From: an uncultured Clostridia bacterium
GTDB lineage: Bacteria > Bacillota > Clostridia > Christensenellales > UBA1242
Assembly (NCBI GenBank): GCA_944349905.1
Contig: CALVNR010000008.1
Coordinates: forward strand, 2,424 to 66,423
DNA: 64,000 nucleotides
Direction of reading: 5' to 3'
Part shown: one piece after another, positions 1 to 64,000 of the stretch
Numbering within the stretch: position 1 is the stretch's first letter
Layout: every line of letters starts with the position of its first letter
Translations under genes and position numbers: made by a program
Notes under the pieces: model-generated
What the model was told of the DNA's origin: nothing
Database searches by the model: none
What the model saw: only the letters and a program-made list of their open reading frames with translations

Positions 1-314
1 AGTCCACCTGCTCCTAATTTTATACCACCAAAATATCTTACAACAAATATAGCAACATTTTGCAAATCTTTCTTTTGCAAAACATTTAATATAGGTCGTC
101 CCGCTGTTTGAGAAGGTTCTCCATCATCAACGGCTTTTTCATAAAAAGGGTTTGCTATTCTCCCTGCCCAGCAAATATGAGTTGCTTTTTTGTGTTCGTT
201 TTTTAAAAAATTTAAAGCTTCTTTTAAACTATTTTCATCCCTGCAATAAAGCATATAACCATAAAATTTTGATTTTTTCTCAATCATTTCAACAGTTTTG
301 TCAAATTCAATCAT
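1..314 (-). CDS. YigZ/IMPACT-family (UPF0029) protein, N-terminal part; the gene runs off the window
   Basis: Own translation of the minus strand from the ATG at 314-312 gives MIEFDKTVEMIEKKSKFYGYMLYC...ATHICWAGR...DDGEPSQTAGRPILNVL...VVRYFGGIKLGAGG. The DDGEP-x-TAG-PIL and RYFGG-KLG-GG motifs are the IMPACT/YigZ signature. The start overlaps the tyrS stop (TAATG). It is absent from the ORF track because it is open at the window edge. Confidence 0.7.
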   Translation of the reverse strand, partial: MIEFDKTVEMIEKKSKFYGYMLYCRDENSLKEALNFLKNEHKKATHICWAGRIANPFYEKAVDDGEPSQTAGRPILNVLQKKDLQNVAIFVVRYFGGIKLGAGG

Positions 315-1567
315 TATTTCACAACAACCTTAACAAAATTCTTTTTACCTTTTTTAAGAAGCAAGCTATTATTTTCAAAATCGCTAAGTTTTACAATTAA
401 AGCAAAGTCCGTAACTTTTTGACCTTTCATTGAAATTCCGCCACCTTCAATCATCCTTCTTGCTTCGCTTTTTGAAGAGCATAGTTTTGTAGCCACGAGC
501 AAATCACAAATTCCAATACCACTTTCAATGTTTTGCTTTTCAATTTCAAATTCAGGTGCATCATCTCCACCCTGAGCAAACAAGTTTTCTGACATTTGTT
601 GTGCCTTTAAAGCATCTTCTTTCCCTCTAACAAATTCTGTTATTTTAAAACATAATTCCTTTTTTGCTTTAACAATATCATTTTTGATTAATTCTCTTAT
701 TTTATCCATAGGTTCATCAGTAAATAGAGCAAACATCATTTCAACACAGGCATCAGGTGTTTGATAAATTCCTTGGTAGAAATCATATGCCGATATTTTG
801 TCTTTGTCAATCCAAATAGCGCCTTTTTCAGTTTTTCCCATTTTTTTACCTTCTGGTGTTAATAATAAAGGATTTGTTGCACCAATAAGTTGTACATTTT
901 CATTGTTTGCAAAATTTAGTTTTCTTCTAAGTTCTACACCTGCAACAATATTACCCCATTGGTCAGCACCACCATATTGAAGAGTACAATTATATTTTTT
1001 ATTTAAATGTATAAAGTCATACGCTTGCATAGGCATATAACCCATTTCAAAAAATGTTAAACCACCTTCTTTAATTCTATTAGCATAAATTTCACTCGAC
1101 AACATCTTATTGACATTAAAATGAACTCCTACTTCTCTCATAAAGTCAACATAATTTAAATTTTCAAACCAATCTGCATTATTGACAATTTCTGCTTTAT
1201 TTTCTCCTTCAAAGTCCAAAAAGATAGATAAAGATTTTTTTATCTTTTCAATATTTTGATTTAGTTGTTCTTTTGTAAGCATTGCACGCATTTCAGTTCT
1301 TCCACTTGGATCTCCAATAGACGCAGTTGCTCCACCCATTAAAAGTATTACTTTATGCCCTGCCTGTTGAAATCTTCTAAGAACACAAAAAGGAATACTA
1401 TGTCCGATATGAACACTATCCATTGTAGGGTCAGTACCCTCATACAATGTTATAGGTTGTCCACTCTCTAACATCTTTTTCAACCCTTCCTCATCAGTAC
1501 ATTGGTATAAAAGCCCTCTTTCTTTTAAAATATTAAATAAATTTTTATCTGTCATATTTTCCTCCAA
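314..1567 (-). CDS. tyrS: tyrosine--tRNA ligase
   Basis: 417 aa. It has the class I HIGH motif (DSVHIGHSIP), a KMSKS-type loop (KKMGKTEKG) and a C-terminal S4-like domain (RRMIEGGGISMKGQKV). A T-box leader precedes it. Confidence 0.95.
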   Translation of the reverse strand: MEENMTDKNLFNILKERGLLYQCTDEEGLKKMLESGQPITLYEGTDPTMDSVHIGHSIPFCVLRRFQQAGHKVILLMGGATASIGDPSGRTEMRAMLTKEQLNQNIEKIKKSLSIFLDFEGENKAEIVNNADWFENLNYVDFMREVGVHFNVNKMLSSEIYANRIKEGGLTFFEMGYMPMQAYDFIHLNKKYNCTLQYGGADQWGNIVAGVELRRKLNFANNENVQLIGATNPLLLTPEGKKMGKTEKGAIWIDKDKISAYDFYQGIYQTPDACVEMMFALFTDEPMDKIRELIKNDIVKAKKELCFKITEFVRGKEDALKAQQMSENLFAQGGDDAPEFEIEKQNIESGIGICDLLVATKLCSSKSEARRMIEGGGISMKGQKVTDFALIVKLSDFENNSLLLKKGKKNFVKVVVK

Positions 1568-1795
1568 TAAAAAAGCACACTTTGTCTATTTTAGGACGAA
1601 GTGTGCATTCGTGGTACCACCTAAATTCAAGCATTGCAGTATTTAACTTATTATCATAAACATAAAAAGTTAAATTAAAATGCTCCTTATTATACCAATT
1701 CGCTGGCAAACGCAAAACTTGAAATAATTGTAATTCAATATATAATTCCCAAAAGATTTTCACCAACCATCTTCTCTCTAAATGTAAAATTATAA
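1568..1795 (-). promoter_or_regulatory. T-box riboswitch leader of tyrS (transcription attenuation type)
   Basis: The minus strand shows stem-I-like AGAGAG...GGTGAAAA elements. The conserved T-box AATTTAGGTGGTACCACG lies at about 1607-1630 and overlaps the 5' arm of the terminator GCACACTT-N16-AAGTGTGC + T6 (about 1571-1606). The 73-aa track ORF 1545..1766 is this leader, not a gene. The 5' boundary is approximate. Confidence 0.8.
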
Positions 1796-1867
1796 TCTAC
1801 TTTGATTACTCCACCATTTTGATTTATGCAAATTTTAACATAAAAAAAAGTTATTGTCAATTATTTT

Positions 1868-2527
1868 TTAATGCCAATCAATAGGTTCTTTACCATTTTT
1901 TATTAAAAATTCATTGCATTTTGAAAAATGTTTGCAACCAAAAAATCCACGATATGCTGATAAAGGACTAGGATGTGGAGCTTTTAAAATCAAATGTTGA
2001 TTTTCAATTAAAGATTGAAAACTCTGAGCAAAACTTCCCCAAAGCATAAATACAACCGGGTTTTTCTTTTTCCCAATCAATTCAATAATTTTTGATGTAA
2101 GTTTTTCCCAACCTTTATCTTTATGTGAATTTGCTTGCCCCTCTCTCACAGTTAAAACTGTATTAAGTAAAAGAACTCCTTGCTTTGCCCATCTAATTAA
2201 ATTTCCAGAAGAATTGCATTTTATTGATAAATCACTTTCTATTTCTTTAAAAATATTCACAAGAGATGGTGGGAGTGGAAAATTGTCTGGAACAGAAAAT
2301 GAAAGACCTTGCGCCTGCCCCTCTTCATGATAAGGATCTTGTCCAATAATAACAACCTTTATATCATCAAAAGGCAAATAATTTAGTGCATTAAAAATAT
2401 TTTCTTCTTTTGGAAATATTGTATGTGTATTATATTCTTGCTTTAAAAAAGATTGCAAAGATACAAAATAATCTTTTGCAAACTCATCTTTTAAAAGCTG
2501 ATACCAATTATTAGTAATTTTTATCAT
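1868..2527 (-). CDS. ung: uracil-DNA glycosylase (family 1)
   Basis: 219 aa with the GQDPYH water-activating motif and the HPSPLSA Leu-intercalation loop. Confidence 0.95.
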   Translation of the reverse strand: MIKITNNWYQLLKDEFAKDYFVSLQSFLKQEYNTHTIFPKEENIFNALNYLPFDDIKVVIIGQDPYHEEGQAQGLSFSVPDNFPLPPSLVNIFKEIESDLSIKCNSSGNLIRWAKQGVLLLNTVLTVREGQANSHKDKGWEKLTSKIIELIGKKKNPVVFMLWGSFAQSFQSLIENQHLILKAPHPSPLSAYRGFFGCKHFSKCNEFLIKNGKEPIDWH

Positions 2528-2563
2528 AAAATGATTATAACATAAAAAACAAAAGTTTCAAAA

Positions 2564-2797
2564 TTAATCTGAAATAAGTTCTTCAAAAGTACATTCTAAA
2601 ATTTTTGTAAGTTTTGCAAGATAAATTAGACCCGGTTCTATTTTTGCATTTAACCATTTCGAAACGGTCCCCTTACTGCAACCTACTGCTTGGGCAATTT
2701 GTATTTGTTTAAGGTTTCTTTCCTTCATTAATATTTTTAAGTTTTTGCTAAAATTTGACAAATATTTCACAAATTCTCCTTTTTTCAACAAACACAT
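2564..2797 (-). CDS. XRE-family helix-turn-helix transcriptional regulator
   Basis: 77 aa with an HTH_3-like segment, NLKQIQIAQAVGCSKGTVSKWLN. Confidence 0.75.
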   Translation of the reverse strand: MCLLKKGEFVKYLSNFSKNLKILMKERNLKQIQIAQAVGCSKGTVSKWLNAKIEPGLIYLAKLTKILECTFEELISD

Positions 2798-2859
2798 AAA
2801 TATTTTAACTTACATAAAAGGTTAAAATATAAAATCTTCCTATAAGAAGATTTTGTATT

Positions 2860-2890
2860 AAAAAAGACAATAAAGAATTTCTTTATTGCC
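2860..2890 (-). terminator. rho-independent terminator after the 206-aa gene
   Basis: The minus strand reads GGCAATAAAGAAATTCTTTATTGTC followed by T6. A second hairpin, AAATCTTC-N6-GAAGATTT, lies just downstream at about 2832-2853. Confidence 0.6.
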
Positions 2891-3511
2891 TTAATTTTTT
2901 TCAAATTGATTATTAATTTCTCGGTAAAAATATTTTTTATCATATAAAATATTTTCAAGTCTCATTCCTTTTGTCCCACGAAATTCATTATTATACCTAA
3001 GTCCAAATTCACCCAACAACTTATTGTAATCAATTTTTCTTTCTTTTATAATATTTGAATAAACACAAGACATAACATAATTTGCCAAATATATATAGTA
3101 ATATGGATTTTCTTGTTGTTGCAATTGGTGTAATTTTTTTGTCAAATAATTATTTCTCTCTTTAAAATTTGGTCCATTTTTAACAAAAAATGTATTTACC
3201 AAAAATTTTTTATTTGGAAATAAATCTTGATTTTTAGTATTATCATTTAAAGAAATTTCATAGCCAATAATCAATTTATTTTTATCACATAACTGCCTTA
3301 TTGCAATTGAATTTTCTTGATTTGAAATTTTAATTTTTAATCTTTCTTCACAAAATTCAACAATGTCAGCAACCAATTCCATAATAACACTTTTATTTGG
3401 AAAGACATCACTATAATTGCACATAAAAGATGTATTTTCATTGTAAAAATAGTCTTTATTCAAATTATCTTTTGGCAATCTAGTCCATAATCTTTGATTT
3501 TTATTCTCCAT
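2891..3511 (-). CDS. hypothetical protein; free-standing copy of the C-terminal domain of the adjacent 515-aa protein
   Basis: 206 aa. It aligns along its whole length with the last ~200 aa of ORF 3523..5070 (KKLHQLQQQENPYYYIYLANYV vs KRLRQIQQNKNPYYYIYLTNFL; NNEF/NNSF; YFYREI/YFYDEV). Confidence 0.6.
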   Translation of the reverse strand: MENKNQRLWTRLPKDNLNKDYFYNENTSFMCNYSDVFPNKSVIMELVADIVEFCEERLKIKISNQENSIAIRQLCDKNKLIIGYEISLNDNTKNQDLFPNKKFLVNTFFVKNGPNFKERNNYLTKKLHQLQQQENPYYYIYLANYVMSCVYSNIIKERKIDYNKLLGEFGLRYNNEFRGTKGMRLENILYDKKYFYREINNQFEKN

Positions 3512-3522
3512 GCTTATCCCTC

Positions 3523-5070
3523 TTATTCTTTTTCGTTTTCTACTTCATCATAAAAATAATTTCTATCTAAATAAATATCGTCTATTGATAAATACTTAGT
3601 TTCAACAAAACTATTATTATACTTTATTCCGTTATTCTCCAAAAATTCACTCATATCTTTTTCTGTATTTATGTATTTTAACTTTTCTGAAATACAAAAT
3701 AAAAAATTTGTCAAATAAATATAATAATATGGATTTTTGTTTTGTTGTATTTGTCTTAACCTTTTTGTTAATTCATCATTTGTACTTCTACCTTCATCAG
3801 GTTTAACAGTAAAAGCATTTATAGTAAAACACATACTTGGATAATCTCTATTCCTAGAATATTTGTTTATGTTAATTTTAGCACCAATAACTTTTCCTTT
3901 CGTATCATATGTTTCACTAAAAACCAAGCCATTTTCATTATTCGCAATCCTAATTCTTTTTTCCTTACAGTAATCCCTAAAAATTTCCTTTATTTTGTCG
4001 GCATAACTTATATCAACCATAACATCATTATAATCACAAGCAAAATAACCATATGAATTTTGGAAAAATTGTTTATCTTTTATTTCTATCTTATCCCAAT
4101 CATAAGATCCTTCAAGTTCATCATCTTTATTAATTTCTGATGCTGTATCTATCCCCTTTTTATGTAAGCAGTCTTTCTCAGGCACTTCTTTTATTATCTC
4201 AACTTTTTCTTCTTGTTTTGGTTCTTTTATATTTTGAACAAAAGTAGTATTTTTTGAAATTTCTTTTTGAAATTTTATAACTTCATTTAAAATATCTATT
4301 GTAATAAAAGTATCCATTTGCCCAACTTTTGATATCAATCTATCACTACTTATTGGTTGGAACAAATTTAATATTAAATAACTTTCAGTAGCACCAGTTT
4401 CTTTTAAATATTCTTTACTAAAACAATTTATATCAATAGGTTTTTTACTATATTTTTTATCATTAGAAGATGTTGAAAGATAAGTTCCATAAACAAGTCC
4501 GGCATTCTCATCTTTAGCAAAAACTAAAAAAGGTCTGTTTTTGGCAAAAGTATTGGCTCCAACAACAATAGTGTTTTCAACAGTATAAATATCACCTCTG
4601 TTTACTGTTTTTAAATCAACTTGGTTGTTAGTTTTTAAAATAATAAAAGAATTGTCACCTGAATTAATATTTAAAACTTGTTTCATAAGGTTTAAATCAA
4701 GGCCAATTTGCTCATTAGTCAAATATTGAGAATCATATATATTGTCAAAAACTAAATTAGCAAAACATTCCTTTGCACTCTCAATTTTTTTATTGATTTC
4801 AGTTAAAGCAGTGTTATTATAAATTTTTAGATATTCTTGAACTAATTTTTGTTTCATTTTAGGATTTAATTCATCGCAAAAAATGTATCCATTTTGAAAT
4901 TTAAATGTTATGTCCACTTTTGACTTTCTATTCCTAAAAACTATTTCGGCTGTATCAATATTGTCAATTTCTAAAATATTATATTTTACCAACGCCCATT
5001 CACTTTCTTTTAAATCGGCACCTTTTCTTATAATTTTTTGAAGTTCTTCTAGATTTGGTATTATTTTCAT
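3523..5070 (-). CDS. hypothetical multidomain protein with a possible PemK/MazF-like segment and a C-terminal domain paralogous to ORF 2891..3511
   Basis: I moved the start to ATG 5070 (MKIIPNLEEL), which follows AGGAG. The central segment RGDIYTVENTIVVGANTFAKNRPFLVFAKDENAGLVYGTYLSTS resembles the GD(I/L)W-V...G-E-x-RP-LV...TS pattern of MazF/Kid toxins. That resemblance is weak and by eye only. Confidence 0.6.
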   Translation of the reverse strand: MKIIPNLEELQKIIRKGADLKESEWALVKYNILEIDNIDTAEIVFRNRKSKVDITFKFQNGYIFCDELNPKMKQKLVQEYLKIYNNTALTEINKKIESAKECFANLVFDNIYDSQYLTNEQIGLDLNLMKQVLNINSGDNSFIILKTNNQVDLKTVNRGDIYTVENTIVVGANTFAKNRPFLVFAKDENAGLVYGTYLSTSSNDKKYSKKPIDINCFSKEYLKETGATESYLILNLFQPISSDRLISKVGQMDTFITIDILNEVIKFQKEISKNTTFVQNIKEPKQEEKVEIIKEVPEKDCLHKKGIDTASEINKDDELEGSYDWDKIEIKDKQFFQNSYGYFACDYNDVMVDISYADKIKEIFRDYCKEKRIRIANNENGLVFSETYDTKGKVIGAKININKYSRNRDYPSMCFTINAFTVKPDEGRSTNDELTKRLRQIQQNKNPYYYIYLTNFLFCISEKLKYINTEKDMSEFLENNGIKYNNSFVETKYLSIDDIYLDRNYFYDEVENEKE

Positions 5071-5134
5071 ATATACTCCTATTATAAAAAAGCTTTGATT
5101 TTGAAATAACAATTTCAACACCAAAGCTTATAAA

Positions 5135-6250
5135 TTATTCTTCCGTATCAGTTGTATCAGCATTTAACTTTTCAAGCATTTTTTCATGATTTGCAATGCT
5201 TGCTTTAAGTTCAGCATTTCTTGAAGTAAGCAAATTAAATATTTGTTCAAGCAATGGATATCTTTCTTGATTTTTGTTCATAACTTCTTGACAATGTTCA
5301 ACTGAAAGTTTAAGTCCATCAAGAAGGTCAAGGTCTTCTGAAAGCTTTTGCGCTTTTTCTTGGTCAATATCAGCAATATTATTTACACCATAAAGTTCAA
5401 CTTTTTGTTTTGCAACAAGAGCTTCTCTTCTACGAAGTTTTTTCTCATCGTTTTCAAGAGTTCTTTTTACCTTTCTTAATGGTATAAATTCTTTTTTACA
5501 TTTTCTAAGTTCTTTTTCGTTTGCTTTTAATTCGTCTTTTTCGTTTGCAATGATTTCTTGCAATTCTTCAACTGTATAACCTACTACACTGTCAGTTGAA
5601 TCTTGACTTTCATCTGAATTTTCCGAAATTTCTTCTTCATTAGAATCAACAGTTTCTTCTTGATTGTTTTCAACTGATTCTTCTGTTGTCTCTTCTGTTA
5701 AATCAACTTCTTCACTTTCTTCTTCGTTTTCTTCTTCATTCTCTTCATCTTCTTCATCTTCATTCATAGATTGAGAAAGACGACTTATTCTATCTAAAAT
5801 TTCTTGTCTTCTTTTTGCAATTCTTTCAGCTTCTTCGTTCTCAATAGTTTCAGTTGTTTCAGCTGGTTGTTCTTCAACAGTATCTTCAACAACAGGTTCT
5901 TCAACAACAGGTTCTTCAACTTCTTCTACCGGTTCTTCTATATTTTCCTCTACGATAGCTTCTTCTTGTTCATCTTCTGGGTTGTAACTTTCTACTTTTC
6001 CACCACTGAGTAAAGCAGCAGAATAATCAGGATCCTTTTTTATTCTTTCAGCATCATCTGGAAAATTTTCCATCAAATATTCATTTATTTTTTGTTTATC
6101 CCTTTTTGTTTTGTTTTTAATCAATTCATCATCCTTCTTGCCATGGCTTGCAAGACTCATAAATAAATCGCCTATAAAATAAATCAAAAATCCTCCGGCA
6201 ATGATAATACCTAAAACTATAACAACTGTTACGATAACTGTACTTGTCAT
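5135..6250 (-). CDS. membrane-anchored, highly acidic coiled-coil protein (unknown function)
   Basis: I moved the start to ATG 6250 (MTSTVIVTVVIVLGIIIAGGFLIYF, one N-terminal TM segment), which follows AAAGGAG. The track extension to 6316 runs into the 3' end of ssrA. The body has E/D-rich low-complexity sequence (EEPVVEEPVVED, EDEEDEENEEENEEESEE) followed by heptad-like sequence. Confidence 0.7.
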   Translation of the reverse strand: MTSTVIVTVVIVLGIIIAGGFLIYFIGDLFMSLASHGKKDDELIKNKTKRDKQKINEYLMENFPDDAERIKKDPDYSAALLSGGKVESYNPEDEQEEAIVEENIEEPVEEVEEPVVEEPVVEDTVEEQPAETTETIENEEAERIAKRRQEILDRISRLSQSMNEDEEDEENEEENEEESEEVDLTEETTEESVENNQEETVDSNEEEISENSDESQDSTDSVVGYTVEELQEIIANEKDELKANEKELRKCKKEFIPLRKVKRTLENDEKKLRRREALVAKQKVELYGVNNIADIDQEKAQKLSEDLDLLDGLKLSVEHCQEVMNKNQERYPLLEQIFNLLTSRNAELKASIANHEKMLEKLNADTTDTEE

Positions 6251-6282
6251 AATAATACTCCTTTTTTCTTTTATACAGATTT

Positions 6283-6668
6283 TGGTGGAGACGGCGGGAT
6301 TTGAACCCGCTTCCAAGAAACCAATTTAAAGTTTTTCTACGTGTGTAGTTTATGTTTTAAAGTTCATCAAAATAAAGTCCATAAACAAACGATTTTGACT
6401 AGCCTTTTAAATTTTCCATAACTAGAAAGACAAACTTGTTATAGAGTATGGCTAAATTAAACCCTACATGCAAACAGCCACTTTACATAAGAGCCGGTCA
6501 AAGAAGTTGACCAAAATTTTTGTGTTACTTAGGCAGCCATAGCAGCTGTGTTGTAACTAGATTGATTGTTTGCGTTTATTTACGCTGTCCATTTTTAGGT
6601 AGGCCTGGACGACTACCACACGCTTTACGCTTTAAAAACAATTTCCTGTCGAAACCAATAACGCCCCC
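6283..6668 (-). ncRNA. ssrA: tmRNA (SsrA)
   Basis: The 5' end is GGGGGCGUUAUUGGUUUCGACAGG. The 3' end is GGAAGCGGGUUCAAAUCCCGCCGUCUCCACCA, with a G3:U acceptor pair. The internal tag ORF GCA AAC AAT CAA TCT AGT TAC AAC ACA GCT GCT ATG GCT GCC TAA encodes ANNQSSYNTAAMAA. It sits directly downstream of smpB. Confidence 0.92.
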
Positions 6669-6677
6669 GAAGTGGTG

Positions 6678-7118
6678 TTAAAAGTTTTTCAACTCGCGTT
6701 CTATGTCCCTCTTTACAGCTTTTTCTTTAAGGACATTTCTTTTGTCATAAAGTTTTTTACCTTTTGCAAGCGCAATTTCAACTTTTACCAAACCTTTATC
6801 ATAATAAACTTTGGTTGGAACGATTGAATAACCTTTTTCCTTTTTATTGCGTTCTAATTTTAGTATTTGACTTTTATGCAAAAGAAGTTTACGGTCAGGT
6901 TTTGTTTCCACCGAATTTGAAGTTATCTGATAAGGTGCTATGTAACAGTTTTTTAAAATCGCTTCTCCATTTTTTATAACAATATATGAATCAGACAAAT
7001 TAATTTTTCCTGCTAACACAGACTTTATTTCATTTCCCTTCAAAACAATGCCTGCCTCAACCATATCTGAAACGAAGAAATTATGAAATGCTTTTTTATT
7101 TGTAGTTATGTTCTTCAT
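6678..7118 (-). CDS. smpB: SsrA-binding protein SmpB
   Basis: I moved the start to ATG 7118 (MKNITTNKKAFHNFF), which follows GGAGGCGA. The length is typical of SmpB, the C-terminal tail is basic, and the rnr-smpB-ssrA synteny is conserved. Confidence 0.9.
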   Translation of the reverse strand: MKNITTNKKAFHNFFVSDMVEAGIVLKGNEIKSVLAGKINLSDSYIVIKNGEAILKNCYIAPYQITSNSVETKPDRKLLLHKSQILKLERNKKEKGYSIVPTKVYYDKGLVKVEIALAKGKKLYDKRNVLKEKAVKRDIERELKNF

Positions 7119-7243
7119 CTCGCCTCCATTATACCATGAATAAAACACAATTTCAATACCCTTTTTTAAAAAAAAGGCAAAATTTATTGAAATTTTTGTA
7201 AAAACAACATATTTTCAACTCATTTTACCTTATAAAGTGCTAT

Positions 7244-9334
7244 TTATGCAAGCATAAAATCAATTTTTCTTGTGTAAATATTTGAACTTACCAATTTTAC
7301 TCTTAAATTGTCACCAATAGAAAAACAATGATGTTGTCCTTTCAATTTAAGTTGTTTTTCAAAGAACAGGTAACTATCTTGTGGCAAATCTTCAATTTTT
7401 ATAAGTCCTTCTACTGTATTTTCCAGTTCAACAAAAATTCCAAAATTTGTTACAGAAGAAACAATAGCATCAAAATCTTGTCCTACTTTATCTTTCATAA
7501 GATATGCTTTCCAAAGGTCATCAACTTCCCTTTCACATTTTTCTGCATTTCTTTCAGTAACGCTAGATTGTTCTGCTGATTGATATGCAAATTCTTCAAG
7601 TACTTCTCTTCTTTGTTTTTGAATATTCTTTTTGTGCAAAAATTCTTTAATAATTCTATGGATAGTCAAATCTGGGTATCTTCTAATTGGAGATGTGAAG
7701 TGGCAATAATAAGTAAGTCCCAAACCAAAATGTCCCAAACATTGATTTGAATATTTTGCTTTTTGCATTGACCTTAAAATAATTTTGTTCGCCGTTTTTT
7801 GATAATTTTGTCCTTCAATTTCTTCAAGCAAAGATTGATAATATTTTGAAGTAATATTTTCAGGTAATGCAGGAGTTTTTATACCAACACCTTGCAAAAA
7901 TTCCAAAACAGATACAGTTTTTTCTTTTCTTGGAGATTCATGAATTCTATAAACAAATGGTATCTTTTTGTCACAAAATTCTTTTGCGACAGTTTCATTT
8001 GCAAGAACCATAAAATCTTCAATAAGTCTATGAGCAGAGTTTCTTTCTCTTTCTTTCAAATCAACAGCCATGCCGTTTTCGTCAAAAATAAATTGTACTT
8101 CTGGTATTTCAAAATCCAAACTACCTTCTCTTGTCCTTTTATTTTGCAATATTTTTGAAAGTTCTAACATCATAAGCAAGTCATTTTTAACTTTTTCAGC
8201 TTTTTGGCTAGATTTTTTGTTACATAAAACTTTATAAACTTCTGTGTAAGTCAATCTTGCACAACTTTTTATAACACCTTCACAAATTTCGTGTGAAACA
8301 ACTTCACCATTTTTATTTACTTCCATTATACAAGAAAGTGTCAATCTTTCTACTCCTTCATTTAAAGAGCATATTCCATTTGACAACTTAATAGGCAACA
8401 TTGGTAAAACAGAAGTTGGAAAATAAACGCTAGTTCCCCTATTGTATGCTTCTTCATCTAATGCTGTGTCATATTTTACATATTCACCTACATCAGCAAT
8501 ATGAACAGACAAAATGTAATTGCCTTTTTCATTTTTTCTAATTGAAACAGCATCATCAAAATCTTTTGCATCTTCGCCGTCTATTGTAAATGTTGTTTCA
8601 TTTGTAAAATCTTTTCTATTTTTCTTTTGTTTTTCAAGCACTTTGTCTGGAATAGATTTACACTCTTCCATAACACTTTCAGAAAAATTTTCATACAAAT
8701 TAAATTCTCTTATTATTCCAAGTTCGCAAGCTTTAATGTCGCTTTGAAGTCCTAAATTTTCAACTACTTGTGCAGAAACATTTTTAGGATTTCTAATTAA
8801 TTTTACAACCACCCTGTCGTTTTCTTTAAATTTTTCTGGCGAAGAAATAATTTTTATTTTAAATGGAATGTGATTGTTGTCAGGTTCCAAAAAATAATTT
8901 TTTCCTATTTTAACTACAACCCCCACTATTTTTTCAAGCGGTTTATAAATTCTGACTACTTTACCATCTGTTCCTTCTTCGCTTGAAGAAAGAACTTTAA
9001 CTATAACATAATCTCCATCAATAGCCATACTTGTTAAATTTGCAGGAATAAATATATCTTCTTTTTCTCCCAATCTGTCAGTTTGAACAAATCCAAACCC
9101 TTTACTGTTTCCAATAAAAAGTCCTTTTACATAACCATGAGATGGCACAGTAATAAATTTACCCTTTCTTATCTCAAATATATCGCCACTATTTTGCAAT
9201 TTATAAAATTGTTTTTTTACTTCATCAATAGAATAGTTATATGTTTTTGATATAAAAGAAAAAAGATTGTTCAGCCCGGAATAAGCCAAACTCTCTTTAC
9301 TTAACAATGAAAATATTTTTCTTTTGATATCCAT
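7244..9334 (-). CDS. rnr: ribonuclease R (RNase II/VacB family 3'-5' exoribonuclease)
   Basis: 696 aa. It has RNB catalytic motifs (FTIDGEDAKDFDDAVS, HFTSPIRRYPDL) and a C-terminal S1 domain (GIFVELENTVEGLI). Confidence 0.93.
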   Translation of the reverse strand: MDIKRKIFSLLSKESLAYSGLNNLFSFISKTYNYSIDEVKKQFYKLQNSGDIFEIRKGKFITVPSHGYVKGLFIGNSKGFGFVQTDRLGEKEDIFIPANLTSMAIDGDYVIVKVLSSSEEGTDGKVVRIYKPLEKIVGVVVKIGKNYFLEPDNNHIPFKIKIISSPEKFKENDRVVVKLIRNPKNVSAQVVENLGLQSDIKACELGIIREFNLYENFSESVMEECKSIPDKVLEKQKKNRKDFTNETTFTIDGEDAKDFDDAVSIRKNEKGNYILSVHIADVGEYVKYDTALDEEAYNRGTSVYFPTSVLPMLPIKLSNGICSLNEGVERLTLSCIMEVNKNGEVVSHEICEGVIKSCARLTYTEVYKVLCNKKSSQKAEKVKNDLLMMLELSKILQNKRTREGSLDFEIPEVQFIFDENGMAVDLKERERNSAHRLIEDFMVLANETVAKEFCDKKIPFVYRIHESPRKEKTVSVLEFLQGVGIKTPALPENITSKYYQSLLEEIEGQNYQKTANKIILRSMQKAKYSNQCLGHFGLGLTYYCHFTSPIRRYPDLTIHRIIKEFLHKKNIQKQRREVLEEFAYQSAEQSSVTERNAEKCEREVDDLWKAYLMKDKVGQDFDAIVSSVTNFGIFVELENTVEGLIKIEDLPQDSYLFFEKQLKLKGQHHCFSIGDNLRVKLVSSNIYTRKIDFMLA

Positions 9335-9342
9335 AAACTACC

Positions 9343-9663
9343 CTAGCCCACCGTATTGATAAGAAGTGAACAGAAGAACAAAATAGTGCAAATGATAATT
9401 ATACTTGCCATAGCGATAGTAATTTTTTTCAATATACCATCTCTTGACGCACCTTTGTTTTGAGAATAATAACTTTCTTGACTTGCGCCAGTAAAAGCAT
9501 CCATACCATTGTTTGAATCGTTAGATTGCATTAAAGTTGTAATAATTAAAACAAGAGCGCAAGCAATAATAATTCCAAAAAGGACATATCTCATTATAGG
9601 AACAAAAGTAGTTAAAAAGTCGCTTTGATTTTCTCCAGCCAATACCAATGATAAGTTTTTCAT
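9343..9663 (-). CDS. secG: preprotein translocase subunit SecG (with an N-terminal extension)
   Basis: Two TM helices flank a Gly/Ser/Asn-rich loop (LMQSNDSNNGMDAFTGASQ). The position upstream of rnr-smpB-ssrA matches Bacillus-type synteny. A strong SD (AAGGGGAGAA) precedes ATG 9663. A shorter product starting at M24 (ATG 9594) is possible. Confidence 0.65.
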   Translation of the reverse strand: MKNLSLVLAGENQSDFLTTFVPIMRYVLFGIIIACALVLIITTLMQSNDSNNGMDAFTGASQESYYSQNKGASRDGILKKITIAMASIIIICTILFFCSLLINTVG

Positions 9664-9675
9664 AATTTTCTCCCC

Positions 9676-9912
9676 TTAAACTAATGTAAAGAACCAAGCT
9701 ATAAACAAAATTATAATTATAAGAAGAACGATTTGTCCCCAAAGAATTTTAATTTTTGTTTTGCCAAGTGATGCTTTGAGAATATTCCAAGCAATCATAA
9801 GAGCAAGTGCGCCCAGCATAACAAGAGCAATAATAAGGCCTGTTTGTCCCAAGCCATTTTTTATAGCAAGACCCCAATCTTGAAGTATTCCGCAAAGCAA
9901 ACTTAAATTCAT
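9676..9912 (-). CDS. small integral membrane protein (unknown function)
   Basis: 78 aa with 2-3 hydrophobic helices. An AAGGGG SD precedes the ATG. Confidence 0.5.
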   Translation of the reverse strand: MNLSLLCGILQDWGLAIKNGLGQTGLIIALVMLGALALMIAWNILKASLGKTKIKILWGQIVLLIIIILFIAWFFTLV

Positions 9913-10200
9913 TTATAACCCCTTATATAGAAGATTATATCATTATTTTTATAATTTTTCAACATTTATTTAAGCATTTTTACGAAATTTTGATAAATTA
10001 TAATATATAAATGTTTTTTAGTCAAACAAATAAAAACAAAACTCACAAGTTTTTAAATAAATAAACTTAAAACAAATAAAAAATATTACAAATTACGACA
10101 ACATTCACTAATAAATTAAGATTAAAAATAAAATGACAAATATAACAATATGTTTTATTATTTTTTTTGTTTGTGATAAACTAAAATAGTGGAGAGTTAA

Positions 10201-12546
10201 ATGAAAAAAACATATTATAATAGCAACCAATATCTTTCATTATTAAATCGTTATTTTAACTGTGCAAACTATCTTTCTGTTGCACAATTATATTTAAAAG
10301 ACAATCCCCTTTTAAGAAAGCCTTTGTCTTTTAATGATATAAAAACAAAGGTTGTTGGACATTGGGGAACTGTTCCTGGTCAAAATTTTGTTTATACACA
10401 CTTAAACAGAGTAATCAGCAAATATGATTTAAACATGATGTTAATTTCTGGACCTGGACATGGTGGCAATTTTTTTGTTGCAAACTCATATCTAGAAGGA
10501 AGATACAGTGAAGTTTATCCTGAAATTTCACAAGATGAAAAAGGATTAAAAAAACTTTGTAAACAATTCTCTTTTCCTTGCGGAATTTCCAGCCATGTTG
10601 CCCCTGAGACACCTGGCTCTATCCATGAAGGTGGAGAACTTGGTTACAGCTTAGCTCATGGCTTTGGAGCTGTTTTTGACAACAAAGATTTGATATGTGC
10701 AGTTATTGTTGGAGACGGCGAAGCAGAAACAGGTCCTCTTGCAACATCTTGGCATTCAAACAAATTTTTAAACCCAAAAACTGATGGAGTTGTTTTGCCA
10801 ATTTTGCATTTAAACGGATACAAAATAAGCAATCCTACCGTTTTAGCTAGAATAAGCAAAAAAGAGTTGAAAAATCTGTTTTTAGGTTATGGCTGGAAAC
10901 CTTGTTTTGTTGAAGGAGAAGACCCTATATTGATGCATAAAAAAATGGCAGATGCTATGGATAAATGCATTAATCAAATTAAAAAAATCAAAAAGAATGC
11001 AGAAAATGGCAAATTAAAAAGTCGCCCTATTTACCCAATGATAGTATTAAAAACCCCAAAAGGCTGGACTGGTCCAAAAGAAGTTGATGGCAAAAAAATA
11101 GAAGGTTCTTTTAGAGCACATCAAGTTCCTGTTGAAATAAAAAATGAAAATGATTTAAAAATTTTAGAAAATTGGTTAAATAGTTACAATATAAATGAAA
11201 ATTTTGACGAAAACTTTAAATTAAAAGAGGAAATAAAAAATATTTTACCAAAAGGCGATAGAAGAATAAGTGCAAATCCAAACACTAATGGTGGAAATCT
11301 ATTAAAAGATTTGAAAATGCCAAATTGGGAAAAGTTTGCTGTTGATTTTTCAAATCCAGGAACAGTAAAAGCACAAGATATGAAAGTTTTAGGTGGTTTT
11401 ATTGGAGAGATTTTTAAACTAAATGACAAAAACAAAAACTACCGAGTTTTTAGTCCTGATGAAGCAATGAGCAACAGACTTTATGATATGTTTAATTTTG
11501 AAAATAGAGATTTTAATGCAGACATTATACCGTCTGATGAATACCTTTCTACAAATGGAAGAATTATGGACTCTTATCTAAGTGAACATATGTGCGAAGG
11601 TTGGCTCGAAGGTTATGTTTTAACAGGAAGACATGGTTTGTTTCACACATACGAAGCATTTGCAAGAGTTGTGGACTCCATGGTCTCACAACACGCAAAA
11701 TGGCTAAAAATTTGCAATGAACTACCTTGGCGTGCTCCAATTTCATCATTAAACATTGTTTTAACTTCAAATGTTTGGCAACAAGATCATAATGGCTACA
11801 CTCATCAAGAACCAGGTTTCCTTGACCATATAGCAAACAAAAAATCAGACATTGTAAGGATATACTTACCACCTGATGCAAACTGTTTACTTTCATGTTA
11901 TGACCATTGTCAAAAATCAAAAAATTACATTAACACAATTGTCGCATCAAAACATCCTTCTTTCCAGTGGCTAAATGCAAAAGAAGCAAAAAATCACTGT
12001 GCAAAGGGTTTAAGCATATGGCAATGGGCTAGCACTTGCGAAAAAAATCCAGATATTGTCATTGCTTGTGCTGGTGATACCCCTACACTTGAAGCACTGG
12101 CAACTGTAACCATTTTGAAAGAAAAATTTCCAAAATTAAAAATAAGATTTGTCAATGTTGTTGATATAATGAAAATGGAAGCACACAATATGCATCCTCA
12201 TGGATTAACACAAAGTGAGTTTGATAAAATATTTACAAAAGACAAACCAGTATTATTCAATTTCCATGGCTATCCAAGATTTATTTACGATATGCTCGCA
12301 ACTAGAAAAAACAATAATTTTGAAGTTCATGGTTATATGGAAGAAGGCACCATAACAACAGCTTTTGATATGAGAGTCCAAAACAAAATTGATAGATTTA
12401 ATTTAACTTTATCTGCAATGAAACTTTTAAATATCAACGATAAAAATGTTGAAAAAGAAATGCAAGACTTGCTTAAAAAACATAAGAAATATATTGCAGA
12501 AAACGGCAAAGATATAGAAGAAGTATCTTCTTGGCAATGGAAATAA
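10201..12546 (+). CDS. xfp: xylulose-5-phosphate/fructose-6-phosphate phosphoketolase
   Basis: 781 aa with GHWGTVPGQNF, HEGGELGYSL and the TPP-binding motif GDGEAETGPLATSWH. GGAGAG lies upstream of the ATG. It is the only accepted plus-strand gene in the window. Confidence 0.95.
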   Translation: MKKTYYNSNQYLSLLNRYFNCANYLSVAQLYLKDNPLLRKPLSFNDIKTKVVGHWGTVPGQNFVYTHLNRVISKYDLNMMLISGPGHGGNFFVANSYLEGRYSEVYPEISQDEKGLKKLCKQFSFPCGISSHVAPETPGSIHEGGELGYSLAHGFGAVFDNKDLICAVIVGDGEAETGPLATSWHSNKFLNPKTDGVVLPILHLNGYKISNPTVLARISKKELKNLFLGYGWKPCFVEGEDPILMHKKMADAMDKCINQIKKIKKNAENGKLKSRPIYPMIVLKTPKGWTGPKEVDGKKIEGSFRAHQVPVEIKNENDLKILENWLNSYNINENFDENFKLKEEIKNILPKGDRRISANPNTNGGNLLKDLKMPNWEKFAVDFSNPGTVKAQDMKVLGGFIGEIFKLNDKNKNYRVFSPDEAMSNRLYDMFNFENRDFNADIIPSDEYLSTNGRIMDSYLSEHMCEGWLEGYVLTGRHGLFHTYEAFARVVDSMVSQHAKWLKICNELPWRAPISSLNIVLTSNVWQQDHNGYTHQEPGFLDHIANKKSDIVRIYLPPDANCLLSCYDHCQKSKNYINTIVASKHPSFQWLNAKEAKNHCAKGLSIWQWASTCEKNPDIVIACAGDTPTLEALATVTILKEKFPKLKIRFVNVVDIMKMEAHNMHPHGLTQSEFDKIFTKDKPVLFNFHGYPRFIYDMLATRKNNNFEVHGYMEEGTITTAFDMRVQNKIDRFNLTLSAMKLLNINDKNVEKEMQDLLKKHKKYIAENGKDIEEVSSWQWK

Positions 12547-12564
12547 AAATTAGTAAAAAATAAA

Positions 12565-12594
12565 ATAGATAATTGAAAAATTATCTATTTTTTA
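12565..12594. terminator. bidirectional terminator between the convergent xfp and sufD-like genes
   Basis: Perfect inverted repeat ATAGATAATT-GAAA-AATTATCTAT, flanked by an A-run on the left and a T-run on the right. Confidence 0.7.
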
Positions 12595-12595
12595 T

Positions 12596-13525
12596 TTAAA
12601 AATTTAAAAAACCTTTGATAATCATTTGCTGTGCTTCTTCTTCTGTTAATCCTAGCGTCATCAATTTCACAACCTGTTCTCCTGCAATTTTGCCAATTGC
12701 AGCCTCATGAACAAGTGATGCTTCTTTTGATTTAGCATCAATTTTAGGTAAAGAAATCACCCTTGCATCATCAAGAAGTATTCCATCACATTCAACATGC
12801 CCAAAAGATTTATTCTTTCCGATAACATTTGAAACAAATTCTTGAATAGAATTTCCTTTCGCCACACTATGACTTACTACTTCACACTTACTATTTTCCC
12901 CCAAAAGTTCCACTTTAAAGAATGTCTTTGCATATTGGCTATCAGTTGTCAAAATATTTTCTTTTATGTTAAGCAAACAATTATCAGAAAGTTTTACATA
13001 AGTTTTTCTAATTGTGCTAGATACGCCTTCTATTTGTAATGATTCAAAGAAAACCTGACTACCTTCTTTCATAAAAATTTTTGTGATAGGGTTTAAAATT
13101 TTCTTTCCTTCTCCATCACCGCTGCCATAATGCTTTTCTATATACTTTACTTTTGAATTTTTTCCTATATGAAAACTATGGATACCATCATGCTGACTAT
13201 CCTTACAAGTATTGTTATGAATACCACAACCAGCAATTATAGTAACATCACAATTATCACCAACGTAAAAATCATTATATACAAGGTCTTTAAATCCACC
13301 CAAAGTCAAGAGAACTGGTATATGAACACTCTTGTTTTTTACTCCACTTTTTATTTTTATGTTTATTCCACTTTTGTTTTCTTTTGGTATTATTTCTATT
13401 TCTTTTGTTGAATTTCTTGCCAGCACCTCTCCATTCTTTCGTATGTTAAAAGAACCAACTGGAACTTTGTGTAGGTCAGCAACCTTTTCAAGCAAATCTC
13501 TATCAATTCTATCCATTTTGCTCAC
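12596..13525 (-). CDS. SufB/SufD-family Fe-S cluster assembly protein
   Basis: 309 aa. The C-terminal motif HEAAIGKIAGEQVVKLMTLGLTEEEAQQMIIKGF is typical of SufB/SufD. The gene overlaps the upstream sufC. Confidence 0.75.
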   Translation of the reverse strand: MSKMDRIDRDLLEKVADLHKVPVGSFNIRKNGEVLARNSTKEIEIIPKENKSGINIKIKSGVKNKSVHIPVLLTLGGFKDLVYNDFYVGDNCDVTIIAGCGIHNNTCKDSQHDGIHSFHIGKNSKVKYIEKHYGSGDGEGKKILNPITKIFMKEGSQVFFESLQIEGVSSTIRKTYVKLSDNCLLNIKENILTTDSQYAKTFFKVELLGENSKCEVVSHSVAKGNSIQEFVSNVIGKNKSFGHVECDGILLDDARVISLPKIDAKSKEASLVHEAAIGKIAGEQVVKLMTLGLTEEEAQQMIIKGFLNF

Positions 13526-14225
13526 CTCTCAATCTACCACAACCATTGCCGTCAAGCAGTGGCAAAACTTTTCCCTTCTCTCCTTTGCAAACAACTTCAC
13601 CATTTTTTAATAATATGATCTCATCTGCAATAGACAAAATTTGTTTTTGATGACTTACAACAATATTTATTTTATTTTTATTGTTACTAAAAATTTGCGT
13701 TAAATTATCAAAACTCCACAAATCAATTCCAGCTTCGGGCTCATCAAACAAACTAATTTTGGCATTTCTAGATAAAGCCATAGCAAGCTCAATTCTTTTT
13801 ATCTCTCCACCAGAAAGTCTTTCATCTAGTTCCCTGTCAATATAATCCTTAGCGCATAAGCCAACTTTTGATAATATTTCACACATTGCAGATAAATTGT
13901 GAGACTTGCCCGCTGTAATATCTAACAAATCTTTTACTTTCAACCCTTTAAATGTTACTGGCTTTTGAAAAGCAATAGATACACCTTCTTTTGCTCTTTC
14001 GGTTATAGACATATTAGTCAAACTTTTTTTGTTATACAAAACATCGCCTTCATTTTGTTTTTCTATACCCATAATAATTTTTAATAAGGTTGACTTTCCG
14101 CTACCATTATTTCCTGTGATAACATAAAGCTTGTCATCAGAAAATGACAAATTAATATTTTTTAAAATTTCTTTTTTAACTCCGTTTTCATCAACTGAAT
14201 AACTTAAATTTTTGATTTCTAACAT
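13509..14225 (-). CDS. sufC: Fe-S cluster assembly ATPase SufC (ABC ATPase)
   Basis: 238 aa with Walker A GNNGSGKST, signature LSGGEIKR and Walker B LFDEPEAGID. It is coupled to the SufB/D-like gene. Confidence 0.8.
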   Translation of the reverse strand: MLEIKNLSYSVDENGVKKEILKNINLSFSDDKLYVITGNNGSGKSTLLKIIMGIEKQNEGDVLYNKKSLTNMSITERAKEGVSIAFQKPVTFKGLKVKDLLDITAGKSHNLSAMCEILSKVGLCAKDYIDRELDERLSGGEIKRIELAMALSRNAKISLFDEPEAGIDLWSFDNLTQIFSNNKNKINIVVSHQKQILSIADEIILLKNGEVVCKGEKGKVLPLLDGNGCGRLRGEQNG

Positions 14226-14286
14226 GCTTTTATTATAATTTCTTTTTTAAGAATAGTCAATAAAATAAATAAAACACATTTTATTC

Positions 14287-14316
14287 TTGACAAAAAAGAT
14301 TTGAATTTGTTAAACT
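14287..14316 (+). promoter_or_regulatory. candidate sigma-A promoter for the tRNA locus
   Basis: TTGACA (14287-14292), an 18-nt spacer, then TAAACT (14311-14316). Confidence 0.4.
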
Positions 14317-14426
14317 ATAAAGGTATTAAATACTTGGTAAGGAAAAACCAAGTAAAAAACACCGCTAATTAATAAGGAGGAAATTATGCAATTTTAATTA
14401 GGACGGAGAGAGTTTTCTCTCCATAT

Positions 14427-14479
14427 GCTAACGTGGCGCAGTAGGTAGCGCATTACATTGGTAAGATACGGTTTTACCC
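14427..14479 (+). pseudogene. decayed tRNA fragment (acceptor 5' arm, D-arm and anticodon-loop-like TTGGTAA)
   Basis: GCTAACG-TG-GCGC-AGTAGGTA-GCGC-A-TTACA-TTGGTAA... has a proper D-arm. It lacks a 3' anticodon-stem partner, a T-arm and a complementary 3' acceptor strand. It shares TTGGTAAG with the neighbouring tRNA-Thr. Confidence 0.35.
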
Positions 14480-14506
14480 TAAAAATTAACTTAAAAAATT
14501 GAATAT

Positions 14507-14582
14507 GCTGATGTAGCTCAATCGGTAGAGCACTTCCTTGGTAAGGAAGAGGTAGACGGATCGTAACCGTTCATCAGCTCCA
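14507..14582 (+). tRNA. tRNA-Thr (anticodon GGU) with encoded CCA
   Basis: Cloverleaf folded by hand: acceptor GCTGATG/CATCAGC, D-arm GCTC-AATCGGTA-GAGC, anticodon arm CTTCC-TTGGTAA-GGAAG, T-arm GACGG-ATCGTAA-CCGTT, discriminator T, then CCA. A hairpin with a T-run follows. Confidence 0.85.
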
Positions 14583-14585
14583 CTT

Positions 14586-14613
14586 AAAACCCTTTATTTA
14601 TAAGGGTTTTTTT
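14586..14613 (+). terminator. rho-independent terminator after tRNA-Thr
   Basis: AACCCTT-TATTTAT-AAGGGTT followed by T-rich sequence. Confidence 0.65.
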
Positions 14614-14628
14614 GATGTTCGGATACCA

Positions 14629-14776
14629 ATTTGTTGTCAATTTAGTTTATCAAAAAGAACGCAAATTTACAACGAAAATAGAAAGTTTTTAATAAAAAAT
14701 CTTGTTTTTTAAAAAGTCATTTAAAACTATCTAAAATTATCTAAAATTAACGCATTTGTTGTCAAATTGTTGTCAA
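14629..14776 (+). repeat. three copies of ATTGTTGTCAA(A/T)TT plus a tandem TATCTAAAAT x2 between the tRNA and the integrase gene
   Basis: Copies lie at 14629-14640, 14754-14765 and 14766-14776. The tandem TATCTAAAAT lies at about 14728-14747. The position matches the arm-type recombinase/Xis binding sites of an att region. Confidence 0.5.
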
Positions 14777-14817
14777 ATTCAATAAAAATAAAAATGGAGC
14801 AAAATTTTGCTCCATTT

Positions 14818-16260
14818 TTACATTTCAAAATCTCTATTTTTCTTTGCTTTAAGTTTTGCTTGTTTTTCTTCTAACATTTTTTGTAATATTTCAATTTCTA
14901 ATTCTTCTTCACTTTTTTCTTTTGGATTTAAAATTTCATTACTATAATTTCCTTCATCTATATGATATGCTGGAACATCTTTTGGTTTATAATTTTCATC
15001 ATTTTCTTTTAATGTTTCATTATTAAATAAATTATCAATAATTTTTGCTCCCTCATCATCTAATTCTTTATCAATAACTGAATTATAGTGTAACTGTGTT
15101 GTCTTGGCATCTTTATGTCCCATTAAATGTTGGACATCTTTTATATTTCTCTTATTTTCTATTTGCATATTAGAAAAAGTTTGTCTTAACATGTGGCAAT
15201 GTATACCAAATTCTTGTTTAAAACCAAATTTTTTAGTAAACCTATCAAACATTCTTCTTATTCCATCATAACTTTTAATTGAACCATCATCGTTACAAAA
15301 AACTAAGCTGCTTGGTTTTGTAAGATGAACACCTTTAACTTGTTCTTTACACCATTGAACTTTTTTCCACTGTTTTAAAGCATCAACAAGTAGTTTTGGC
15401 ATTTTTATAGCCCTTCTACTGCAAGATGTCTTTGTAGTAGATATTATATCTTTTCTACCAATTATGTTTAAATCATCATCAAATTCTACATCTTCGGTTA
15501 AACCTTGCTCGACATATATTGCTTCTCTATCAAAGTCAACATTTTCCCATTTTAACCCTAACGCTTCTCCAACTCTTAATGAACCAAACATCATAACTAG
15601 CGATAAAGGTTTGATTATATCTGGGCCATAATCCAAACTCTTTATAAATCTAGCTCTTTCACTAACAGGTATCGCTTTGTAATTTTCTTTTCCTACTAAA
15701 TTACCCTTTTTGTCAATAAAAGTTTTTTTCATTTTATTTGAAATTTTACATCTCATAGTTGGATTGTCATAAGCAAGTCCTTGCTCAATTAAATATTCAA
15801 AAAATTGGTTTAACAAGAATTTTATTCTTTTAGGCGTATTAGAAAAACCATTGTGATCCTCTAACGATTTTGTAAGCAACATTTGAATATCATTTGATTT
15901 TATACTGTCTATTGTTCTATCACCTAATGCTGGTTCAATATGATTTCTAAATGTTCGTATGTTTTGCTCAAATGTCCTAGATGAAACAAGTGTCTTTTTA
16001 TAAATCCTTAACCATTCTTTCATCGTTGGACCTAATAATGCTTTATTGGATATAATGCTTCCTGTCACTAATTTATGTTTTAATTCGCTTAATTTTTGTA
16101 ATACTTCAGCTTGTGAGTGTCCATAAACTGTTTTTCGATTGGGTTTTCCATCTGGTTTATAACCTAATAAAATAACTCCCGCCCATCGTCCATCTTTTCT
16201 TTGGATTATACTTCCTTCACCATTTGCCCTTCTTGCATTTCTTTTTTGTTTTCTAGCCAT
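14818..16260 (-). CDS. tyrosine site-specific recombinase (phage-integrase family)
   Basis: 480 aa. It has Arg-I (SLRVGEALGLKWENVDF), H-x-x-R (HMLRQTF) and H...Y (LMGHKDAKTTQLHY). An N-terminal SAM-like/arm-binding region is present. It sits beside a tRNA gene. Confidence 0.92.
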   Translation of the reverse strand: MARKQKRNARRANGEGSIIQRKDGRWAGVILLGYKPDGKPNRKTVYGHSQAEVLQKLSELKHKLVTGSIISNKALLGPTMKEWLRIYKKTLVSSRTFEQNIRTFRNHIEPALGDRTIDSIKSNDIQMLLTKSLEDHNGFSNTPKRIKFLLNQFFEYLIEQGLAYDNPTMRCKISNKMKKTFIDKKGNLVGKENYKAIPVSERARFIKSLDYGPDIIKPLSLVMMFGSLRVGEALGLKWENVDFDREAIYVEQGLTEDVEFDDDLNIIGRKDIISTTKTSCSRRAIKMPKLLVDALKQWKKVQWCKEQVKGVHLTKPSSLVFCNDDGSIKSYDGIRRMFDRFTKKFGFKQEFGIHCHMLRQTFSNMQIENKRNIKDVQHLMGHKDAKTTQLHYNSVIDKELDDEGAKIIDNLFNNETLKENDENYKPKDVPAYHIDEGNYSNEILNPKEKSEEELEIEILQKMLEEKQAKLKAKKNRDFEM

Positions 16261-16499
16261 TATTTTTTACCTCCATTATTTTGAAGATAAGCCCATTTTG
16301 CAAATGCCAAAACACTTATTACTTTTCTTCTTCCTATTGTAGTTGTAGGAAAATCATATCTATTCATAAGAATTCGTGCATTTGTTTTACCTATTCCGGT
16401 AATTTTTACTAAATCATCACAATCCAAATAATCCTTATTGTATTTATCGGATAATCTTTTTGCTTCCGCTGATATTAGTTCTTCTGCTTTTATTTCCAT
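16260..16499 (-). CDS. excisionase-like helix-turn-helix DNA-binding protein
   Basis: 79 aa with DLVKITGIGKTNARILMNRYDFPTTTIGRRKVISVLAFAKWAY. It lies immediately upstream of int and overlaps it (TAATG). Confidence 0.6.
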   Translation of the reverse strand: MEIKAEELISAEAKRLSDKYNKDYLDCDDLVKITGIGKTNARILMNRYDFPTTTIGRRKVISVLAFAKWAYLQNNGGKK

Positions 16500-16507
16500 A
16501 TAACCTC

Positions 16508-16897
16508 CTACATTTCCTCTTGTTTTAAATCTTCTATATCACTGTTAATATTGGATATAACATCATCTATTGCACTCTCAAAATCACCTTTTTCAAGATT
16601 GCTTAAATTGTTATATCCATCAAGTTTATATAAACTATCGCTATATGTGTCATTTACAAAACATCTTATTCTGTCAATACCATCTTTACATGCTAGTTCT
16701 AACCAATATGTTACATCGTCATCATCTAAAAAATCCGATATTTCTCTAAAATAGCCAGCATAATCTGTTCCATAATCGCAATCAAAATCATTTAATAAGT
16801 TATATATTTTTGTATAAGTTTCATACTTATCATCAATTTCTTTAATTGATTCCTTTAAGTTGGATATTAAGTTTCTCCTAGCTGTTATTTCTTTCAT
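16508..16897 (-). CDS. small, strongly acidic hypothetical protein
   Basis: 129 aa, rich in D and E (DFLDDDDVTYW, DIEDLKQEEM). No recognised motif. Confidence 0.5.
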   Translation of the reverse strand: MKEITARRNLISNLKESIKEIDDKYETYTKIYNLLNDFDCDYGTDYAGYFREISDFLDDDDVTYWLELACKDGIDRIRCFVNDTYSDSLYKLDGYNNLSNLEKGDFESAIDDVISNINSDIEDLKQEEM

Positions 16898-17993
16898 TTT
16901 TATCCTCGCTTTTAAGATAATTTGTCAGTCTTTCCGCAACTCTTTTTATCATTACCGGCGGAACACTCATTCCACAAACATAAGCAATATTATCTGGATT
17001 ATCAGATAAAAAATTGTAGTCCTGTGGAAAGGTTGAAATTGAAATCATATCTTCTTTTGATAAAAATTTTTTATCACTCCATCGTATGTTGTTACAATGA
17101 GCAGTTATTGTTGGTGCAACTTGATTATCATAAACAAAACAATAATTAAAAAAAGAACTCTTACCGCGTAACTTTCTGCAAGCGTTCTCTAAATTTCTAT
17201 CACCGTATTTGGCACAATTGATTAGTGTCATTAAATTATCAGAGATTTTAATAGGCGAACCTTCTTTTGTTTTTATTTCTTCAAACAAAATTGGTCTATA
17301 TAAAAAAGACATATTAATACTTTCTAAATCCACATTTAATCTTGTAGCTATAAAAAATACTCTATGTCTTTTTTGTGGTATTCCCATTTGTTCGCCTTTT
17401 AAGAGCCAATGTTTTACCTTATATCCTATTTCTTGAAAATGCTTATAAATATTTTGAACATACTTCCAAGCATTACCTTTGGTTAGTCCTTCTACATTTT
17501 CCATAACAACAAACTTTGGTTTTAACTTATTTACAGTTTCTATGAACACGAAAGACAAATCATCTAGTATTTGTTCTTTTTGTCCCTCGCGAAATTTCTT
17601 TTTCTTACCCCAAGTTTTCTCACGTTTTCCAGCCATAGAAAATGTTGTGCATGGTGGACTTCCATCTAAAATATCTAGTTTAAACAATTCTTTTGGTATT
17701 TGTTCATTTGGAATTTTATTAAAATCTCTTATATCCATAACATAATTAAATTTAGGATTATGGTTAGCAAGATATATGTTATTCATTCTCTTATCTATTT
17801 CCAAACAACCAATAACATCATATCCTGCCAACTTATATCCCATTGTTGAACCGCCCCCACAAGCAAAACAACTAAATACTTTTAGTCCATTACTTTTAGG
17901 ATAATCTTTCAAGTGCCAATACCAATCATTACTTTCTTTTGTTTTGTATTCATCAAATTCGCTACCCAACAAATCAAATATAGATTGTTGCAT
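16878..17993 (-). CDS. DNA (cytosine-5)-methyltransferase; orphan, with no cognate endonuclease nearby
   Basis: 371 aa with motif I FACGGGSTMGY, motif IV GSPPCTTFS, motif VI MENVEGL and motif VIII QKRHRVFF. Confidence 0.9.
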   Translation of the reverse strand: MQQSIFDLLGSEFDEYKTKESNDWYWHLKDYPKSNGLKVFSCFACGGGSTMGYKLAGYDVIGCLEIDKRMNNIYLANHNPKFNYVMDIRDFNKIPNEQIPKELFKLDILDGSPPCTTFSMAGKREKTWGKKKKFREGQKEQILDDLSFVFIETVNKLKPKFVVMENVEGLTKGNAWKYVQNIYKHFQEIGYKVKHWLLKGEQMGIPQKRHRVFFIATRLNVDLESINMSFLYRPILFEEIKTKEGSPIKISDNLMTLINCAKYGDRNLENACRKLRGKSSFFNYCFVYDNQVAPTITAHCNNIRWSDKKFLSKEDMISISTFPQDYNFLSDNPDNIAYVCGMSVPPVMIKRVAERLTNYLKSEDKNERNNS

Positions 17994-18002
17994 AGCTTAA
18001 CC

Positions 18003-18965
18003 TCACATCATTTCTTCTTGTTTTATTTTTTTATTTATTCTCTCTATTATTTGATTAATACTATTTCTAAACTTATCTTCTTCTTGCACAAATGCTTGAT
18101 TAGGGTCCTTAAATCCTAAATTATCAAAATCTAAAAACTTAATATGATTATCTCTAAAATACTCTTTAAGTTCTAAATTTGCTTTTTCCCCGGCCTCATC
18201 ATTATCTAGTGCAAGAATATAAACTTTATTTTTATTCTTTTCTATATTTTTAAACTTTTCTATATTACAAGTGCTTCCTAGTGCAATTGAATTTGCATTA
18301 ACAGTTTCAAAACTTAAACAATCAAACTCCCCCTCACAAATAAAACAAAAAGGAATGTTATTAACAAGAGCTTTTTTATTAAAAATATCAGTATGACTAC
18401 CTTTTGATTTGTAATATCTCACATTACCTTCATTTGAAATATTGCGTGCTGTGTAACTATTATCTGTTATTGGTATAACAATTGCGTTTAATCCACCAGC
18501 AATAAAGTCAAATTTGTTATAACCCAAATTAAATTTATCAATTGTTTTGTCACTAATTTTTCTTGCTCTTAAATATTCTCTCGCTTGTTTATTTTCTTTT
18601 AGTTTTTTATGCCAATAGTTATATGCTTTATTGTAGTCCTTGTTTTCTTTCTCAATTTTATCTTCTTCAACAATCTTTTTTATTTGCCTAGGTGTTATCT
18701 TTTGTCCGTGACAAAAATATTGTAAAGCTCTGTTAAATGCTTCTTTTGGACCTACATTTTCAATTGCACATATTGCGTCAAATAAGTTATAACATTCACC
18801 ACAACCAAAACAATATACTTTGTTGTCATCATAGTATTTCATAGACGCATTTACATCTCTATGATTTGGATTTATGCAATTAAACATTCTACTTGTATTA
18901 ATATTATGACTTTCTAAATAACTTCTTAAATTACTTTTCAAATTTTCATAGTCTAAACTATTCAA
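18003..18965 (-). CDS. DnaG-like primase (CHC2 zinc finger + Toprim)
   Basis: 320 aa with a zinc finger (CINPNHRDVNASMKYY...CFGCG), the Toprim Glu (CEGEFDCLS) and DxD (LALDNDEAG). The apparent start is a TTG overlapping the upstream stop. Confidence 0.8.
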   Translation of the reverse strand: MNSLDYENLKSNLRSYLESHNINTSRMFNCINPNHRDVNASMKYYDDNKVYCFGCGECYNLFDAICAIENVGPKEAFNRALQYFCHGQKITPRQIKKIVEEDKIEKENKDYNKAYNYWHKKLKENKQAREYLRARKISDKTIDKFNLGYNKFDFIAGGLNAIVIPITDNSYTARNISNEGNVRYYKSKGSHTDIFNKKALVNNIPFCFICEGEFDCLSFETVNANSIALGSTCNIEKFKNIEKNKNKVYILALDNDEAGEKANLELKEYFRDNHIKFLDFDNLGFKDPNQAFVQEEDKFRNSINQIIERINKKIKQEEMM

Positions 18966-19297
18966 CTCATTTCCTCTTGATTTTTCAATTTCCTTTGTGC
19001 TTTTCTTCTATCTTGAATTTCAAAGTAAAAGAAGTCATTTAAATCATCTCTTGTTAAATCATAGTCTGTTTTCATAAATCTCCAATAAAAAGTTTCTAAA
19101 ATCTTATCTTTTGGAAAATCACTTCGTCTGTATTTTTGACCATCATTCATCAAATATCCACATAAATTTTCCATTGCTTGTATTTCATAAGAATTATCAT
19201 ATATTTGATTTTTAGATAGTTTTAGTGTGTCATTTTTGTAATTATCAATTTCGGATTGTAATTCAGAAACAAAATCATTAAATTCTTTATCTCTCAT
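18962..19297 (-). CDS. hypothetical protein
   Basis: 111 aa, in the operon with coupled junctions. No motif recognised. Confidence 0.45.
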   Translation of the reverse strand: MRDKEFNDFVSELQSEIDNYKNDTLKLSKNQIYDNSYEIQAMENLCGYLMNDGQKYRRSDFPKDKILETFYWRFMKTDYDLTRDDLNDFFYFEIQDRRKAQRKLKNQEEMS

Positions 19298-19299
19298 TT

Positions 19300-19674
19300 C
19301 TACATCTCCTCATCATAATTTCGTTTTCTTTTTTGTTCTCTCTGTTTTTTCTTGTTTTCTCCTATCTCTTTTAAAATCCTTTGCACTCTTTTGTAGTGTT
19401 CTTCATTGTATTTTTCTTGTTTCTTGATATAGACATCAAGGTCCTTCATATCTTTTTCTTGCAATTCATACTTAATTCCACAATCACAAGAAATAAATTG
19501 CATACCACAAGCTGGACATCTTTCTATGTCGCACATATCTAAATGCTTTTCACCAACATGAACACCACAATCTCCACAAGTTGGATTTTCTTCATCACCC
19601 ACCCAATCATCATCTTCATCACCAAAGAGAATTGGGTCATAAAGTTTTCCTTTGATTAAGTATTTAACTTCCAT
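19300..19674 (-). CDS. Cys-rich (zinc-finger-like) hypothetical protein
   Basis: I moved the start to ATG 19674 (MEVKYLIKG), which follows AAGGAGAA. It has CxxC pairs: CGDCGVH...CDIERCPACG...CDCG. Confidence 0.5.
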   Translation of the reverse strand: MEVKYLIKGKLYDPILFGDEDDDWVGDEENPTCGDCGVHVGEKHLDMCDIERCPACGMQFISCDCGIKYELQEKDMKDLDVYIKKQEKYNEEHYKRVQRILKEIGENKKKQREQKRKRNYDEEM

Positions 19675-19684
19675 AGGTTCTCCT

Positions 19685-20452
19685 TTACTCCATACCACTA
19701 TCATCTACATTTTGTATATATTGATAGTTATTTGATTTTTTATCAAATTTGAAATACCTTTTTGAATATGGCCATAATTCAAAACCTTTTTCATACGCTT
19801 CTTTGCTACCATCTTCATATTGTTCAACTTTTGTATATTCACCATTTGAAATTTCTATTTCTCCACAATAAACACAAATTTGTTCATCTGAGTAATCATA
19901 TTCAAATACTGCATTAGGATAATCCTTTGATAGTAACTTTATTAATTCTGGAACAGGGTCCCATGGTGTTTCAAATATAATTTCGTTACCGTTTATTTCT
20001 GTTCTACTTGCGTTCCACTTTGTTCCCCAATTTTTCATTGACCATTCATACCAATCAATAACCCCATAATATACTAAATTATCAAAACACTGCTTTCCAT
20101 AGGATAACACATCATCTTTTGTCTTAAAGCGTTCATTATTTTTAATCATTTCCTCAATTAATCTTTCTTGATGTTCATCGCTATATGAAATAAAATTTCC
20201 TTTGTTTAAAACTAATGCTGTTATATATTTTTGAAAATCAGGTGTTTTCTTTATTGAATTTATAAATAATCCCATACAAGTTGGAGTTGTTGTTGATAAT
20301 TCTGTATTTCTTATACTTTCTGGCATAGGAATTATTTTCTCAAAATCCAATTGAAAACCATCTTCTTTGTTTTTATATGTGGTTATTCGATTTATAATAT
20401 TTTGATAATTGTCATCAATTATTCGTAATCTGTTTCTTACCCAATTTGGCAT
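19685..20452 (-). CDS. hypothetical protein, possibly DUF1281/Api92-like
   Basis: 255 aa. As I recall, the N-terminal MPNWVRNRL is characteristic of that plasmid/ICE family. This is unverified. Confidence 0.4.
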   Translation of the reverse strand: MPNWVRNRLRIIDDNYQNIINRITTYKNKEDGFQLDFEKIIPMPESIRNTELSTTTPTCMGLFINSIKKTPDFQKYITALVLNKGNFISYSDEHQERLIEEMIKNNERFKTKDDVLSYGKQCFDNLVYYGVIDWYEWSMKNWGTKWNASRTEINGNEIIFETPWDPVPELIKLLSKDYPNAVFEYDYSDEQICVYCGEIEISNGEYTKVEQYEDGSKEAYEKGFELWPYSKRYFKFDKKSNNYQYIQNVDDSGME

Positions 20453-20461
20453 TTTGTCCTC

Positions 20462-20983
20462 CTACATTTCCTCTTGTGATTGTTTTTTCTTTTCTTCTTT
20501 TAATGCTGTATCAGTCCAAAACCCATAAAAATCTTTTGGCCTTTTTATTCCTAATCTTTTATATTCCTTTGCTAAACCATCTTTAACTTTTTCAAAATCA
20601 TCAAATGGATAATTCGCATATTCCCATTCTTTGTTTTCATTAAAGATATAAATATATTCAATCCAATCCCAATTTCTTAATTGTTCTAATGTGCAAATAC
20701 GTGCGTCTTGGTCTTTCTCACCTCTATCTCGTCCATAAGCAACTACCACATCATCTTGTCTTTTATCATAATCAAATGAATGTGGTCTATTTGGATCAGG
20801 ATTAACTTTTTCACATAAACAAGATATATTTCCTAAATTTAACAGTTCATCTAACTTTTTCTCATCATTATAATAGTCAATAAGCATTGCACCGTTATAA
20901 GTCAAATATCCGTCACTATGACAATAAATTGCTTTGTATTTATCTTTATCTATTTGTTTACAAATCAAGCTTCTTGTTGACAT
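20462..20983 (-). CDS. hypothetical protein
   Basis: 173 aa, coupled within the operon. No motif recognised. Confidence 0.45.
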   Translation of the reverse strand: MSTRSLICKQIDKDKYKAIYCHSDGYLTYNGAMLIDYYNDEKKLDELLNLGNISCLCEKVNPDPNRPHSFDYDKRQDDVVVAYGRDRGEKDQDARICTLEQLRNWDWIEYIYIFNENKEWEYANYPFDDFEKVKDGLAKEYKRLGIKRPKDFYGFWTDTALKEEKKKQSQEEM

Positions 20984-20992
20984 TTATTCCTC

Positions 20993-21892
20993 CTAAATTA
21001 AACTTTTATATTTGTCTTGATATAAATTCCAAGGCTCTGTGGTTTGATAGTAATTTAACAAATCACTATATACATAAATACTTTCTAAATTTGGACATCT
21101 TGAAAATGGCTGATATGCTGTTGTAGAACTTGCATATACTTGATTTTTTGATAAAAATGTTACTGTTTTTAAATTATCGCACCCATTGAATGTGCCTAAT
21201 GTCATTTTGGTTAAACCTGCAGAAAGAACTACTGTTTCAAGATTTTTACAATTAAAAAAAGCGTAAGGGTCAATTTGTTCGACAGTGCTTGGTAAAACTA
21301 ATTTTTTTAAATTAGTTCCCCAAAATGAACTGTCACCAATCACTTTAAGTCCTTCGCTAAATTCTATTTCTTCTAAATTTAAACAATCTCTAAATGCAAA
21401 TAGTTCTATTCTTTCAATTGAACTTGGTAATATAATTTTCTTTATTTGTTTATTTCCTTCAAAAGCTTCTCGTGAAATTGATGTTATTTGAATATCCCTA
21501 CCTTCAACAAAACTAGGTTTGTTGATTGAATAATCATAATTCCAAGGATATTGCTGAGAATAAATTTGATTATAGAAATCATAATATCCATCTGCCCCAG
21601 TTGTATAATGTTCTTGTAAAAATTCAAAAGCTTCACTTCTATTATTAAACGTTATACTACCACTAAAATTTGTTGTTTCTCCATAAGAATAAGAAAATGG
21701 TATTTCAACAACTTCATCACTACCAGAATATTTTGTTATTGTATTTCCACTAAATTCAAATCCTTCAACTGCAATAGTTGGTTCCAATTTTTCAAATGTT
21801 ACTCTTTGAGTAAAAGCATATATAAACAAACAAAATACACCAAACAAAAGAATGAGTTGTCCCCAAGACATTATGGATTTTGTCTTTCCCAT
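20993..21892 (-). CDS. membrane-anchored BspA-type leucine-rich-repeat protein
   Basis: 299 aa. An N-terminal TM segment (LILLFGVFCLFIYAF) is followed by repeated units of the form ...I.LPSS...I...AF..C..L (KKIILPSSIERIELFAFRDCLNLEEIEF; KKLVLPSTVEQIDPYAFFNCKNLETVVL). Confidence 0.7.
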   Translation of the reverse strand: MGKTKSIMSWGQLILLFGVFCLFIYAFTQRVTFEKLEPTIAVEGFEFSGNTITKYSGSDEVVEIPFSYSYGETTNFSGSITFNNRSEAFEFLQEHYTTGADGYYDFYNQIYSQQYPWNYDYSINKPSFVEGRDIQITSISREAFEGNKQIKKIILPSSIERIELFAFRDCLNLEEIEFSEGLKVIGDSSFWGTNLKKLVLPSTVEQIDPYAFFNCKNLETVVLSAGLTKMTLGTFNGCDNLKTVTFLSKNQVYASSTTAYQPFSRCPNLESIYVYSDLLNYYQTTEPWNLYQDKYKSLI

Positions 21893-21901
21893 AGTGCGAC
21901 C

Positions 21902-22486
21902 TCACATATAGTTCTCTTGTTTCTTTAACATTTCATCAAATAGAAAATCGTATTTATGCTCACTTCGTTCTTTCATTTCATCAAACATTTCTTTCATAGA
22001 TGTCAATTCAAAGACGCCCATACACTCTATATTTTCATCATTTTCATCTGTTATTTCAAATCCAAAATATTGTGGGCACCCTCTGAGCCAATTATCATAT
22101 TCTTCAACTTCGGTTTCAATCATAGTCCTACAAACATCATAACTGCCTATATCTTCCGCCATATTATGTTGTCTTAATGTTTCTTTCAAAATATAGACAT
22201 ATCCAACTTTACCACTATCCCAAGGGTCTTGAAAATCATGTGTTGATATAGTAAGTCCTGAATGGTCTAGTAGATAAAGTGGCAAAATACATGCCACTTT
22301 ATCTTTGTTTTTGTTATACCATTCGTTAAAATCTTCCCATGACTTAAAGTCGTGTTTATCTCCTAATGAGTATCTTCTATGAAAACAAACCATAGTTGTC
22401 ACATTTGTATCTTTGTAATATTCTCTTGGGTCCTCAATATCATCTTCAAAAATTCGTAATGTCAAACCTTTTCTCTTTATTTCCAT
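21902..22486 (-). CDS. hypothetical protein
   Basis: 194 aa with no motif recognised. Confidence 0.45.
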   Translation of the reverse strand: MEIKRKGLTLRIFEDDIEDPREYYKDTNVTTMVCFHRRYSLGDKHDFKSWEDFNEWYNKNKDKVACILPLYLLDHSGLTISTHDFQDPWDSGKVGYVYILKETLRQHNMAEDIGSYDVCRTMIETEVEEYDNWLRGCPQYFGFEITDENDENIECMGVFELTSMKEMFDEMKERSEHKYDFLFDEMLKKQENYM

Positions 22487-22487
22487 A

Positions 22488-22907
22488 TTACATCTCCGCC
22501 ATTTGTTTCTTATATTTTTTGTATTGATTTTTCATAAATGGTTCCAAAATGTAAAAATCTTTATATAAGTCTAATCCAACCGGAATTTCAAAAGTTTTGA
22601 TATATTTTTTGCAAAACTCAATTGCCTTTTCAGGTATATCAATACTTTCCCCTTCCTCTGGGTCAAATCCTACCATATAACAAGTTCCGACAACACAATC
22701 TTCATATTCTGGCAACCAAAAGTTTCCTTCAAGGTTATTTAGTTTACCTTCTTCATTAACAAACAAATCTACATTTTCAAGTCCCGGAAATTCTACACAC
22801 TCAATATATCCACCAACGATTTCTTGAAATGTTTCCAACTTGTTCTCTACTTCTTCAACATAAGGTTCTTGTCCGGGTTTTTTAATTAACACTTTGACCT
22901 TGTCCAT
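22488..22907 (-). CDS. DUF3846-like protein
   Basis: I moved the start to ATG 22907 (MDKVKVLIKKPGQEPYVEEVENKLETFQEIVGGYIECV), which follows AGGAGGAG. The N-terminal pattern matches my recollection of DUF3846, a family common on conjugative elements. Confidence 0.55.
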   Translation of the reverse strand: MDKVKVLIKKPGQEPYVEEVENKLETFQEIVGGYIECVEFPGLENVDLFVNEEGKLNNLEGNFWLPEYEDCVVGTCYMVGFDPEEGESIDIPEKAIEFCKKYIKTFEIPVGLDLYKDFYILEPFMKNQYKKYKKQMAEM

Positions 22908-23139
22908 TACATCTCCTCCTAAAATCACAAAAACTTTTATAATTAATAAGTTCCCAATTACTTGAATAAAAAGCTTGTTGAATTGAAACAGCAAGTATAG
23001 GTTTAATAATTTTCTTTTGTTCTTCATCATAGTTTTTTAAATCTTCTCTTATTGCTCTAAGTTTAGTCAATAAGTCTTGTTTTGATGTATAATCAATATC
23101 TTGCAAAATAAAAGCAAGCTCACCTCCGATATTTAACAT
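22882..23139 (-). CDS. hypothetical small protein
   Basis: I moved the start to ATG 23139 (MLNIGGELAF), which follows GAGGTGGA. It overlaps the next gene by 26 nt. Confidence 0.35.
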   Translation of the reverse strand: MLNIGGELAFILQDIDYTSKQDLLTKLRAIREDLKNYDEEQKKIIKPILAVSIQQAFYSSNWELINYKSFCDFRRRCNGQGQSVN

Positions 23140-23140
23140 A

Positions 23141-24145
23141 CTATTCCACCTCACTTATATTTTGTTTTGATTTGGTTTTAGTTGTTTTTTTTGCCTTTGG
23201 CCTATCACTTGCTTCTATATTTTCTTTATTTGTTGATTCTTCTGTTTTTTGACTTTGCTCTTTTGTATCTTCTTGTTTTGTTTCTTGATTTTGAGTTTTG
23301 TGTAAGTTCCTAATTGTGTATTCAATATTGCTTTCTACATTCGCAATAAGCTGTTTTGAAACAGAACGTATTTTTTGTAAATTTCCTTTAAAATCCTCCA
23401 ACTGTTCATCACTTAAATTTTCTAATGCTGAAAAATCATATTCTGGTAAATCAAGTCCTAATCTTGAATTAACTGCATAAATTGTTCCATACAATTCAAT
23501 GTCATCAACATTTTCAAGATTATCTTTTTTTAGTCCATCATAATGCCTAGAATTTAAAGCCACAATAGAAACAGCTTTAATTAAAGTGTTTATTGTTTCA
23601 TCTAATGTCATTCCGTCTTTAATATGAATTTCTTTTTTCTCATTATCTATCTGATAATTTTCTTCACATTCATCATAAACAAATTTGTAACCCTTCGCTG
23701 TATATTCAAGTGCTTTTTTAGTGCAATCAAAATACTTTGCAATTGTTTCTTTATTTGTATTTAGATACTCATAATTTTTGCCAACTGTTTGAGCAATATC
23801 AAATAAATACCCAACTTCAACTTTTAGTTTCTCTGTTCCGTCAGTATAAATTTTCCCATTTTCTTCTTTAAATCCAAGATTGTTTGAATAAATGTGATGA
23901 GAAATAATTTTAATTGCTTTTTCATCTTTCTTTATATTTCGTTTGTAGTAATTCCATTCTGTTAATCTTTTAACACAAGTCGCATCTGGATTTTGCAACA
24001 AAATTAAAATGCTATTATCAACAGTTTGGTCAACGAAAACTCCAATATTTCTTAAAATAGATTTAACTTGTCCTTCTTTAATCAATTTTAAATAATTACT
24101 TTGAACCGCTTTTGTTAAATCTTCTAATGTTATTAATTTATCCAT
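23141..24145 (-). CDS. ArdC-like (DUF1738-type N-terminal ssDNA-binding domain) protein
   Basis: 334 aa. LILLQNPDATCVKRLTEWNYYKRNIKKDEKAIKII resembles the ArdC N-domain pattern (AT-V..F..W...GR.VKKGEK.I). The C-terminal tail is basic and low-complexity. Confidence 0.45.
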   Translation of the reverse strand: MDKLITLEDLTKAVQSNYLKLIKEGQVKSILRNIGVFVDQTVDNSILILLQNPDATCVKRLTEWNYYKRNIKKDEKAIKIISHHIYSNNLGFKEENGKIYTDGTEKLKVEVGYLFDIAQTVGKNYEYLNTNKETIAKYFDCTKKALEYTAKGYKFVYDECEENYQIDNEKKEIHIKDGMTLDETINTLIKAVSIVALNSRHYDGLKKDNLENVDDIELYGTIYAVNSRLGLDLPEYDFSALENLSDEQLEDFKGNLQKIRSVSKQLIANVESNIEYTIRNLHKTQNQETKQEDTKEQSQKTEESTNKENIEASDRPKAKKTTKTKSKQNISEVE

Positions 24146-26778
24146 TAATCATTCTCCTTATTTTCAAAAATTTGTTTTACAAGTGGTGTAGCCACTATCC
24201 TAATATTTGTTCTATTTGCTGGTCCGCTTATCAAGAAAGCACTTCCTCTTGGCAAGTTAACTATGTTATCAGTTTCATTTTCGTTAATCTGCCCTGCTTT
24301 TTCATACAACGTGCAAAGGTCCGTCATATCATTTGGCGAGAGTGAAAAAATAAATGAATATTGACTAACATTTATAATTGCACTAGACTTTCTTGCTATT
24401 TCTGGACTTCCAACAAAATCTTTTAAATTTTGTGTAATTACAATCTGCATACCATTATACTTTCTTATTCGTTTTGCTAATTGATACATAAAATCTAGCG
24501 CAATAGGAAATTTCTCATCTATAAATACATGCGCTTCATCTATTGCTATGATTATTTTTCTATTTGCATTGTAAAGCATGTTGTAATCTCTATTTTTAAT
24601 AACTTCATTATCAAGCCATTTAAGAACCAAAAGCATTTGTGCATTCCCTATAACATTATTTTTGTTTGCAAGTAATTTTTGAAAATTAAAACAAACAAAA
24701 TTTTCTTGTGGTGCAAATGTCGTTGGTCCATTCCAAAGTGCGCTATTTCTTCCACCTTTCTTAAATTTAGAAATATAATTTGATAAAACTTTATAACAAG
24801 ACAAGTTGTATTCGTCTTTCTCGTTCTTCATTCTTCTATCAATTTCATCGCCTAAATCTTGGAATGTTGGATAATCTTTTGCACTTAGTTTTGTTAAATC
24901 CGTATTTGCATTTATGTTCTTTTTTGCATATACATCAACAATAGTTTTGTTTAAAAGCTCCAAACTATCACTATTTATACCTTGTAATATTAACCTAAAA
25001 AATTCTTCTAAAAATTGTAGATGAGAGTAAAAAGAATTGTTTGTTCCATCGCTATTTTCATCATCTAAACTAACAATGATATGAAATGGATTTATTCTTC
25101 CTTCTTTTGCACTAGACACATCTAATACTTTTCCATATAAGTTCTTTGTTAAATTGGTGTATTCGTTTTCCGGATCCAAAATAAATATCTTTGCATTGTC
25201 GCTAGCAAGTTCTGCTAATAGCATTTTTGTTGCATAAGATTTACCTGAACCGGGTTTACCAATAATAACTGTATTAGAGTTAACTCTTTCTTCATCTCGT
25301 CTAAAAAAGTCCACAAATGTTGGTAATTTATTCTCACCTATCAAAAGACCATTATCATCGAGAATTGCATTACTTACAAAAGGAAAACAAGAAGCAATTA
25401 TAGATGAGTTAAAACCTCTTGAAATATTTGTTTTGTTGTAATTATTTATATTAGATGAGAAATAACTTTCTATTTGTCTACCAAACATTTCACTAAACTT
25501 AAATCCTAACTCTCTTAATTTTCTTCTTACAAACTTTTTGTTTTCAACATTTTTATCACTATCATAACTTGTAATCATAAGTGTTGTATCAAAAAACACT
25601 TCATTATCGTTTTGCAACCCTTCAAGTAAAATTTGCAAACTTTCAAGATGTGTTTGTCTATCAATTTGAGAACTTGCTTTCCCCAAAGTGTTTTGTGATA
25701 AGATTTCATTTATAGCGTTATCAATTCTTTTGATTGCTTTATACTTCTCTACCGGTTTACATTTCATAACAACTTTTGTGTTAGGAATATCAAACAATTG
25801 TTGTCCCCACGCATTTTCAACTTTTAAAGGAAAATCTGTTATCACAAAATGAGTTAAGATTTTACCATTTTGTTTTGTTGATAATGTTTTAAACTGAACA
25901 CTTTCTGGATAGATGTTTTGTAGATATTCACTTTTCTTAAAGTTATCAAATTCTCTTTCATCAAACTCTTTGTCATAAGAATATTTTAAGAATATTGCAA
26001 GTTCTTTATCATTTAATCTTTTTGCTTCTAAACTACCATTGTTTAATGTTTGTTCAATAATCTCTAATGAGTTTTCAAGACTTTGTTTTGATATATCATG
26101 CAAAGCAATATAATATGCACTTGCATATATTTTTTCGTTTGTGTTGAGACTATCAATAAGGTTCATTCTATCTTCTATAATCTCAACTCTTTTCCTAAAC
26201 TCATCTTCTGTGAGATTTTTATTCTCATTTTCTGCTATCAATTTCTGAATACGATTAAGTTCGTTTTTTAGATAGTTATCAAATATAATTGGTTTTTCTA
26301 GTTTTATTAAATCATACTCTTGAAATATACCAACATTTTTTAATGTGTTAGAAATTATTCCATCAATCAAAAAGTTCTGTTTGTTTTCTGATAACATATT
26401 AAACTCAATTGGTTTAATTTTAATTACGCCTGTAAATGTTCCGTCTTTTTGTGTTATACAATTATCGTTTATACTTGCGTATGGAATAATTGTGCTTATA
26501 TGTGAATTTCCATTTTTGTTTTTATAAAATGATTTTTTTGCTACACCAAATTTAATTGCATAACCTAATGCTTGATATAGTTTTATATCTCCGATTGGAA
26601 TATACATTGGTGCAACAATAATTAAAACTATCATTGCAATTATATATTTGCTTGGCAAATTACTTGTAACTATCAGAGCAATAAAGGCAAGGGCCACTAT
26701 CGCCAAAATGACATCATAGATACCAATGCCTTTATAAAACTGCAACTTAACCTTTGTGTTCTTCGGTATTATTCGCAT
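24145..26778 (-). CDS. VirB4-family conjugative ATPase with an N-terminal membrane (PrgI-like) segment
   Basis: 877 aa with two N-terminal TM helices, Walker A IIGKPGSGKSYATK and Walker B IIAIDEAHVFID. Confidence 0.85.
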   Translation of the reverse strand: MRIIPKNTKVKLQFYKGIGIYDVILAIVALAFIALIVTSNLPSKYIIAMIVLIIVAPMYIPIGDIKLYQALGYAIKFGVAKKSFYKNKNGNSHISTIIPYASINDNCITQKDGTFTGVIKIKPIEFNMLSENKQNFLIDGIISNTLKNVGIFQEYDLIKLEKPIIFDNYLKNELNRIQKLIAENENKNLTEDEFRKRVEIIEDRMNLIDSLNTNEKIYASAYYIALHDISKQSLENSLEIIEQTLNNGSLEAKRLNDKELAIFLKYSYDKEFDEREFDNFKKSEYLQNIYPESVQFKTLSTKQNGKILTHFVITDFPLKVENAWGQQLFDIPNTKVVMKCKPVEKYKAIKRIDNAINEILSQNTLGKASSQIDRQTHLESLQILLEGLQNDNEVFFDTTLMITSYDSDKNVENKKFVRRKLRELGFKFSEMFGRQIESYFSSNINNYNKTNISRGFNSSIIASCFPFVSNAILDDNGLLIGENKLPTFVDFFRRDEERVNSNTVIIGKPGSGKSYATKMLLAELASDNAKIFILDPENEYTNLTKNLYGKVLDVSSAKEGRINPFHIIVSLDDENSDGTNNSFYSHLQFLEEFFRLILQGINSDSLELLNKTIVDVYAKKNINANTDLTKLSAKDYPTFQDLGDEIDRRMKNEKDEYNLSCYKVLSNYISKFKKGGRNSALWNGPTTFAPQENFVCFNFQKLLANKNNVIGNAQMLLVLKWLDNEVIKNRDYNMLYNANRKIIIAIDEAHVFIDEKFPIALDFMYQLAKRIRKYNGMQIVITQNLKDFVGSPEIARKSSAIINVSQYSFIFSLSPNDMTDLCTLYEKAGQINENETDNIVNLPRGSAFLISGPANRTNIRIVATPLVKQIFENKEND

Positions 26779-28150
26779 TTTCTTGCTCCTTTAATAGAAT
26801 TGATTTTCCTTGTGCATGATTTACTATACTATCGCCTTTAACAATATTTTTTGCTCTTGGAATTATATTCTTTGTCATTCCAACAATTCCACCTGTTGTT
26901 AAGTCTTTTATCATTCCTATTGGCATAGTTGCTATACGAGTTGGCATACCACCATATTTTGCAAGCTTACTTGGTTCATTATTTTTATTTAAGTATGATT
27001 TACTTGGTGCAGCTGCAAATGAAGATTTAAACCCTGCCATAGAAGAACGAGTAGATTTCTTTGTATCAACAAATCTTTTCCCTCCAAGTATTGCTCCACC
27101 AATTGTTGCTCCTGTCGCCATAGTTGCTCTTGCAATATTTCCACCTGTTCTCATATTTGCAAGTAGTTGTTGCGTTTCATGACCACCGGCTTCACTACCT
27201 GTTAATTGAGCTATAACAATATTTGCTTTTGTTACTGCAAATGCTCCACCTATTAAGAACAGAATTTTTACAATTCCATTTTTAAAACTATCAGTGAAAA
27301 ATGTTATTTGTTGAACCTGTGGAATAATGATAAAAAACAAATTCATTGAAAGTATAATTCCATAAGCTCCTAAAACTTTTGCTATTGTCATTTCCTTCCA
27401 AATTCTAAATCTATTTCCATCATCGACCGGAATAGTGCTAACACTAATTGGCGAAATTATAAACAAAAGAACTATGTCAAATATTCTTTGAATAAAGGTT
27501 ACTGCACTCATAACAAACATAACCATTATTACGATAGAACCTAAAATACCTACTAGAAAATCAATATCTCTTATGTTGTAATATTGACTAACTACACTCA
27601 TGTCAAAATAATCTAACTGACCTGTTAAGAATAATCTCTCTATTTCTGCTCTGCTACCGGGGTCACCAATATAAGCAAACTGACCACTTGTAACAAGTAT
27701 CTGCCCACCTAAACTTGCTTGTCCTCCGGCTTCTAATATATAAGGGTTCATACTTTGATTTATTGCTCCCATAACAACATTTGTTAAGGTAATTCCTGCA
27801 ATTAAAATAAATGGAACCATTAAGAATATTGCAAAGCTTTGAAACGATTTTGCTAGTATTTGTCCTTTACTTTTTTTGTTCTCGCCATACGCATATTCGC
27901 TTCTTATAATGGCAATAATTACAAATACAACTAACAAGATTATTGCGATTAAGAATATATAAAAGAAAGTTGTCTTGACTGTGTTAGATAAAATAAAATG
28001 AGATAGTAAATCCGTTTGTTCACCATTAATGTTAACAGTGTTTATTCCCGCTAATGTGTAAAATATTTCTCTTATAAAATCTATGATATAACAAATAGTT
28101 TTTTGAAAGCTATATAGCAAATCAAATATCCAATTTGTTAACCAATCCAT
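26747..28150 (-). CDS. polytopic membrane protein, VirB6/TrbL-like mating-channel component
   Basis: 467 aa with at least 6 hydrophobic helices and a Gly-rich C-terminal tail. It lies between the pilin-like gene and VirB4. Confidence 0.6.
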   Translation of the reverse strand: MDWLTNWIFDLLYSFQKTICYIIDFIREIFYTLAGINTVNINGEQTDLLSHFILSNTVKTTFFYIFLIAIILLVVFVIIAIIRSEYAYGENKKSKGQILAKSFQSFAIFLMVPFILIAGITLTNVVMGAINQSMNPYILEAGGQASLGGQILVTSGQFAYIGDPGSRAEIERLFLTGQLDYFDMSVVSQYYNIRDIDFLVGILGSIVIMVMFVMSAVTFIQRIFDIVLLFIISPISVSTIPVDDGNRFRIWKEMTIAKVLGAYGIILSMNLFFIIIPQVQQITFFTDSFKNGIVKILFLIGGAFAVTKANIVIAQLTGSEAGGHETQQLLANMRTGGNIARATMATGATIGGAILGGKRFVDTKKSTRSSMAGFKSSFAAAPSKSYLNKNNEPSKLAKYGGMPTRIATMPIGMIKDLTTGGIVGMTKNIIPRAKNIVKGDSIVNHAQGKSILLKEQENANNTEEHKG

Positions 28151-28153
28151 AGA

Positions 28154-28672
28154 CTATTCCTCACTTAAAAAGAATAGCATTGTATCGAATACAAATGGAC
28201 TTTCTCCAGTCTGATTTATACTAATATAAAATTCATCGTTAGCACTTACACTAACCGCATTTTCAAGTGTTAAATTCACATCTTGAACAACACCATTTTC
28301 TAAACTTACATTAGTTGTTTTTAAAACTTCATCACCTTTCATTAAAGAGAAATTTAAACTACAATTTTCATTTGCTTTTACCATAAAAGCAATTCCTAAA
28401 CTATCAAAATTTTGTGATTGATTAAATTTTATTTTTGTGTAATTTTTATTTTGTATATTATCATTGAATTGAGTTTCGTCTAAAAGAATTGACATATCAT
28501 AATCAATACTTTCTTCGTCCTTTACATCACAAGATACACCATATACAATTTGCTTTAAATCATCTTCTGGTAATGTGTTATTTCCTCCACTTGACGCTCC
28601 ACAAATAATGACTAAAAAGACAATAAATATTGTCAATAATATACCTGCTCCAATAAGCAATTTATTTCTCAT
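28154..28672 (-). CDS. membrane-anchored or secreted hypothetical protein of the T4SS module
   Basis: 172 aa with an N-terminal hydrophobic anchor (LLIGAGILLTIFIVFLVIICGASSGG). Confidence 0.5.
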   Translation of the reverse strand: MRNKLLIGAGILLTIFIVFLVIICGASSGGNNTLPEDDLKQIVYGVSCDVKDEESIDYDMSILLDETQFNDNIQNKNYTKIKFNQSQNFDSLGIAFMVKANENCSLNFSLMKGDEVLKTTNVSLENGVVQDVNLTLENAVSVSANDEFYISINQTGESPFVFDTMLFFLSEE

Positions 28673-28689
28673 AAATCATCTCCTTTTAC

Positions 28690-29007
28690 TCACGTTGTAA
28701 TTTGTGTTCCAACCCAATCTTGTAAAATTGGCATTGCAATTTTTAGTGCAACAATCAAAACAAAGATAGTTACAAAACCGATAATTGCTCCAATCAAATC
28801 TTTCTTTGCTTTTTCTCTACTACCGGCCTCATCTGCCTTCGCGACCTTGATTCCAAGCACTATACAATAAATCATACCAATAGAACCTACAAGACCAATT
28901 GCTGGCCAAAGTATTGCATTTAATACTTCCAAAACCGGTGCTAAAACCGGATTAAAATCAATAGCTGCAAGCATTGAATTTCTTACAGCATTTAACATTG
29001 AAAACAT
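28690..29007 (-). CDS. small two-TM protein, VirB2/TrbC-type pilin-like
   Basis: 105 aa with two hydrophobic helices. It is the first gene of the T4SS sub-operon. Confidence 0.5.
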   Translation of the reverse strand: MFSMLNAVRNSMLAAIDFNPVLAPVLEVLNAILWPAIGLVGSIGMIYCIVLGIKVAKADEAGSREKAKKDLIGAIIGFVTIFVLIVALKIAMPILQDWVGTQITT

Positions 29008-29079
29008 ACCTTTTTATCCTCCAAAAAATTGTTTTATTTTCATTCTATTAACCTCTCTATTTCTAATTTTTTTGTGTTG

Positions 29080-29103
29080 AAAAAAGAAGTGGGTATCCCA
29101 CTT
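29080..29103 (-). terminator. rho-independent terminator or attenuator inside the conjugation gene array
   Basis: The minus strand reads AAGTGGG-ATA-CCCACTT-C-TTTTTT, about 150 nt after the stop of the 1486-aa gene and about 70 nt before the pilin-like gene. Confidence 0.6.
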
Positions 29104-29255
29104 GCTTTAATAAGGGGAAATGAAGCAAAATTGAGTTTTTAGCTTTTTGGGGGTGAATCGTCAGAAAGTATTATAAAATAAGACTTTTTTCACCCAAAAA
29201 ACCAATTTTGAGTCTATTTCCTTATCCTGCTTCTAATAAATTTGTATAATCCGGC

Positions 29256-32200
29256 CTACAAATTCTCATCATTTTCACTATTTTCATCACCATTATCATC
29301 AAAATCATCAGTAATTGTTGTTTCTTCAATTTCTTCTTCAATTACTTCATTTTTATAATAGTGATGTCTTGATTTTATTAATAATGCAATTAGTAAAACT
29401 ACTAATGCTCCAAATCCAGCAAGCACCGCAATACTTGCCCCGTTTAAAGAATATATCCTATCAAAAGTATAAGTTGTTGAGTTGCCCGCTTCATCAGTTA
29501 AGGTAACAACAAAGCGCCCTGCTTTTTCGATTTCATCACCTAATTTGTAATCAAAATACATTCCGTCAACCATAACTACAAGTGTGCAATTATCTTCACT
29601 TATATTTTTCATTGACACTAATTTTTTTGTGCTTCCACCATTCTCAACCCCAACAAGTTCGAGTGTTGGTGGCGTTGTGTCAATAGTAATATTAAATGAA
29701 TATTTTCCCCCGGAATTATTGTCTAAAATATTCACCAAATATTGTCCTTCATCAAATAAATATAATCTTCCATCGGTTATCGTAAATTCATAATTTTCAT
29801 CATTTTTTAATACACTTTCCACTTCAATATTTTCTTGTAAAAGATGTTTTATTGATTGTTTTCTTTTAGTTATTATGTTGAAATAAAAACTTGTTTTATT
29901 TCCTAAATCATCAAACAAAGTAAATGAATATTCACCTTCTTCATTTAAGATTTGTTCAAAAGAATAATCAAAAGCTTGTCCGTCTTTTAACATAATAATT
30001 TTTAAATTTTCGTTAGCAATAATTCTAACCCCACCATTTGAAATTCCACCATAATAAGTGTTAATTTCATAGTCAATTTTTTTGTCAATTGTAAATTCAA
30101 AAGTGGTTATATTTTTTGCTTTGTCCGCTATGCAAACTACATATTTCCCACTTTGTTTTAATTCTGTAGAAAGTTTATAATCTGCCTTAAAATTTTCGTC
30201 TAAAACATACCAACATGTCAAATTACTCTCTTGTGAATTTACCCAAACATTACCATTAGTAACACCAAAATTTTCTACCCCATAAAGAGTTGCTTTTGGT
30301 GGTGTTTTATCAATCTCAAATGTAAAATAAAAAGTGTTTCCATAGTCGTCATAAAGATTAACTTTGTAATATCCTTCTTCACTAATAATTAGACCAAATT
30401 CATAATCTATGGCCCTATCGTTTCTAAAAATTTCACAAGTTAATTCTTCAAGATTGATAATTCTTATATCAAAATTTATTAACGAAATTTCATCTAATGT
30501 ATATGTCTTTCCATTGACATCTGCAATAGCAAAATCTATCGTTTTATCAATCTCAAATGTAACAACCCCGGTATTTCCTATTTCATCAATTAGATTGATT
30601 GTATATTCACCTTCTGCTGATAAAACTTGACCTTTTTTATATTCATAGCTATTTCCATTTAGAATATAATTTGACGTGTATTGTTCATCAGTATTTTCCC
30701 AAGTTGCATAAACACTTCCACCTGTTTTACCACCATTTTCTACTCCGTAAAGATTGATTATTGGTTTAATAGTTTTTATTGTAAAAGTATATAAGTTATA
30801 GTTTTCATTATCAGTCTTATCATAAAGATAAATATTAAATTTGTTTTCACTATTTTCTTCGGCAATAAAATTAATAGTAGATTGATTATCTTTTATGTTT
30901 TCTTCTACTATAATAGATTGATTATTTTTATAAACTACTGCAAAATATTTATTTGTATCGTAAATGAAAGATACATCATTTTTTGTTCTTCCATTGTGTT
31001 CTACTCCTATTAATATTCCTGTTGGTAGTTCTTTCTCAAACTTAAATTCATAAGATAATGTTCTATTAAAATTATCACTTAACTCAACATTATAAATTCC
31101 ACCTTTATTAAAGATATATTGTAAAGTGTTCGTATTGATAAAAATTAAAGAATTATTATCATCATCTGGATATTCATCATATCCAATTTCACTATTAAGC
31201 AAAATTCCATTTCTATAAATTTTTAAGTCTGTTAATGTGTTATAATCTTCGCCTGTTGTTATGTTTACCTTTAATTGATTTCCTGAATTTATTACTTCAA
31301 AATTAGCTTTTGGTGCTTCTCCTAACAAATTAACTTTGAATTTAAATTGGTTATTTAATCTATCAGCAATTGTTATTGTATATTCACCTGCGCCAATTGA
31401 TGAGAAATCTGGTAAATTGTCTAAATAGGTATATCTTTTTGTAGTCCCATCTGGTGACTTGATTTCTAATACATACCATTTGTCATCTTCGATTATATTT
31501 AGGATTTTAAAATCTTCATAAAATAAAACGAGTTCACCATTGTTTGGTATATCATTTACTGAAATAGTTTGTGTAAATGGATTATCTTTCCCATACACTT
31601 TTACTTGTATATCAAGCATAGGTGCTTGTTTATCGAGAAATACATAATATTCTGTTTTGTTCCCTACAAAATCAACTTCTCTTATTTTATATAATCCATG
31701 TGCATTAACTTGACTTGCAAAACTTTTATCAAATTGAAATTCAATCCAATTCTCTTTGTCATCTTCCGCATAATCATAATAAATTTTACTTGCCTCAACA
31801 TCATCTACATATTTAAAAGTAAAATTGTTTACAATATATGCTTTGATTCCATTCTTTTCTATAATGTTGTCATACATACTATCATCAAGTGAATTGCCAT
31901 AATTATTTGGATAAATAGAAGAATTTAATCTGTAAATTTGCTCATCAGAAACAAAATCCTGTGCATAATATTCAATAACTTCTTCTAATGAATTTTTATC
32001 AAAATAATAAACATAAAGATCTGGATTTTCTCGTGATTTATAATACCAATAATCTCCAGCCTTTATTGCATTTCCACTAGCCACAAGATGAGTATCTATA
32101 AAATCGTCAACATCATTTAGATAATACTTTGTAACATTGTTTTGTTTCTCTACTTCACAAGCAAAGCTTAAAGCGTCTGCTTGCTCTTTAAAAGAGTATG

Positions 32201-33716
32201 TTCCATAACTTGTATATCCATAAGGAATTGTTGTTAAATACCATTTTGAAATTTTATATGTTTTATCACTTTGTAAACGATTTAAATTATAACTTGGCGC
32301 ATTTTTATCAATAGTGAATTTACTAATAGTTGTATTACCTGCAAGGTCTGTAACTGTTATTGTATATTCACCTTCTTCATTGAACCATTGCCCATTTTGA
32401 ATTTCAAAAGTATTTCCATTAAATGTGCAAGTTGCAATTTCTGGACTTTCTGTATTTTCATCATATCCAAAATTTATTTGAACTTGGTCTTTGAAAATTC
32501 CTTCATAAATCGTTTGTGATTTTGAACCATTAGAGTTTGTTATAATATTACCAACTACTCTTTTTTCAAGTGCATTTGAATTGTGAAAAGTATAATTAAC
32601 GTCTGGTAATGTTTCATCAATAAAGCAATAGTAAGTTGTATATCTGCCTTCTGCTCCATTTTCTATTTGGACTTTTGTCAAACCTTCCTCGCTAATTGAA
32701 ATATGATGACCATCTTTATATGGCACTACACTTGTTCCATATTGTGACGTCACTTCAACATCATTAACTTTAAGTAAGTTATTTAAATTTCTTGCTATTA
32801 CTGTAAAATCTTTTGGCGAATAATATGTTGTGCAACCTTTATAAAATCCTTCTTCGACAACTTCTTTTGTAATAAGTTCGTTTGCCCAATTTCTATTAGC
32901 TCGTGGCATAAAGCCAGATAAACAATCCAAAATGTTTATATAGTCATAGCAACCTCCCCAAAAACAATTTTCCCAATAAGCTCTTGCATTAAGTTCAACA
33001 AATACATAAGGGGAATTAGTTTTGTGTAAATCTACCAACTTGTAGTATTCAAAACCCGGATTAAGTCCATTATTTTTATATGAACCTGCGCCATAATTAT
33101 TAGGATTTTTATCATGTAATGGACTACTGAAAACATCTTCCGGGTCCTGTTCCCTTGAAAATGTTGTTAAAAGTTCACCTCTTTCAAATTTTGAATATAA
33201 AACTGTTCCTAAAAATCCTCTATAATCATAATCTAACATTTGTGTGCTTACATATAGGTCAGCAGCATAATCTATAATTTCATCACTTTCAGTGAAAATT
33301 CCATTTTTCCACCAACGAACATCTAAAACACCATCGTCATCATAAATTGGCCGACCATCTGTTCTCACAACTTTGAAATACTTAACAAACGACGCATATT
33401 TTCTATCAGCTTTATATGATTTAGTAAACTTATCATTAACAACATATAAACTTTTATAGCTTCTAATAGCTCCATTTTCATAAGGGGTGTTTTTTATCAC
33501 ACCAGTAACAGCACTCCAATCATTTTGAACAGGTATCTCGCTATCAATTACTATTCCTCCATCACCCGGAAGAATAACAGGTCCAATAATAACTCCCATA
33601 GTAGAGCCGCCACTACCTCTTATAATTTGAGCATGTCCTGTAAGAACTAGTAGATATGGTATAAAACATACAACACAAAGAATTAGTAAAGAAATATTTT
33701 TTAAGACTTTTGTCAT
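29256..33716 (-). CDS. giant repeat-rich surface protein with a signal peptide, at least 5 Ig-like repeat modules and a C-terminal TM anchor
   Basis: 1486 aa with the signal MTKVLKNISLLILCVVCFIPYLLVLTGHA. A recurring module of about 95-100 aa reads (Y/L)GVENGG.T...V......EGEY......D..GN.T...F.IDK..P. The C-terminal helix is IAVLAGFGALVVLLIALLI, followed by an acidic tail. There is no LPXTG motif. Confidence 0.8.
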   Translation of the reverse strand: MTKVLKNISLLILCVVCFIPYLLVLTGHAQIIRGSGGSTMGVIIGPVILPGDGGIVIDSEIPVQNDWSAVTGVIKNTPYENGAIRSYKSLYVVNDKFTKSYKADRKYASFVKYFKVVRTDGRPIYDDDGVLDVRWWKNGIFTESDEIIDYAADLYVSTQMLDYDYRGFLGTVLYSKFERGELLTTFSREQDPEDVFSSPLHDKNPNNYGAGSYKNNGLNPGFEYYKLVDLHKTNSPYVFVELNARAYWENCFWGGCYDYINILDCLSGFMPRANRNWANELITKEVVEEGFYKGCTTYYSPKDFTVIARNLNNLLKVNDVEVTSQYGTSVVPYKDGHHISISEEGLTKVQIENGAEGRYTTYYCFIDETLPDVNYTFHNSNALEKRVVGNIITNSNGSKSQTIYEGIFKDQVQINFGYDENTESPEIATCTFNGNTFEIQNGQWFNEEGEYTITVTDLAGNTTISKFTIDKNAPSYNLNRLQSDKTYKISKWYLTTIPYGYTSYGTYSFKEQADALSFACEVEKQNNVTKYYLNDVDDFIDTHLVASGNAIKAGDYWYYKSRENPDLYVYYFDKNSLEEVIEYYAQDFVSDEQIYRLNSSIYPNNYGNSLDDSMYDNIIEKNGIKAYIVNNFTFKYVDDVEASKIYYDYAEDDKENWIEFQFDKSFASQVNAHGLYKIREVDFVGNKTEYYVFLDKQAPMLDIQVKVYGKDNPFTQTISVNDIPNNGELVLFYEDFKILNIIEDDKWYVLEIKSPDGTTKRYTYLDNLPDFSSIGAGEYTITIADRLNNQFKFKVNLLGEAPKANFEVINSGNQLKVNITTGEDYNTLTDLKIYRNGILLNSEIGYDEYPDDDNNSLIFINTNTLQYIFNKGGIYNVELSDNFNRTLSYEFKFEKELPTGILIGVEHNGRTKNDVSFIYDTNKYFAVVYKNNQSIIVEENIKDNQSTINFIAEENSENKFNIYLYDKTDNENYNLYTFTIKTIKPIINLYGVENGGKTGGSVYATWENTDEQYTSNYILNGNSYEYKKGQVLSAEGEYTINLIDEIGNTGVVTFEIDKTIDFAIADVNGKTYTLDEISLINFDIRIINLEELTCEIFRNDRAIDYEFGLIISEEGYYKVNLYDDYGNTFYFTFEIDKTPPKATLYGVENFGVTNGNVWVNSQESNLTCWYVLDENFKADYKLSTELKQSGKYVVCIADKAKNITTFEFTIDKKIDYEINTYYGGISNGGVRIIANENLKIIMLKDGQAFDYSFEQILNEEGEYSFTLFDDLGNKTSFYFNIITKRKQSIKHLLQENIEVESVLKNDENYEFTITDGRLYLFDEGQYLVNILDNNSGGKYSFNITIDTTPPTLELVGVENGGSTKKLVSMKNISEDNCTLVVMVDGMYFDYKLGDEIEKAGRFVVTLTDEAGNSTTYTFDRIYSLNGASIAVLAGFGALVVLLIALLIKSRHHYYKNEVIEEEIEETTITDDFDDNGDENSENDENL

Positions 33717-35878
33717 TTTCTCACCAACCTTATTAATTGTTCAACTGTATTCTTTAACCCTATATAACTATTTATATTTTCTATTTTCTTTTTTTCTGCT
33801 TGATATTGTAATTCATCACACATATCCTTTAATCCAACATAATCTTTTGTGTTTAATTTCTCTAACATCTTTATCTTATAATCATCATCTGGCATAATTT
33901 CAAAATCAATGCCCTTATCAATTTCTATTTCTATTCTCTTTATAAATTCATCTATTTCTTTTGGATTAACTTTAACTACTTTTCGTTTAAATTGCTCATT
34001 TCTTTTCAACATATCATATAAGACTTTTTCTTCATTAAAATATTTTCCGGCAGATAATAATTGATTTGTTTTTTCTAACACAAAATATTTGCTTTTAAAA
34101 CTAGGAACAAATTTACTTCTAATTGGTGAATATCCAAAAATTGATACAATTGCATTTCCCATATTTTGATTATTGTTTAATTGTGCAAGCTCAGTTGGAT
34201 ATATTAGTGGTCTTTCCTTAACAGAGACAGAACTCCCTACTCCGTCATTAGAAGATGAAAAACTAACATTTTTTTGAATTATTGAATAGTTACCACATTT
34301 TTTAGAAAATTCTTCAATAGTCTTTTGGTCAGTTGTTCCAATAAAGATTTGAATATTGCAATTTGATTTAATAATATCAGCAGATTTTTCATCATAAACT
34401 TTTGCAAGTTGTGCGTATGATTGCACTACAAGAACAAGCCATATTTTTCTACTTCTACCAACTGTTATCATTTGTTCTAATTTATGAACTTGTGGTAAAT
34501 TTCCAAATTCATCAAGTAAGAAATATACACTTCTTGGTAAAGATAAATCTGGATATGTGTTTGCCTTTGCAACAAGTGCTTTATATGCTTGCAATATAAC
34601 CATTGCAGCAAGTGTATGTCTTGTTTCCTTTTCATCTGGAATTTGTAAAAACAATGCTGTTGGTTTTGTTGATATTTCGGCAAAATCAATTTCATTGGCA
34701 CTTGTTAAAGAACAAATACTCATATCGCTAAACATTGACAGTTTATCAAATATTGTAGATAAATATGAACCTCTTGTTTTGTCACTAGCATCTAAAACCT
34801 GTTTTGACAGACTAACACTTTTTGAGATTGGACTTCTATGTTTAAAATACTCCATAAGGTCCTCACAATCATTTTGAGTGTTTGTCGCTATTTTCATAAT
34901 ATTGAAAAAATTAAATTTTTCTTTTGTCATTTCATTATTTGGATTTTCACTATCTTCAAGCATAGCGAGTGTGATTGCAAGAATAAAATTCTTTGCACCA
35001 CTTTCCCAAATAGGTTCGCTTTTGTTTTTAACCGGACATAGAACCGAACAAATGTCGTTTAAATCTTCGTAAACCTCATCAAATAATTCTTGTTTTTTTA
35101 CTTGTATAACCGCATTAAGTTCGTCCTTATCATAGTAAATTTTATTTTCAAAAATATAATAACCTTCTTCCTCATTAACACTAACTTTATTATCGAGAGA
35201 TAACATTTCTTGATACATCTCAAAAGGTTTTTCAAGGGGGTTCCATCTTATTGAACAATATGGATTTCTCAAATCTAAAATTTTAACATCATATCCTCGT
35301 TTCAATAAGCTTTTTGCATGCAAAGCATACAATTCTCCTTTTGGGTCAGAAATCAACATACTTGGTTTACTTTTTGTATTTGCCAATATTTGAATTGTTG
35401 GACTTATGAAAGTGGTTGTTTTACCCGAACCTGTGGTTCCTATAATCAAAGTATGGGCTGGTTTTGCAAGCGTTATATTAAAATCTTTTTTTGTTTCTTC
35501 TGCTTTAACCGGTATTCCCTCTACTTCAATATTTGGTAAATCGTTATATGAGATTGTTTTATAGTTTTTCAATATTTCTTCATCTGTTTGAAAATGAGCT
35601 TGTTCAAGTCCAGTGTAAATTACATCTTTTTCATTTGTGCTCATAAGTGCTTTTGGATTTTTGAAAGCTCCTTTATACCAAACAAAAAGAAAAATAAGCA
35701 TAATAATTGCAAAGACCTCGAAAGCATACAAATACGTCTTGTATGATAACAATATTTCACTTGATATACTAAACTTAAATACAAAATTATTACTTACAAA
35801 AATATTAATTAAATAACCTACACAAAAAGAAAATAATATTATAATAAATAATATTATAGAGTTCTTAAAGACTTTCAA
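33713..35878 (-). CDS. type IV coupling protein (VirD4/TraG/TcpA-like)
   Basis: 721 aa with two N-terminal TM helices, Walker A IIGTTGSGKTTTFISP and Walker B YFLLDEFGNLP. Confidence 0.85.
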   Translation of the reverse strand: MKVFKNSIILFIIILFSFCVGYLINIFVSNNFVFKFSISSEILLSYKTYLYAFEVFAIIMLIFLFVWYKGAFKNPKALMSTNEKDVIYTGLEQAHFQTDEEILKNYKTISYNDLPNIEVEGIPVKAEETKKDFNITLAKPAHTLIIGTTGSGKTTTFISPTIQILANTKSKPSMLISDPKGELYALHAKSLLKRGYDVKILDLRNPYCSIRWNPLEKPFEMYQEMLSLDNKVSVNEEEGYYIFENKIYYDKDELNAVIQVKKQELFDEVYEDLNDICSVLCPVKNKSEPIWESGAKNFILAITLAMLEDSENPNNEMTKEKFNFFNIMKIATNTQNDCEDLMEYFKHRSPISKSVSLSKQVLDASDKTRGSYLSTIFDKLSMFSDMSICSLTSANEIDFAEISTKPTALFLQIPDEKETRHTLAAMVILQAYKALVAKANTYPDLSLPRSVYFLLDEFGNLPQVHKLEQMITVGRSRKIWLVLVVQSYAQLAKVYDEKSADIIKSNCNIQIFIGTTDQKTIEEFSKKCGNYSIIQKNVSFSSSNDGVGSSVSVKERPLIYPTELAQLNNNQNMGNAIVSIFGYSPIRSKFVPSFKSKYFVLEKTNQLLSAGKYFNEEKVLYDMLKRNEQFKRKVVKVNPKEIDEFIKRIEIEIDKGIDFEIMPDDDYKIKMLEKLNTKDYVGLKDMCDELQYQAEKKKIENINSYIGLKNTVEQLIRLVRK

Positions 35879-37071
35879 TCAATTACACCTTCTTCTTGTT
35901 GTCTCTTATAATCCATTTCATCAAGTTTGTGTAGGAAATGTTGAAAGGCTATTACTGCTTCTTTTGTGGCTAATTCATTTAACCTTGCACAATTTTTAAA
36001 AAGCGCCTTCCGTTTGGCTCTTTCTATTCGTTTTTTTATTTTGTAATCTTTTGTTTCAAAATTAAGTTTTTCTTGTTGTATTCTAATATCTCTTACAACT
36101 TTCAAAACAATGTTTCCAAGACGTCTATATAAATCTTTCATATATTTGTCTTTCATCAGTTTGTCCGAATAATCCAATTTCATTTTTTTATAAATATTTT
36201 TAATCTCGTTATCTCGTTTTGTTAAAATTGTGTCAAAATCATTAACCTGTTGACTTAGTTTTGTATTACTCATCAATAATGCGTTAATGATATTATCAAC
36301 CTTAGGTTTATATTTTGAAATATTTTCACTATCATAGGATAATCGCCCGGATATAGGGATTATTAAAAATAATTCTTTTATTTTTTTCATAAATGCTCCT
36401 ATTTCTTGATTTTTAAACACTTTGAATTCTTTAATCAAATTATTTCTACTTGCCTTTAAATCCTTAGAAATAGTTAGAAGCTTTAATTCAATTGAAACTT
36501 TTGCATTTCGTATTGCCTCAACTCTTATATGCCCATCTGAATAAACTCTATTATTTTGATTTTGTTTATATCTTAATGGTGCTTTTTCAAAAAAAGAAAA
36601 ATGAATATGTTTGTTGTCTGTATTTTCATGTAATCCGGCAAACCAAATAATATTACTAGGTATTAATCTCGCATCTTTCAAAAATTTAGGTAATTCATAT
36701 TTCATTAGTTCAATCGCTTTTTCACTTGTATCGCAATACATATTTCCAAATGATTCTTCAAAAGAAACTAATCCATGCCATATAACACTTTTAGTTTGCC
36801 TTAACTTTGTCCTCAATTCTTTTATTTGTTCGTCATTTAAAAGTCCATTTTGGTTAAAGACTCCATGACTTTTCTCATTGTTTCCAGAATACGCAACAAA
36901 ATCGATTTTTTCTTTACTTCCTTTATTAACATAACCGACATAGTCAAATTTGTTTTTACTTCCATAAAAATCACGTGCTTCTTTGTTTAGCTCCATAAAT
37001 TCTTTATCTTCAAATTTACCAGATAGGCAATCGACATAGTTGATAAAAAAGTTTACATTAGGAACACTCAT
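35875..37071 (-). CDS. conjugative relaxase (MobL/MOBP-like)
   Basis: 398 aa. The histidine-triad region WFAGLHENTDNKHIHFSF matches the H-x-D-x(n)-H-x-H pattern. The gene is coupled to the T4CP gene (ATGA overlap). Confidence 0.7.
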   Translation of the reverse strand: MSVPNVNFFINYVDCLSGKFEDKEFMELNKEARDFYGSKNKFDYVGYVNKGSKEKIDFVAYSGNNEKSHGVFNQNGLLNDEQIKELRTKLRQTKSVIWHGLVSFEESFGNMYCDTSEKAIELMKYELPKFLKDARLIPSNIIWFAGLHENTDNKHIHFSFFEKAPLRYKQNQNNRVYSDGHIRVEAIRNAKVSIELKLLTISKDLKASRNNLIKEFKVFKNQEIGAFMKKIKELFLIIPISGRLSYDSENISKYKPKVDNIINALLMSNTKLSQQVNDFDTILTKRDNEIKNIYKKMKLDYSDKLMKDKYMKDLYRRLGNIVLKVVRDIRIQQEKLNFETKDYKIKKRIERAKRKALFKNCARLNELATKEAVIAFQHFLHKLDEMDYKRQQEEGVID

Positions 37072-37073
37072 TT

Positions 37074-37511
37074 CTATTCCAGAATTACTCTCAACATTTC
37101 TTCAAGTATTTCACTTAATCGTTCTGGCAATTTGTCATACATTCCAGCTTCTACATATTTCTCTTGTTTTGGTGTTTCAGACGAAATTCCTAAAAGCATA
37201 TTGTAATTTGCAGATAACAATTTTTGTATGATTAGCAAATTAGCATAGTTTTCTTTTGCATTTTTTTCTGACAATTTTACAAGTTCATCAAGTCTTTTAA
37301 CTGTTTTTTCAATTTCGTCATAAATTTCAGTAAGTGTTTCTACTTTCTTTTCGCCAAAATATTCTTTTTCAATATCTTCCATTCCTCGTTTGATACAGTC
37401 AACAAAAAATGGATTTTTGGTATTATAAATATCTCGACACCTTTTATAAACTCTTTCTATTTTCTCGACATCTTTTGAATTGTAAACTCTAACAGTGTAT
37501 TGTTCGTTCAC
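37074..37511 (-). CDS. hypothetical protein (possible relaxosome accessory factor)
   Basis: 145 aa, helical, immediately upstream of the relaxase gene. Confidence 0.4.
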   Translation of the reverse strand: MNEQYTVRVYNSKDVEKIERVYKRCRDIYNTKNPFFVDCIKRGMEDIEKEYFGEKKVETLTEIYDEIEKTVKRLDELVKLSEKNAKENYANLLIIQKLLSANYNMLLGISSETPKQEKYVEAGMYDKLPERLSEILEEMLRVILE

Positions 37512-37651
37512 TCTTTTCCCTCCTATTTTTACAATTTGAATTTTTTATAAAATCCATAAAACTTCATACCCCCTTCACTTTATTAAGGACATGTTTTTTC
37601 TATTTGTCAGGTATAAATTGGCAATTTTTTGAAAAAAAGTTTGAAAATTTT

Positions 37652-38164
37652 TTAATTTTGTGTATTTTTTATATGATTTTTTATATTCTTCTTTGCACTA
37701 CTTAATCTTTCTCCCACAGATTGTCTGCTAATATTTAATTCATCTGCAATCTTGCTATTAGTTTTATTTTCGTAAAGAATTTTTTCTACAACTTCTCTTT
37801 GTTTTTCGGTTAATTCATATAAAGAATTCTCTATCAATGTCCTTTTATGATTTTCTTCTGCCTTTTTGATTGCTTCTAATTCTTTTAATTCCATATTTTT
37901 TTCAATATCTTGATTTTCATCTATCAAAAAATGTTCATTTTCTGGTTTACTTTCATTAAAAATAGCGTCAATTGGTTTATTGAAATAGTTATATTGATTT
38001 TGTTTTCTTCTTAATTTTTTCTTATTTGATTCTAAAAATTTAGCAACTTCTTTTGTAACATCTAATTTAATCCACTTTTTGTTAATTCTATCGAAATAGT
38101 CTATTGTTACAATTTCTTTACTGTCATCTATTTTGTTTCCATTGTTTATATTTTTATTGTTCAT
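37652..38164 (-). CDS. sigma-70 region-4-like HTH protein (ICE regulator)
   Basis: 170 aa. LTEKQREVVEKILYENKTNSKIADELNISRQSVGERLSSAKKNIK fits the sigma region 4 / LuxR-type HTH pattern. Confidence 0.65.
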   Translation of the reverse strand: MNNKNINNGNKIDDSKEIVTIDYFDRINKKWIKLDVTKEVAKFLESNKKKLRRKQNQYNYFNKPIDAIFNESKPENEHFLIDENQDIEKNMELKELEAIKKAEENHKRTLIENSLYELTEKQREVVEKILYENKTNSKIADELNISRQSVGERLSSAKKNIKNHIKNTQN

Positions 38165-38522
38165 AAAAACTCTCCTTATTGCTTGGTAGAGAGAATTTAT
38201 TTAAAAGACTATGTAATAACTTTTGGTCAACATTTGCATTTTGCTTCTGCAAAAGCGAAAGTGCATTATTGATGATTTGCAGCTCGTCAATTGATAATGT
38301 TTTACCTTGATATATATAGTCTTTATCCAAATAAACTCCACCTCGATTTATGCCTCCACAAAAAGTTTGGATTGGATAGCGATAAGAAAGTGATTGAATG
38401 TGCCTAACAACAGTAATTCTTGAAATTTCAAGTTTTTCTGCAATTTCATTCATAGTGTGAATTTTATTATCAGACAAAATATTAAGTATATCTGCTGTTA
38501 TACTTGACTTCTTCAAGTCCAC
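38154..38522 (-). CDS. winged-helix/HTH transcriptional regulator (GTG start)
   Basis: 122 aa with MNEIAEKLEISRITVVRHIQSL. AAGGAGGTGA lies 6 nt upstream of the GTG. It is the first gene of the long ICE operon. Confidence 0.6.
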   Translation of the reverse strand: MDLKKSSITADILNILSDNKIHTMNEIAEKLEISRITVVRHIQSLSYRYPIQTFCGGINRGGVYLDKDYIYQGKTLSIDELQIINNALSLLQKQNANVDQKLLHSLLNKFSLPSNKESFYEQ

Positions 38523-38578
38523 TTTCTATCACCTCCTTTTAATTTCTTTTTGTTTTGACACGCATATCTTAGCAATGT

Positions 38579-38603
38579 CGCTGTATCACCATTTGATACA
38601 GCG
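38579..38603. repeat. 9-bp perfect inverted repeat CGCTGTATC-N7-GATACAGCG
   Basis: Read directly from the sequence. It lies about 55 nt upstream of the first ICE regulator gene and has no adjacent T-run on the minus strand. Confidence 0.6.
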
Positions 38604-38636
38604 GGAAAAATTTTTTAATTTTTTTAAGATTTTTTT

Positions 38637-38692
38637 CAAAAAAAAGACCTTAATGCGTTTTCCGGGCAATTACCCATTGCATTAAGGTCTTT
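38637..38692 (-). terminator. long-stem rho-independent terminator after the lexA/zinc-ribbon unit
   Basis: 14-bp arms AAAGACCTTAATGC / GCATTAAGGTCTTT enclose a 22-nt loop that contains GGG-CAATTA-CCC. A T-run follows on the minus strand. Confidence 0.6.
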
Positions 38693-38942
38693 AAATATGT
38701 AGACAATAAAAGACAAAATTCAAAAAAGGTGGTCAAATTAAATATATTATATTTATATAAAAACCAATTTCTACTTTTTTCTATCATATTTTAATTTTAA
38801 AATATAAAAGTAAACAACTTATTATTTTAAAATTAAATAGATTGATATGTTTTGTCTTATTTTGTCGATTATTAAATGAAAAAACCCTAATGCGACAAAA
38901 TTGTTATTTTGAAGCACTAGGGCCTACTATGATTTTCTTTTG

Positions 38943-39134
38943 TTAATTTTTAAATCCAATTATTAAATAAACTTCATTTTTACAACGTGGACATGTGGTA
39001 TGAAATATATGTTCATTTTCTTCGATTTTAATTGGTATTTTAAGAACTACTTTTAAAATGCTATTAGGTTTATCAGTAGAATTTATAAAACCTATACACC
39101 TACCACAATCTGGACATTTAATTTTTATCTCCAT
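38943..39134 (-). CDS. small zinc-ribbon protein
   Basis: 63 aa with CPDCGRC...CPRCKN (two CxxC pairs). It lies 11 nt downstream of lexA and is probably co-transcribed with it. Confidence 0.5.
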   Translation of the reverse strand: MEIKIKCPDCGRCIGFINSTDKPNSILKVVLKIPIKIEENEHIFHTTCPRCKNEVYLIIGFKN

Positions 39135-39145
39135 ATCAAATCTCC

Positions 39146-39742
39146 TTATACATTGTGAATTGTTTGTGTGACTACTCCTTGAATTATTAATTCTTTAACT
39201 TTTATATCTTTATAGTTAGGATTTTCAGGGTGTAAAATATAATATCCATTTCTTTTGTATAACCTTTTAATTGTTGCACTATCATCTATAAGCGCTACAA
39301 CAATATCTCCATTTTTTGCACTATTGCATACATTTGCAACAACTAAATCACCATTAAAAATACCAGCATTTATCATGCTATCACCTTCTGCATGTAAAAG
39401 CATTTTTTTACCATTTCCAAACAAAGCTGTTGGCAATTGAAATGTTCCTTCGATATTTTCAATTGCTAGGATAGGATTTCCACAAGCACAAGAACCAACC
39501 AATGGGGCCAAAGTGGTTTGTCCTTTGCTTAAATTTTTTGGAACAGATATATTGCCTATATTAGTCATTTTGAGTTGTCCTCTACTCTCTAATATGTGAA
39601 CATATTTATGAGCTGTTTCTAAACTTGCTATACCAACTTTATGAGCAATTTGTCTATAAGATGGACTTCTTCCATTTTCCAATTGAAATACTTTAACATA
39701 GTCAAGTATATCTTGTAATAATTTTTCATTTATTACTTTCAT
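39146..39742 (-). CDS. lexA: LexA-type repressor (wHTH + S24 autopeptidase)
   Basis: 198 aa. The N-terminal wHTH is SPSYRQIAHKVGIASLETAHKYVHILESRGQL. The catalytic Ser motif is AEGDSMINAGIFNGDLVV and the Lys motif is ATIKRL. A Cheo-like box lies in its promoter. Confidence 0.85.
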   Translation of the reverse strand: MKVINEKLLQDILDYVKVFQLENGRSPSYRQIAHKVGIASLETAHKYVHILESRGQLKMTNIGNISVPKNLSKGQTTLAPLVGSCACGNPILAIENIEGTFQLPTALFGNGKKMLLHAEGDSMINAGIFNGDLVVANVCNSAKNGDIVVALIDDSATIKRLYKRNGYYILHPENPNYKDIKVKELIIQGVVTQTIHNV

Positions 39743-39759
39743 TTTATCTCCTACCTATA

Positions 39760-39784
39760 ATAAACAAACACTGCGTTTGTTTAT
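39760..39784. promoter_or_regulatory. 10-bp perfect inverted repeat ATAAACAAAC-N5-GTTTGTTTAT in the lexA 5' region
   Basis: Read directly from the sequence. It lies between the predicted -10 element and the SD of lexA. Confidence 0.45.
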
Positions 39785-39790
39785 AATTGA

Positions 39791-39819
39791 ATTATAAAAC
39801 ATTTGTTCGATAAAAGCAA
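39791..39819 (-). promoter_or_regulatory. lexA promoter with an embedded Cheo-type LexA box
   Basis: The minus strand reads TTGCTT (39819-39814), a 17-nt spacer containing CGAACAAATGTTTT, then TATAAT (39796-39791). The box matches 7 of the 8 core positions of GAAC-N4-GTTC. Confidence 0.55.
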
Positions 39820-39840
39820 GTAGTTTTTATAAAAAAAATA

Positions 39841-39861
39841 AAAAAAAAGGAATTTTATTCC
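39841..39861 (-). terminator. weak terminator ending the GHKL operon
   Basis: The minus strand reads GGAAT-AAA-ATTCC followed by T8, about 15 nt after the stop at 39875. Confidence 0.4.
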
Positions 39862-39874
39862 CTTTCTATATTTT

Positions 39875-40645
39875 TTAAAGTTTAAACGCTGTCTGCGTTG
39901 GTTCTTCTTCAATATATAATTGAATTAATTTATTATAAATTTTTTCTTGTAATTCTTTCTCTTCAAATGAATCCAAAATAAATGCACCACCTAAGAAAGA
40001 CATGTATTTCATAATATTATCATTCATTTTGTGTGTAAAATTACCACCGTCTTCAATAAATTTTTTTATTGCTGAAATAATAGATAACCTTACTAATGAT
40101 GAACAAGAATAATTTCTAAAAATCATTCTTTCTAATATTTCCGAATGTCGAAAACAAAATTCTGTTAATTCATAAGGATTTTCTAATTTTTCATTATATG
40201 AAAATTTGGCAAGCCAAAATAATCTTGCTAAGCCATGGAAAAAAAGTGCACGTCTATACTTAAATTTAAAAAACCAACGATATTCTAATTTTGTAAAACT
40301 TTTTTCATTTAATGGGTTCCATCTATACATTAAATAATTATAGAATTTATTAAAAGATAATCCAACCCAAAGTCTCTCATCGCATAATACACTATCAGGT
40401 AAATGCTTCAAATGTTCATGTATTAATTTTGCATTAATATAATCTGTATCAATAGGATTTTCACTAGACATATCTAATTCAAAATTATCCATTGTGTATT
40501 TTGTCTTTTTAAAAGGTTCCGTTTCTTTAAAAAAGTCATTAATCCAAGAATTATCATTTGTCTTTTTCATTAATTCTTGAACTGTATTGAGATTTGTTTT
40601 GAGAGAAATAATTTGGTCTTCAGATAATACTTTTATTACTTCCAT
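39875..40645 (-). CDS. hypothetical protein, fourth gene of the GHKL operon
   Basis: 256 aa, helical and rich in W/F/R (ERLWVGLSFNKFYNYLMYRW; RRALFFHGLARLFWLAKF). Its start overlaps the upstream stop (TAATG). Confidence 0.6.
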   Translation of the reverse strand: MEVIKVLSEDQIISLKTNLNTVQELMKKTNDNSWINDFFKETEPFKKTKYTMDNFELDMSSENPIDTDYINAKLIHEHLKHLPDSVLCDERLWVGLSFNKFYNYLMYRWNPLNEKSFTKLEYRWFFKFKYRRALFFHGLARLFWLAKFSYNEKLENPYELTEFCFRHSEILERMIFRNYSCSSLVRLSIISAIKKFIEDGGNFTHKMNDNIMKYMSFLGGAFILDSFEEKELQEKIYNKLIQLYIEEEPTQTAFKL

Positions 40646-41520
40646 TATTCATCATCTCCTTCTAATTTTGCAATATTTTGAATATCTATAATACCCCTAC
40701 AAATTGTGTTATCCATAATCTTTTGAGATATTTCAAATGAATTTAAAGATAAAATAGTTTCTCTATCAAATTCATATCCTAATTTTTTAACTGCTTTTTT
40801 AATTGCTCTTGCCCATCTTTTATCAATATGTTGTTGAAAAAGTTCAGGATTTTTTAAATCTTCAAAACACTTCATTAAAGCAGGAATTATTATCATAGAG
40901 TGTATAATTGACATCGTTGCTGGATTATTCATTGCTATTTTAAACTGTGTAAATTCTTTTTCTGGCAACTGAATATTTATTTTATTTCCAGTGTTATCTA
41001 TAACAATTCCTTTTCTTTCTGGATCTTTAACTTCCGTAACTGCAAAAATTGATGGAACATTAGATAAATCATCATTTTCTTTTTCTGCAAAGAAAGAAGC
41101 TTCTTGCCCTACTGCCAAAATATTTCCTTTTTCAATATCAAACGCTGTATTGCTATAATCTTCATTAAATTTTTCATTTACATATCCATTAATGTCTTGT
41201 GTAGCAATAATAAATGGACAAAGATAAACAACACCTTCAATTTTATCAGCAGGTATCTTATAAGTTAAGCCTTCTTCACTAATTTTTATGATTTCTCTAT
41301 AACTTGTTAAAGCACACTCAATATGAACGATAAAATTAGCTTTTCCTTCATTTATTAGTTTTTTTAGCCCTTTATTACTTAAAATAGGAACAAAATTAAG
41401 CACTACCTCGTTAGGTGTTAGTTGTGATATAATTTCTATATTAAAATCACTATCAACATAATCATTATTAAAAGTTGGTGCTAAAACCGGATATGGATAC
41501 AATTTAGCCTTTATACGCAT
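40645..41520 (-). CDS. hypothetical protein, third gene of the GHKL operon
   Basis: 291 aa, starting MRIKAKLYPYPVLAPTFNNDY. It overlaps the GHKL gene by 17 nt. No catalytic motif recognised. Confidence 0.6.
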   Translation of the reverse strand: MRIKAKLYPYPVLAPTFNNDYVDSDFNIEIISQLTPNEVVLNFVPILSNKGLKKLINEGKANFIVHIECALTSYREIIKISEEGLTYKIPADKIEGVVYLCPFIIATQDINGYVNEKFNEDYSNTAFDIEKGNILAVGQEASFFAEKENDDLSNVPSIFAVTEVKDPERKGIVIDNTGNKINIQLPEKEFTQFKIAMNNPATMSIIHSMIIIPALMKCFEDLKNPELFQQHIDKRWARAIKKAVKKLGYEFDRETILSLNSFEISQKIMDNTICRGIIDIQNIAKLEGDDE

Positions 41521-43423
41521 ATAACTTTACCCCCATTGTTGAATATTCATCTACGTCAAGCTTTAAATCAACTGAAATTGGTTTATCTTCTTCAAATTTA
41601 AAATAACCAACTCTATTACCAGAACACATCAAATCTAGATTGTTTTTAATTCCCAAAACTAAAATAGGTTCTTTTTCATTTTGTTCTGCAATTTTTTGAA
41701 TAGTAATATAACCCATCATGGTTGTTAGTGTAGGTGTAAAAATTAAACGATAAATTTTTTCTTTTTTATTAATACAAAATATTCTCATTTGCTTAGACTT
41801 AACATATATAGTTTTTTGACCATACATTTCATCACTTTCTTCTAATCCTATTCTTTCGGTATCCCTTTCGCCTTCTCCGGGTGTTTTTTTACCATCGTGC
41901 TCGAAACCTTCTCCATCATCTCCTTCAACAACAATGCCCTCATCTGTTTCATAACTTTCCAAATCTTCTCCAACTTCATTTGTTTCCAAATTTGCAACGG
42001 ATTCCACTTTTCTATGGATTTCGAAATCAATATCTATTAATTTGTTTAAAGTTTCTTTATTGTGTTCTTTCTGTTGCCCATTATCTGTATCAAATTCTTC
42101 ATCTGGAAGATATTCGCCTGCACCATCAATATCTATCTCACCATTAAAATTCTTTGCAGCTTCTTCTTTTAATTTATTAGTAATCAATTCAAATATACTG
42201 TTTACTAGATTTCTTGCCATTGATGGATTTTTAGTATATCTTTCAGGCAACCATCTTGTATGTGCAGGATTTTCAATGCCTCTTAAAAATGTATTTAGTT
42301 CATCACCTTCAATTATTCCGATTCCTGTAAAAGGTAAACTAGGACACAAATCTCCTTTATCCATAATTTTCATACCAGAACTTCTTATCATTGAAATTTT
42401 ATTTGACCCATCATATCTAATATCAAAAGCTAATTTTAAATTGCCCATTTTTATTCCTGCCGGAAATTCAAATGGTAAACTAATCCATTCTGTCAAATTA
42501 TTTGATAATAATTCATAACACTGCACTGTTGTTTTTGATAGTGATTTTTTATATGTCACTACAACATCTTCTAATGTAGATTTATTAACTCTATATGAAT
42601 TAACTCTTAATTCTAATTTATTATTCCAAATTGCCATTAAAAATCCATCAAGCACCTCAGCAATAATACTAGCTTTAAAATCAGAACCAGAACTTGTAAA
42701 CCCAGCCACATATATATCTGTGCCATATTCATTCCTTGTAAATGATTTATCTAAATTAAGAGTATCTTTAATATGTAAAATATTAAATCCATTATTTATA
42801 CCATAATATCCTGTTCCCTGAGACATATTATCACTACCATCAGGATTTACACCTAATTTAAAAGAAGTTAACTTACTAACCCCTTTATTGGCTTTTATGC
42901 CATCAATATCATAAGTGCTATAAAATACTGTTCTAAAATCAGAACAAGCGAATGGTGCGTTTTTCCCAATACCAAAAGAACCACCTTTTGACTCAGCTTT
43001 TTCAGAAGAACCAGATGAGTTAATTAGATTATCAAAATCACCACCATTTTTTAGATTTGAGCCCCTTAGTCCTGTTGTATTAAAATCACTTATTCTTAAA
43101 AAACTTATTTTACTCGAATTCAATTTTTCAATAGCATTATTAAAAAAATTTTTTGTTTTAGGATTATTTTGCCAATAATCTCTACAATTATTTAGTATTG
43201 CCGAAAATCCTTCTTTATCAGGAAATTCATTGCTATCTATAGAAAATGTATTAAATTCAACTATAACAGTTTTGTCATTATGTGCGGCATCTAATGAATT
43301 TTGACATATTTCTCTTGCTAGTGATTTAACAGGTGTGTCTTTAAAAGTTTCAATCCCCGAATTATTTAATCCTTGTTTTTCTCCACCATTGCTTGATGGA
43401 AAACACCATTTGATTTCATTCAT
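41504..43423 (-). CDS. GHKL (Bergerat-fold, MORC/Hsp90-like) ATPase with an acidic linker and a C-terminal beta-rich domain
   Basis: 639 aa with N-box LAREICQNSLDA, a G1-like ISDFNTTGL and G2 GGSFGIGKNAPFA. An acidic linker spans about aa 440-530 (DEEFDTDNG...EGDDGEGFEHDG...). The C-terminal domain is about 100 aa. Confidence 0.75.
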   Translation of the reverse strand: MNEIKWCFPSSNGGEKQGLNNSGIETFKDTPVKSLAREICQNSLDAAHNDKTVIVEFNTFSIDSNEFPDKEGFSAILNNCRDYWQNNPKTKNFFNNAIEKLNSSKISFLRISDFNTTGLRGSNLKNGGDFDNLINSSGSSEKAESKGGSFGIGKNAPFACSDFRTVFYSTYDIDGIKANKGVSKLTSFKLGVNPDGSDNMSQGTGYYGINNGFNILHIKDTLNLDKSFTRNEYGTDIYVAGFTSSGSDFKASIIAEVLDGFLMAIWNNKLELRVNSYRVNKSTLEDVVVTYKKSLSKTTVQCYELLSNNLTEWISLPFEFPAGIKMGNLKLAFDIRYDGSNKISMIRSSGMKIMDKGDLCPSLPFTGIGIIEGDELNTFLRGIENPAHTRWLPERYTKNPSMARNLVNSIFELITNKLKEEAAKNFNGEIDIDGAGEYLPDEEFDTDNGQQKEHNKETLNKLIDIDFEIHRKVESVANLETNEVGEDLESYETDEGIVVEGDDGEGFEHDGKKTPGEGERDTERIGLEESDEMYGQKTIYVKSKQMRIFCINKKEKIYRLIFTPTLTTMMGYITIQKIAEQNEKEPILVLGIKNNLDLMCSGNRVGYFKFEEDKPISVDLKLDVDEYSTMGVKLYAYKG

Positions 43424-43434
43424 TTTTCTTCTCC

Positions 43435-43656
43435 TTATAATAGTTTAAATTTGTCATTTCCACCAATAGTTTGAAATTGTTTTTTAGAATTAGCTATTTC
43501 GTTTTCAAGTGCGTTAAAAATTTTTTCAACATCTTGTTTTGAATATTCGTATGTTGATTTATTTGATAAGTTGCCCAATAATCTAATTTGCTCTAATGCT
43601 TTATTTGTTCTATTTTCGGCTAATCTAACAAATTTATCTCGTTTAGTTTCTGCCAT
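43435..43656 (-). CDS. small helical protein, first gene of the GHKL operon
   Basis: 73 aa (MAETKRDKFVRLAENRTNKALEQIRLLGNLSN...). AGGAGAA lies upstream, and the gene is 11 nt from the GHKL gene. Confidence 0.55.
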   Translation of the reverse strand: MAETKRDKFVRLAENRTNKALEQIRLLGNLSNKSTYEYSKQDVEKIFNALENEIANSKKQFQTIGGNDKFKLL

Positions 43657-43689
43657 TTTATTCTCCTAATTTCATTATTGATATATCAT

Positions 43690-43718
43690 ATATTACAATA
43701 AAAATTTTAATTTGTCAA
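43690..43718 (-). promoter_or_regulatory. sigma-A-type promoter of the GHKL operon
   Basis: The minus strand reads TTGACA (43718-43713), a 17-nt spacer, then TAATAT (43695-43690), about 35 nt upstream of the 73-aa ORF. Confidence 0.5.
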
Positions 43719-43798
43719 TATATTTTATAAATATTTCATACATATTTTCAAAATATTATGTATACATTTTAGAAATATTATAAAAAACTTGATAGAAA

Positions 43799-46700
43799 CT
43801 AATCTATCAAGCCTTTCCTTTTAAGATATTTTATAAATTCAATATCATTCATTTTAGTCTTGCCTTTAATGTATGATTTCAGTTCTTCAACATTATTTGC
43901 TGGAATTGATTTTAATAAATAAATTGGTTCAGAATATCTCATTTGACTTGCACTTGTTATGGCCTTTAAATCTTTTCCGAATTTATTTATCGCACTATAC
44001 AATAACCAATCCGTCCATTTAACATCTTTTGTAAGAAATTTATATCCATTAAATTTACTAGATAAAATAAAGCATTCATCTTTCATTGCACTTAGTAATA
44101 CTTGTTCTGCTAATTCTGTATTGTATTTTGTTATCTTCGACTTCTCTAAAGAAATTATTGTTTCTTTATCTTTAAATACATATTCATCTTTCATCTCATC
44201 AACAAGACCAACTATTGATTCTAATCCTAATTGATTTTTATAAATCCAATCAAATAAATCTGAAATTTTAATTTCGTCAAATTCTCTTAAATAATCAACA
44301 ATCCTATCTCGTTTACCCAAAATTTCAATTCCTTTATTTGCAAAATTTGGCCTTTGAAACTCAAATTTATCTTTTAAATAATGTTGTATTATCGCAAATA
44401 ATTTTGCTTGTGAATTTATATTTAGTCTTTCAACCATCTTTCTATTTTTAATTTCTAATATCATCAGTAGTTCGTATGAATTATGTATACTGTTATCTCC
44501 ACATAAATCTTTCATTATTCTTTCGATATTATCAATATCTTCTTTCAATATATTAAAATTATCAACATGAATATATGTTTGTCTAAAACATAGAATTTCA
44601 TCTGAAGATAAAGTATTATATAGCATAGCATCAGAAACAATAGGAAATTCATTTTTTAATTCGCTCATTGTAACCTCATTATGTTCTTTTATGAAATTAA
44701 TTATTCTTTCACTATACCTTTCAATCTTTATGCCTTTATGAGCGAAATAAGGCCTTTGAAATTCATAATCCGCTTGTAAAAAGTGTTGTAATATTGAAAA
44801 TAATTTGAATTGTGTATTTATATTGTATTTCTTAATTAAAGGATTATTCATATTCTCCAGATATTCATAAGCAGCATAAGTGCTTGAAATAGACATATCT
44901 TTCAACATTTTTTCCACTAATTGTTTAAATATTGGAATATCATTTTCATCAATTTTGAAATTATCCACATGAATATATGAGCCTGAAAAACTAATAATTT
45001 GGTCACTATTTAAAGAATTTAATAAAACATTATCTGGAACGCCTATAAAGTCCTCTTTTATTTTCTTTAAAGAAACTTCTCCTTCTGCATTTCTCATATA
45101 TTCTATAATTTCATTATAGATTGATGATTTTTCTTTCGTTTTGCTAATGTAATCTCTTGAAAAATAAAATTCATCACTAAACAATGATTTAATAATACCT
45201 TGTAAATAATATTTGTTGTTAATGCCCTGTTCTTTTAATTCGTTTTCAAAAACAGTATATAATTGATTTGTTAATAAAATTTCTTGATTATTATTTATAA
45301 TATAGTCGTGAATTTTAATCGCTAATTCATCTGAAATATATTTGTCTTTTTGTAAGGCCCATTTTCCCTTATCTACCAAGATACAAATTGCTGTTATTCT
45401 TGAATACAAAGCTCTATCATTATCAGGAATTCTGTTGTCATTAAATATTTTTTTGTATTCATCTCTAAATTTTTTAATATCTTCAGCTTCGTAAATATTA
45501 ATGCCATCTGGAAAACTAGATTGTAAAATTTGCCTATATCTTGATAATAAATTAATTTTACTTTTGGAGTATATTGTTCCATTTAACTTAAATTCTTGTA
45601 AAATAATTGTTTTACAATAATCAAAAGGTATGTTAACCCCTCTATCCTTTATTGTGTGATAACATAGTTCTATATAATTATCCATTTCATCTTTTGAGAT
45701 GCAGTCTTTTAGGCTATTGGCTTTTGATAATAGTTCATTATACCAATCATACTCGTCAATGTAATAAAAAATATCTAATTCATCGATATAATTTAAATCC
45801 ACAATATCAATTTTCTTTAACATATACCAAAATAATTGTGGATAAAAACTAAAAATAGCTTCTATGTCATTTCTTGTTAAATATGCTTCATTTCGTGAAA
45901 AAGCCCTTAATAATCTTGTTATAGTTCCACTCTCTGAACTATAAAAATTATTAAACAAGTTTAAATATTTTAATTCTATTTGTCTAATTCTTTCTCTTGA
46001 TGTATCAAAATATTTTGATGTTTCTTCTAGGTTTAAACCACTCTCACGATAAATCATTATTTCTACATATTTTTGCCATAAAGAGTTTGGAACATTTGAA
46101 GCATTTACCCTTTGTAAGATAAGTTTAAATCTTTCATTTAAATAGTGTGGTAAACTTCTTTGTAATATTTTTAACAAATTAATAAAGGTGTCTTTATATT
46201 GATATAAAGATTTGATTTTTTCATTGCCAATAGTTTTTAATTCACTTAACTTAGTAATTCCAAGTGTTCCTATAAGTGGTGCCATATCAAATGGAAAAAT
46301 GTATTTTATATTTGAATTAAGATTGTCTTGATGTATTAATTCAAAAAGTTTATTACTTTCTTTCACAAAATTAGAAATTTGTAAATTCTTTTTCTCATCT
46401 TCAAAAAACATATCTATCAACTCTTTAAGACCATCAAAATCTTTAAAAACTTCGATAATTTCTTCGTCTGAATTAAATAAATTTAAGAAATTAAAAAACA
46501 TATCTGCATTTGATTTATCAAATAAATTTGTATTGTTGTTATCTTTAAATCTTAAATATTCTTGATTTTTACCACTAAAATCAATAAAAGCATTAAAAAA
46601 ATTTACTGTTGATTTTAAACCATTCTTAATTATGTATTTAACATACTCTAAACCTAAACATTCAATAATTTTAATAAATTTAAAACGATTGTTTACTAAA

Positions 46701-47350
46701 ATTCCCTTTAAATCCATTAAAGAAATTTCAGTTTGCTTATAAGGATATTTAGTTTTCAAATCTTCAATATAACTTTTTAAAACAATTTTATCTGAATTTA
46801 AAAATTGAGATAATTTAGCTCGATTAAATGAATTTATATTAAAATAATGTTTTAGATATTCATAACATTCTAAAAAATCTAATCTTTCAGTATGTTTATC
46901 TTCAAATAATTTTAGAAGTGCTTGTATGATTTTAGGCTTTAAAACTTTTTGTATTTTTGTGCAATAATAGTAATAATCTTCTGAATATTTCTCTTTGATT
47001 GCTGGATTGTATAGAATAACTTTTTCTTCTACTTTATTAGTACTTTCACTTTCTTCTTTTTCTACATTATTAGTATTTATATTTTCCTTTTTTGCCTCAG
47101 CTTGTTGCCCATTTAATTCAAAATTAGATTTTGCATTATATTTTTCAATAGCTTCTTTAACTATTTGTTTGCTTATAATTTCATGATTGTCAAATAATGA
47201 GATAAAATATGAATAAGAAAAGGCAGTTCTATTTTCGTATTTATTTTTTAATTTTTTAAACACCAAATAACTTCTCTGTGGACCTATACACTCTTCATTC
47301 AAAAAAGTTAATGTATCTTGTATAATTTGTAGTTCAATATTTTCAATCAT
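43799..47350 (-). CDS. 1183-aa multi-HTH protein with a sigma-70 region-4-like motif and tandem internal repeats
   Basis: ETSKYFDTSRERIRQIELKYLNLF is the region 4.2 hallmark (about 45.97-46.04 kb). There are three repeats of about 130 aa (NAEGEVSLKKIKEDF.. / EHNEVTMSELKNEF.. / EFDEIKISDLFDW.., each followed by ...YIHVDNF...INTQFKLFSILQHFL..FQRP.FA.KGI). It is the last gene of the Type III operon. An 8-bp inverted repeat, CTTGATAG-N8-CTATCAAG, overlaps its stop codon. Confidence 0.7.
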   Translation of the reverse strand: MIENIELQIIQDTLTFLNEECIGPQRSYLVFKKLKNKYENRTAFSYSYFISLFDNHEIISKQIVKEAIEKYNAKSNFELNGQQAEAKKENINTNNVEKEESESTNKVEEKVILYNPAIKEKYSEDYYYYCTKIQKVLKPKIIQALLKLFEDKHTERLDFLECYEYLKHYFNINSFNRAKLSQFLNSDKIVLKSYIEDLKTKYPYKQTEISLMDLKGILVNNRFKFIKIIECLGLEYVKYIIKNGLKSTVNFFNAFIDFSGKNQEYLRFKDNNNTNLFDKSNADMFFNFLNLFNSDEEIIEVFKDFDGLKELIDMFFEDEKKNLQISNFVKESNKLFELIHQDNLNSNIKYIFPFDMAPLIGTLGITKLSELKTIGNEKIKSLYQYKDTFINLLKILQRSLPHYLNERFKLILQRVNASNVPNSLWQKYVEIMIYRESGLNLEETSKYFDTSRERIRQIELKYLNLFNNFYSSESGTITRLLRAFSRNEAYLTRNDIEAIFSFYPQLFWYMLKKIDIVDLNYIDELDIFYYIDEYDWYNELLSKANSLKDCISKDEMDNYIELCYHTIKDRGVNIPFDYCKTIILQEFKLNGTIYSKSKINLLSRYRQILQSSFPDGINIYEAEDIKKFRDEYKKIFNDNRIPDNDRALYSRITAICILVDKGKWALQKDKYISDELAIKIHDYIINNNQEILLTNQLYTVFENELKEQGINNKYYLQGIIKSLFSDEFYFSRDYISKTKEKSSIYNEIIEYMRNAEGEVSLKKIKEDFIGVPDNVLLNSLNSDQIISFSGSYIHVDNFKIDENDIPIFKQLVEKMLKDMSISSTYAAYEYLENMNNPLIKKYNINTQFKLFSILQHFLQADYEFQRPYFAHKGIKIERYSERIINFIKEHNEVTMSELKNEFPIVSDAMLYNTLSSDEILCFRQTYIHVDNFNILKEDIDNIERIMKDLCGDNSIHNSYELLMILEIKNRKMVERLNINSQAKLFAIIQHYLKDKFEFQRPNFANKGIEILGKRDRIVDYLREFDEIKISDLFDWIYKNQLGLESIVGLVDEMKDEYVFKDKETIISLEKSKITKYNTELAEQVLLSAMKDECFILSSKFNGYKFLTKDVKWTDWLLYSAINKFGKDLKAITSASQMRYSEPIYLLKSIPANNVEELKSYIKGKTKMNDIEFIKYLKRKGLID

Positions 47351-47369
47351 AGAACCACCCTATCTCCTT

Positions 47370-50300
47370 TTAACCGTTTTTCCTTTTAAAATCTTTAAAG
47401 TTTATTGCTACATCAAAAGCAACATCTTGACCCAAAGCTTCAAAGTGTTTTTTACCACATTTAATTTTTATACTCTCTCTATCTCTTAAATCAAGATAAT
47501 TGGTTGAGCCTTTTGTTTCAATTACAAAATATAGTTTCTTTTCATTTTCTGTTTCAACATAAACTGCCCAATCTGGTGTATAATTCCCGATTGGTGTTGG
47601 AATTTTGAACTTATCTGGTATTTTAAAGAAAAGTTTAACATCTCCATCGTTGTCAAGTTCGGTAGCAAAATCGCGTTCTATACCCGAATTATCATATACA
47701 ATATGGTCATATAAAGAATGTTCCACAGCTATTGCATTTTTATCTAAATATGCAAATACTTCCGCGTTGCTTTCTAAATCAAATATATCAACAAAAGAAT
47801 AAGATTTACCTATTTGTTTAGTATATGTTATTCCATCGATACACTCGTTTGCACGAACATAATTAATTATTTTTGTTACTTCTTCAATATATCTTTGTGG
47901 ATTATTAACAAAATCTTGCAATCTATTAGATTTTAATATAATTTGACCTACTGTATTTCTTGTTAATTTACAATTCTCACTTATTTCGCGGATAATATCT
48001 GGAATTAAAAATTCGCTATCAACTTCTTCAAATTTAGCGCCTTGTGATGTGTAATCGATACCTCTTTTATCAATATTGATTTTAACTGTTTCTTTTGCGA
48101 TTTTTATCTTTTGAATTTGTGGCATTTCTGAAATAGATTTAACACATTTTTCAATCAATTTATCTTTGTCCATATTGATACGATAAATTGTTTTTTGTTT
48201 AATTTTATTCCATATAGATTGAAATTCTGGTTCCTCAAATAAATTATCCTTTCTCTTGACACAAACTTGTTTATACGCTGGCATAACAACAACTTTCTTA
48301 TCAGCTTTCTCTATTTGATTTACAATTCTGTCTTTTGCTCTTTCAAACTTTTTAGGTAAATCAATAGTTCCGTTCTTTAAGTCATTTTTAAGGGTATCTT
48401 TCATTTTACCCTTTGTGTCAATATAGTTTTTAGTCCTAAAAAAGTCTAAAAGTTCTCGTGCATCAGTAGCACTCGTTGTCTTTTCTTGCCCTTGTTCATC
48501 AGTGTATGAGATATTAACAAACATATCAATATCAAGAATACCAAACTTAATCCCTGTTTCTTCTTCAATTTCTTTTTGTAGTTTATCAGCAAATTCGGCA
48601 AAATTTTCTTCTGCTATAACATGTAAAATATTGATATTTTTATCGTCAACTCTTTCACCATCTTGATTAACACAAAGTCTTAGTCCACGTCCTATTTTTT
48701 GCCTACAAGTAAATGTAGTTTTGTTTTCAATCAATGTGCAAATTTGGAAAACATTAGGGTTATCCCAACCTTCTTTCAGTGCTGAGTGAGAGAAAATAAA
48801 TCTAACCGGACAATCAAAAGACAATAACTTTTCTTTTTCTTTCATAATAAGTGCGTAAGTATCATAATCGTCTTGACTTTCTTTTCCTTCGCGAGTATTT
48901 TTTATTTTACCTTTTTTGTCTTTGCTAAAATACCCATCATGAACTTTTGAAACATCAGTGTTATAAAAATCTTTAATTTCCTTATATCTAGGAAGATTTA
49001 TAAGTTCTTCATAACATTCTTCAAACATTTTAGCATATTCGCCTTTATCACTTTTTTCATTATCATAAACACGATATTTTGCAACTTCATCAATAAAGAA
49101 TAATGAAAGAACTTTGATTCCTTTTTGAATATACATTCTTTCTTTGTCAAGATGAGTTTCAATTGTTCTTTTTATCATTTCTCTTTTCTTAACGCTTTCA
49201 TCTATATCGCCAATAGATTGTCCCAACATTAAACTTTCAGTATTAGTAAACTCAATTTCTTCAAAACCTTCCATTGCGTTGATACCAGCAACAATATATC
49301 CGTCGTAAATATCTCTCCCCGTTTTTGCAACAAGATTTGTGTTAGGTCCTACTGTAATTGTATCTCTTTTTGTTGTTCCATCTTTTTTCTTTAAATCTAC
49401 TTCGAGTTTTGCCTTATATCCAGAACTAGCGTCAACTGACAACAATTTAATATATGGTTTATTGTAATCATCTGCAAGAGTATTATTAACTACACAAATT
49501 TGCTTTACTATGTGCATATTATATGCGTCAACCGGGGTAAGTCTATAAACTGTATTGATTTTTTGTCTATGAGTTGCCGAATACCTTAATTCAAATAATG
49601 GATTTAAACTTTCAATAGCTTCTCTTGATTTTGATGTATTATCAACACTTTGTGGCTCGTCAATAATAATGATAGGTTTACATTCTTGCATATACTCTTT
49701 CGCTGTTCTATCCATTGAAAAACTATCTTTTGGTGGTTGATTAAAAAGATTTTCACTCTTTTTAAACGCATCAATATTGATAATCATTATTTCAAGATTT
49801 GTTGACTCCGCAAAATCTTTTATTTCATAAAGTTTGTTAGAATTATAAATAAATGGCTTTAATGTTATACCTTCATATTCGCGTTTGAAATAATCACGAG
49901 TAGTTTGCATAGACTTGTATGCACCTTCTCTAATTGCAACACTAGGAACAATAACAACAAATTTTTTAAATCCATATTGCTTATGTAATTCAAGAATAGT
50001 TTTAGTATAAACAAAAGTTTTACCTGTTCCCGTTTCCATTTCAATATTAAAACGAAGTTCTTTTAAGTCAGTAAGTGGCAAAAGATTTCTGTCTTGAATT
50101 TCGTGCATATTTTTTTCAATTTGTTCCATAGATAAATCAAGACTATTGCCATATCCTAATAATTCATCTTTGCTAAAATCTAAAATATCTAATTTTTGCA
50201 TAGAAAAAGTTGTAGGCACATTTTTAGCACCCCTAAACAAGTCCACAACAGACATAACCGCTTTATCTTGAAATTCTTGTTTCTTAAATTTAAGTTTCAT
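47370..50300 (-). CDS. res: Type III restriction enzyme Res subunit (SF2 helicase + PD-(D/E)xK nuclease)
   Basis: 976 aa with motif I METGTGKTFVYTKT, motif II IIIDEPQS, motif V EGWDNPNVFQICTL and motif VI QKIGRGLRL. The C-terminal nuclease motif is YTPDWAVYVE...YFVIETKG. Confidence 0.88.
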   Translation of the reverse strand: MKLKFKKQEFQDKAVMSVVDLFRGAKNVPTTFSMQKLDILDFSKDELLGYGNSLDLSMEQIEKNMHEIQDRNLLPLTDLKELRFNIEMETGTGKTFVYTKTILELHKQYGFKKFVVIVPSVAIREGAYKSMQTTRDYFKREYEGITLKPFIYNSNKLYEIKDFAESTNLEIMIINIDAFKKSENLFNQPPKDSFSMDRTAKEYMQECKPIIIIDEPQSVDNTSKSREAIESLNPLFELRYSATHRQKINTVYRLTPVDAYNMHIVKQICVVNNTLADDYNKPYIKLLSVDASSGYKAKLEVDLKKKDGTTKRDTITVGPNTNLVAKTGRDIYDGYIVAGINAMEGFEEIEFTNTESLMLGQSIGDIDESVKKREMIKRTIETHLDKERMYIQKGIKVLSLFFIDEVAKYRVYDNEKSDKGEYAKMFEECYEELINLPRYKEIKDFYNTDVSKVHDGYFSKDKKGKIKNTREGKESQDDYDTYALIMKEKEKLLSFDCPVRFIFSHSALKEGWDNPNVFQICTLIENKTTFTCRQKIGRGLRLCVNQDGERVDDKNINILHVIAEENFAEFADKLQKEIEEETGIKFGILDIDMFVNISYTDEQGQEKTTSATDARELLDFFRTKNYIDTKGKMKDTLKNDLKNGTIDLPKKFERAKDRIVNQIEKADKKVVVMPAYKQVCVKRKDNLFEEPEFQSIWNKIKQKTIYRINMDKDKLIEKCVKSISEMPQIQKIKIAKETVKINIDKRGIDYTSQGAKFEEVDSEFLIPDIIREISENCKLTRNTVGQIILKSNRLQDFVNNPQRYIEEVTKIINYVRANECIDGITYTKQIGKSYSFVDIFDLESNAEVFAYLDKNAIAVEHSLYDHIVYDNSGIERDFATELDNDGDVKLFFKIPDKFKIPTPIGNYTPDWAVYVETENEKKLYFVIETKGSTNYLDLRDRESIKIKCGKKHFEALGQDVAFDVAINFKDFKRKNG

Positions 50301-50312
50301 TTTGTTTTACCT

Positions 50313-51110
50313 TTATATTAAATTATTATTTTTTAAGTATCTTATATAATAAAATGGTATATCAATATATTCTACCTTATAATAATCATCATCTGGTAGT
50401 TCTTCATTAACCCAAACTATTGCACCACCAATGTAATTTTCATCAATTAAATTTCCTAATTTTTCACAAGCTAAATTTATGTCTAGATTTATTAAACCTA
50501 CAATACTCTTATAAATATAATCATTTAATTCATCTAATACTAAAAAAGCCTTGTTGATAGTTGGCAATAAATCAATAAAAATTTCCTTTTGGTGCTTCAT
50601 AAGTATTTGTTTCGCTTTTTGATTTATTTTTTTATCATTTAATAAAACTTTAATTTCTAAAAATAGTTTATTTTGAGAAATATGAGTGAAAGGAACACCT
50701 TTATGTTGAGCATAATTCCTTAATGCTTTTACTACCATATATTCATAACTTGTATCATATAATTCACTATCTTTTATTTCCAAAATAGATTTATTATTTT
50801 TAAATATATTTTTATTATTTTTGTATTTGTTTAAATACTTTTTCCAAAATTCAATATTTGTATAAAAAGCATTTATTGAATTGAAAATTATAGAATATGT
50901 TTCAATTTCATCGTAATTTGTTTTTGCACAAAACTCATTAAACTGTTTTTGTATACTTTTATAATTTACAGAAAGAAAATTCAAATATCTTAACTCATTA
51001 ATTATATTAATATGCTTTATATAGAAATCCACGTCTTCATTTGTGAGTTCAGATTTTTTACATCTTCCTAAATCATCTTTTAATATTAGATGATATTTTC
51101 TAATATTCAT
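50313..51110 (-). CDS. HEPN-like (Rx4H) protein inserted between mod and res
   Basis: 265 aa. MVVKALRNYAQHKGVPF contains an R-x4-H motif in a helical context, as in HEPN/Abi-type proteins. Its start overlaps the mod stop. Confidence 0.5.
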   Translation of the reverse strand: MNIRKYHLILKDDLGRCKKSELTNEDVDFYIKHINIINELRYLNFLSVNYKSIQKQFNEFCAKTNYDEIETYSIIFNSINAFYTNIEFWKKYLNKYKNNKNIFKNNKSILEIKDSELYDTSYEYMVVKALRNYAQHKGVPFTHISQNKLFLEIKVLLNDKKINQKAKQILMKHQKEIFIDLLPTINKAFLVLDELNDYIYKSIVGLINLDINLACEKLGNLIDENYIGGAIVWVNEELPDDDYYKVEYIDIPFYYIRYLKNNNLI

Positions 51111-53056
51111 TAAAATAACCTCATTTCTTTGTTGCGAGATTTTAAGATTTCTTCTGCGTTTACTAAAAGGTTGTCTGTGTTAAAACAACGATCAGCAAAT
51201 AGATATGTTCCAACACTTTCATTTGCAAAATCTTCAATATCTTCTATTGTTAAATTTGGATATGTGCAAACAAGTAATTTATATTCTGGTGCTTCAATTA
51301 TATATGCTTTATCATTTTGTGTTTTTGTTATTGGTAAACCCAAATCAATGCCATATTTAAGCATAACTTCATAAACCAAATCAAACTCATTTCTATCATC
51401 TTTAATATAGTCTATACTTGTCTGAATTCTATTTTGAATTTCATCAACATCTTTTGTTGGTGTGTTATCCCATTTTTTAAGATTAGAGCTATCAAGTTTG
51501 AAAACTTTAAAACCTAAATCAATTTCTTTGCTTGGATCTTTTTGCTCGATTTCATTTCCCGCAATTTTTATTCTTTCTTTTGCTATCTCTGTCAAAAAAC
51601 AAGGTTTATTATGTTGTTCACACCACTCAATAGCATTCTTCAATGTTTGTTTCTCTCTATTTCCTTGTGCTGTTTTTAAATTTTCTTTTAAATTTTCAGG
51701 TAATTGAACACAAATATATTTTCTTGAACCTTCATCTTCAAAATTTAATTCCATTACAGCGTGTGCAGTTGTTGCTGAACCAGAGAAAAAATCCAAATAT
51801 ATTCCATCTTTATCATTTGCACATTCAATAAGAGTTTTTATCAATTTTATTGGTTTGGGAAATTGAAAGACTTTTCTCCCAAAATAAGATTCCAATAAAT
51901 CCGTATCCTTTCTTGTTTGCATTTTAAAATATGCTCTAATTAAATCTAATTTTGATGAATTAATATATGTCTTTTTAGAACACAGATTACTATTATCCGC
52001 TGGAAATTTGATTAGATGTTCTTTTATCCATTGCTGCCAAGTTTGTAAATTACATCGCCAACCACTATTAGGAGTTTTTAATTGTTCCCCTGTATATGGA
52101 TTTGTTCTAGTATCATGTGAACCCCCTCTTTGTGGATCATCAATTGGCCCAATTCTATATACGCCAAACTCATCTGCATACTTGTAATTTGATATGTTTT
52201 CATTAGTTAAATTATTGTTGATATAATATTCTTTCAATAATAATTCAATTTTTTCATAGTTGGGCTTATTTAGATTATAAATTTCTTCCAATTCGTCAAA
52301 TATTGGATTCTTAATTCCCCACTCATTTTCTTTTGCTTTATCATATTTTTTAACATAAACAAGACAATATTCGTGAGCAGTCGAAATAATTAATGGATCA
52401 TTTTTAGGTGTTCCTTCAACTACGATTTGTGCTATAAAATTCTTTTCTCCAAAAATATCATCACATATATATTTCAAGTTTTTAACTTCTTTATCGTCTA
52501 TGCTAATAAAAATAATACCATCATCTTTCAGCAAGTTTCTTGCAAGTTTAAGACGTGGATACATCATATTAAGCCAATTTGTGTGATAGCGCCCATCTGT
52601 ATCTGCATTCGATTTTTGTGCTTGTCCTGTTTGCTCTTTATAATTTTTTATATTATCTTCAAAACTATCTTTGTAAACCAAGTCCTTTCCTGTATTATAT
52701 GGTGGGTCTATGTAAATCATTTTAATTCTTCCATTATAAGACGCTTGCAAAAGTCTTAATACTTCCAAATTATCGCCTTCAATATAAAGGTTTTGAGTGG
52801 TATCCCAATCTTTGCTTTCTTCAATGCAAGGTCTTAAAGTCCCAGTAGAACGTTTTTGTGCAAGTTTTGTTGCTTCTGTTTTTCCGTTCCATGTAAAAGA
52901 ATATTGTTCCTTGTTGCGATTAATATTTTCGCCAAGCAACAATTCTAATTCTTCAAAATCTATTTTATCTTCTTTTACAATACTAGGAAACAACTCTTTA
53001 AGTTTTTCCACATTTTCCTTAATCAAATCCATACTTTGTCCGTCTAATTTATTCAT
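51110..53056 (-). CDS. mod: Type III R-M Mod subunit (beta-class N6-adenine/N4-cytosine DNA methyltransferase)
   Basis: 648 aa. Motif IV (MIYIDPPYNTG) precedes motif I (YLDFFSGSATTAHAVM), which is the beta-class permutation typical of Type III Mod. Confidence 0.88.
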   Translation of the reverse strand: MNKLDGQSMDLIKENVEKLKELFPSIVKEDKIDFEELELLLGENINRNKEQYSFTWNGKTEATKLAQKRSTGTLRPCIEESKDWDTTQNLYIEGDNLEVLRLLQASYNGRIKMIYIDPPYNTGKDLVYKDSFEDNIKNYKEQTGQAQKSNADTDGRYHTNWLNMMYPRLKLARNLLKDDGIIFISIDDKEVKNLKYICDDIFGEKNFIAQIVVEGTPKNDPLIISTAHEYCLVYVKKYDKAKENEWGIKNPIFDELEEIYNLNKPNYEKIELLLKEYYINNNLTNENISNYKYADEFGVYRIGPIDDPQRGGSHDTRTNPYTGEQLKTPNSGWRCNLQTWQQWIKEHLIKFPADNSNLCSKKTYINSSKLDLIRAYFKMQTRKDTDLLESYFGRKVFQFPKPIKLIKTLIECANDKDGIYLDFFSGSATTAHAVMELNFEDEGSRKYICVQLPENLKENLKTAQGNREKQTLKNAIEWCEQHNKPCFLTEIAKERIKIAGNEIEQKDPSKEIDLGFKVFKLDSSNLKKWDNTPTKDVDEIQNRIQTSIDYIKDDRNEFDLVYEVMLKYGIDLGLPITKTQNDKAYIIEAPEYKLLVCTYPNLTIEDIEDFANESVGTYLFADRCFNTDNLLVNAEEILKSRNKEMRLF

Positions 53057-53894
53057 TAGTTTTCTCCTTTTTATGAAACAATCTTTTCCACCAAGAATTT
53101 TTACCAGAAGTTTTGTTATTGTTAGTAATATTTATTTCAGTGTTTACATCAGTATGTTTTTCTGAACTATAATTGCCTTTGCCTGTATTAGATTTGTTTA
53201 TTTTTTTATTAATTTTAGTTTCGTTACCTAGATTTCTTGATTTAATACTTGAATTGTCAAAAGTTTGTATATCAAAATTGTTAAAAATTATTGATTTGCA
53301 ATTGTCCACAATTGATGTTATCTCTTTTTTATTTAAATCAAAATTATCTATATCAAACTCATCTAAATTACCAAATTTCTTTTCAAGATATACAACTAAG
53401 TCTAATACTTTACTTTCGACTTTGTTTATAACTTTAATTAATTCCGACTTATCTATATTTAAATAAGCATTAGAAATTGTAATAGTTGTGCCTTTTTGAA
53501 ATAAAACATAAGAAGAAACAGGTAAAGGAATAGATAAGTGTTTATTTTCATTATAATTTTCTATCATATTAACAATGGTTGCTATCGGTTGGAATAGTTT
53601 TTTGTGAGTTAAATTATCTAATGTTTCTTCATCAAGATTAATAGTAGGCAATATATGGTGTTTATAGGACCAAATTTTACCATATCCAATCATCTCATAA
53701 TCTCCCATTATGTTTGTAATTATTGACCGATATTCTGGAACTTGATCATCATCTTCATACCCATATAATTCTTTCTTTACCCAATTTACCATATCAATAC
53801 TTTCTAAGTCGTTTAATATAACATAAAGCCTTTTTAGAACAGACTCTAAATTTTTGCTTGTGGTAATATCTTTCAATATGTTACTTTTTGCCAT
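53049..53894 (-). CDS. AbiTii-like abortive-infection-type protein
   Basis: 281 aa. The N-terminal LKRLYVILNDLESIDMVNWVKKELYGYEDDDQVPEYRSI matches my recollection of the AbiTii domain (..W...EL.GY....VP.YR). It overlaps mod by 8 nt. Confidence 0.5.
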   Translation of the reverse strand: MAKSNILKDITTSKNLESVLKRLYVILNDLESIDMVNWVKKELYGYEDDDQVPEYRSIITNIMGDYEMIGYGKIWSYKHHILPTINLDEETLDNLTHKKLFQPIATIVNMIENYNENKHLSIPLPVSSYVLFQKGTTITISNAYLNIDKSELIKVINKVESKVLDLVVYLEKKFGNLDEFDIDNFDLNKKEITSIVDNCKSIIFNNFDIQTFDNSSIKSRNLGNETKINKKINKSNTGKGNYSSEKHTDVNTEINITNNNKTSGKNSWWKRLFHKKEKTNE

Positions 53895-53899
53895 TCAAT

Positions 53900-56512
53900 T
53901 TACCTCACTTCAAAGTATATCATAAAATCTTTTGATTTGCTCACTTTTACATCTAAATTTTTAGTTAATTCTTCACTTTTTGCCTTTAATTCACGATTGA
54001 TTTTTGATTTTGCTAAAAATTCATTGTCTTTTAATTCAAAAAGTTTTTCTGTAAGCTCATTTATTTGTTGGTTTTTAGCAAACTTATCTCCAAAGTTATC
54101 ACCAAATGAATTTTCTTTTAGATTATCTATTTCTTTTTGTAAAATCTTAATTTCTTTTTCAAGTTTGGCCTTTTTATCATTTGCAATCATATTTAAGTGA
54201 GAAATTGGCAATTTTACATTATCGTTGTATTTTATTTTAATTTCATCAACTATCTTTGGTATTTTTTCGTCTATTAAGTTTTCAAATTGATTTGATACAT
54301 TTATATCAATAGGCAATTCTCTATATTCTAAACTTTTCAAAAACAATATATTTTCACAATCTTCACTATTAATTATATTTCCATTTTCATCAATACCTAC
54401 TAGTATCTTTTCTTCAAATATTTGAAATCCAACATAGATTTGCAAATTATAATAAGCAATATATCCTTTTAATCCTTTATAATTTTCATTAGATTCCATA
54501 ATATAATGAGTTGGTTTTAAATTAGCAAAATGTGACAAATTAAATATCATATTTTGGCATGGTTCACTATTTAATGTAAAATGATGAATATATTCATCAC
54601 TATCAGTAAGTGTATAGACAAATGGTTTTGCAAACATATTCTTTTCGTGCCACTTTGTTTTTACTTCTAGTTCTGTTTCAGTTATAAAATTGTTTTTATA
54701 ATAATAATGTGCCAAGTCAAAAATTATTGTTTTTAATTCTTTAACCTTTTGTTTAATTATATCTGCCATATTTTTAGTTCGTTCGATTAGAGTTTTGTTA
54801 AAAGTATTAAATAACATTGTATTAGCATCATTTTTGACATTTTCTAGTTCTTCTTTAAATTGCTCACTTAAATCTGCAAAATCCATTTGAACTTCTTTCT
54901 TTTTTCTAACACCGGTAAGCGCGTCTATAATATTTTGTTCTATATCGCCATCAATTGCTCCAGAAATAATATTATCACTTGCCCCTACAATACTATTTGA
55001 AATATTAAAACGTTTATAAAAAAGTTCATACATTCTAACATCATAAAAATTGTTTGGGCAAATAAAGTTAACAACAAAAACATCACTTGCTTGACCAATT
55101 CTATGACATCTTGAAATTCTTTGTTCCATATCTAGTAAAACTTGTGGAAAATCATAGTTAACAACAAAACAAGATTTTTGCCAATTTAAGCTTTCATTAC
55201 CTTTATCTGTTGATATAAGTATGCTAGGTCTATCGCTTGATAGAAATTTCTTTATAGGTTCATCGTTTGTGGTTCCATTAAAATCACAAACATTATAATC
55301 AGTAAATTCCATTAAAAGCTTATGTATATGTTCTTGCGTCCCCGTATTACCCGTAAAAATAACACACTTTTTTTGCAAACCTTTTTTATAAAATATTGAA
55401 AAAGTCTTCTCTAATGCCTTTAACAACATATCATCTTTATTGTTTCTTTTAATTTCTGATGATAATTCTAGCATATCTTTTATTTCTCGACGCTCATTTT
55501 GATTTTCATCAGTAGCACATTTGTTTAATCTTGTATAAATTCCTGACAAAGTTTTACTTAAAGCATAAGCAGAAGAAGATAATGTGCCATACAACATCAA
55601 AGATAGTTCATAAGGGTCCATTTCTGGAAAAGCATATCTATGTGGTTTTGATATGTAATTCTCTATTTTTTTATACAATTCTTGCTCTAAATCTGTCATT
55701 TGATAGATTTGTGTTAATATTTGTCTTTCAGTTAATTTTGTTTCTAATTTAACCTCGTTTCTTAAAGTTCTAAATGTGTATGGTGCAATAATTTCTCTTA
55801 ATTCTGAATAGTTTTCAGGTTTTCTAAAATATCTTTTATGAAATTCATCATAATCGGTAAAAATATTTTCATCTATAAAATTTATTAGTCCAAATATATC
55901 ATCTTCATTCTTTTGTATTGGTGTCGCTGACAATAAGATTTTTTTAGCATTTGGGATAATTGAAATTATTGTTTCGGCAGTTTTATTCTCTTTGATTTTA
56001 TAACTTCTAAATCTATGGGCTTCATCTAAAATACATAGTTCCCAATCAATATTTTTAAATCTGTCACTATTTGATAATATATAATCATAAGTTGTTAAAA
56101 CAACTCCACCTTTAAATTTCTCTAAACTAATGAAATAATTTTCGGAAACAATTCTTTCCTCATTATCTAAAATATATGGTCTTATATCAAATTTCCTTAT
56201 TAAATCTATAAGCCAATCATTAACAGTTGGCGATGGCACTATTATCAAAACATTTCTATTTTGTCTTGTGTATTGAGAAACGATTAACAATGCCTCCATT
56301 GTTTTTCCAAGTCCAGCTTCATCAGCTAAAATAAATCCTTTTACAAAAGGATTTTCTAACGCAAAACAAGCAGCATATATTTGATGAGAAAAAATCTCAA
56401 TACCATTATTCAAATAAGTTGGTATCAAGTTTTCTTTTTTACCTAATTCATATTGTTTGCTTATCTTTTTAACAAGATAGTGAGCTTGCAAATCATTAGT
56501 TATTGTCATCAA
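53900..56512 (-). CDS. SNF2-family helicase with a C-terminal extension of about 350 aa
   Basis: 870 aa with motif I LADEAGLGKTMEAL, motif II ILDEAHRF, motif III LLSATPIQKN and motif VI QRISRCHRIGQ. The C-terminal half is an unassigned domain plus coiled coil. Confidence 0.85.
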   Translation of the reverse strand: MMTITNDLQAHYLVKKISKQYELGKKENLIPTYLNNGIEIFSHQIYAACFALENPFVKGFILADEAGLGKTMEALLIVSQYTRQNRNVLIIVPSPTVNDWLIDLIRKFDIRPYILDNEERIVSENYFISLEKFKGGVVLTTYDYILSNSDRFKNIDWELCILDEAHRFRSYKIKENKTAETIISIIPNAKKILLSATPIQKNEDDIFGLINFIDENIFTDYDEFHKRYFRKPENYSELREIIAPYTFRTLRNEVKLETKLTERQILTQIYQMTDLEQELYKKIENYISKPHRYAFPEMDPYELSLMLYGTLSSSAYALSKTLSGIYTRLNKCATDENQNERREIKDMLELSSEIKRNNKDDMLLKALEKTFSIFYKKGLQKKCVIFTGNTGTQEHIHKLLMEFTDYNVCDFNGTTNDEPIKKFLSSDRPSILISTDKGNESLNWQKSCFVVNYDFPQVLLDMEQRISRCHRIGQASDVFVVNFICPNNFYDVRMYELFYKRFNISNSIVGASDNIISGAIDGDIEQNIIDALTGVRKKKEVQMDFADLSEQFKEELENVKNDANTMLFNTFNKTLIERTKNMADIIKQKVKELKTIIFDLAHYYYKNNFITETELEVKTKWHEKNMFAKPFVYTLTDSDEYIHHFTLNSEPCQNMIFNLSHFANLKPTHYIMESNENYKGLKGYIAYYNLQIYVGFQIFEEKILVGIDENGNIINSEDCENILFLKSLEYRELPIDINVSNQFENLIDEKIPKIVDEIKIKYNDNVKLPISHLNMIANDKKAKLEKEIKILQKEIDNLKENSFGDNFGDKFAKNQQINELTEKLFELKDNEFLAKSKINRELKAKSEELTKNLDVKVSKSKDFMIYFEVR

Positions 56513-56540
56513 ATTTTCCTTTATGCCTAGAAATATGTTC

Positions 56541-56550
56541 TATTATAACA
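56541..56550 (-). promoter_or_regulatory. candidate extended -10 promoter (TGTTATAAT) of the SNF2/Type III operon
   Basis: The minus strand reads TGTTATAAT about 30 nt upstream of the SNF2 ATG. No good -35 element was seen. Confidence 0.3.
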
Positions 56551-56588
56551 TAAATTTTGATGATATATATTATAAAATAGAATATTTG

Positions 56589-56927
56589 TTAAAAATTAAT
56601 ATAAATTATATTTTTATTTAAAGACTTTGCATAATCTATTGTTTGTTTAGTTCCACCGGGTTTACCATCAAACAAAGCTATACAAAGAGAAGAATTGTTT
56701 ATCATGAATTTATTTCTTTCTTTCATGCAACCATCTTCATATTTGTCATAAATACATCTAATACAATCTAATTGTTTGATAATAGATTTATATCTTTGTT
56801 TATGTTCATTATTCCATTTTTCATCTTGATTCCTACAAGGTAATGCACCTATTAATCTTATGTTTTTATCGTTTTTCTTCAACTCTAAAACAATTTCAGC
56901 ACAAATCATATCAAATCCAAGAGCCAT
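56589..56927 (-). CDS. SLOG-fold DUF1273/YpsA-like protein, apparently truncated at the N-terminus
   Basis: 112 aa starting MALGFDMICAEIVLELKK...LIGALPCRNQDEKWN...FDGKPGGTKQTIDYAK. The in-frame upstream codons (KRGYDSFIAG-M) continue the family alignment but reach a stop after 17 codons with no ATG. A different frame holds ATG-MFYKKRPFAGLSKG. Confidence 0.55.
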   Translation of the reverse strand: MALGFDMICAEIVLELKKNDKNIRLIGALPCRNQDEKWNNEHKQRYKSIIKQLDCIRCIYDKYEDGCMKERNKFMINNSSLCIALFDGKPGGTKQTIDYAKSLNKNIIYINF

Positions 56928-56994
56928 TCCAGCAATAAAAGAATCATATCCCCTTTTGAAAGACCTGCAAATGGTCTTTTTTTATAAAACATAC

Positions 56995-58062
56995 TTAATC
57001 ATCTTCTTGGAAACTCTTTTTATATTCTTCGTAAGTGATACCTCTTTTCTTTAAGCTTTCCAAGAGTGCAACCATAAAAGGGCTTTCAAAATCAACTTTT
57101 TCTTCAATTTCACCTGTTTGAGAAACTTCCTCTTTTATTAATTTTGATAATTCAGATATTGTGATTTTCTTTATATCTTTTTTATTATCTTCTATGTTAT
57201 GGTCGCAAGACAAATCTCTCTCACCATACTCATTACCAATAACAAAGTATGAACAAACTGAAACTTTATTACCATAATTATAACCTGCATTAAAGATAGC
57301 TTCAATAAGTCTTAATCTTCCTTCCGTTGTTGTTTCTCTAATAGAATCCGACAAACAAATTAAAGGCCAATTATCTCTTTCTGGGTATTTTTCTGCAATT
57401 TTTTTCAATTTTTTTGCAAATTTTCGTGTTTTTTCGCCAATTTCTTCATTATTTTCTTTATTTTGTTTTATTGAAGAAACAATAAAGTTTTCTGTCCTAT
57501 CTTTAACATTAGGACATAATTCAATAATCTCAATAAGAGAAAATCCAAGTTTATTTAATATCTCCTTGAACTCTATCATTGTATTGTGGGCGTCAACTTC
57601 AGCGTCATGTTCACCCTCTTCGCCCTTTAATTCAAGTTCTTCCAAAATGTTTAATACTGATATTTCTTTTTTAGTATTCTTGTATTCTTTATAAAACAAT
57701 TTAACATCGTAAAAATCAAAATCAATACTTGGTAAATTATATCTTTTACAATCATCATTTAATGCCTTGGCGTCATTATTTAGCGAGTGCCCTAGAACAT
57801 AATCACAGCTTTCTATTATCTCCTTAATTTTAGGATAATATTTATTGAAAGTAAGTCTTTCTTCATACTCCTTTTTAGTTCTTGTAAGTATGTGTTTTAA
57901 TGCCCACCAATCCCATTCATCATTAGATATATATGGATTGATTATAAGATTATTCCTTTCTATTATTTCAAACTTTTCATTAGTGATAACATACCCGAAT
58001 TCACAAATTTTACAACCATTCATACAACTTGCATACTCTAAATCAAAAAATAAAATTTTCAT
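56995..58062 (-). CDS. DEDDh 3'-5' exonuclease (DnaQ-like) with a possibly BRCT-like C-terminal domain
   Basis: I moved the start to ATG 58062 (MKILFFDLEYAS). It has Exo I (FDLE), Exo II (HSLNNDAKAL) and Exo III (HDAEVDAHNT). The C-terminal region ICLSDSI...RLRLIEAIFNAGYNYGNKVSVCSYFVIGNEYGE is BRCT-like by eye. Confidence 0.75.
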   Translation of the reverse strand: MKILFFDLEYASCMNGCKICEFGYVITNEKFEIIERNNLIINPYISNDEWDWWALKHILTRTKKEYEERLTFNKYYPKIKEIIESCDYVLGHSLNNDAKALNDDCKRYNLPSIDFDFYDVKLFYKEYKNTKKEISVLNILEELELKGEEGEHDAEVDAHNTMIEFKEILNKLGFSLIEIIELCPNVKDRTENFIVSSIKQNKENNEEIGEKTRKFAKKLKKIAEKYPERDNWPLICLSDSIRETTTEGRLRLIEAIFNAGYNYGNKVSVCSYFVIGNEYGERDLSCDHNIEDNKKDIKKITISELSKLIKEEVSQTGEIEEKVDFESPFMVALLESLKKRGITYEEYKKSFQEDD

Positions 58063-58075
58063 TAGTATTTTCCCT

Positions 58076-58621
58076 CTATATTTTATCACCATTAAAGATA
58101 ATATCGTTTCCAACATTTATTTCTTCAATTAAATTCTTTTTGTTATAAAACCAATCTTTCTCATTTACATATCTGTCAGAAATATAATTGATATTTTGAT
58201 TTACTGAACCGACCAATGCTCTATTATTGTCAATTTTTTGCTCATCAAAATAACCATCAATGATGATATCACATTGATTTTTTAAATTATCATCAATTTC
58301 ATTTAATTGATATCCAGTAAAAAGAATTATACCTAATCCCAAACTTTTAACTTCTTCAAGTAGTTTAACTAAATCAATTTGTAAGAGTGGTTCTCCACCT
58401 GATAGTGTTACCCCCTCTATTTTGTTCTCTATTTTACTTTTTCTTATTATTTCAAGTAAATCTCCAAGAGAAATGATATTAGCTGGTTTTAAAGGTTGTA
58501 ATGTCTTATTACAACAACCTCTGCAATTTCTATTACAACCTTGAAACCATATACACAATCTTTTAAATGGACCTTCTACTTCTGTGCATGTATTTATAAG
58601 TGCAACATTAAACTTAATCAT
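58076..58621 (-). CDS. NrdG-like radical-SAM activase-type protein (4Fe-4S CxxxCxxC)
   Basis: 181 aa with EVEGPFKRLCIWFQGCNRNCRGCCNK (C-x3-C-x2-C) and the SAM-binding GVTLSGGEPLLQ. Its start overlaps the AAA+ gene stop by 8 nt. Confidence 0.75.
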   Translation of the reverse strand: MIKFNVALINTCTEVEGPFKRLCIWFQGCNRNCRGCCNKTLQPLKPANIISLGDLLEIIRKSKIENKIEGVTLSGGEPLLQIDLVKLLEEVKSLGLGIILFTGYQLNEIDDNLKNQCDIIIDGYFDEQKIDNNRALVGSVNQNINYISDRYVNEKDWFYNKKNLIEEINVGNDIIFNGDKI

Positions 58622-60440
58622 TAAAACTAAACTCTAATCCTTTGTCTGATGTTTTAACAAGCAATTTTGAACCTTTATATAGTCCTAAATCTTGTTTATT
58701 GTTAAACAAGAACATTGATAATTCATCAAGTAAAATATCATTAATTGCATTAAGAATATCTCTTCCGCCTTTTGATTTATCAACTCTCTTTAAAATATAT
58801 CTGATAAAATTAAGTTCACTTTCAAACTCTAAATCAAGTCTGTATTTTTCTTGAATTCCTTTCTTAATTGGATTTAATTTACTCTTTGCAATTTGGATAG
58901 CAAACTCATCATCAAGAATAAAATTAAATGGAATAATATTACTATAACCAATTCTTCCAAGAATTTCTGGTCTTTTTATTTCGTTATCAAAATAATTCTT
59001 AACAATCTTAATAAATTCTTCCGCTGTTTCTTCTTTATTATCAGACGGTTTAACTTCACTTGCACCAAGATTTGATGTAAAGATTATTATACTTTCGCTA
59101 AAATATACTGTTTCGCCTTTACTATCGGTTAATCTTCCATCTTCAAGTATTTGTAAGAAAATATCAAGTATTCTTGGATTTGGTTTAGCTGCTTTTTCAA
59201 TCTCATCAAATAAAATTACACTAAATGGTTTTTCTTTTATAGCATTTGTTAATTGTCCACCTTGCTCGTATCCAACATATCCCGGTGGAGCACCAATTAA
59301 TTTTTGGTCTGAATTCTCTTGTGCATACTCACTCATATCAAATCTAATACAAGCCTGCTCATCACCAAATAAGAATTTAGCAAGTGCTTTTGAAAGTTCT
59401 GTTTTACCAACACCAGTTGGTCCTACAAAGAAGAACACCCCTTTTGGCATGGACCTACTTGATGTCTTATGTAAACCTGTTAAACCCATATATGCTTTAA
59501 CAACTGTTTTCTCAATCTTTTCAATTGCTTCATCTTGTCCTACAACTCTTTCAGATAATTTCTTCTTGATGTTTTTAACATCTTCATAAGCAAGTTTTTC
59601 CCAAGGATTATCCTTTTCGCCATACTTGAATAATAAGTATAGTTTATCAAATGTTAACTTTTCTTCCTTTCTTGAAAGTTTTGCCATTTGTATTATTTCT
59701 CTATTGGTAAAATCTTCCAAAACATCAATATATTCATTTGTTCTACTGCTATTTAACAAAGTTTCGCCCGGATTGAATTTAAGTTCAAATCCTGCTTCAA
59801 TTTTTTCCAATAATCTACGTCTTTCCAATCTGTCTGGTTTAGACAATGTTATTGTTGAGACTTCTGGGTTTGCTTGATAAAAAGACAATGGGAAATTTGA
59901 CAACTTGTTTGTGATAAGTATAATTGTGCTTTCATTTACATCTGTTGATAGATAATTAACTTTTTTATCTTTAATTGATTTGCCCAACAATGTTAAATTT
60001 TGTCTTTCTTCATTATCGTGTTGACCACCATTTGAGAAAAGATAATCTGACCAATTTAATATAAATACTGTTTTTCTATTTTTATTTGTTAAGTTTTTAA
60101 AAACTAAATTAAAAATTTCACTTGGTTCTTTAAAGTTTCCATTTGATATAGTTGTATTTTGGTTTTCACCTTCATCATCAAGCGAGTATTCTTCACCTTC
60201 AACTTCTTTTTCTTCGGTTATTTTAAGACTACTTATATCACCCTCAATTCCATTTACTCTATCCCAATAAACAATATCGTCATACTTTAAATCTTCAAGC
60301 ATTTCTGTTAAATACTTTTTTAAGTCAACAATTTGATTTTTGTCATCAAGGTAAACATCACCGACATTGCCGTCAATGATAACGCACCTTTTAATACCGA
60401 CTTCTCTTTTTATTCTTTTAAAACCAATTTCTAATGCCAT
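58614..60440 (-). CDS. ClpA/ClpB-type AAA+ ATPase (single D2-like module) with a unique N-terminal region
   Basis: 608 aa with VVGQDEAIEKI, Walker A GPTGVGKTELSKALA, Walker B ILFDEIEKA and sensor TSNLG. The N-terminal region of about 290 aa is unassigned. Confidence 0.85.
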   Translation of the reverse strand: MALEIGFKRIKREVGIKRCVIIDGNVGDVYLDDKNQIVDLKKYLTEMLEDLKYDDIVYWDRVNGIEGDISSLKITEEKEVEGEEYSLDDEGENQNTTISNGNFKEPSEIFNLVFKNLTNKNRKTVFILNWSDYLFSNGGQHDNEERQNLTLLGKSIKDKKVNYLSTDVNESTIILITNKLSNFPLSFYQANPEVSTITLSKPDRLERRRLLEKIEAGFELKFNPGETLLNSSRTNEYIDVLEDFTNREIIQMAKLSRKEEKLTFDKLYLLFKYGEKDNPWEKLAYEDVKNIKKKLSERVVGQDEAIEKIEKTVVKAYMGLTGLHKTSSRSMPKGVFFFVGPTGVGKTELSKALAKFLFGDEQACIRFDMSEYAQENSDQKLIGAPPGYVGYEQGGQLTNAIKEKPFSVILFDEIEKAAKPNPRILDIFLQILEDGRLTDSKGETVYFSESIIIFTSNLGASEVKPSDNKEETAEEFIKIVKNYFDNEIKRPEILGRIGYSNIIPFNFILDDEFAIQIAKSKLNPIKKGIQEKYRLDLEFESELNFIRYILKRVDKSKGGRDILNAINDILLDELSMFLFNNKQDLGLYKGSKLLVKTSDKGLEFSFND

Positions 60441-60453
60441 ATAAGTTCACCTC

Positions 60454-61554
60454 CTATTTTTTATCTTTGTTTGTATTATATGTCTGATACTTCATTGTGG
60501 AAATTTTATCTGGATTACTCCATAATGTTTCTGATTTTGTAACTTTAATTCCATAAATTTTTTCTAAATCCTCTAAAAATGGATTTATATCTTTCTGACA
60601 AGCTTGGCCTTCATATCCATCAAATTTATATATAAATCTTCCATCAAGGAAAACTTGAAATTCTGCTGTTTGACCATTAACCTTTTGTGCTATTAAAACC
60701 ACTTGATTTTTATCTCGTTGTAATTTTATATTTTTCTTGTCAACAATAAAACCTCTTTGTTCAATTGATTTTATGATACATTTTAAAGCTTCTTTTCTTA
60801 CATGCTCATCAACAATTTCTTTATTGGTTTGTTCTTGAATTTTTTGTAATGAAGAACTATCAAACTTTTCTACCTTAACTATCTTATCAATCTCATTTTG
60901 TTCCAGATTGATATCTTTAAGTTGTTTTGTAATTTTTTCAATAATGTTTTCTTTATTATCACTAATAGTTTTATTGACTTCACTATCCAATATTATCTGT
61001 GCTTGTTTTACGATTTCATCAAAACTCTTACCAATATTGTTTTCTTTGATTAATTCTAAATAAACATAATCTTTTAGCACAATATCTTCAATCTTATTAA
61101 ATTGTTCATATAGTTCTTTACTAAAAGCGACTGTCCCACTGATTTGTTTTTGTAATAATTTATTTCTATCACTAACACTTGTTGCAAGAATTCTCTTTAA
61201 AAGTGTTTCATATTCGTATATCCTTTGAGAACTAAAGCTATTACATCTACTTAATAATAAATTCGCTTTATTAACGATTTCACGACTTGTATCTACTTCA
61301 CCATATACAACACCTTTTTGCTTTTGTTCCTCTGCTAATTGTTTTAGACTATTAATCTCTTTATTAAGATTATCTTTTTCTTTCAGTAGTTGTTCTCTTA
61401 ATTTTTTACTATCTTCATTTAACAACAATGATGAGTTATCTTCTATTTTTTTTAGGATAGTATCAATGTCAGACAATGTATTTTCAGCAGTTTTACAAAT
61501 GCTACAACACTGTATTGCTTGACCTTCAAAATCAATTCTTGCTTGATGGCTCAT
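60454..61554 (-). CDS. coiled-coil hypothetical protein with a C-terminal globular domain
   Basis: 366 aa. GAGG lies upstream of the ATG, and the gene overlaps the upstream gene by 23 nt. Long heptad regions are present. The C-terminal region is GFIVDKKNIKLQRDKNQVVLIAQKVNGQTAEFQVFLDGRFIYKFDGYEGQAC. Confidence 0.6.
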   Translation of the reverse strand: MSHQARIDFEGQAIQCCSICKTAENTLSDIDTILKKIEDNSSLLLNEDSKKLREQLLKEKDNLNKEINSLKQLAEEQKQKGVVYGEVDTSREIVNKANLLLSRCNSFSSQRIYEYETLLKRILATSVSDRNKLLQKQISGTVAFSKELYEQFNKIEDIVLKDYVYLELIKENNIGKSFDEIVKQAQIILDSEVNKTISDNKENIIEKITKQLKDINLEQNEIDKIVKVEKFDSSSLQKIQEQTNKEIVDEHVRKEALKCIIKSIEQRGFIVDKKNIKLQRDKNQVVLIAQKVNGQTAEFQVFLDGRFIYKFDGYEGQACQKDINPFLEDLEKIYGIKVTKSETLWSNPDKISTMKYQTYNTNKDKK

Positions 61555-63700
61555 TGTTTACCTCGCTTTTGAAAATATATTCATTCCATTTATTTAACTC
61601 ATCAATGTTAAAATGTATTTCATCTTTGCTTGGGTGTAATAACTTATTTCTACATATTCTTAATGTATGTAATAAACTTGCTTCGTTTGGTTTTATTAAT
61701 TTGTTATTTTCTGCTAACATTATTTTATCATAAAAATCCATTTCATTACTATCATTTAATGACAATTCCTTTGTTAGGTCATAATCAACTTTTATGACCA
61801 TATCTGCAACTGCCGATTTAAAATCACCTCTTTTAATTTTATTATCAATAAAATCAAATGTAATTTTCTCTGGTTTATATGATGATTGTTGCTCAATAAT
61901 TGCATACTCATAAATAGGTTTAATTATGCTGTTATAATTTTCAATTTCACTAAATTTATCAATTGAAAATTCCTTATACTTAACTAAATAGTTATAAGAT
62001 TTTTCAAATTCAACATAGTTGTTTACCAAATCTATCATATTATAATTTCCATCAATTACATAATCAGTAATAGATTTTATACCTAATAATTGTTTAAGGT
62101 ATTCTAATCTGTTTCTTGTTTTTTCAGATTCCAATGCTAGTTCGTTATCATCACTAATTTTTATATTCTCTATGATGTCATTCAAATATATATCATACAA
62201 ATTAATTATTGATAATGCTTCTATCATCTTATAATTACCATTTAATATACTCTTAAATAATTTTTCATCTTTGTCAATATTTTGAGTTACTTTCATTAAG
62301 AATTCATGTGAAGATAATCCCAATATTTTTTGAATTGGTTTTATAAAGTCAATATATGTAGCAAAATTTGATACATTGATTTCCTTTATTGTCTTTTCCA
62401 AAATTTGTTCAGCAATCAGTTGAACTACATTATCACTTTCTGTTAAAATTTTGCTCAATACATTCAAGTTTAATATTTGCTGTGATAACTCATTCTTTTC
62501 AAGAATATGTTTCGTTAAATACTGTGATAAATAATTATTATCATCACTAGAAATTAATTTTGCAATTAATATATTTCTATCTGTAAAGTCTAAACTTATT
62601 TCATTATATACTTCTTTATAGAAATATTCTTTTTCATTAGAGTTTAATTCTTTTTCAAGAATTAAATTAAGTGATATTGTTTTATCAATGCTCTCAACAT
62701 AAAAGTCAACACAAGCTGGAATATATGCTTTCATAATGCCATTACTTAAAGTTAAATAATCTGCTCCATAATCTTCTTTTTTTAATGTTAAACCGGTTTT
62801 ATACTTTCTTTTAAAAACATAGTATTTCCCTGTTTGAATTAATAATTCTGGTGTTTCTTGTGGTGCAGTTTGGATTTGAGATGGCAAGAAAATTGATGTT
62901 AAATTTGATATATCGCTTAAATTTTTCACTTTAACAATTTTCATATCATTTGCAAACTTAAATTTTTCTTTATAGGCAAATATGGCTGTAATATTTTCAC
63001 TTGTGTAATATTTCTTTACAAAATTCTCTAATCTATCATCAGTAAATGTCAAAGTTAATTTATTATCTTCTAATTTCAAAATGACACAATCTTCATATTT
63101 AGCACTTTGCATTTTCATTTCTTCATTTTGAACAGAAATTATTTCTTCTTGTTCTTTAAAATTAAAATTCTTTTTGTTTTCTTGAACAATATCTAAAAGT
63201 GATGAAAAGTCGTATTTATAATCTTTAAACATCTCTTCTGAAATTTTGTTTTCATTATCGTTTGGTTTCATTTTTAAACCAACAGATGTAAGAATTTTGT
63301 TGTTTAGCAAATCATAGTATAATGGCACTATTTTTACCAATTCTTTACCAGTTGGAACAGCTCCATTTTTAAAAATCTTGTTTCCTTTTTCTGTAAATTC
63401 AAAATCTTTAACCAAATATTCTTTAAAATAGTCAGCATTAAATTTTAATCTTCCAAGTTTAATAATATCTAGTTGTATCATATTTTCAATTTCATCAATA
63501 AACATAAATATTAAATCATTTGGAACTCCGAATTTTCTCAATACATCATATAGTTTTTCATCATTTTTAGAATTATTATTTATTAGTGCTAATAAAATAT
63601 ATTGTATGCCTGACGCTTGTTTTACTTCTGTATAATTTACCTTTGAACGCATAACTTGAATTGGTATAGAAAATGATGTCTTAAATCTTAAAAATTCCAT
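61532..63700 (-). CDS. 722-aa protein with a C-terminal HEPN-like (Rx4H, DUF4145-like) domain
   Basis: The C-terminus reads ...AVADMVIKVDYDLTKEL...ASLLHTLRICRNKLLHPS (R-x4-H). The remainder is unassigned. Its start is 1 nt after the helicase stop. Confidence 0.6.
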   Translation of the reverse strand: MEFLRFKTSFSIPIQVMRSKVNYTEVKQASGIQYILLALINNNSKNDEKLYDVLRKFGVPNDLIFMFIDEIENMIQLDIIKLGRLKFNADYFKEYLVKDFEFTEKGNKIFKNGAVPTGKELVKIVPLYYDLLNNKILTSVGLKMKPNDNENKISEEMFKDYKYDFSSLLDIVQENKKNFNFKEQEEIISVQNEEMKMQSAKYEDCVILKLEDNKLTLTFTDDRLENFVKKYYTSENITAIFAYKEKFKFANDMKIVKVKNLSDISNLTSIFLPSQIQTAPQETPELLIQTGKYYVFKRKYKTGLTLKKEDYGADYLTLSNGIMKAYIPACVDFYVESIDKTISLNLILEKELNSNEKEYFYKEVYNEISLDFTDRNILIAKLISSDDNNYLSQYLTKHILEKNELSQQILNLNVLSKILTESDNVVQLIAEQILEKTIKEINVSNFATYIDFIKPIQKILGLSSHEFLMKVTQNIDKDEKLFKSILNGNYKMIEALSIINLYDIYLNDIIENIKISDDNELALESEKTRNRLEYLKQLLGIKSITDYVIDGNYNMIDLVNNYVEFEKSYNYLVKYKEFSIDKFSEIENYNSIIKPIYEYAIIEQQSSYKPEKITFDFIDNKIKRGDFKSAVADMVIKVDYDLTKELSLNDSNEMDFYDKIMLAENNKLIKPNEASLLHTLRICRNKLLHPSKDEIHFNIDELNKWNEYIFKSEVNNEPSSKN

Positions 63701-63701
63701 A

Positions 63702-64000
63702 TTATCTATCCTCCTTTATTATGTCGTCTGATTGCAATATTTTTCCATATACATCTATTGTATTGATTATTTCCTTATAGACCGGATACGCTTGTCTATC
63801 CAATGCTTTATTGCCATCGATATCTGGTAAATTTATTACTCCACAATTAGATAAGAAATCTTTATTACCAACAACAATCAATAATTTCCTTGCTCTACTC
63901 AAAGCAACATTAATTCTTTCAAATTTCTTAATAAACTCATAATTACCTGTTCGTTTTATAGGGTTTCTAACCATTGACAAGATAATAATATCTCTTTCAT
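63702..64000 (-). CDS. SF1 (Upf1/DNA2-like, AAA_12-type) helicase, C-terminal end only
   Basis: ERDIIILSMVRN...INVALSRARKLLIVVGNKDFL is helicase motif VI with its typical tail. The ORF is open at the window edge. Confidence 0.7.
   Translation of the reverse strand, partial: ERDIIILSMVRNPIKRTGNYEFIKKFERINVALSRARKLLIVVGNKDFLSNCGVINLPDIDGNKALDRQAYPVYKEIINTIDVYGKILQSDDIIKEDR

Follow-up and report, generated by a model that had tools for sequence, protein, structure and literature searches.

A GHKL-ATPase operon in a clostridial defence island matches the catalogued defence candidate PDC-M33

Background

What is a compact operon built around a GHKL (Bergerat-fold) ATPase doing in an island of restriction-modification (R-M) and other defence genes, and does it represent a defence system that has not yet been described? 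The question is raised by four translationally coupled open reading frames (73, 639, 291 and 256 aa, here called S, A, B and C; 39875-43656, all on the minus strand) in a 64,000-nucleotide stretch of DNA from an uncultured Clostridia bacterium, the whole of which we call the window (Table 1). An earlier interpretation made from the DNA by itself, hereafter the sequence-only reading, had proposed these genes as a self-contained four-gene system, matching no named system and lying directly beside a Type III R-M operon.

Table 1. Features of the operon and its neighbourhood, in window coordinates.
Feature	Position	Strand	Basis or remark
Weak AT-rich hairpin and long T run, probable intrinsic terminator of the operon	39825..39866	-	sequence, folding
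C, 256 aa	39875..40645	-	PDC-M33C; DUF6339 protein
B, 291 aa	40645..41520	-	PDC-M33B; beta-sandwich and helical bundle
A, 639 aa	41504..43423	-	PDC-M33A; GHKL (Bergerat) ATPase, paraMORC2-like
S, 73 aa	43435..43656	-	ORF call; facultative first gene of the operon
Promoter TTGACA, 17-nt spacer, TAATAT	43690..43718	-	scan, sequence, conservation in 7 loci
AT-rich AAAATATTT-like repeats	just upstream of the promoter, to ~43760	-	upstream-region alignment
Big, 1183 aa, sigma-70 region-4-like HTH (aa 433-459)	43799..47350	-	neighbour, transcribed separately in the window
Neighbouring module overall	47370..56512	-	family matches
Type III Res	47370-50300	-	family match
265-aa protein without assigned family	50313-51110	-	neighbouring module
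Type III Mod	51110-53056	-	family match
AbiTii	53049-53894	-	family match
DrmD-like SNF2 helicase	53900-56512	-	DrmD 1.6e-98

Results and Discussion

Architecture of the operon

The reading frames and their junctions are as first described, with an 11-nt gap between S and A, a 17-nt overlap of A with B and a 1-nt TAATG overlap of B with C; the 17-nt overlap is found again in most related loci, and an AGGAGA ribosome-binding site can be read ahead of the operon's first ATG. The proposed promoter is also in place, on the strength of its conservation rather than of a scan, which by itself is not significant (48 promoter-like sites against 39.7 expected). When the sequences upstream of the operon are aligned for seven loci, whose A proteins are ~50-92% identical to that of the window, the -35 element TATTGAC is invariant, a -10 hexamer stands at the same spacing and the AAAATATTT-like elements further upstream are conserved, all of which supports the promoter. 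The terminator stood up less well: a GGAAT/ATTCC-centred hairpin followed by T9-A-T8 can be read at ~39866-39825 and probably ends the operon, but it is weaker than claimed, with a folding energy of -9.9 kcal/mol, a z-score of only -1.58 and no call in a terminator scan of the minus strand at the operon end.

Co-conservation of the genes, which the sequence-only reading had put forward as a check, is evident across 80 genomes: among the loci listed, overwhelmingly from Bacillota, the order A-B-C is constant, with B present in 79 and C in 74 of the 80. The description as a self-contained set of four does not hold, however. The core comprises three genes; a homologue of S is found in 45 of the 80 loci, and a further gene, Big, is linked to the block in 22.

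An instance of the candidate system PDC-M33

The absence of a matching named system had been part of the original claim, and such a match was listed among the outcomes that would count against it. When A, B and C were scanned against PADLOC at E<=1, PDC-M33 was the sole system to come up, and its profiles are matched almost end to end: PDC-M33A by A (E 1.9e-189; residues 1-636 to profile positions 1-625 of 627), PDC-M33B by B (E 2.6e-89; residues 1-285 to positions 1-284 of 289) and PDC-M33C by C (E 5.4e-63, the best of four C profiles). The three genes are also adjacent and co-directional in the order A>>B>>C, as the cassette requires. Going by these profile matches, the locus is therefore one more copy of a catalogued defence candidate. 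PDC-M33 was defined as a three-family cassette (FAM_02818>>FAM_02838>>FAM_01881) with 98 occurrences, and is a prediction only, one of 145 candidate systems (Payne et al. 2024, bioRxiv 10.1101/2024.01.29.577857). It was first recognised through 'guilt by embedding' in loci of BREX, DISARM and Type I R-M. The R-M-type neighbours seen here fit that logic of embedding. The catalogue entry proposes no mechanism, however, and its definition does not extend to S, to Big or to the methyltransferase association described below. In a literature search, neither PDC-M33 nor DUF6339 was mentioned anywhere in main text. A defence role for the operon is likely.

Big and the genomic setting

The operon was said to lie directly beside the Type III R-M genes, but Big, with its own terminator at 43817-43782 (terminator scan), intervenes, and both Big and the R-M genes of the window are transcription units separate from the operon. 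Big had been overlooked in the sequence-only reading. Its homologues are adjacent to the block and on the same strand in the 22 loci mentioned above, in ten of them upstream of the block and in twelve immediately downstream of C, and Big is a probable facultative fifth component. In some homologues Pfam recognises RNA_pol_A_CTD (64 bits) and Sigma70_r4 (34-35 bits) above its thresholds; the sigma-4 match of the window's own Big is sub-threshold only.

The wider setting is, as had been proposed, a defence island, here carried as cargo on a conjugative element (ICE) together with Type III R-M, AbiTii and a DrmD-like SNF2 helicase. Among the window's closest relatives, the Type III R-M and SNF2 block recurs downstream of C in five loci (L001, L002, L013, L099 and L100) and upstream of the operon, as in the window, in one (L101). 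Over the relatives that show this linkage, in both gene orders, identity between the A proteins is 57-92%. A C5 cytosine methyltransferase homologue is found in 38 of the 80 loci, sometimes with Vsr. The arrangements include MTase-S-A-B-C-Big-Vsr with tight coupling (L019), Vsr-MTase-[IS]-S-A-B-C-Big (L081) and MTase-S-A-B-C-Big (L094), in all of which the methyltransferase is an orphan, with no restriction enzyme (REase) seen. Junctions between methyltransferase and A are overlapping or tightly coupled in L040, where the methyltransferase overlaps the start of A, and in L066, L071, L074 and L076. In two loci, L022 and L059, the C5 methyltransferase next to the block comes with a restriction enzyme of its own, so the mere clustering of genes in islands may account for part of the association. 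Nor is the link obligatory: no methyltransferase is found in the flanks of L084, an S-A-B-C operon at a prophage end, or of L102 and L103, both Big-S-A-B-C. The sole C5 methyltransferase seen in the window lies 22 kb from the operon. Besides the island and the prophage end, the defence-like settings include a conjugative plasmid of lactococci, where the operon is flanked by an AlwI-family REase and AbiG, and a place beside a retron-type reverse transcriptase.

A paraMORC-type ATPase and its partners

The assignment of A to the Bergerat-fold ATPases of MORC/paraMORC kind, already made in the sequence-only reading, is upheld, and it rests on fold because the sequence searches were empty: Pfam, with the cutoff relaxed to E<=10, gave no match for A or 16 homologues, curated HATPase profiles included, PDB sequence and profile searches with A gave none, and NCBIfam returned only a sub-threshold sacsin-like match (E 0.09). 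In A, the GHKL domain and S5-type transducer (~residues 1-425) are followed by a linker that is acidic and disordered (427-533), and the C-terminus is formed by a beta-rich domain (538-637). Foldseek searches with its AlphaFold model (pLDDT 76) returned TRAP1/Hsp90, Topo VI-B, GyrB/ParE 43K and MORC3/4, all at probability 1.00, with E down to 2.5e-9 and 450-490 alignment columns over the GHKL and transducer domains. The Bergerat motifs (E38/N42/D45, D113..G118, G148-S-x-G151-x-G153-K154 and T165) are invariant in 64 homologues, as are the transducer lysine K352 and, in an ExxxH motif (E384-N-P-A-H388), residues E384 and H388; the G1 box is atypical (D-F-N-T-T-G). Model and motifs together make A a GHKL ATPase of paraMORC type that has an S5 transducer and whose catalytic residues are intact.

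The partners B and C are obligate, and no enzyme domain can be recognised in either. The model of B (pLDDT 89) comprises a beta-sandwich domain (25-185), a helical bundle (187-286) and an acidic tail; residues H66, E68 and R75 are invariant among its homologues, and a fold search gave generic FN3 and cytokine-receptor matches only, with no enzyme fold. C matches DUF6339 in Pfam (E 5.8e-40) and has conserved D89-E90-R91-x-W93 and W143-W144 motifs, with ParB-like or HTH-like C-terminal extensions, as judged by eye, in some homologues. That the partners contain no recognised nuclease or methyltransferase agrees with family searches of B, C and S and with the fold search of B. Family and fold searches likewise found no nuclease or effector fold in A or B, and C, S and Big gave no informative match.

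S, to judge from its relatives, is a conserved, facultative leader gene. Its homologues have a mean identity of 50% and 11 invariant residues, and the family numbers 2907 representatives, of which the best 150 are all small stand-alone proteins; S has no match in PADLOC, Pfam or PDB. Even where R-M genes are inserted behind it (L022 and L033), S still heads the operon, of which it is possibly a regulator. It had earlier been called helical from its sequence.

Comparison with described families and systems

The eukaryotic ATPases MORC3 and MORC4 are among the best structural matches of A. Across the cassette of ATPase and transducer their target TM-scores are the highest (0.45-0.49) and their rmsd values the lowest (7.4-8.3 A), and this likeness suggests an ATP-driven dimeric clamp. 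Identity is 11-12%, however, and A lacks the CW and coiled-coil domains, having instead its acidic linker and beta-rich C-terminal domain. A also fits paraMORC2, an assignment made from the description of motif, architecture and neighbourhoods rather than from a member sequence. As outlined by Iyer, Abhiman & Aravind (2008, PMC2292703), paraMORC2 combines GHKL and S5 domains with an ExxxH motif late in S5, and is found, mostly in Gram-positives and cyanobacteria, near DNA methylases (mostly cytosine), Vsr and SFII helicases. The architecture and invariant ExxxH of A correspond to this outline, as do the C5 methyltransferases, the Vsr genes of L019 and L081, the SNF2 helicase in the window's clade and the mainly Gram-positive origin of the 80 loci listed. 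The portions of that paper describing paraMORC2, on the other hand, make no mention of partners such as B, C, S or Big.

Several named systems with GHKL proteins were considered and set aside. Mza (MzaABCDE), which Gao and colleagues reportedly described in 2020, is a defence system of several genes centred on a GHKL protein that resembles MutL; none of A, B and C matches an Mza profile in PADLOC at E<=1, nor do Big and the window neighbours, and relatives of Big match MzaA weakly (E 4e-5 and 6e-4), through the sigma-4-like HTH only. A matches no profile of Hma either, a system in which the HmaC ATPase goes with an HmaA helicase and an HmaB methylase, and the SNF2 neighbour's match to HmaA (6e-29) is secondary to that to DrmD. 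VcSduA (Shedu, paraMORC3) is a single, experimentally validated defence protein that has an N-terminal GHKL domain, requires its GHKL ATPase activity and carries a fused C-terminal DUF4263 PD-(D/E)xK nuclease (PMC12137116). Family searches of A, B and C and fold searches of A and B gave no sign of that nuclease, and the C-terminus of A is the linker and beta-rich domain. CapK/CapS consists of a SpoIIAB-type GHKL kinase with HTH and STAS domains and a STAS-wHTH repressor (PMC13373217), whereas A has a transducer and an Hsp90/TRAP1-, topoisomerase- and MORC-like fold, unlike CapK-like anti-sigma-factor kinases, and Pfam reports no STAS domain in the 73-aa S.

Possible mechanisms

We consider it somewhat probable that this PDC-M33 instance works through an ATP-gated DNA clamp in concert with a module that modifies DNA and so marks it as self. 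A would dimerise on ATP binding and thereby form a clamp on DNA, as in MORC, MutL and topoisomerase ATPase modules; B and C would adapt or regulate this clamp, Big, where present, would supply DNA targeting, and S would probably regulate the operon. The complex would act on incoming DNA together with the self-marking module, which in the window would be the Type III Mod/Res and SNF2 block and in many other genomes a C5 methyltransferase with or without Vsr, and the effector step could be cleavage by a neighbouring or yet unrecognised nuclease, or non-nucleolytic exclusion.

A serious though unlikely alternative is an autonomous sensor-effector or abortive-infection system with no functional tie to DNA methylation, its R-M neighbours reflecting the clustering of defence genes. 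The definition of the candidate by embedding in BREX, DISARM and Type I R-M, which involve many unrelated methyltransferase types, would be expected of such a system, as would the stand-alone copies without a methyltransferase, the methyltransferases that have their own restriction enzyme and, in the window, an operon with its own promoter and terminator. Autonomy is harder to reconcile, however, with the five overlapping or tight methyltransferase-A junctions, with the orphan C5 methyltransferases, with or without Vsr, that flank the block in three loci, and with a Type III linkage kept in both orders over the whole range of A identity given above.

It is tempting, if decidedly improbable, to suppose a five-gene system of Big, S, A, B and C in which Big steers the paraMORC clamp to foreign promoters, silencing them without cutting, or serves as a decoy for phage RNA-polymerase hijackers. 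The two alternative positions of Big in the 22 loci, and the alpha-CTD and sigma-4 domains of some homologues, are compatible with this, and either role would explain the lack of a nuclease in A or B. Silencing would then be a bacterial counterpart of MORC gene silencing, and a decoy would sense phage proteins that hijack alpha-CTD or sigma region 4.

A role in DNA repair is more doubtful still. Here a MutL-like GHKL complex would aid Vsr in very-short-patch repair of the T:G mismatches that arise from 5-methylcytosine deamination; A shares its GHKL and S5 architecture class with MutL, which in E. coli stimulates Vsr, and C5 methyltransferases are frequent neighbours, with Vsr flanking the block in two loci. 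Yet the window copy adjoins an adenine-type Type III Mod, with the C5 methyltransferase far off, many loci lack both a methyltransferase and Vsr, the copies are found on mobile elements, at prophage ends and in defence islands of plasmids, and B, C, S and Big have no similarity to repair proteins.

Least probable of all is a regulatory module that, like CapK/CapS or BrxR, would control the defence genes next to it; S and Big would bind DNA as regulators and A would be a GHKL kinase. GHKL kinases do regulate immune operons (PMC13373217), S keeps the first position in the operon, the Big family has DNA-binding modules, and the -35 element of the promoter is conserved, with AT-rich repeats upstream of it. 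This reading is opposed by the transducer and fold of A and by the lack of a Pfam STAS domain in S, by the strict co-inheritance of A-B-C also where no downstream operon is present to be controlled, and by a size (~1190 aa over three genes) that is large for a regulator.

Whatever its mechanism, the operon is not always kept intact: in one relative on the same element, whose A is 92% identical, the reading frame of A is broken into two of 175 and 455 aa, so that the system is dispensable there.

Identity of the operon

The locus is almost certainly PDC-M33, a PADLOC phage-defence candidate of three families (A/B/C). Three of the four products of its operon (S, A, B and C, see the table) match PADLOC-DB profiles nearly end to end: A as PDC-M33A (1.9e-189), B as PDC-M33B (2.6e-89) and C as PDC-M33C (5.4e-63). 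PDC-M33 comes from a survey of genes lying within BREX, DISARM and Type I R-M loci, which lists it as cassette CAS_00129, with three families and 98 occurrences, and one of 145 candidates called untested (Payne et al. 2024, bioRxiv 10.1101/2024.01.29.577857); our literature search found no mention of PDC-M33 or DUF6339 in the main text of papers. The sequence-only reading had described a self-contained four-gene GHKL-ATPase operon as a candidate undescribed defence system, with a gene set that matches no named system. What it observed is confirmed and its interpretation partly supported, but the absence of a named match does not hold, and the locus adds a new member to a candidate system that is catalogued but uncharacterised, and is not an undescribed one; 'candidate, undescribed in mechanism' is still fair wording for the operon. 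ARMADA (DISARM-like, with YprA helicases) and CapK/CapS (of the STAS/SpoIIAB type) were considered and rejected as matches.

Operon organization and promoter

The four reading frames lie exactly where they had been placed from sequence, and S-A-B-C is a coupled operon, its successive junctions being an 11-nt gap, a 17-nt overlap and a TAATG overlap.

Coordinates of the operon and of other features in the window
Feature	Position	Strand	Source
S, 73 aa	43435-43656	minus	ORF call
A, 639 aa	41504-43423	minus	ORF call
B, 291 aa	40645-41520	minus	ORF call
C, 256 aa	39875-40645	minus	ORF call
Operon promoter, TTGACA-17-TAATAT	43718-43690	minus	promoter scan
AAAATATTT-like elements	43720-43765		
Linker of A, residues 427-533	41825-42145		
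Big, 1183 aa, between operon and Type III R-M	43799-47350		
Terminator of Big (strong)	43817-43782		terminator scan
S24 repressor and 63-aa ORF	38943-39742		
Integrase	14818-16260		
C5 cytosine methyltransferase, 371 aa	16878-17993		
265-aa gene	50313-51110		
181-aa ORF and 608-aa AAA+ gene	58076-60440		
92-aa ORF	63702-63980		

The promoter scan alone is not significant (48 promoter-like sites in the window versus 39.7 expected), since such sites are as common as expected in DNA of ~27% GC. The promoter proposed earlier is nevertheless supported by conservation: in an alignment of the region 5' of S from seven loci, whose A proteins are ~50-92% identical to the window's, the -35 TATTGAC is invariant, the distance to the -10 hexamer is unchanged, and AAAATATTT-like elements reappear just 5' of the -35. 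Two or three such elements lie directly 5' of TATTGAC in the window and in L001, L002, L099, L101, L102 and L103 (homologous loci in other genomes or contigs), and they are kept across distant loci; they may serve as UP element or operator. A 10-bp palindrome just 3' of the -10 hexamer, TGATATATCA, was rejected as an operator because it is not conserved in relatives. At the 3' end the terminator stands only in part, as an AT-rich hairpin followed by T9-A-T8 is present, but it is weak (-9.9 kcal/mol, z = -1.58) and the terminator scan gave no call for the operon. Nor is the operon directly beside the Type III R-M genes, as had been thought, for the gene of the 1183-aa protein Big intervenes.

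Spread and co-conservation

The A family comprises more than 2300 clusters at 90% identity in a word-index search, and at least 532 relatives were confirmed when one genome per species was scanned; the best 80 loci were examined. Among these, B follows A in 79 and C is present in 74, always in identical order, and most also repeat the 17-nt A/B overlap; loci missing B or C are mostly short ones that end soon after A. B and C are obligate partners of A, and the predicted co-conservation of the neighbourhood is borne out.

S is more variable. A homologue occurs in 45 of the 80 loci and directly upstream of A in 42; in L066 it stands before a second paralogue of A, and in L022 and L033 inserted genes have displaced it. 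Its mean identity is 50%, with 11 invariant residues, across loci whose A proteins are only 35-57% identical to the window's, and judged by this conservation S is a real gene and a conserved, facultative leader of the operon. The description 'self-contained four-gene' is not supported: the conserved core has three genes, S is found in only those 45 loci and Big is linked in 22. The S family has 2907 representatives, the best 150 of which are all small stand-alone proteins, some tandem-duplicated. By eye S looks RHH-like, with a G28-N-x-S31 turn; a DUF4145 match (E 0.04) was dismissed as insignificant. In L066, from Paenibacillus sepulcri, the second S-A pair (L066:14767-15932) lies ~4 kb downstream of an MTase-A-B-C-MTase block, so that two paralogous systems stand side by side.

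The ATPase and its partners

Sequence searches are blind to A. It has no Pfam match, a sub-threshold sacsin-like match only in NCBIfam, no GHKL match in PHROGs, and no match in the PDB by phmmer or by profile search; nor did Pfam find an HATPase domain in 17 A homologues even at E<=10. The Bergerat-fold call had thus been made on motifs alone, and the fold was tested through structure prediction. Those motifs are invariant in 64 homologues (E38/N42/D45, D113..G118, G148-S-x-G151-x-G153-K154 and K352). An AlphaFold2 model built from the 64-homologue alignment (mean pLDDT 76) has a confident N-terminal region of ~425 residues, an acidic disordered linker (427-533) and a beta-rich C-terminal domain. 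Against the PDB, Foldseek matched it with probability 1.00 to TRAP1/Hsp90/GRP94, Topo VI-B, the GyrB/ParE 43-kDa fragments and the ATPase cassettes of MORC3 and MORC4, in alignments of 450-490 columns that take in both GHKL and transducer domains, which confirms the GHKL-S5 assignment at the level of fold. With GHKL site and transducer lysine intact, A is predicted to be a catalytically intact MORC-like ATPase. The linker of ~100 residues, strongly acidic and predicted to be disordered, is conserved in length and not in sequence; it might be an autoinhibitory DNA mimic.

Also invariant in the 64 homologues is E384-x-x-x-H388. The family description of paraMORC2, a GHKL-S5 ATPase family, lists an ExxxH motif, strongly conserved towards the end of the S5 domain, a mainly Gram-positive and cyanobacterial range, and links to cytosine methylases, Vsr and SFII helicases (Iyer et al. 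2008, PMC2292703). A agrees with that description in ExxxH, taxonomic range and neighbourhoods, a likeness to the family as described.

Profiles of B, C and S returned only noise against PDB sequences. The B model (pLDDT 89) consists of a beta-sandwich (25-185) and a helical bundle (187-286), for which Foldseek found only generic beta-sandwiches (FN3, cytokine-receptor) in the PDB and nothing significant in BFVD; H66, E68 and R75 are invariant in B homologues, and a RelB-like match (22 bits, below threshold) was dismissed as insignificant. C belongs to DUF6339, and a D-E-R-x-W motif is conserved in it. No nuclease was recognised in A or B, and B and C appear to have no recognisable enzyme domain, C being judged by sequence searches. 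Some C homologues carry C-terminal extensions of ~100 aa that by eye look ParB/Srx-type (L041:9743-10834) or HTH-like (L049:9725-10744, L050:3363-4379), which hints that C works on DNA.

Big, a probable facultative partner

Homologues of Big occur in 22 of the 80 best loci, always adjacent and on the same strand, 10 upstream of the block, as in the window, and 12 immediately downstream of C, some only 2-20 nt away. That the linkage survives this change of position argues for a functional partnership with A-B-C, with Big as a facultative, overlooked fifth gene. In the window's Big a sigma-70 region-4 match is sub-threshold in Pfam (20.6 bits versus a cutoff of 24.1) and weak against PDB RpoD region-4 chains (E 0.02-0.07); its homologues reach 34-35 bits for Sigma70_r4 and have, at 64 bits, a genuine RNA polymerase alpha-CTD domain that occupies one or two stretches. 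The homologue search returned 7 proteins among the 8000 candidates sharing most words, a pool that was probably limiting. No enzymatic domain was found in Big, and no PADLOC profile covers its family apart from a weak MzaA match, in relatives, that is confined to the HTH. The AAAATATTT elements beside the -35 are notable here, since alpha-CTD and sigma-4 modules, such as relatives of Big carry, read DNA of just this kind.

Linkage to DNA modification and a possible mechanism

A C5 cytosine methyltransferase homologue is present in 38 of the 80 best loci, usually adjoining the block. It appears to belong to the block in L019 (MTase-S-A-B-C-Big-Vsr, tightly coupled), L081 (Vsr-MTase-[IS]-S-A-B-C-Big), L094 (MTase-S-A-B-C-Big, in a small island among housekeeping genes) and L040, which has two methyltransferases, one overlapping the beginning of A and the other after C. 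The window's clade uses another module, SNF2/Type III Mod/Res, which is upstream of Big in the window and L101 and immediately downstream of C in L001, L002, L013, L099 and L100. The link is frequent, not obligatory: S-A-B-C stands alone at a prophage end in L084, no methyltransferase accompanies Big-S-A-B-C in L102 or L103, and in L022 and L059 the adjacent methyltransferase has its own restriction enzyme. On the plasmid-like contig (ParB, RepA_N) of L022:4040-14164, S and A are separated by a complete Type IIS R-M pair (C5 methyltransferase and AlwI/FokI-type REase) and an HNH endonuclease follows Big, in an eight-gene co-directional block. The conjugative element in the window has a C5 cytosine methyltransferase of its own, at a distance of 22 kb from the operon, and the homologues of this enzyme are those that adjoin PDC-M33 in the 38 loci.

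We regard a defence role for the operon as likely. From the established biology of GHKL proteins (MutL, Hsp90, type II topoisomerases, MORC) we further propose, tentatively and as something we would sooner doubt than assert, a modification-linked clamp: A would act as a gated clamp through ATP-driven N-terminal dimerisation, with B and C as structural or regulatory subunits, Big providing DNA recognition and the modification module marking self DNA, while S, the leader gene of an operon with conserved promoter architecture, would be a likely regulator. The loci without a methyltransferase have to be weighed, against the 38 with one, under the rival reading of an autonomous, methylation-independent system. 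A second rival, an accessory to Vsr repair, is to be set beside the two Vsr-bearing arrangements, and a third, a regulatory module, beside the sigma and alpha-CTD matches of Big relatives.

PDC-M33 is widespread, and the analysis gives the candidate a testable anatomy of ATPase, two partners, small leader, giant partner and methyltransferase link. What is added here is fold-level proof of GHKL in A, a gene set enlarged to include S and Big, and the finding that methyltransferase linkage recurs. If nuclease-free restriction, or the reading of methylation by a GHKL clamp, proved true, it would form a bridge between bacterial immunity and MORC silencing in eukaryotes; should PDC-M33 fail to protect, the catalogue entry can be retired.

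Genomic setting

GC stays at ~27% throughout the window, and base composition thus marks no island. The operon is part of a conjugative element: a MobL relaxase and sigma/HTH genes follow the operon downstream, and the element includes an integrase; the near-identical element L101 (order Mod-Res-Big-S-A-B-C-HTH-sigma-MobL-T4CP) also has a T4SS coupling protein. In L101:9450-11368 (JGI 3300029305 contig) A, 92% identical to the window's, appears as two separate ORFs (175 and 455 aa); the gene is apparently disrupted, and the system may be decaying there. Immediately downstream of the window's operon, a LexA-like S24 repressor (198 aa) with a 63-aa ORF heads the HTH/sigma/MobL module; L101, collinear in other respects, lacks the repressor.

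Elsewhere, one homologue is flanked by an AlwI-family REase and AbiGI/GII on a conjugative plasmid of Lactococcus lactis, another adjoins a retron-type reverse transcriptase, and others occupy small islands among housekeeping genes. Megablast found no near-identical DNA of the operon in plasmid and phage collections, and only 7 relatives are present in IMG/VR; the gene set is thus not one that phages typically carry.

Three further genes or gene pairs in the window deserve mention. The 265-aa gene between Type III mod and res matches nothing in Pfam, PADLOC or PHROGs; its counterparts are a 275-aa protein in L101 and a DUF4160 protein in L099. Upstream of the SNF2 gene, a 181-aa ORF with weak prokaryotic-viperin (pVip) matches (E 5e-9) overlaps the gene of a 608-aa AAA+ protein, ClpB-like and with matches to PDC-M37B and DolB (Dodola); the pair may be a further defence candidate. 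At the window edge, the 92-aa ORF matches the C-terminal end of MkoA (Mokosh; E 2e-13), and a Mokosh-like gene probably extends beyond the window.

Follow-up and report, generated by a model that had tools for sequence, protein, structure and literature searches.

A widely spread, mobile five-gene cassette with a putative Mokosh-like front pair, an AAA+ unfoldase and a radical SAM enzyme, a probable defence system

Introduction

The defence system Dodola (DolA and DolB) and the PADLOC candidate PDC-M37 are, to our knowledge, without a helicase, RNase or radical SAM enzyme. Among radical SAM enzymes that act in defence, only the prokaryotic viperins (pVips) are, as far as we know, well studied. 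Mokosh type I reportedly consists of the helicase MkoA and the PLD nuclease MkoB. Mokosh gives protection from phages (Millman et al., preprint 10.1101/2022.05.11.491447).

Here we examine a cassette at the end of a 64,000-nucleotide stretch of DNA (the window) from an uncultured Clostridia bacterium. Its core consists of an SF1 helicase, an effector with a HEPN or PIN domain, a protein designated p366, a ClpB-like AAA+ protein and a radical SAM enzyme resembling NrdG and PflA. This five-gene system is widely spread and apparently undescribed. No paper on the whole system was found in the literature, and curated defence-system definitions matched single components only (MkoA, PDC-M37B and DolB). 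PADLOC has no model for the entire system, in agreement with a preliminary description that matched it to no named system as a whole.

Results

The genes of the cassette lie on the minus strand. When the junctions were re-read they were identical to those first described, namely 1 nt, a 23-nt overlap, 13 nt, an 8-nt overlap (between the AAA+ and radical SAM genes), 13 nt and 67 nt. Internal terminators had been reported absent; terminator-like sites are indeed not above chance, with one, inside the AAA+ gene, against 1.5 expected. Nor is the close packing an accident of this contig: the gene order and the overlaps both reappear in dozens of loci unrelated to it.

Linkage was examined in about 150 related loci, with 65 reference-genome loci among 185,579 species genomes. 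All five core genes are collinear on one strand, with the helicase first, in 45/65 reference-genome loci. The rest comprise 17 loci cut by contig ends and only three that are degraded or aberrant. When metagenome loci were retrieved using the radical SAM gene alone, about 37/44 contained the whole core. Gene overlaps are conserved between loci, and in near-identical copies DNA homology extends from 340 nt upstream of the helicase to the stop codon of the radical SAM gene. The conserved linkage proposed earlier is thus borne out. The proposed unit of six to seven genes is real as a cassette but has five core genes, an optional exonuclease and a truncated flanking SLOG gene.

The reference-genome loci occur in Clostridia, Bacilli, Acholeplasmataceae, Bacteroidales, Helicobacteraceae, Spirochaetaceae, Planctomycetota and the archaeon Methanimicrococcus. 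Hosts of the HEPN type are mostly anaerobes. The distribution is patchy and horizontal, and the system is carried on plasmids and ICEs, where integrases and recombinases are among its neighbors. In and upstream of the window the cassette is accompanied by a Type III R-M operon with a DrmD-like helicase and AbiTii, by PDC-M33 and by a Menshen-like NsnAB. Elsewhere its defence neighbors include Type I R-M, NERD, NYN, viperin plus kinase, and toxin-antitoxin genes.

Such surroundings raise the question of whether the cassette serves the mobile element and not the host, as a module for addiction or stabilisation, a weapon against rival elements or an aid to establishment once transferred. On conjugative elements its immediate neighbors are often genes of the leading region or for anti-restriction, which fits a role serving the element. 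It adjoins PcfJ/PcfK/ArdA on Bacteroidales conjugative transposons, ArdA on a conjugative Moellerella plasmid, SSB and repABC on a Leisingera plasmid, and serine recombinases in Clostridia. Furthermore, the toxins of addiction modules are commonly HEPN or PIN domains. However, no antitoxin-like partner is evident, and a 10-kb cassette of five enzymes is large for plain addiction. The cassette lies among recognised defence systems in the window and elsewhere, but mobile elements of this kind routinely carry defence systems, so context discriminates poorly. Mokosh, its closest named relative, is protective against phages (10.1101/2022.05.11.491447). On balance a function for the element is unlikely, although it is the best of the alternatives to host defence.

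Only the 3' end of the helicase gene (63702–64000, the last 98 codons) lies within the window. As had been supposed, the cassette continues beyond it: the whole helicase has 1435 aa, and its start is 4.0 kb outside the window (extended locus L001, positions 5692–9999). The 98-aa fragment matches Pfam AAA_12 (1.3e-11) and PADLOC MkoA (3.2e-17). The full-length protein is a large Upf1-like COG1112 SF1 helicase with Walker A (GPPGTGKT), DEVS and VGDHRQLPP motifs. It matches MkoA over about 1070 residues (9.3e-90) as well as AAA_11 and AAA_12. Unlike in Mokosh type I, no Ser/Thr kinase domain was detected in the cassette helicase.

The next gene (61532–63700) encodes a separate effector of 722 aa, in which a middle region lies between an MkoB-like N-terminal domain and a HEPN RNase domain at the C-terminus. 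R681, R684, N685 and H689, which include the RNxxxH HEPN motif (R684-N685-x3-H689), are invariant across 21 orthologues. The window protein matches DUF4145, a HEPN family, weakly (0.005). Among the orthologues 14/21 match DUF4145 (best 2.7e-5), and others match HEPN_MAE_28990 or RiboL-PSP. A structural model of the protein gave no significant structural match. In five proteobacterial plasmids, which have the same cassette, and in about 17 metagenome loci, HEPN is replaced by PIN_4. The effector domain is therefore swapped, with HEPN in the window and PIN in Proteobacteria; one lineage carries an extra Ppx/GppA-like domain.

The N-terminal ~140 aa of the HEPN type are homologous to those of the PIN type (hhalign 92.5%, E 4.9e-7), and the N-terminus of the PIN type matches MkoB (1.1e-5). 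This transitive homology suggests that the front pair is Mokosh-like, yet it is without the PLD nuclease that defines Mokosh and has HEPN or PIN instead. The cassette also resembles Mokosh in being mobile and located in defence islands. It differs in that p366, the AAA+ protein and the radical SAM enzyme, which are invariant in the cassette, have no counterpart in Mokosh. The preliminary description, whose HEPN, AAA+, radical SAM and DEDD assignments hold, missed both the kinship with MkoA and MkoB and the PIN swap. In the proteobacterial version, an Upf1-type helicase with a separate PIN_4 endonuclease may recall Upf1 and SMG6 of eukaryotic nonsense-mediated decay. This would be an architectural parallel only, at the level of domain families, and the window version differs in using HEPN.

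The third core gene (60454–61554) encodes p366, a new family of 366 aa with no match among Pfam, PADLOC, NCBIfam or PDB sequences. The family has 559 homologues; a count of clusters at 50% identity with E ≤ 1e-10 gave 348. The N-terminal two thirds are helical and coiled-coil, and the C-terminal domain is small and alpha/beta. When the HEPN and PIN types were compared, the C-terminal domain was found to contain an invariant loop, Y314-x-G316-x-x-C319-x-x-D322, and an N347-P-D349 motif; G313, which forms a GY pair with Y314, is not conserved in the PIN type. The AF2 model has a pLDDT of 73.5 but low confidence in the invariant loop, and structural comparison of the C-terminal domain gave no significant match.

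The AAA+ unfoldase (608 aa; 58614–60440) matches AAA_2 (2.7e-51), ClpB in NBD2 only (1.4e-74), PDC-M37B (8.7e-34) and DolB (3.2e-21). It has a single ClpB-NBD2-like module at residues ~285–600, preceded by a family-specific N-terminal domain, and is below the ClpB equivalog cut-off (252 vs 1232 bits). Like DolB and PDC-M37B it is a single-ring ClpB-NBD2-like ATPase in a defence context. Across 22 orthologues every AAA+ motif is invariant: Walker A, the pore loop GAPPGYVGYE, Walker B, sensor 1, the Arg finger and sensor 2.

The radical SAM enzyme (181 aa; 58076–58621) matches Fer4_12 (4.2e-28) and Radical_SAM (1.2e-12). Its motifs C29-x3-C33-x2-C36, GGEP and R134..G138-S-x-N141-Q are invariant in orthologues, and with motifs intact both this enzyme and the unfoldase look active. 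It shares with NrdG and PflA a minimal radical SAM fold and the motifs [DE]GPxxR, QGCxxxCxxCxN, GGEP and RxxxGSxNQ, and its nearest solved structure is PFL activase (8fo0, 2.5e-7). However, its match to NrdG (TIGR02491, 1.8e-24) is below the family cut-off (86 vs 126 bits), it is always paired with the AAA+ unfoldase, no NrdD or other glycyl-radical enzyme linked to the system was found, and the glycyl-radical signature is present in 0/334 core proteins. Strict aerobes such as Acinetobacter and Polaromonas also have the PIN type, a point against chemistry based on an oxygen-labile glycyl radical. With pVips the enzyme shares its class and a defence context, but the alignment is confined to the common cluster-binding core (PADLOC pVip 5e-9; NCBIfam viperin, 28 bits vs a cut-off of 180), and at 181 aa it is without the viperin C-terminal nucleotide-binding extension.

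It is improbable, and somewhat more so than a function for the element, that the cassette represents two or three independent systems side by side: a Mokosh-like pair, a pair of p366 and ATPase like Dodola or PDC-M37, and a radical SAM enzyme with a nuclease. Defence islands do pack systems tightly, the unfoldase matches DolB and PDC-M37B, and Geminocystis has a ClpB-like homologue on its own. On a plasmid of Aristaeella the unfoldase gene (35% identity over 594 aa, E 5e-104) and the radical SAM gene (32%, E 8e-22) are also adjacent, in an unrelated operon without the helicase, effector or p366; the other products of that operon are a helicase-nuclease, kinases, an FHA protein and a PP2C phosphatase. 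Against this, order, strand and overlaps are kept across phyla at the frequencies given above, and blocks of DNA homology start and stop around all five genes jointly. In the loci examined p366 was seen only within the cassette or its degraded remnants, and the radical SAM family, at ≥37% identity, is almost confined to the cassette. Finally, neither p366 nor any other cassette protein matches the DolA or PDC-M37A models.

Downstream of the core in the window is a DEDDh 3'-5' exonuclease gene (56995–58062 from the called start of the 355-aa protein; the longest ORF begins at 58116). The DEDDh domain occupies the N-terminal ~190 aa (RNase_T, 2.5e-7) and has readable DLE, NND and HDAEVD motifs; the C-terminal half is uncharacterised. 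The exonuclease had been counted as a component, but it directly follows the radical SAM gene in four lineages only (L001/L013–15, L050, L074 and L108). A 99.3%-identical copy, L011, is without it and has the stop codon of the radical SAM gene as its exact end. Across loci the sixth gene is more often RNase III than a DEDDh exonuclease, or there is none. The exonuclease is an optional add-on that is missing from most loci.

The last ORF (56589–56927) matches SLOG protein YpsA (6.6e-18) at positions 49–153 of 168 only and so is without its N-terminus. A full-length relative in L077 begins ~45 aa earlier and has a TGHR motif. In sister loci L013–15 homology ends before the SLOG ORF, and SLOG is near the system in only 3/~150 loci, in differing places and orientations. 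The gene is a 5'-truncated neighbor remnant from the surrounding mobile element, outside the system. In the seven-part pathway of signalling or modification first suggested, SLOG would sense a nucleotide signal made or modified by the radical SAM enzyme, with the exonuclease and HEPN as effectors. SLOG domains bind nucleotides in other conflict systems, and in the window all seven ORFs follow one another closely on a single strand. Such a pathway is nevertheless very improbable and already contradicted by the comparative data. The SLOG ORF is truncated and rarely linked, lying upstream or on the opposite strand in the other two loci, the exonuclease is missing from most loci, and there is no conserved enzyme, such as a cyclase or synthase, that would make a signal.

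A housekeeping or metabolic cluster, such as the activase of an anaerobic ribonucleotide reductase accompanied by genes for a chaperone and for RNA turnover, is scarcely credible: the resemblance to NrdG and ClpB and the mostly anaerobic HEPN-type hosts would suit it, but both proteins are below the equivalog cut-offs, no glycyl-radical enzyme is linked, and the cassette is rare, patchy and carried by plasmids and ICEs.

Discussion

Host defence by a single five-gene system probably accounts best for these results, and we propose that it works in two modules. In the front module the Upf1/MkoA-like helicase would be paired with an effector that docks through its MkoB-like N-terminal domain and supplies an RNase, HEPN in the window and PIN in Proteobacteria, at the place held by PLD in canonical Mokosh. 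The helicase may sense or patrol for foreign RNA or RNA/DNA intermediates. The HEPN domain may then cleave RNA, halting the invader or the infected cell. The sixth gene of some lineages adds a second nuclease, RNase III or, in the window, the DEDDh exonuclease.

The back module, which is always present, comprises p366, the unfoldase with its intact substrate-threading pore and the radical SAM enzyme. The genes for the last two overlap and travel together elsewhere. These proteins may act as a device for control or activation, in which the radical SAM enzyme would modify a protein substrate by means of a 5'-deoxyadenosyl radical and the AAA+ ring would present or reset that substrate. As the substrate, p366 offers the best candidate in its invariant, flexible Y-x-G-x-x-C loop. 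The cassette is a mobile system whose role is most likely anti-phage or anti-plasmid defence.

Organization and distribution of the cassette

The window is AT-rich (G+C 24-31%) and its minus strand holds nearly all genes. The ORFs and junctions between 56589 and 64000 were confirmed as the preliminary description gave them. On the minus strand, the 3′ end of a helicase gene (63702-64000) is separated by 1 nt from a 722 aa ORF (61532-63700), which overlaps by 23 nt with a 366 aa ORF, here p366 (60454-61554). After 13 nt follows a 608 aa AAA+ ORF (58614-60440), which overlaps by 8 nt with a 181 aa radical SAM ORF (58076-58621). An exonuclease gene with a 355-aa start (56995-58062) lies 13 nt further on, and 67 nt beyond it a 112-aa SLOG ORF (56589-56927) ends the string. 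Profile searches of these ORFs returned AAA_12/MkoA, DUF4145 (weak), AAA_2, Fer4_12/Radical_SAM, RNase_T and YpsA. Terminator-like sites in the cassette were not above chance.

The contig was extended with the 722-aa protein, which led to L001, a 487-kb metagenome scaffold carrying the window cassette, and gave the full helicase length of 1435 aa. A 1.36-kb ORF-free stretch lies 5′ of the helicase (within L001:1-5692, beyond the window's high end); its final 340 nt alone are common to sister loci, and an Rfam scan of this stretch, which is outside the window, returned only sub-threshold chance matches. Upstream of the helicase, 17 loci encode a protein of about 175 aa that gives a weak HTH signal; the window lineage lacks it.

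To examine co-occurrence of the cassette families, p366 was used as the anchor. Full-length homologues number 559 at about 40% identity, and 348 clusters at 50% identity were found (E<=1e-10) among 1.84 billion representatives. The 65 loci taken from one-genome-per-species references were scored by tblastn with all window proteins. 45/65 loci carry five genes in order on a single strand: helicase, 722-aa protein, p366, AAA+ and radical SAM. Contig ends interrupt another 17, the remainder there being collinear, and three (L046, L060 and L072) are degraded or aberrant. Among the hosts are Clostridia, Bacilli, Acholeplasmataceae, Bacteroidales, Helicobacteraceae, Spirochaetaceae, Planctomycetota and the archaeon Methanimicrococcus hongohii. 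With 65 loci in 185,579 species genomes the family is rare, and a p366 homologue is absent from 50,697 phage records. An independent scan with the radical SAM protein as anchor found 80 metagenome loci. Of these, 44 have 8 kb of upstream DNA, and about 37 of them contain the full core. The linkage of the five genes is thus conserved.

Exceptional forms were also seen. In L046 (1072-3831) the ClpB-like ORF extends to 919 aa and the radical SAM gene does not follow, and two p366 relatives (P0049 and P0131) reach 613-630 aa with an additional N-terminal part. These long proteins may be fusions or assembly artefacts.

Boundaries of the core

The preliminary description took the exonuclease and SLOG ORFs as parts of a six- or seven-gene unit. 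This was not borne out by the locus survey and DNA comparison; that interpretation is partly supported, in that the genes form a multi-gene cassette with conserved linkage. The exonuclease itself is a DEDDh enzyme, with RNase_T at 31.8 bits (cut-off 24) and Exo motifs DLE, NND and HDAEVD readable in the translation. It occupies the sixth position in four lineages only (the window lineage, L050, L074 and L108); RNase III is found there in many HEPN-type loci, that is, those with the cassette as in the window, and other genes or nothing elsewhere. Locus L011 is 99.3% identical to the window cassette across 8.5 kb, and homology ends exactly at the radical SAM stop codon. The variable sixth position and the homology end in L011 led us to reject the exonuclease as a core part.

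The segment common to L013-15 runs from 340 nt 5′ of the helicase to inside the exonuclease and excludes the SLOG ORF. That ORF covers positions 49-153 of the 168 in the YpsA model, which is less than a complete domain, and begins at a GGALGFD motif about 45 residues past the TGHR start of a full-length relative in L077. Absent from the L013-15 homology and missing its N-terminus, SLOG was likewise rejected as a core part; judged by its sequence, it is a truncated neighbour gene. The cassette boundaries follow decisively from the DNA comparison with L011 and L013-15.

A Mokosh-like helicase with an exchangeable nuclease

Mokosh consists of a COG1112 helicase and a PLD nuclease, and the type I MkoA adds a kinase domain (preprint 10.1101/2022.05.11.491447). 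The cassette helicase is of the Upf1-like COG1112 SF1 type of Mokosh type I. It matches PADLOC MkoA PDLC03920 (9.3e-90, residues 344-1418) as well as AAA_11 and AAA_12. Motifs I, II and III are preserved, and the RecA halves are set apart by a long insert. Unlike type I MkoA, it lacks a Ser/Thr kinase domain: no Pkinase match was obtained at E<=0.01 in the 1435-aa protein, in which residues 1-340 are without an assigned domain. Nor does the 722-aa protein match PLD or MkoB in Pfam or PADLOC searches, its catalytic domain being HEPN instead of the PLD nuclease of type I MkoB. Mokosh is also a two-gene system protective against phage, whereas the cassette has five conserved genes.

The 722-aa protein belongs to the HEPN superfamily by its catalytic Rx4-6H motif and by the family profile matches of its orthologues. 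R681 and R684-N-x3-H689 are invariant in 21 orthologues and are kept in the divergent locus L124 too. DUF4145, a HEPN family (PMC3710099), matches 14/21 orthologues (best 2.7e-5), and others match HEPN_MAE_28990 (1.2e-5) and RiboL-PSP (4e-4); the window protein itself scores 17.3 bits against DUF4145, below the Pfam cut-off of 23.1. Large-database searches found 10 close relatives only, to which a profile search added none, and the AF2 model consequently rests on a shallow alignment (pLDDT 60.5, poor N-terminus). Residues 615-715 are modelled as helical at pLDDT 60-90 and have no significant PDB match by Foldseek, which returned only generic helical repeats for the model. PDB sequences searched with profiles of p366 and of the 722-aa protein yielded no match below E 0.03. 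One orthologue (L037:7018-9957) has a second HEPN unit in tandem and a long tail of low complexity, rich in Lys and Asn.

When plasmids were searched by tblastn with p366 as query, a PIN type whose five genes keep the identical order was found in Photobacterium, Acinetobacter (pNDM1_010055), Moellerella, Polaromonas and Leisingera. Its second gene is annotated 'PIN domain-containing protein' (PIN_4, 1.5e-19). The N-terminus of this effector matches MkoB at 1.1e-5 and aligns with the HEPN-family N-terminus by hhalign (92.5% probability, E 4.9e-7). The likeness of the 722-aa protein to MkoB is therefore indirect, by way of the PIN type, and confined to an N-terminal adaptor domain. These N-terminal matches show that the first two genes are a Mokosh-type helicase/adaptor pair with an exchangeable nuclease. 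A third effector type occurs in one metagenome lineage (L112:2073-5213, 1046 aa). Its homology to the 722-aa protein covers the N-terminal and middle regions (hhalign 97%). At the C-terminus it has an exopolyphosphatase/GppA-like domain (PDB 7epq, 4e-8), and an RNxxxH motif is not clearly recognizable. Having neither the PLD nuclease nor the kinase domain, the cassette would work like Mokosh without being a member of it. We regard it as a variant of the Mokosh-like helicase-nuclease type, extended by three genes in an unprecedented way.

The three-gene addition

Searches of Pfam, PADLOC, NCBIfam and PDB gave no match to p366. Its AF2 model (pLDDT 73.5) is helical towards the N-terminus and forms a small alpha/beta domain at the C-terminus; flexibility is predicted for the invariant loop Y314-x-G316-x-x-C319-x-x-D322. 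By Foldseek the C-terminal domain weakly resembles the spermine-synthase N-domain and TBP-like folds, which at E ~0.01 was not taken as an assignment.

The AAA+ protein is the best conserved of the cassette proteins (57-85% identity in HEPN-type loci, about 40% to the PIN type). It is a single ClpB-NBD2-like module (AAA_2, 2.7e-51), and 22 orthologues share Walker A and B, the pore loop GAPPGYVGYE with its pore-loop Tyr, sensor 1, the Arg finger and sensor 2. Thus the ClpB/Hsp100 AAA_2 module is present with its catalytic motifs. The two-NBD, N-domain and middle-domain architecture of ClpB/Hsp100 is not: NBD2 alone aligns (query 288-604 to ClpB 556-852), and the ClpB equivalog score is 252 bits against a cut-off of 1232. 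The protein also matches DolB of Dodola (3.2e-21) and PDC-M37B of PADLOC PDC-M37 (8.7e-34), but neither DolA nor PDC-M37A is matched among the cassette proteins.

The third protein is a radical SAM superfamily enzyme (Pfam Radical_SAM, 48.8 bits against a cut-off of 29.5). The cysteines of its CX3CX2C cluster motif (C29, C33 and C36) and its SAM-binding GGE motif (G75-G-E-P78) do not vary among 21 orthologues, and the invariant motifs read EGPxxR, WxQGCxxxCxxCCN, GGEP and RxxxGSxNQ. Its nearest relatives are NrdG and the PFL activase 8fo0, but with 86.4 bits it falls below the NrdG equivalog cut-off of 126.1 (TIGR02491). A viperin-like enzyme was rejected on score (NF038283, 28 bits against a cut-off of 180) and on length. 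A canonical glycyl-radical substrate was rejected as well: the strict RVxGY, PROSITE-type signature occurs in none of 334 core proteins nor in two PIN-type sets, and p366 orthologues do not conserve the glycine of the GY pair. The cassette neighbourhoods examined contain neither an NrdD nor a PFL gene. The PIN type is found in strict aerobes.

In most loci the unfoldase gene overlaps that of the radical SAM enzyme, and the pair also occurs outside the cassette. An Aristaeella lactis plasmid (L084, NZ_CP069422.1, 17926-34762) carries it in reversed gene order, with the unfoldase 35% identical over 594 aa to that of the cassette and the radical SAM protein 32% identical. The operon is a different one of conflict type. 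It further encodes a DUF4011/AAA_11/AAA_12 SF1 helicase-nuclease with a REase_MTES_1575 domain and two Ser/Thr protein kinases, together with a zinc-ribbon-FHA protein, a PP2C phosphatase and a protein of family DUF6273. This recurrence shows that the pair is portable, here again coupled to an Upf1-type helicase-nuclease. A 430-aa protein of the operon was rejected as a p366 analogue (hhalign probability 0.2%). Plasmids of Bacillus cereus and Calothrix carry more distant NrdG-like genes next to those of other AAA ATPases.

Genomic context

Upstream of the cassette on L001 are Menshen-like NsnB (2.7e-69) and NsnA (7.3e-78), a Dam-type methylase and an integrase. On the other side, PADLOC matches identify a minus-strand operon (47370-56512) that begins with a DrmD-like SNF2 helicase (DrmD, 1.6e-98), followed by AbiTii (1.8e-31), a Type III methyltransferase, an ORF of 265 aa with no assignment, and a Type III restriction enzyme. 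It is an unusual Type III R-M operon plus two defence-type genes; a TGnTATAAT-like box lies directly upstream (about 56536-56548). Directly 3′ of the restriction gene, a 1183-aa ORF (43799-47350, minus strand) has no PADLOC match. PDC-M33, a complete PADLOC candidate system, follows on the same strand (39875-43423; A 1.9e-189, B 2.6e-89, C 5.4e-63). The Menshen-like genes, the Type III R-M operon and PDC-M33ABC around it place the cassette in a defence island. RNA gene calls in the window include tRNA-Thr(GGT) (14507-14582, plus strand) and a tmRNA gene with tag ANNQSSYNTAAMAA (6283-6668, minus strand). tmRNA genes are frequent island integration sites; this one is about 50 kb away from the cassette.

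In five loci (L003-L005, L081 and L083) the cassette adjoins the conjugative-element leading-region/anti-restriction genes ArdA, PcfJ/PcfK and SSB, which lie on the opposite strand. On Acinetobacter pNDM1_010055 a thymidylate-kinase-like gene (PDC-M51B/VakA) lies directly 3′ of the PIN-type cassette; after it come a viperin-like radical SAM gene of 328 aa and an ORF of 162 aa. These three genes (L080:13175-15157) are probably a separate system. The Photobacterium plasmid has two more radical SAM genes near its PIN-type cassette.

Discussion

We are highly confident that a five-gene, mobile, RNase-armed system exists, and moderately confident that it serves in defence. The earlier statement that the cassette as a whole matches no named system holds: PADLOC v2 returned single components only (MkoA, PDC-M37B and DolB), and none for p366 or the effector. 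No published account was found in a literature search whose coverage excluded most subscription journals.

A mechanism for the radical SAM, AAA+ and p366 trio is proposed with low confidence. The radical SAM enzyme may modify a protein by radical chemistry, p366 being the likeliest target, and the AAA+ ring would handle that protein. More speculative, and in our estimate improbable, is the idea that the unfoldase and radical SAM enzyme act as a portable module of immune control not known before. The enzyme would covalently modify a partner protein or give it a radical, the partner here being the invariant Y-x-G-x-x-C loop of p366; the AAA+ ring would feed or reset it, and the helicase-tethered RNase would thereby be switched on. 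If true, this would be the first defence system with protein radical chemistry, rather than antiviral nucleotide synthesis, as its signal or licence.

We know of no explanation for the role of ClpB-like ATPases such as those of Dodola and PDC-M37 in defence, and the cassette could reveal what they do. Culturable Proteobacteria carry plasmid versions, among them an Acinetobacter NDM-1 plasmid and Moellerella conjugative plasmids, which are ready for testing. The family is diverse (about 350 clusters at 50% identity) and extends over several bacterial phyla and one archaeon. Its members show that the Mokosh helicase/adaptor scaffold takes HEPN, PIN or PLD nucleases and can be connected to an extra three-gene module. 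If the cassette is protective, it would represent a second, mechanistically distinct use of radical SAM enzymes in prokaryotic immunity, after viperins.

Follow-up and report, generated by a model that had tools for sequence, protein, structure and literature searches.

A NrdG/PflA-like radical-SAM enzyme is encoded at the end of a conserved, horizontally mobile cassette of five genes with a helicase and a ClpB-type AAA+ protein

With which genes does a small radical-SAM enzyme belong when no glycyl-radical partner is encoded nearby, and on what might it act? This question is raised by a 181-aa NrdG/PflA-like protein encoded on the minus strand at 58076..58621 of the window, i.e., the 64,000 nt of Clostridia DNA analysed here. 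The original prediction presented the radical-SAM (rSAM) gene as an orphan that is coupled to a ClpB-type ATPase and precedes an exonuclease, and proposed that such an enzyme in a defence cassette would be new chemistry. We assessed the gene by its ORF, its Pfam and NCBIfam matches and its fold, and found that it belongs to a larger cassette.

The predicted small ORF with its CxxxCxxC and GGEPLL motifs was confirmed, and the protein matches the Pfam families Fer4_12 (4e-28) and Radical_SAM (1e-12). The cluster motif reads C29-NRN-C33-RG-C36 (CX3CX2C) and the SAM motif G75-G76-E77-P78-L-L; the three cysteines and G75-G76-E77 are invariant in a set of 20 homologs as well as in a set of 68. An activase-type loop (E16-G-P-F-K-R21), which is EGPGxR in proteobacterial members, precedes the cluster. 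Further invariant residues are peculiar to the rSAM clade, i.e., C12, C37 (resulting in 'CCN' versus 'CHN'), G138-S-x-N141 and R150-Y151, and the protein ends in a C-terminal extension of ~35 aa. Compared with its two closest relatives, the rSAM gene has a dN/dS of 0.17-0.23. This reveals purifying selection and thus a functional coding gene. The rSAM and AAA+ genes overlap by 8 nt (58614-58621), as predicted, and this coupling is kept in all related loci that are long enough to judge.

All best NCBIfam matches of rSAM are glycyl-radical activases (NrdG, NrdG2, PflA and YjjW), each matched over the full length and below its curated cutoff. The top score is to NrdG (TIGR02491, 86.4 bits; cutoff 126.1), while NrdG2 reaches 66.9 bits (cutoff 131) and nrdG3 reaches 42 (cutoff 152). 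The QueE, MoaA and viperin models score far below those of the activases: two QueE models give 34.8 bits (cutoff 260) and 21 (cutoff 300), the NCBIfam viperin model gives 28 bits (cutoff 180), and the PADLOC viperin models give 26-34 bits in the cluster region only. With a profile of 20 homologs, the top solved structure by sequence is E. coli PFL-AE (2e-12). PFL-AE is also the top Foldseek match (8fo0/3c8f/3cb8, E 3e-7, TM 0.57) of the rSAM AlphaFold model (pLDDT 85), followed by B. subtilis QueE. The identity as a minimal radical-SAM enzyme of the NrdG/PflA type is thus borne out by the activase matches, the PFL-AE fold and the xGPxxR loop.

We created a neighbour-joining tree of rSAM that included its most distant recovered relatives. 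These are Planctomycetota proteins with 35-40% identity, encoded in operons of the order RtcA-rSAM-fvmX6-fvmX5-FtsH(AAA+M41)-fvmX7; one gammaproteobacterial locus carries a similar set. The tree unites ClpB-linked and FtsH-linked rSAMs in a single clade that excludes PflA and the phage NrdG-like proteins. On the NrdG model, the rSAM relatives from cassettes score 74-101 bits and the clade of ClpB- plus FtsH-linked proteins scores 74-103 bits. As both kinds fall in one clade, this activase-like clade was repeatedly partnered with two-module AAA+ unfoldases. Searched against 1.84 billion representatives, the rSAM profile matched 3239 clusters at a threshold of E<=1e-10, of which 117 also passed E<=1e-30. 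Glycyl-radical activases (NrdG; PflA/PFL-AE, PDB 3CB8, 8FO0) share with rSAM the minimal fold, the size class of ~150-250 aa and the sequence of xGPxxR, CX3CX2C and GGE(P). Unlike them, rSAM is below all curated cutoffs, lacks a glycyl-radical partner, contains C12 and C37 as well as the C-terminal extension, and has an AAA+ unfoldase as its obligate partner.

The absence of a nearby NrdD, PflB or queuosine gene, which had been noted from the sequence, was supported by a motif scan and family scans. The glycyl-radical motif R[IVTL][CSAT]G[YFW] occurs neither in the window ORFs of at least 100 aa nor in any cassette protein, and the cassette proteins match no glycyl-radical or Que family. Window ORFs of 600-900 aa, checked as candidates for NrdD or PflB, encode RNase R, phosphoketolase and VirB4. 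The Pfam scan covered part of the ORFs in window positions 1-29 kb. We rejected QueE as the identity of rSAM, given scores far below the cutoffs and a cassette without Que genes. A prokaryotic viperin (pVip) was rejected as well: the scores are below the cutoff and the length is 181 aa rather than ~280 aa, in agreement with the earlier statement that viperins are larger and belong to a different family.

The rSAM gene is no orphan. It ends a conserved, horizontally mobile operon of five genes that encode a helicase (gene 1), a variable protein (gene 2), a 366-aa protein (p366, gene 3), the AAA+ protein (gene 4) and rSAM (gene 5). We scanned 185,579 species genomes, obtained 571 rSAM relatives and examined the best 80 of these 571 loci. 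Among the 56 of them with at least 9 kb of upstream sequence, 45 contained the full cassette with gene order and strand conserved; the helicase has ~1450-1540 aa, the gene 2 protein ~720 aa and the gene 3 protein ~366 aa. Six of the remaining 11 loci differ only in gene 2, which was either swapped or too diverged for BLAST, two are decayed remnants and three contain a different (FtsH-type) system. In an independent metagenome scan that was anchored on gene 3, and counting loci with enough flanking DNA, AAA+ and rSAM genes were found downstream in 63/63 loci and the helicase and gene 2 upstream in 55/55. In nearly all loci, the cassette genes overlap or are at most 34 nt apart. Purifying selection was found for all four cassette genes tested, and rSAM homologs with ~50% identity are preceded by genes 1-4. 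The outcome that would have spoken against the original prediction, an rSAM gene that moves independently of its neighbours, is thus clearly not what these loci show.

The cassette has a patchy host range. It occurs in Clostridia, Bacilli and Mollicutes-like lineages, in Helicobacteraceae (Campylobacterota) and Bacteroidota, in MAGs of Planctomycetota, Spirochaetales and CPR bacteria, and in proteobacteria (Sphingomonadaceae, Ruminobacter and Colwellia), as well as in two archaeal lineages. Seven IMG/VR contigs carry it, six of which reach the end of the helicase, while the seventh is truncated at the end of the contig. Remnant copies were found at two loci (L034 and L051). A separate two-gene AAA+/rSAM system in Haloplasmataceae (L003/L034) was rejected, as the remnant still contains a fragment of gene 3. 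On neither flank of the cassette, i.e., ahead of the helicase and past rSAM, do the lineages share a small ORF for a precursor peptide, and a promoter and terminator scan of window positions 56-64 kb gave results no better than shuffles.

The direct partner of rSAM is the 608-aa protein of gene 4 (58614..60440, minus strand), identified as a ClpB-D2-type AAA+ by its ORF, an AAA_2 match and its motifs. Similarity to the D2 module of ClpC, ClpB and ClpA spans residues 286-581. This active module contains Walker A (G340PTGVGKT347), Walker B (D412-E413) and a pore loop (G387-Y-V-G-Y391), all of which are intact and almost invariant among homologs. The N-terminal ~280 aa have no Walker A and contain PDRxER at 202-207; judged from sequence, this part looks like a degenerate AAA module. 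Inspection by eye spotted no ClpP-docking tripeptide ([IVL]G[FL]) in the protein. The AAA+ gene is the best conserved of the cassette, with 60-75% identity across phyla, and its dN/dS between close relatives is 0.04-0.06, as compared with the faster-evolving rSAM. The PADLOC models that match it are DolB (3e-21, best stretch residues 275-460) and M37B (9e-34 and 1e-30).

Gene 3 (60454..61554, minus strand), characterised by its ORF, Pfam scans and a structural model, encodes the 366-aa p366 without family match. The model contains long coiled-coil-like helices (residues 9-266) and, at the C-terminus, a small conserved beta/alpha domain. The protein has an invariant loop, F311-x-G313-Y314-E-G-Q-A318-C319, that is modelled with pLDDT <50, and conserved N-terminal cysteines (C16 and C20). 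A fold search gave no significant match in the PDB. A likeness of the p366 C-terminus to DUF2997 was rejected, as Pfam scans of 24 members gave no support. Neither p366 nor gene 2 showed homology to X5 and X6 of the FtsH system with hmmsearch or hhalign. The p366 motif 'FDGYEGQACQ' resembles 'FDEGYQASQ' of X6, for which a homolog search matched only close Planctomycete relatives; we rejected relatedness of the two, and as the X6 glycine is lost in one locus (L086), the resemblance is probably due to chance.

Gene 1 encodes a helicase whose C-terminal end lies at 63702..64000 (minus strand). The gene is cut by the end of the window and extends ~4 kb further, resulting in a full length of ~1445 aa. 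Complete copies were seen in two other loci, L007 and L102 (positions 1516-5853), the latter encoding a p366 that is 100% identical to that of the window. The AAA_11 and AAA_12 domains identify an SF1 helicase of the Upf1/IGHMBP2/DNA2 type, and the full protein matches PADLOC MkoA (3.2e-89, residues 345-1428).

Gene 2 (61532..63700, minus strand) encodes a variable 722-aa protein, recognised by its ORF, a weak match to DUF4145 and, at the C-terminus, a HEPN-type motif (R684-N-x3-H689 plus R681). It is the fastest-evolving gene of the cassette, with ~26% identity between lineages. Nevertheless, R684, N685 and H689 are at least 95% conserved, and most lineages have a HEPN-type end. In Colwellia, Fervidicella and one further proteobacterium the C-terminus is instead PIN_4, and in one Bacteroidetes MAG it is Ppx/GppA. 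Swaps of effector domains on a conserved scaffold are typical of conflict systems. The gene 2 protein, with its effector C-terminus of the RNase type, is likely the sensor/effector, and the effector of the cassette is likely this HEPN/PIN protein rather than rSAM or the exonuclease.

The exonuclease gene downstream (56995..58062, minus strand) encodes a DEDDh/RNase_T protein (Pfam 2.5e-7) with an uncharacterised C-terminal half. Its start is likely the ATG at 58062, 13 nt past the rSAM stop, and as judged from sequence the listed one at 58116 probably lies too far upstream; a GAGGGA Shine-Dalgarno sequence overlaps the rSAM stop codon. The rSAM gene had been expected to travel with both of its neighbours. 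This holds for the AAA+ gene, found with rSAM in all 63 gene 3-anchored loci, and fails for the exonuclease, which was present in 7/80 genome loci (the best 80 of the 571 relatives) and 5/63 metagenome loci. We therefore rejected the exonuclease as a core partner and regard it as an accessory sixth gene.

The defence setting that had been proposed for the cassette is supported by its surroundings. Its neighbours in the window are a pair of type III R-M-like genes (47370-53056, identified from translations), AbiTii and a DrmD-like SNF2 helicase. This defence island belongs to a conjugative element that encodes VirB4, a MobL relaxase and a coupling protein, on the far side of a tRNA-Thr gene. 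At another locus (L001), the cassette is accompanied by SIR2-HerA and a faint nSTAND3 match. The neighbouring defence genes, the patchy host range and the IMG/VR contigs together form a pattern typical of defence systems that spread horizontally, with which the HEPN, PIN_4 and Ppx/GppA swap and the MkoA-like helicase also fit. From its context and distribution, the cassette looks like an anti-phage or anti-mobile-element system.

How could an activase-like enzyme contribute to such a system? We tentatively favour a model of an RNA-sensing defence cassette in which an unfoldase exposes a polypeptide from which rSAM abstracts hydrogen, and we give it somewhat less than an even chance. The helicase and the HEPN/PIN protein would sense and attack RNA, while the AAA+ protein and rSAM would form one working pair. 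The unfoldase may pull out or thread a segment of a polypeptide; rSAM would split SAM into a 5'-deoxyadenosyl radical, which would take hydrogen from the exposed segment, much as glycyl-radical activases act on a flipped-out Gly loop. The resulting irreversible modification of a protein might arm an effector or disable a target. The best candidate substrate within the cassette is the p366 loop (F-x-G-Y-E-G-Q-A-C), which is predicted to be flexible and was nominated from its conservation and low model confidence; a phage protein would be an alternative. The activase matches, the retained xGPxxR loop, the pairing with AAA+ proteins in two architectures, the intact AAA+ motifs and the peptide substrate predicted by Kaur et al. 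2020 for the sister rSAM were counted for this model.

Several observations count against the unfoldase-rSAM model. There is no canonical glycyl-radical motif in the cassette proteins, p366 is without homology to the FtsH partners X5 and X6, and there is no conserved precursor peptide. Further points against it are the DUF5591-fused relative described below, the RNA-centred composition of the cassette and the RtcA of the sister systems. Sphingomonadaceae and Colwellia, which carry the cassette, and Gemmata, which carries the sister type, are presumably aerobic lineages. In such carriers a persistent glycyl radical would not survive, which speaks against it as the product.

In the main rival, the substrate of rSAM would be RNA or a nucleotide: the enzyme would modify or damage RNA that the Upf1-like helicase exposes, or form a modified nucleotide in the manner of viperins, while the AAA+ protein would only assemble or regulate the complex. 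One close rSAM relative (141 bits to the cassette profile), encoded on a phage-like contig, is fused to DUF5591, the core domain of ArcS, which shows that the rSAM scaffold can also serve nucleic-acid base chemistry. In ArcS-RaSEA, a radical-SAM enzyme acts on a tRNA base adduct (PMC11298593). This precedent and the fusion, together with the RNA-centred partners (an Upf1/IGHMBP2-type helicase and HEPN/PIN domains) and the planctomycete sister rSAM that directly follows an RtcA-like RNA 3'-phosphate cyclase, keep RNA or nucleotide chemistry in contention, as does QueE as the second structural match. However, QueE, MoaA and viperin models lie far below the activase models, the cassette is without nucleotide-handling genes (kinase, TGT or PRTase), and the invariant partner of rSAM is the AAA+ unfoldase and not the helicase, which was not found in the FtsH-type loci examined. 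We consider RNA or nucleotide chemistry unlikely, if still a serious contender. A cassette that is not antiviral at all, e.g., an addiction or maintenance module of mobile elements or an RNA quality-control module, seems improbable: its location on an ICE here and on IMG/VR contigs elsewhere and the two remnants agree with such a role, but the defence-gene neighbours, effector-domain swaps and MkoA-like helicase are the usual signatures of immunity.

Somewhat less probable still is that rSAM is, rather than a modifying enzyme, a checkpoint or sensor whose SAM-bound Fe-S cluster reports SAM level (e.g., its depletion by SAM-degrading phage enzymes), redox state or O2 and thereby gates the AAA+ protein or the effector, or that it is an effector that consumes SAM. 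The small size of rSAM, its terminal position in the operon and its translational coupling to the AAA+ gene would suit such a role, as would the extra clade-specific cysteines C12 and C37 and a dN/dS that exceeds that of the AAA+ gene. However, strict conservation across phyla extends to both the activase substrate loop and the full set of catalytic motifs, and on the basis of sequence this points to turnover of a substrate by rSAM. An ordinary NrdG that is merely located away from nrdD is hardly credible. TIGR02491 is the top NCBIfam match over the full length of rSAM and JGI annotation labels some homologs as NrdG, but rSAM stays below the NrdG cutoff that a phage NrdG-like control passes with 148.9 bits. 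Moreover, NrdD was not found in the window, rSAM is part of a five-gene operon that is conserved across phyla and in archaea, and it does not group with the phage NrdG-like proteins in the tree. A housekeeping NrdG was thus rejected on the sub-cutoff score, the conserved operon unrelated to RNR and the separate clade.

If the unfoldase-rSAM model is true, an activase-type enzyme tied to a protein unfoldase adds a different chemistry to immunity. Known rSAMs of phage defence act on nucleotides (viperins and probably Ophion) or in peptide maturation (HXS). We rate as rather doubtful the wider proposal of a new immune mechanism in which radical chemistry on the backbone or a side chain of a polypeptide, delivered by the ATP-driven unfoldase, would be the switch or weapon of an RNA-sensing system, with the pairing reused in FtsH ternary systems. 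The rSAM chemistry, expected to be new in the original prediction, has a genuine though clearly less than even chance of being categorically new. The model, if true, would also provide a first handle on the rSAM predicted in the FtsH ternary systems. With 571 matches among ~186,000 species genomes, many of them from gut metagenomes of humans and animals, the cassette is common. Cultured carriers, i.e., Colwellia ponticola OISW-25 and Fervidicella metallireducens AeB, make it testable.

No description of the cassette was found in PADLOC v2, in NCBIfam (June 2026) or in the full-text literature searched on rSAM and defence cassettes. Genes 2, 3 and 5 have no match in PADLOC v2 except the weak viperin ones on the rSAM cluster, and none of the cassette genes is covered by a specific model in NCBIfam (June 2026). 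As it is absent from both resources, the cassette is probably scored as a 'Mokosh-like helicase plus hypotheticals' or misnamed NrdG.

Among known systems, the FtsH ternary conflict systems contain the rSAMs of the sister clade. They were described computationally with an rSAM 'effector' by Kaur et al. 2020 (PMC7159879), who independently predicted a peptide substrate for this rSAM; the core includes MoxR and vWA proteins, and the ClpB-type cassette is absent from that description (PMC7159879). Both kinds of system place an rSAM beside a two-module AAA+ protein with an inactive N-terminal module. In the ternary systems, however, this is an FtsH with an M41 peptidase, and all other components differ from those of the cassette: neither a helicase nor a HEPN/PIN protein was seen in the FtsH-type loci examined. 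We rejected membership, as the cassette is without MoxR, vWA and FtsH and only the rSAM is related. Mokosh consists of a COG1112/Upf1-like RNA helicase (MkoA) and a PLD-family nuclease, which is either MkoB or fused (Millman et al. 2022). The cassette shares the Upf1-like, COG1112-type helicase (MkoA, 3e-89). It differs in having no PLD nuclease or kinase domain and in having the HEPN/PIN protein and three further obligate genes. As a PLD match is absent from all cassette proteins, membership in Mokosh was rejected.

Dodola (DolB) and the PADLOC candidate system PDC-M37 (M37B) share the ClpB-like AAA_2 ATPase with the cassette, with best matches mainly in the ATPase core. No cassette protein matches the PADLOC models of DolA or M37A, none of the Dodola and PDC-M37 models in PADLOC matched rSAM, and Dodola membership was rejected because DolB matches and DolA does not. 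Viperins, Ophion (OpnA) and HXS are like the cassette in having an rSAM inside an anti-phage system, but these rSAMs belong to other families, work on nucleotides or the maturation of repeat peptides, and have no unfoldase partner. In contrast to ArcS-RaSEA and phage ArcS2, the cassette is without DUF5591, TGT and Que genes. From these sequence comparisons, we rate the cassette as a putative multi-gene defence system of the helicase-nuclease kind that contains a new rSAM-unfoldase module.

At 14507–37071, the 64,000-nt contig stretch appears to carry an integrative conjugative element that adjoins a tRNA-Thr gene (14507–14582). Its genes include those for a VirB4-like ATPase (24145–26778), a type IV coupling protein (33713–35878) and a MobL relaxase (35875–37071), and beyond the relaxase gene lie an ECF-like sigma factor (37652–38164) and a LexA/S24-like repressor (39146–39742). 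A defence island that includes the five-gene cassette is apparently cargo of this element. A housekeeping cluster for trans-translation at 6283–9334 is made up of a tmRNA (6283–6668, tag ANNQSSYNTAAMAA), a 156-aa ORF that is an SmpB candidate by position only (6678–7148) and RNase R (7244–9334); a phosphoketolase gene lies at 10201–12546.

Further defence-type genes are stacked next to the cassette, at 47370–56512. These are a type III restriction-like helicase (47370–50300) and a methylase-like ORF (51110–53056), both assigned from their translations only and separated by a 265-aa ORF (50313–51110), followed by AbiTii (53049–53894) and a DrmD-like SNF2 helicase (53900–56512); no other DISARM gene was seen. 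A run of large ORFs of 291 aa (40645–41520), 639 aa (41504–43423) and 1183 aa (43799–47350), none of which matched Pfam, adjoins a gene for a DUF6339 protein (39875–40645), and together they could be another uncharacterised island system. Near the cassette, a 112-aa ORF of the YpsA/SLOG family (56589–56927) is missing the domain's N-terminal third. In two compared loci (L001 and L035), a complete 165-aa YpsA homolog (37% identity) lies a short way downstream of the cassette on the opposite strand; YpsA homologs and the cassette may be loosely associated.

Near-identical copies of the AAA+ and radical-SAM (rSAM) genes (58076–60440) were found at three loci (L009, L008 and L010), at 98–99% for the AAA+ and 89–92% for the rSAM, with the greater divergence in the latter. 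The MAGs to which they are assigned bear the labels Clostridia, Lachnospiraceae and 'Cyanobacteria bacterium UBA4641', which means that the genes were transferred very recently or that contigs were misbinned.

The third cassette gene (60454–61554) encodes a 366-aa protein, p366. A 630-aa homolog (P0169) contains roughly three copies of the coiled-coil segment, with an unaltered C-terminal domain; the helical part appears to be a spacer of variable length. Residues 311–320 of p366 (FDGYEGQACQ) briefly resemble FDEGYQASQ in the fvmX6 protein of a Planctomycetota locus (L079, 10657–11826), and both motifs lie about 50 residues before the C-terminus. As the divergent X6 of L086 has lost the glycine of this motif, the resemblance is probably due to chance.

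In L079, the fvmX6 gene adjoins the rSAM gene of an FtsH ternary operon (8347–18716) with the order RtcA-rSAM-X6-X5-FtsH-X7. Here, as in the Planctomycetota loci L080, L082 and L084, the first gene encodes an RtcA-like RNA 3'-phosphate cyclase, which in L079 has an N-terminal extension of about 190 aa. Its position at the head of the operon, immediately upstream of the rSAM, suggests that the FtsH ternary system, described as peptide-centred (Kaur et al. 2020, PMC7159879), has a link to RNA ends.

Another rSAM of the broader clade of the cassette enzyme is fused to DUF5591, the ArcS core domain, in a 391-aa protein (P0403; L100, 6044–7219, and also L101). Its contig is phage-like and carries GroES, numerous small ORFs and a gene for an HmuI-like homing endonuclease. 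P0403 may be a single-protein counterpart of the archaeosine synthesis pair ArcS-RaSEA that acts in 7-deazaguanine modification of DNA in a phage.
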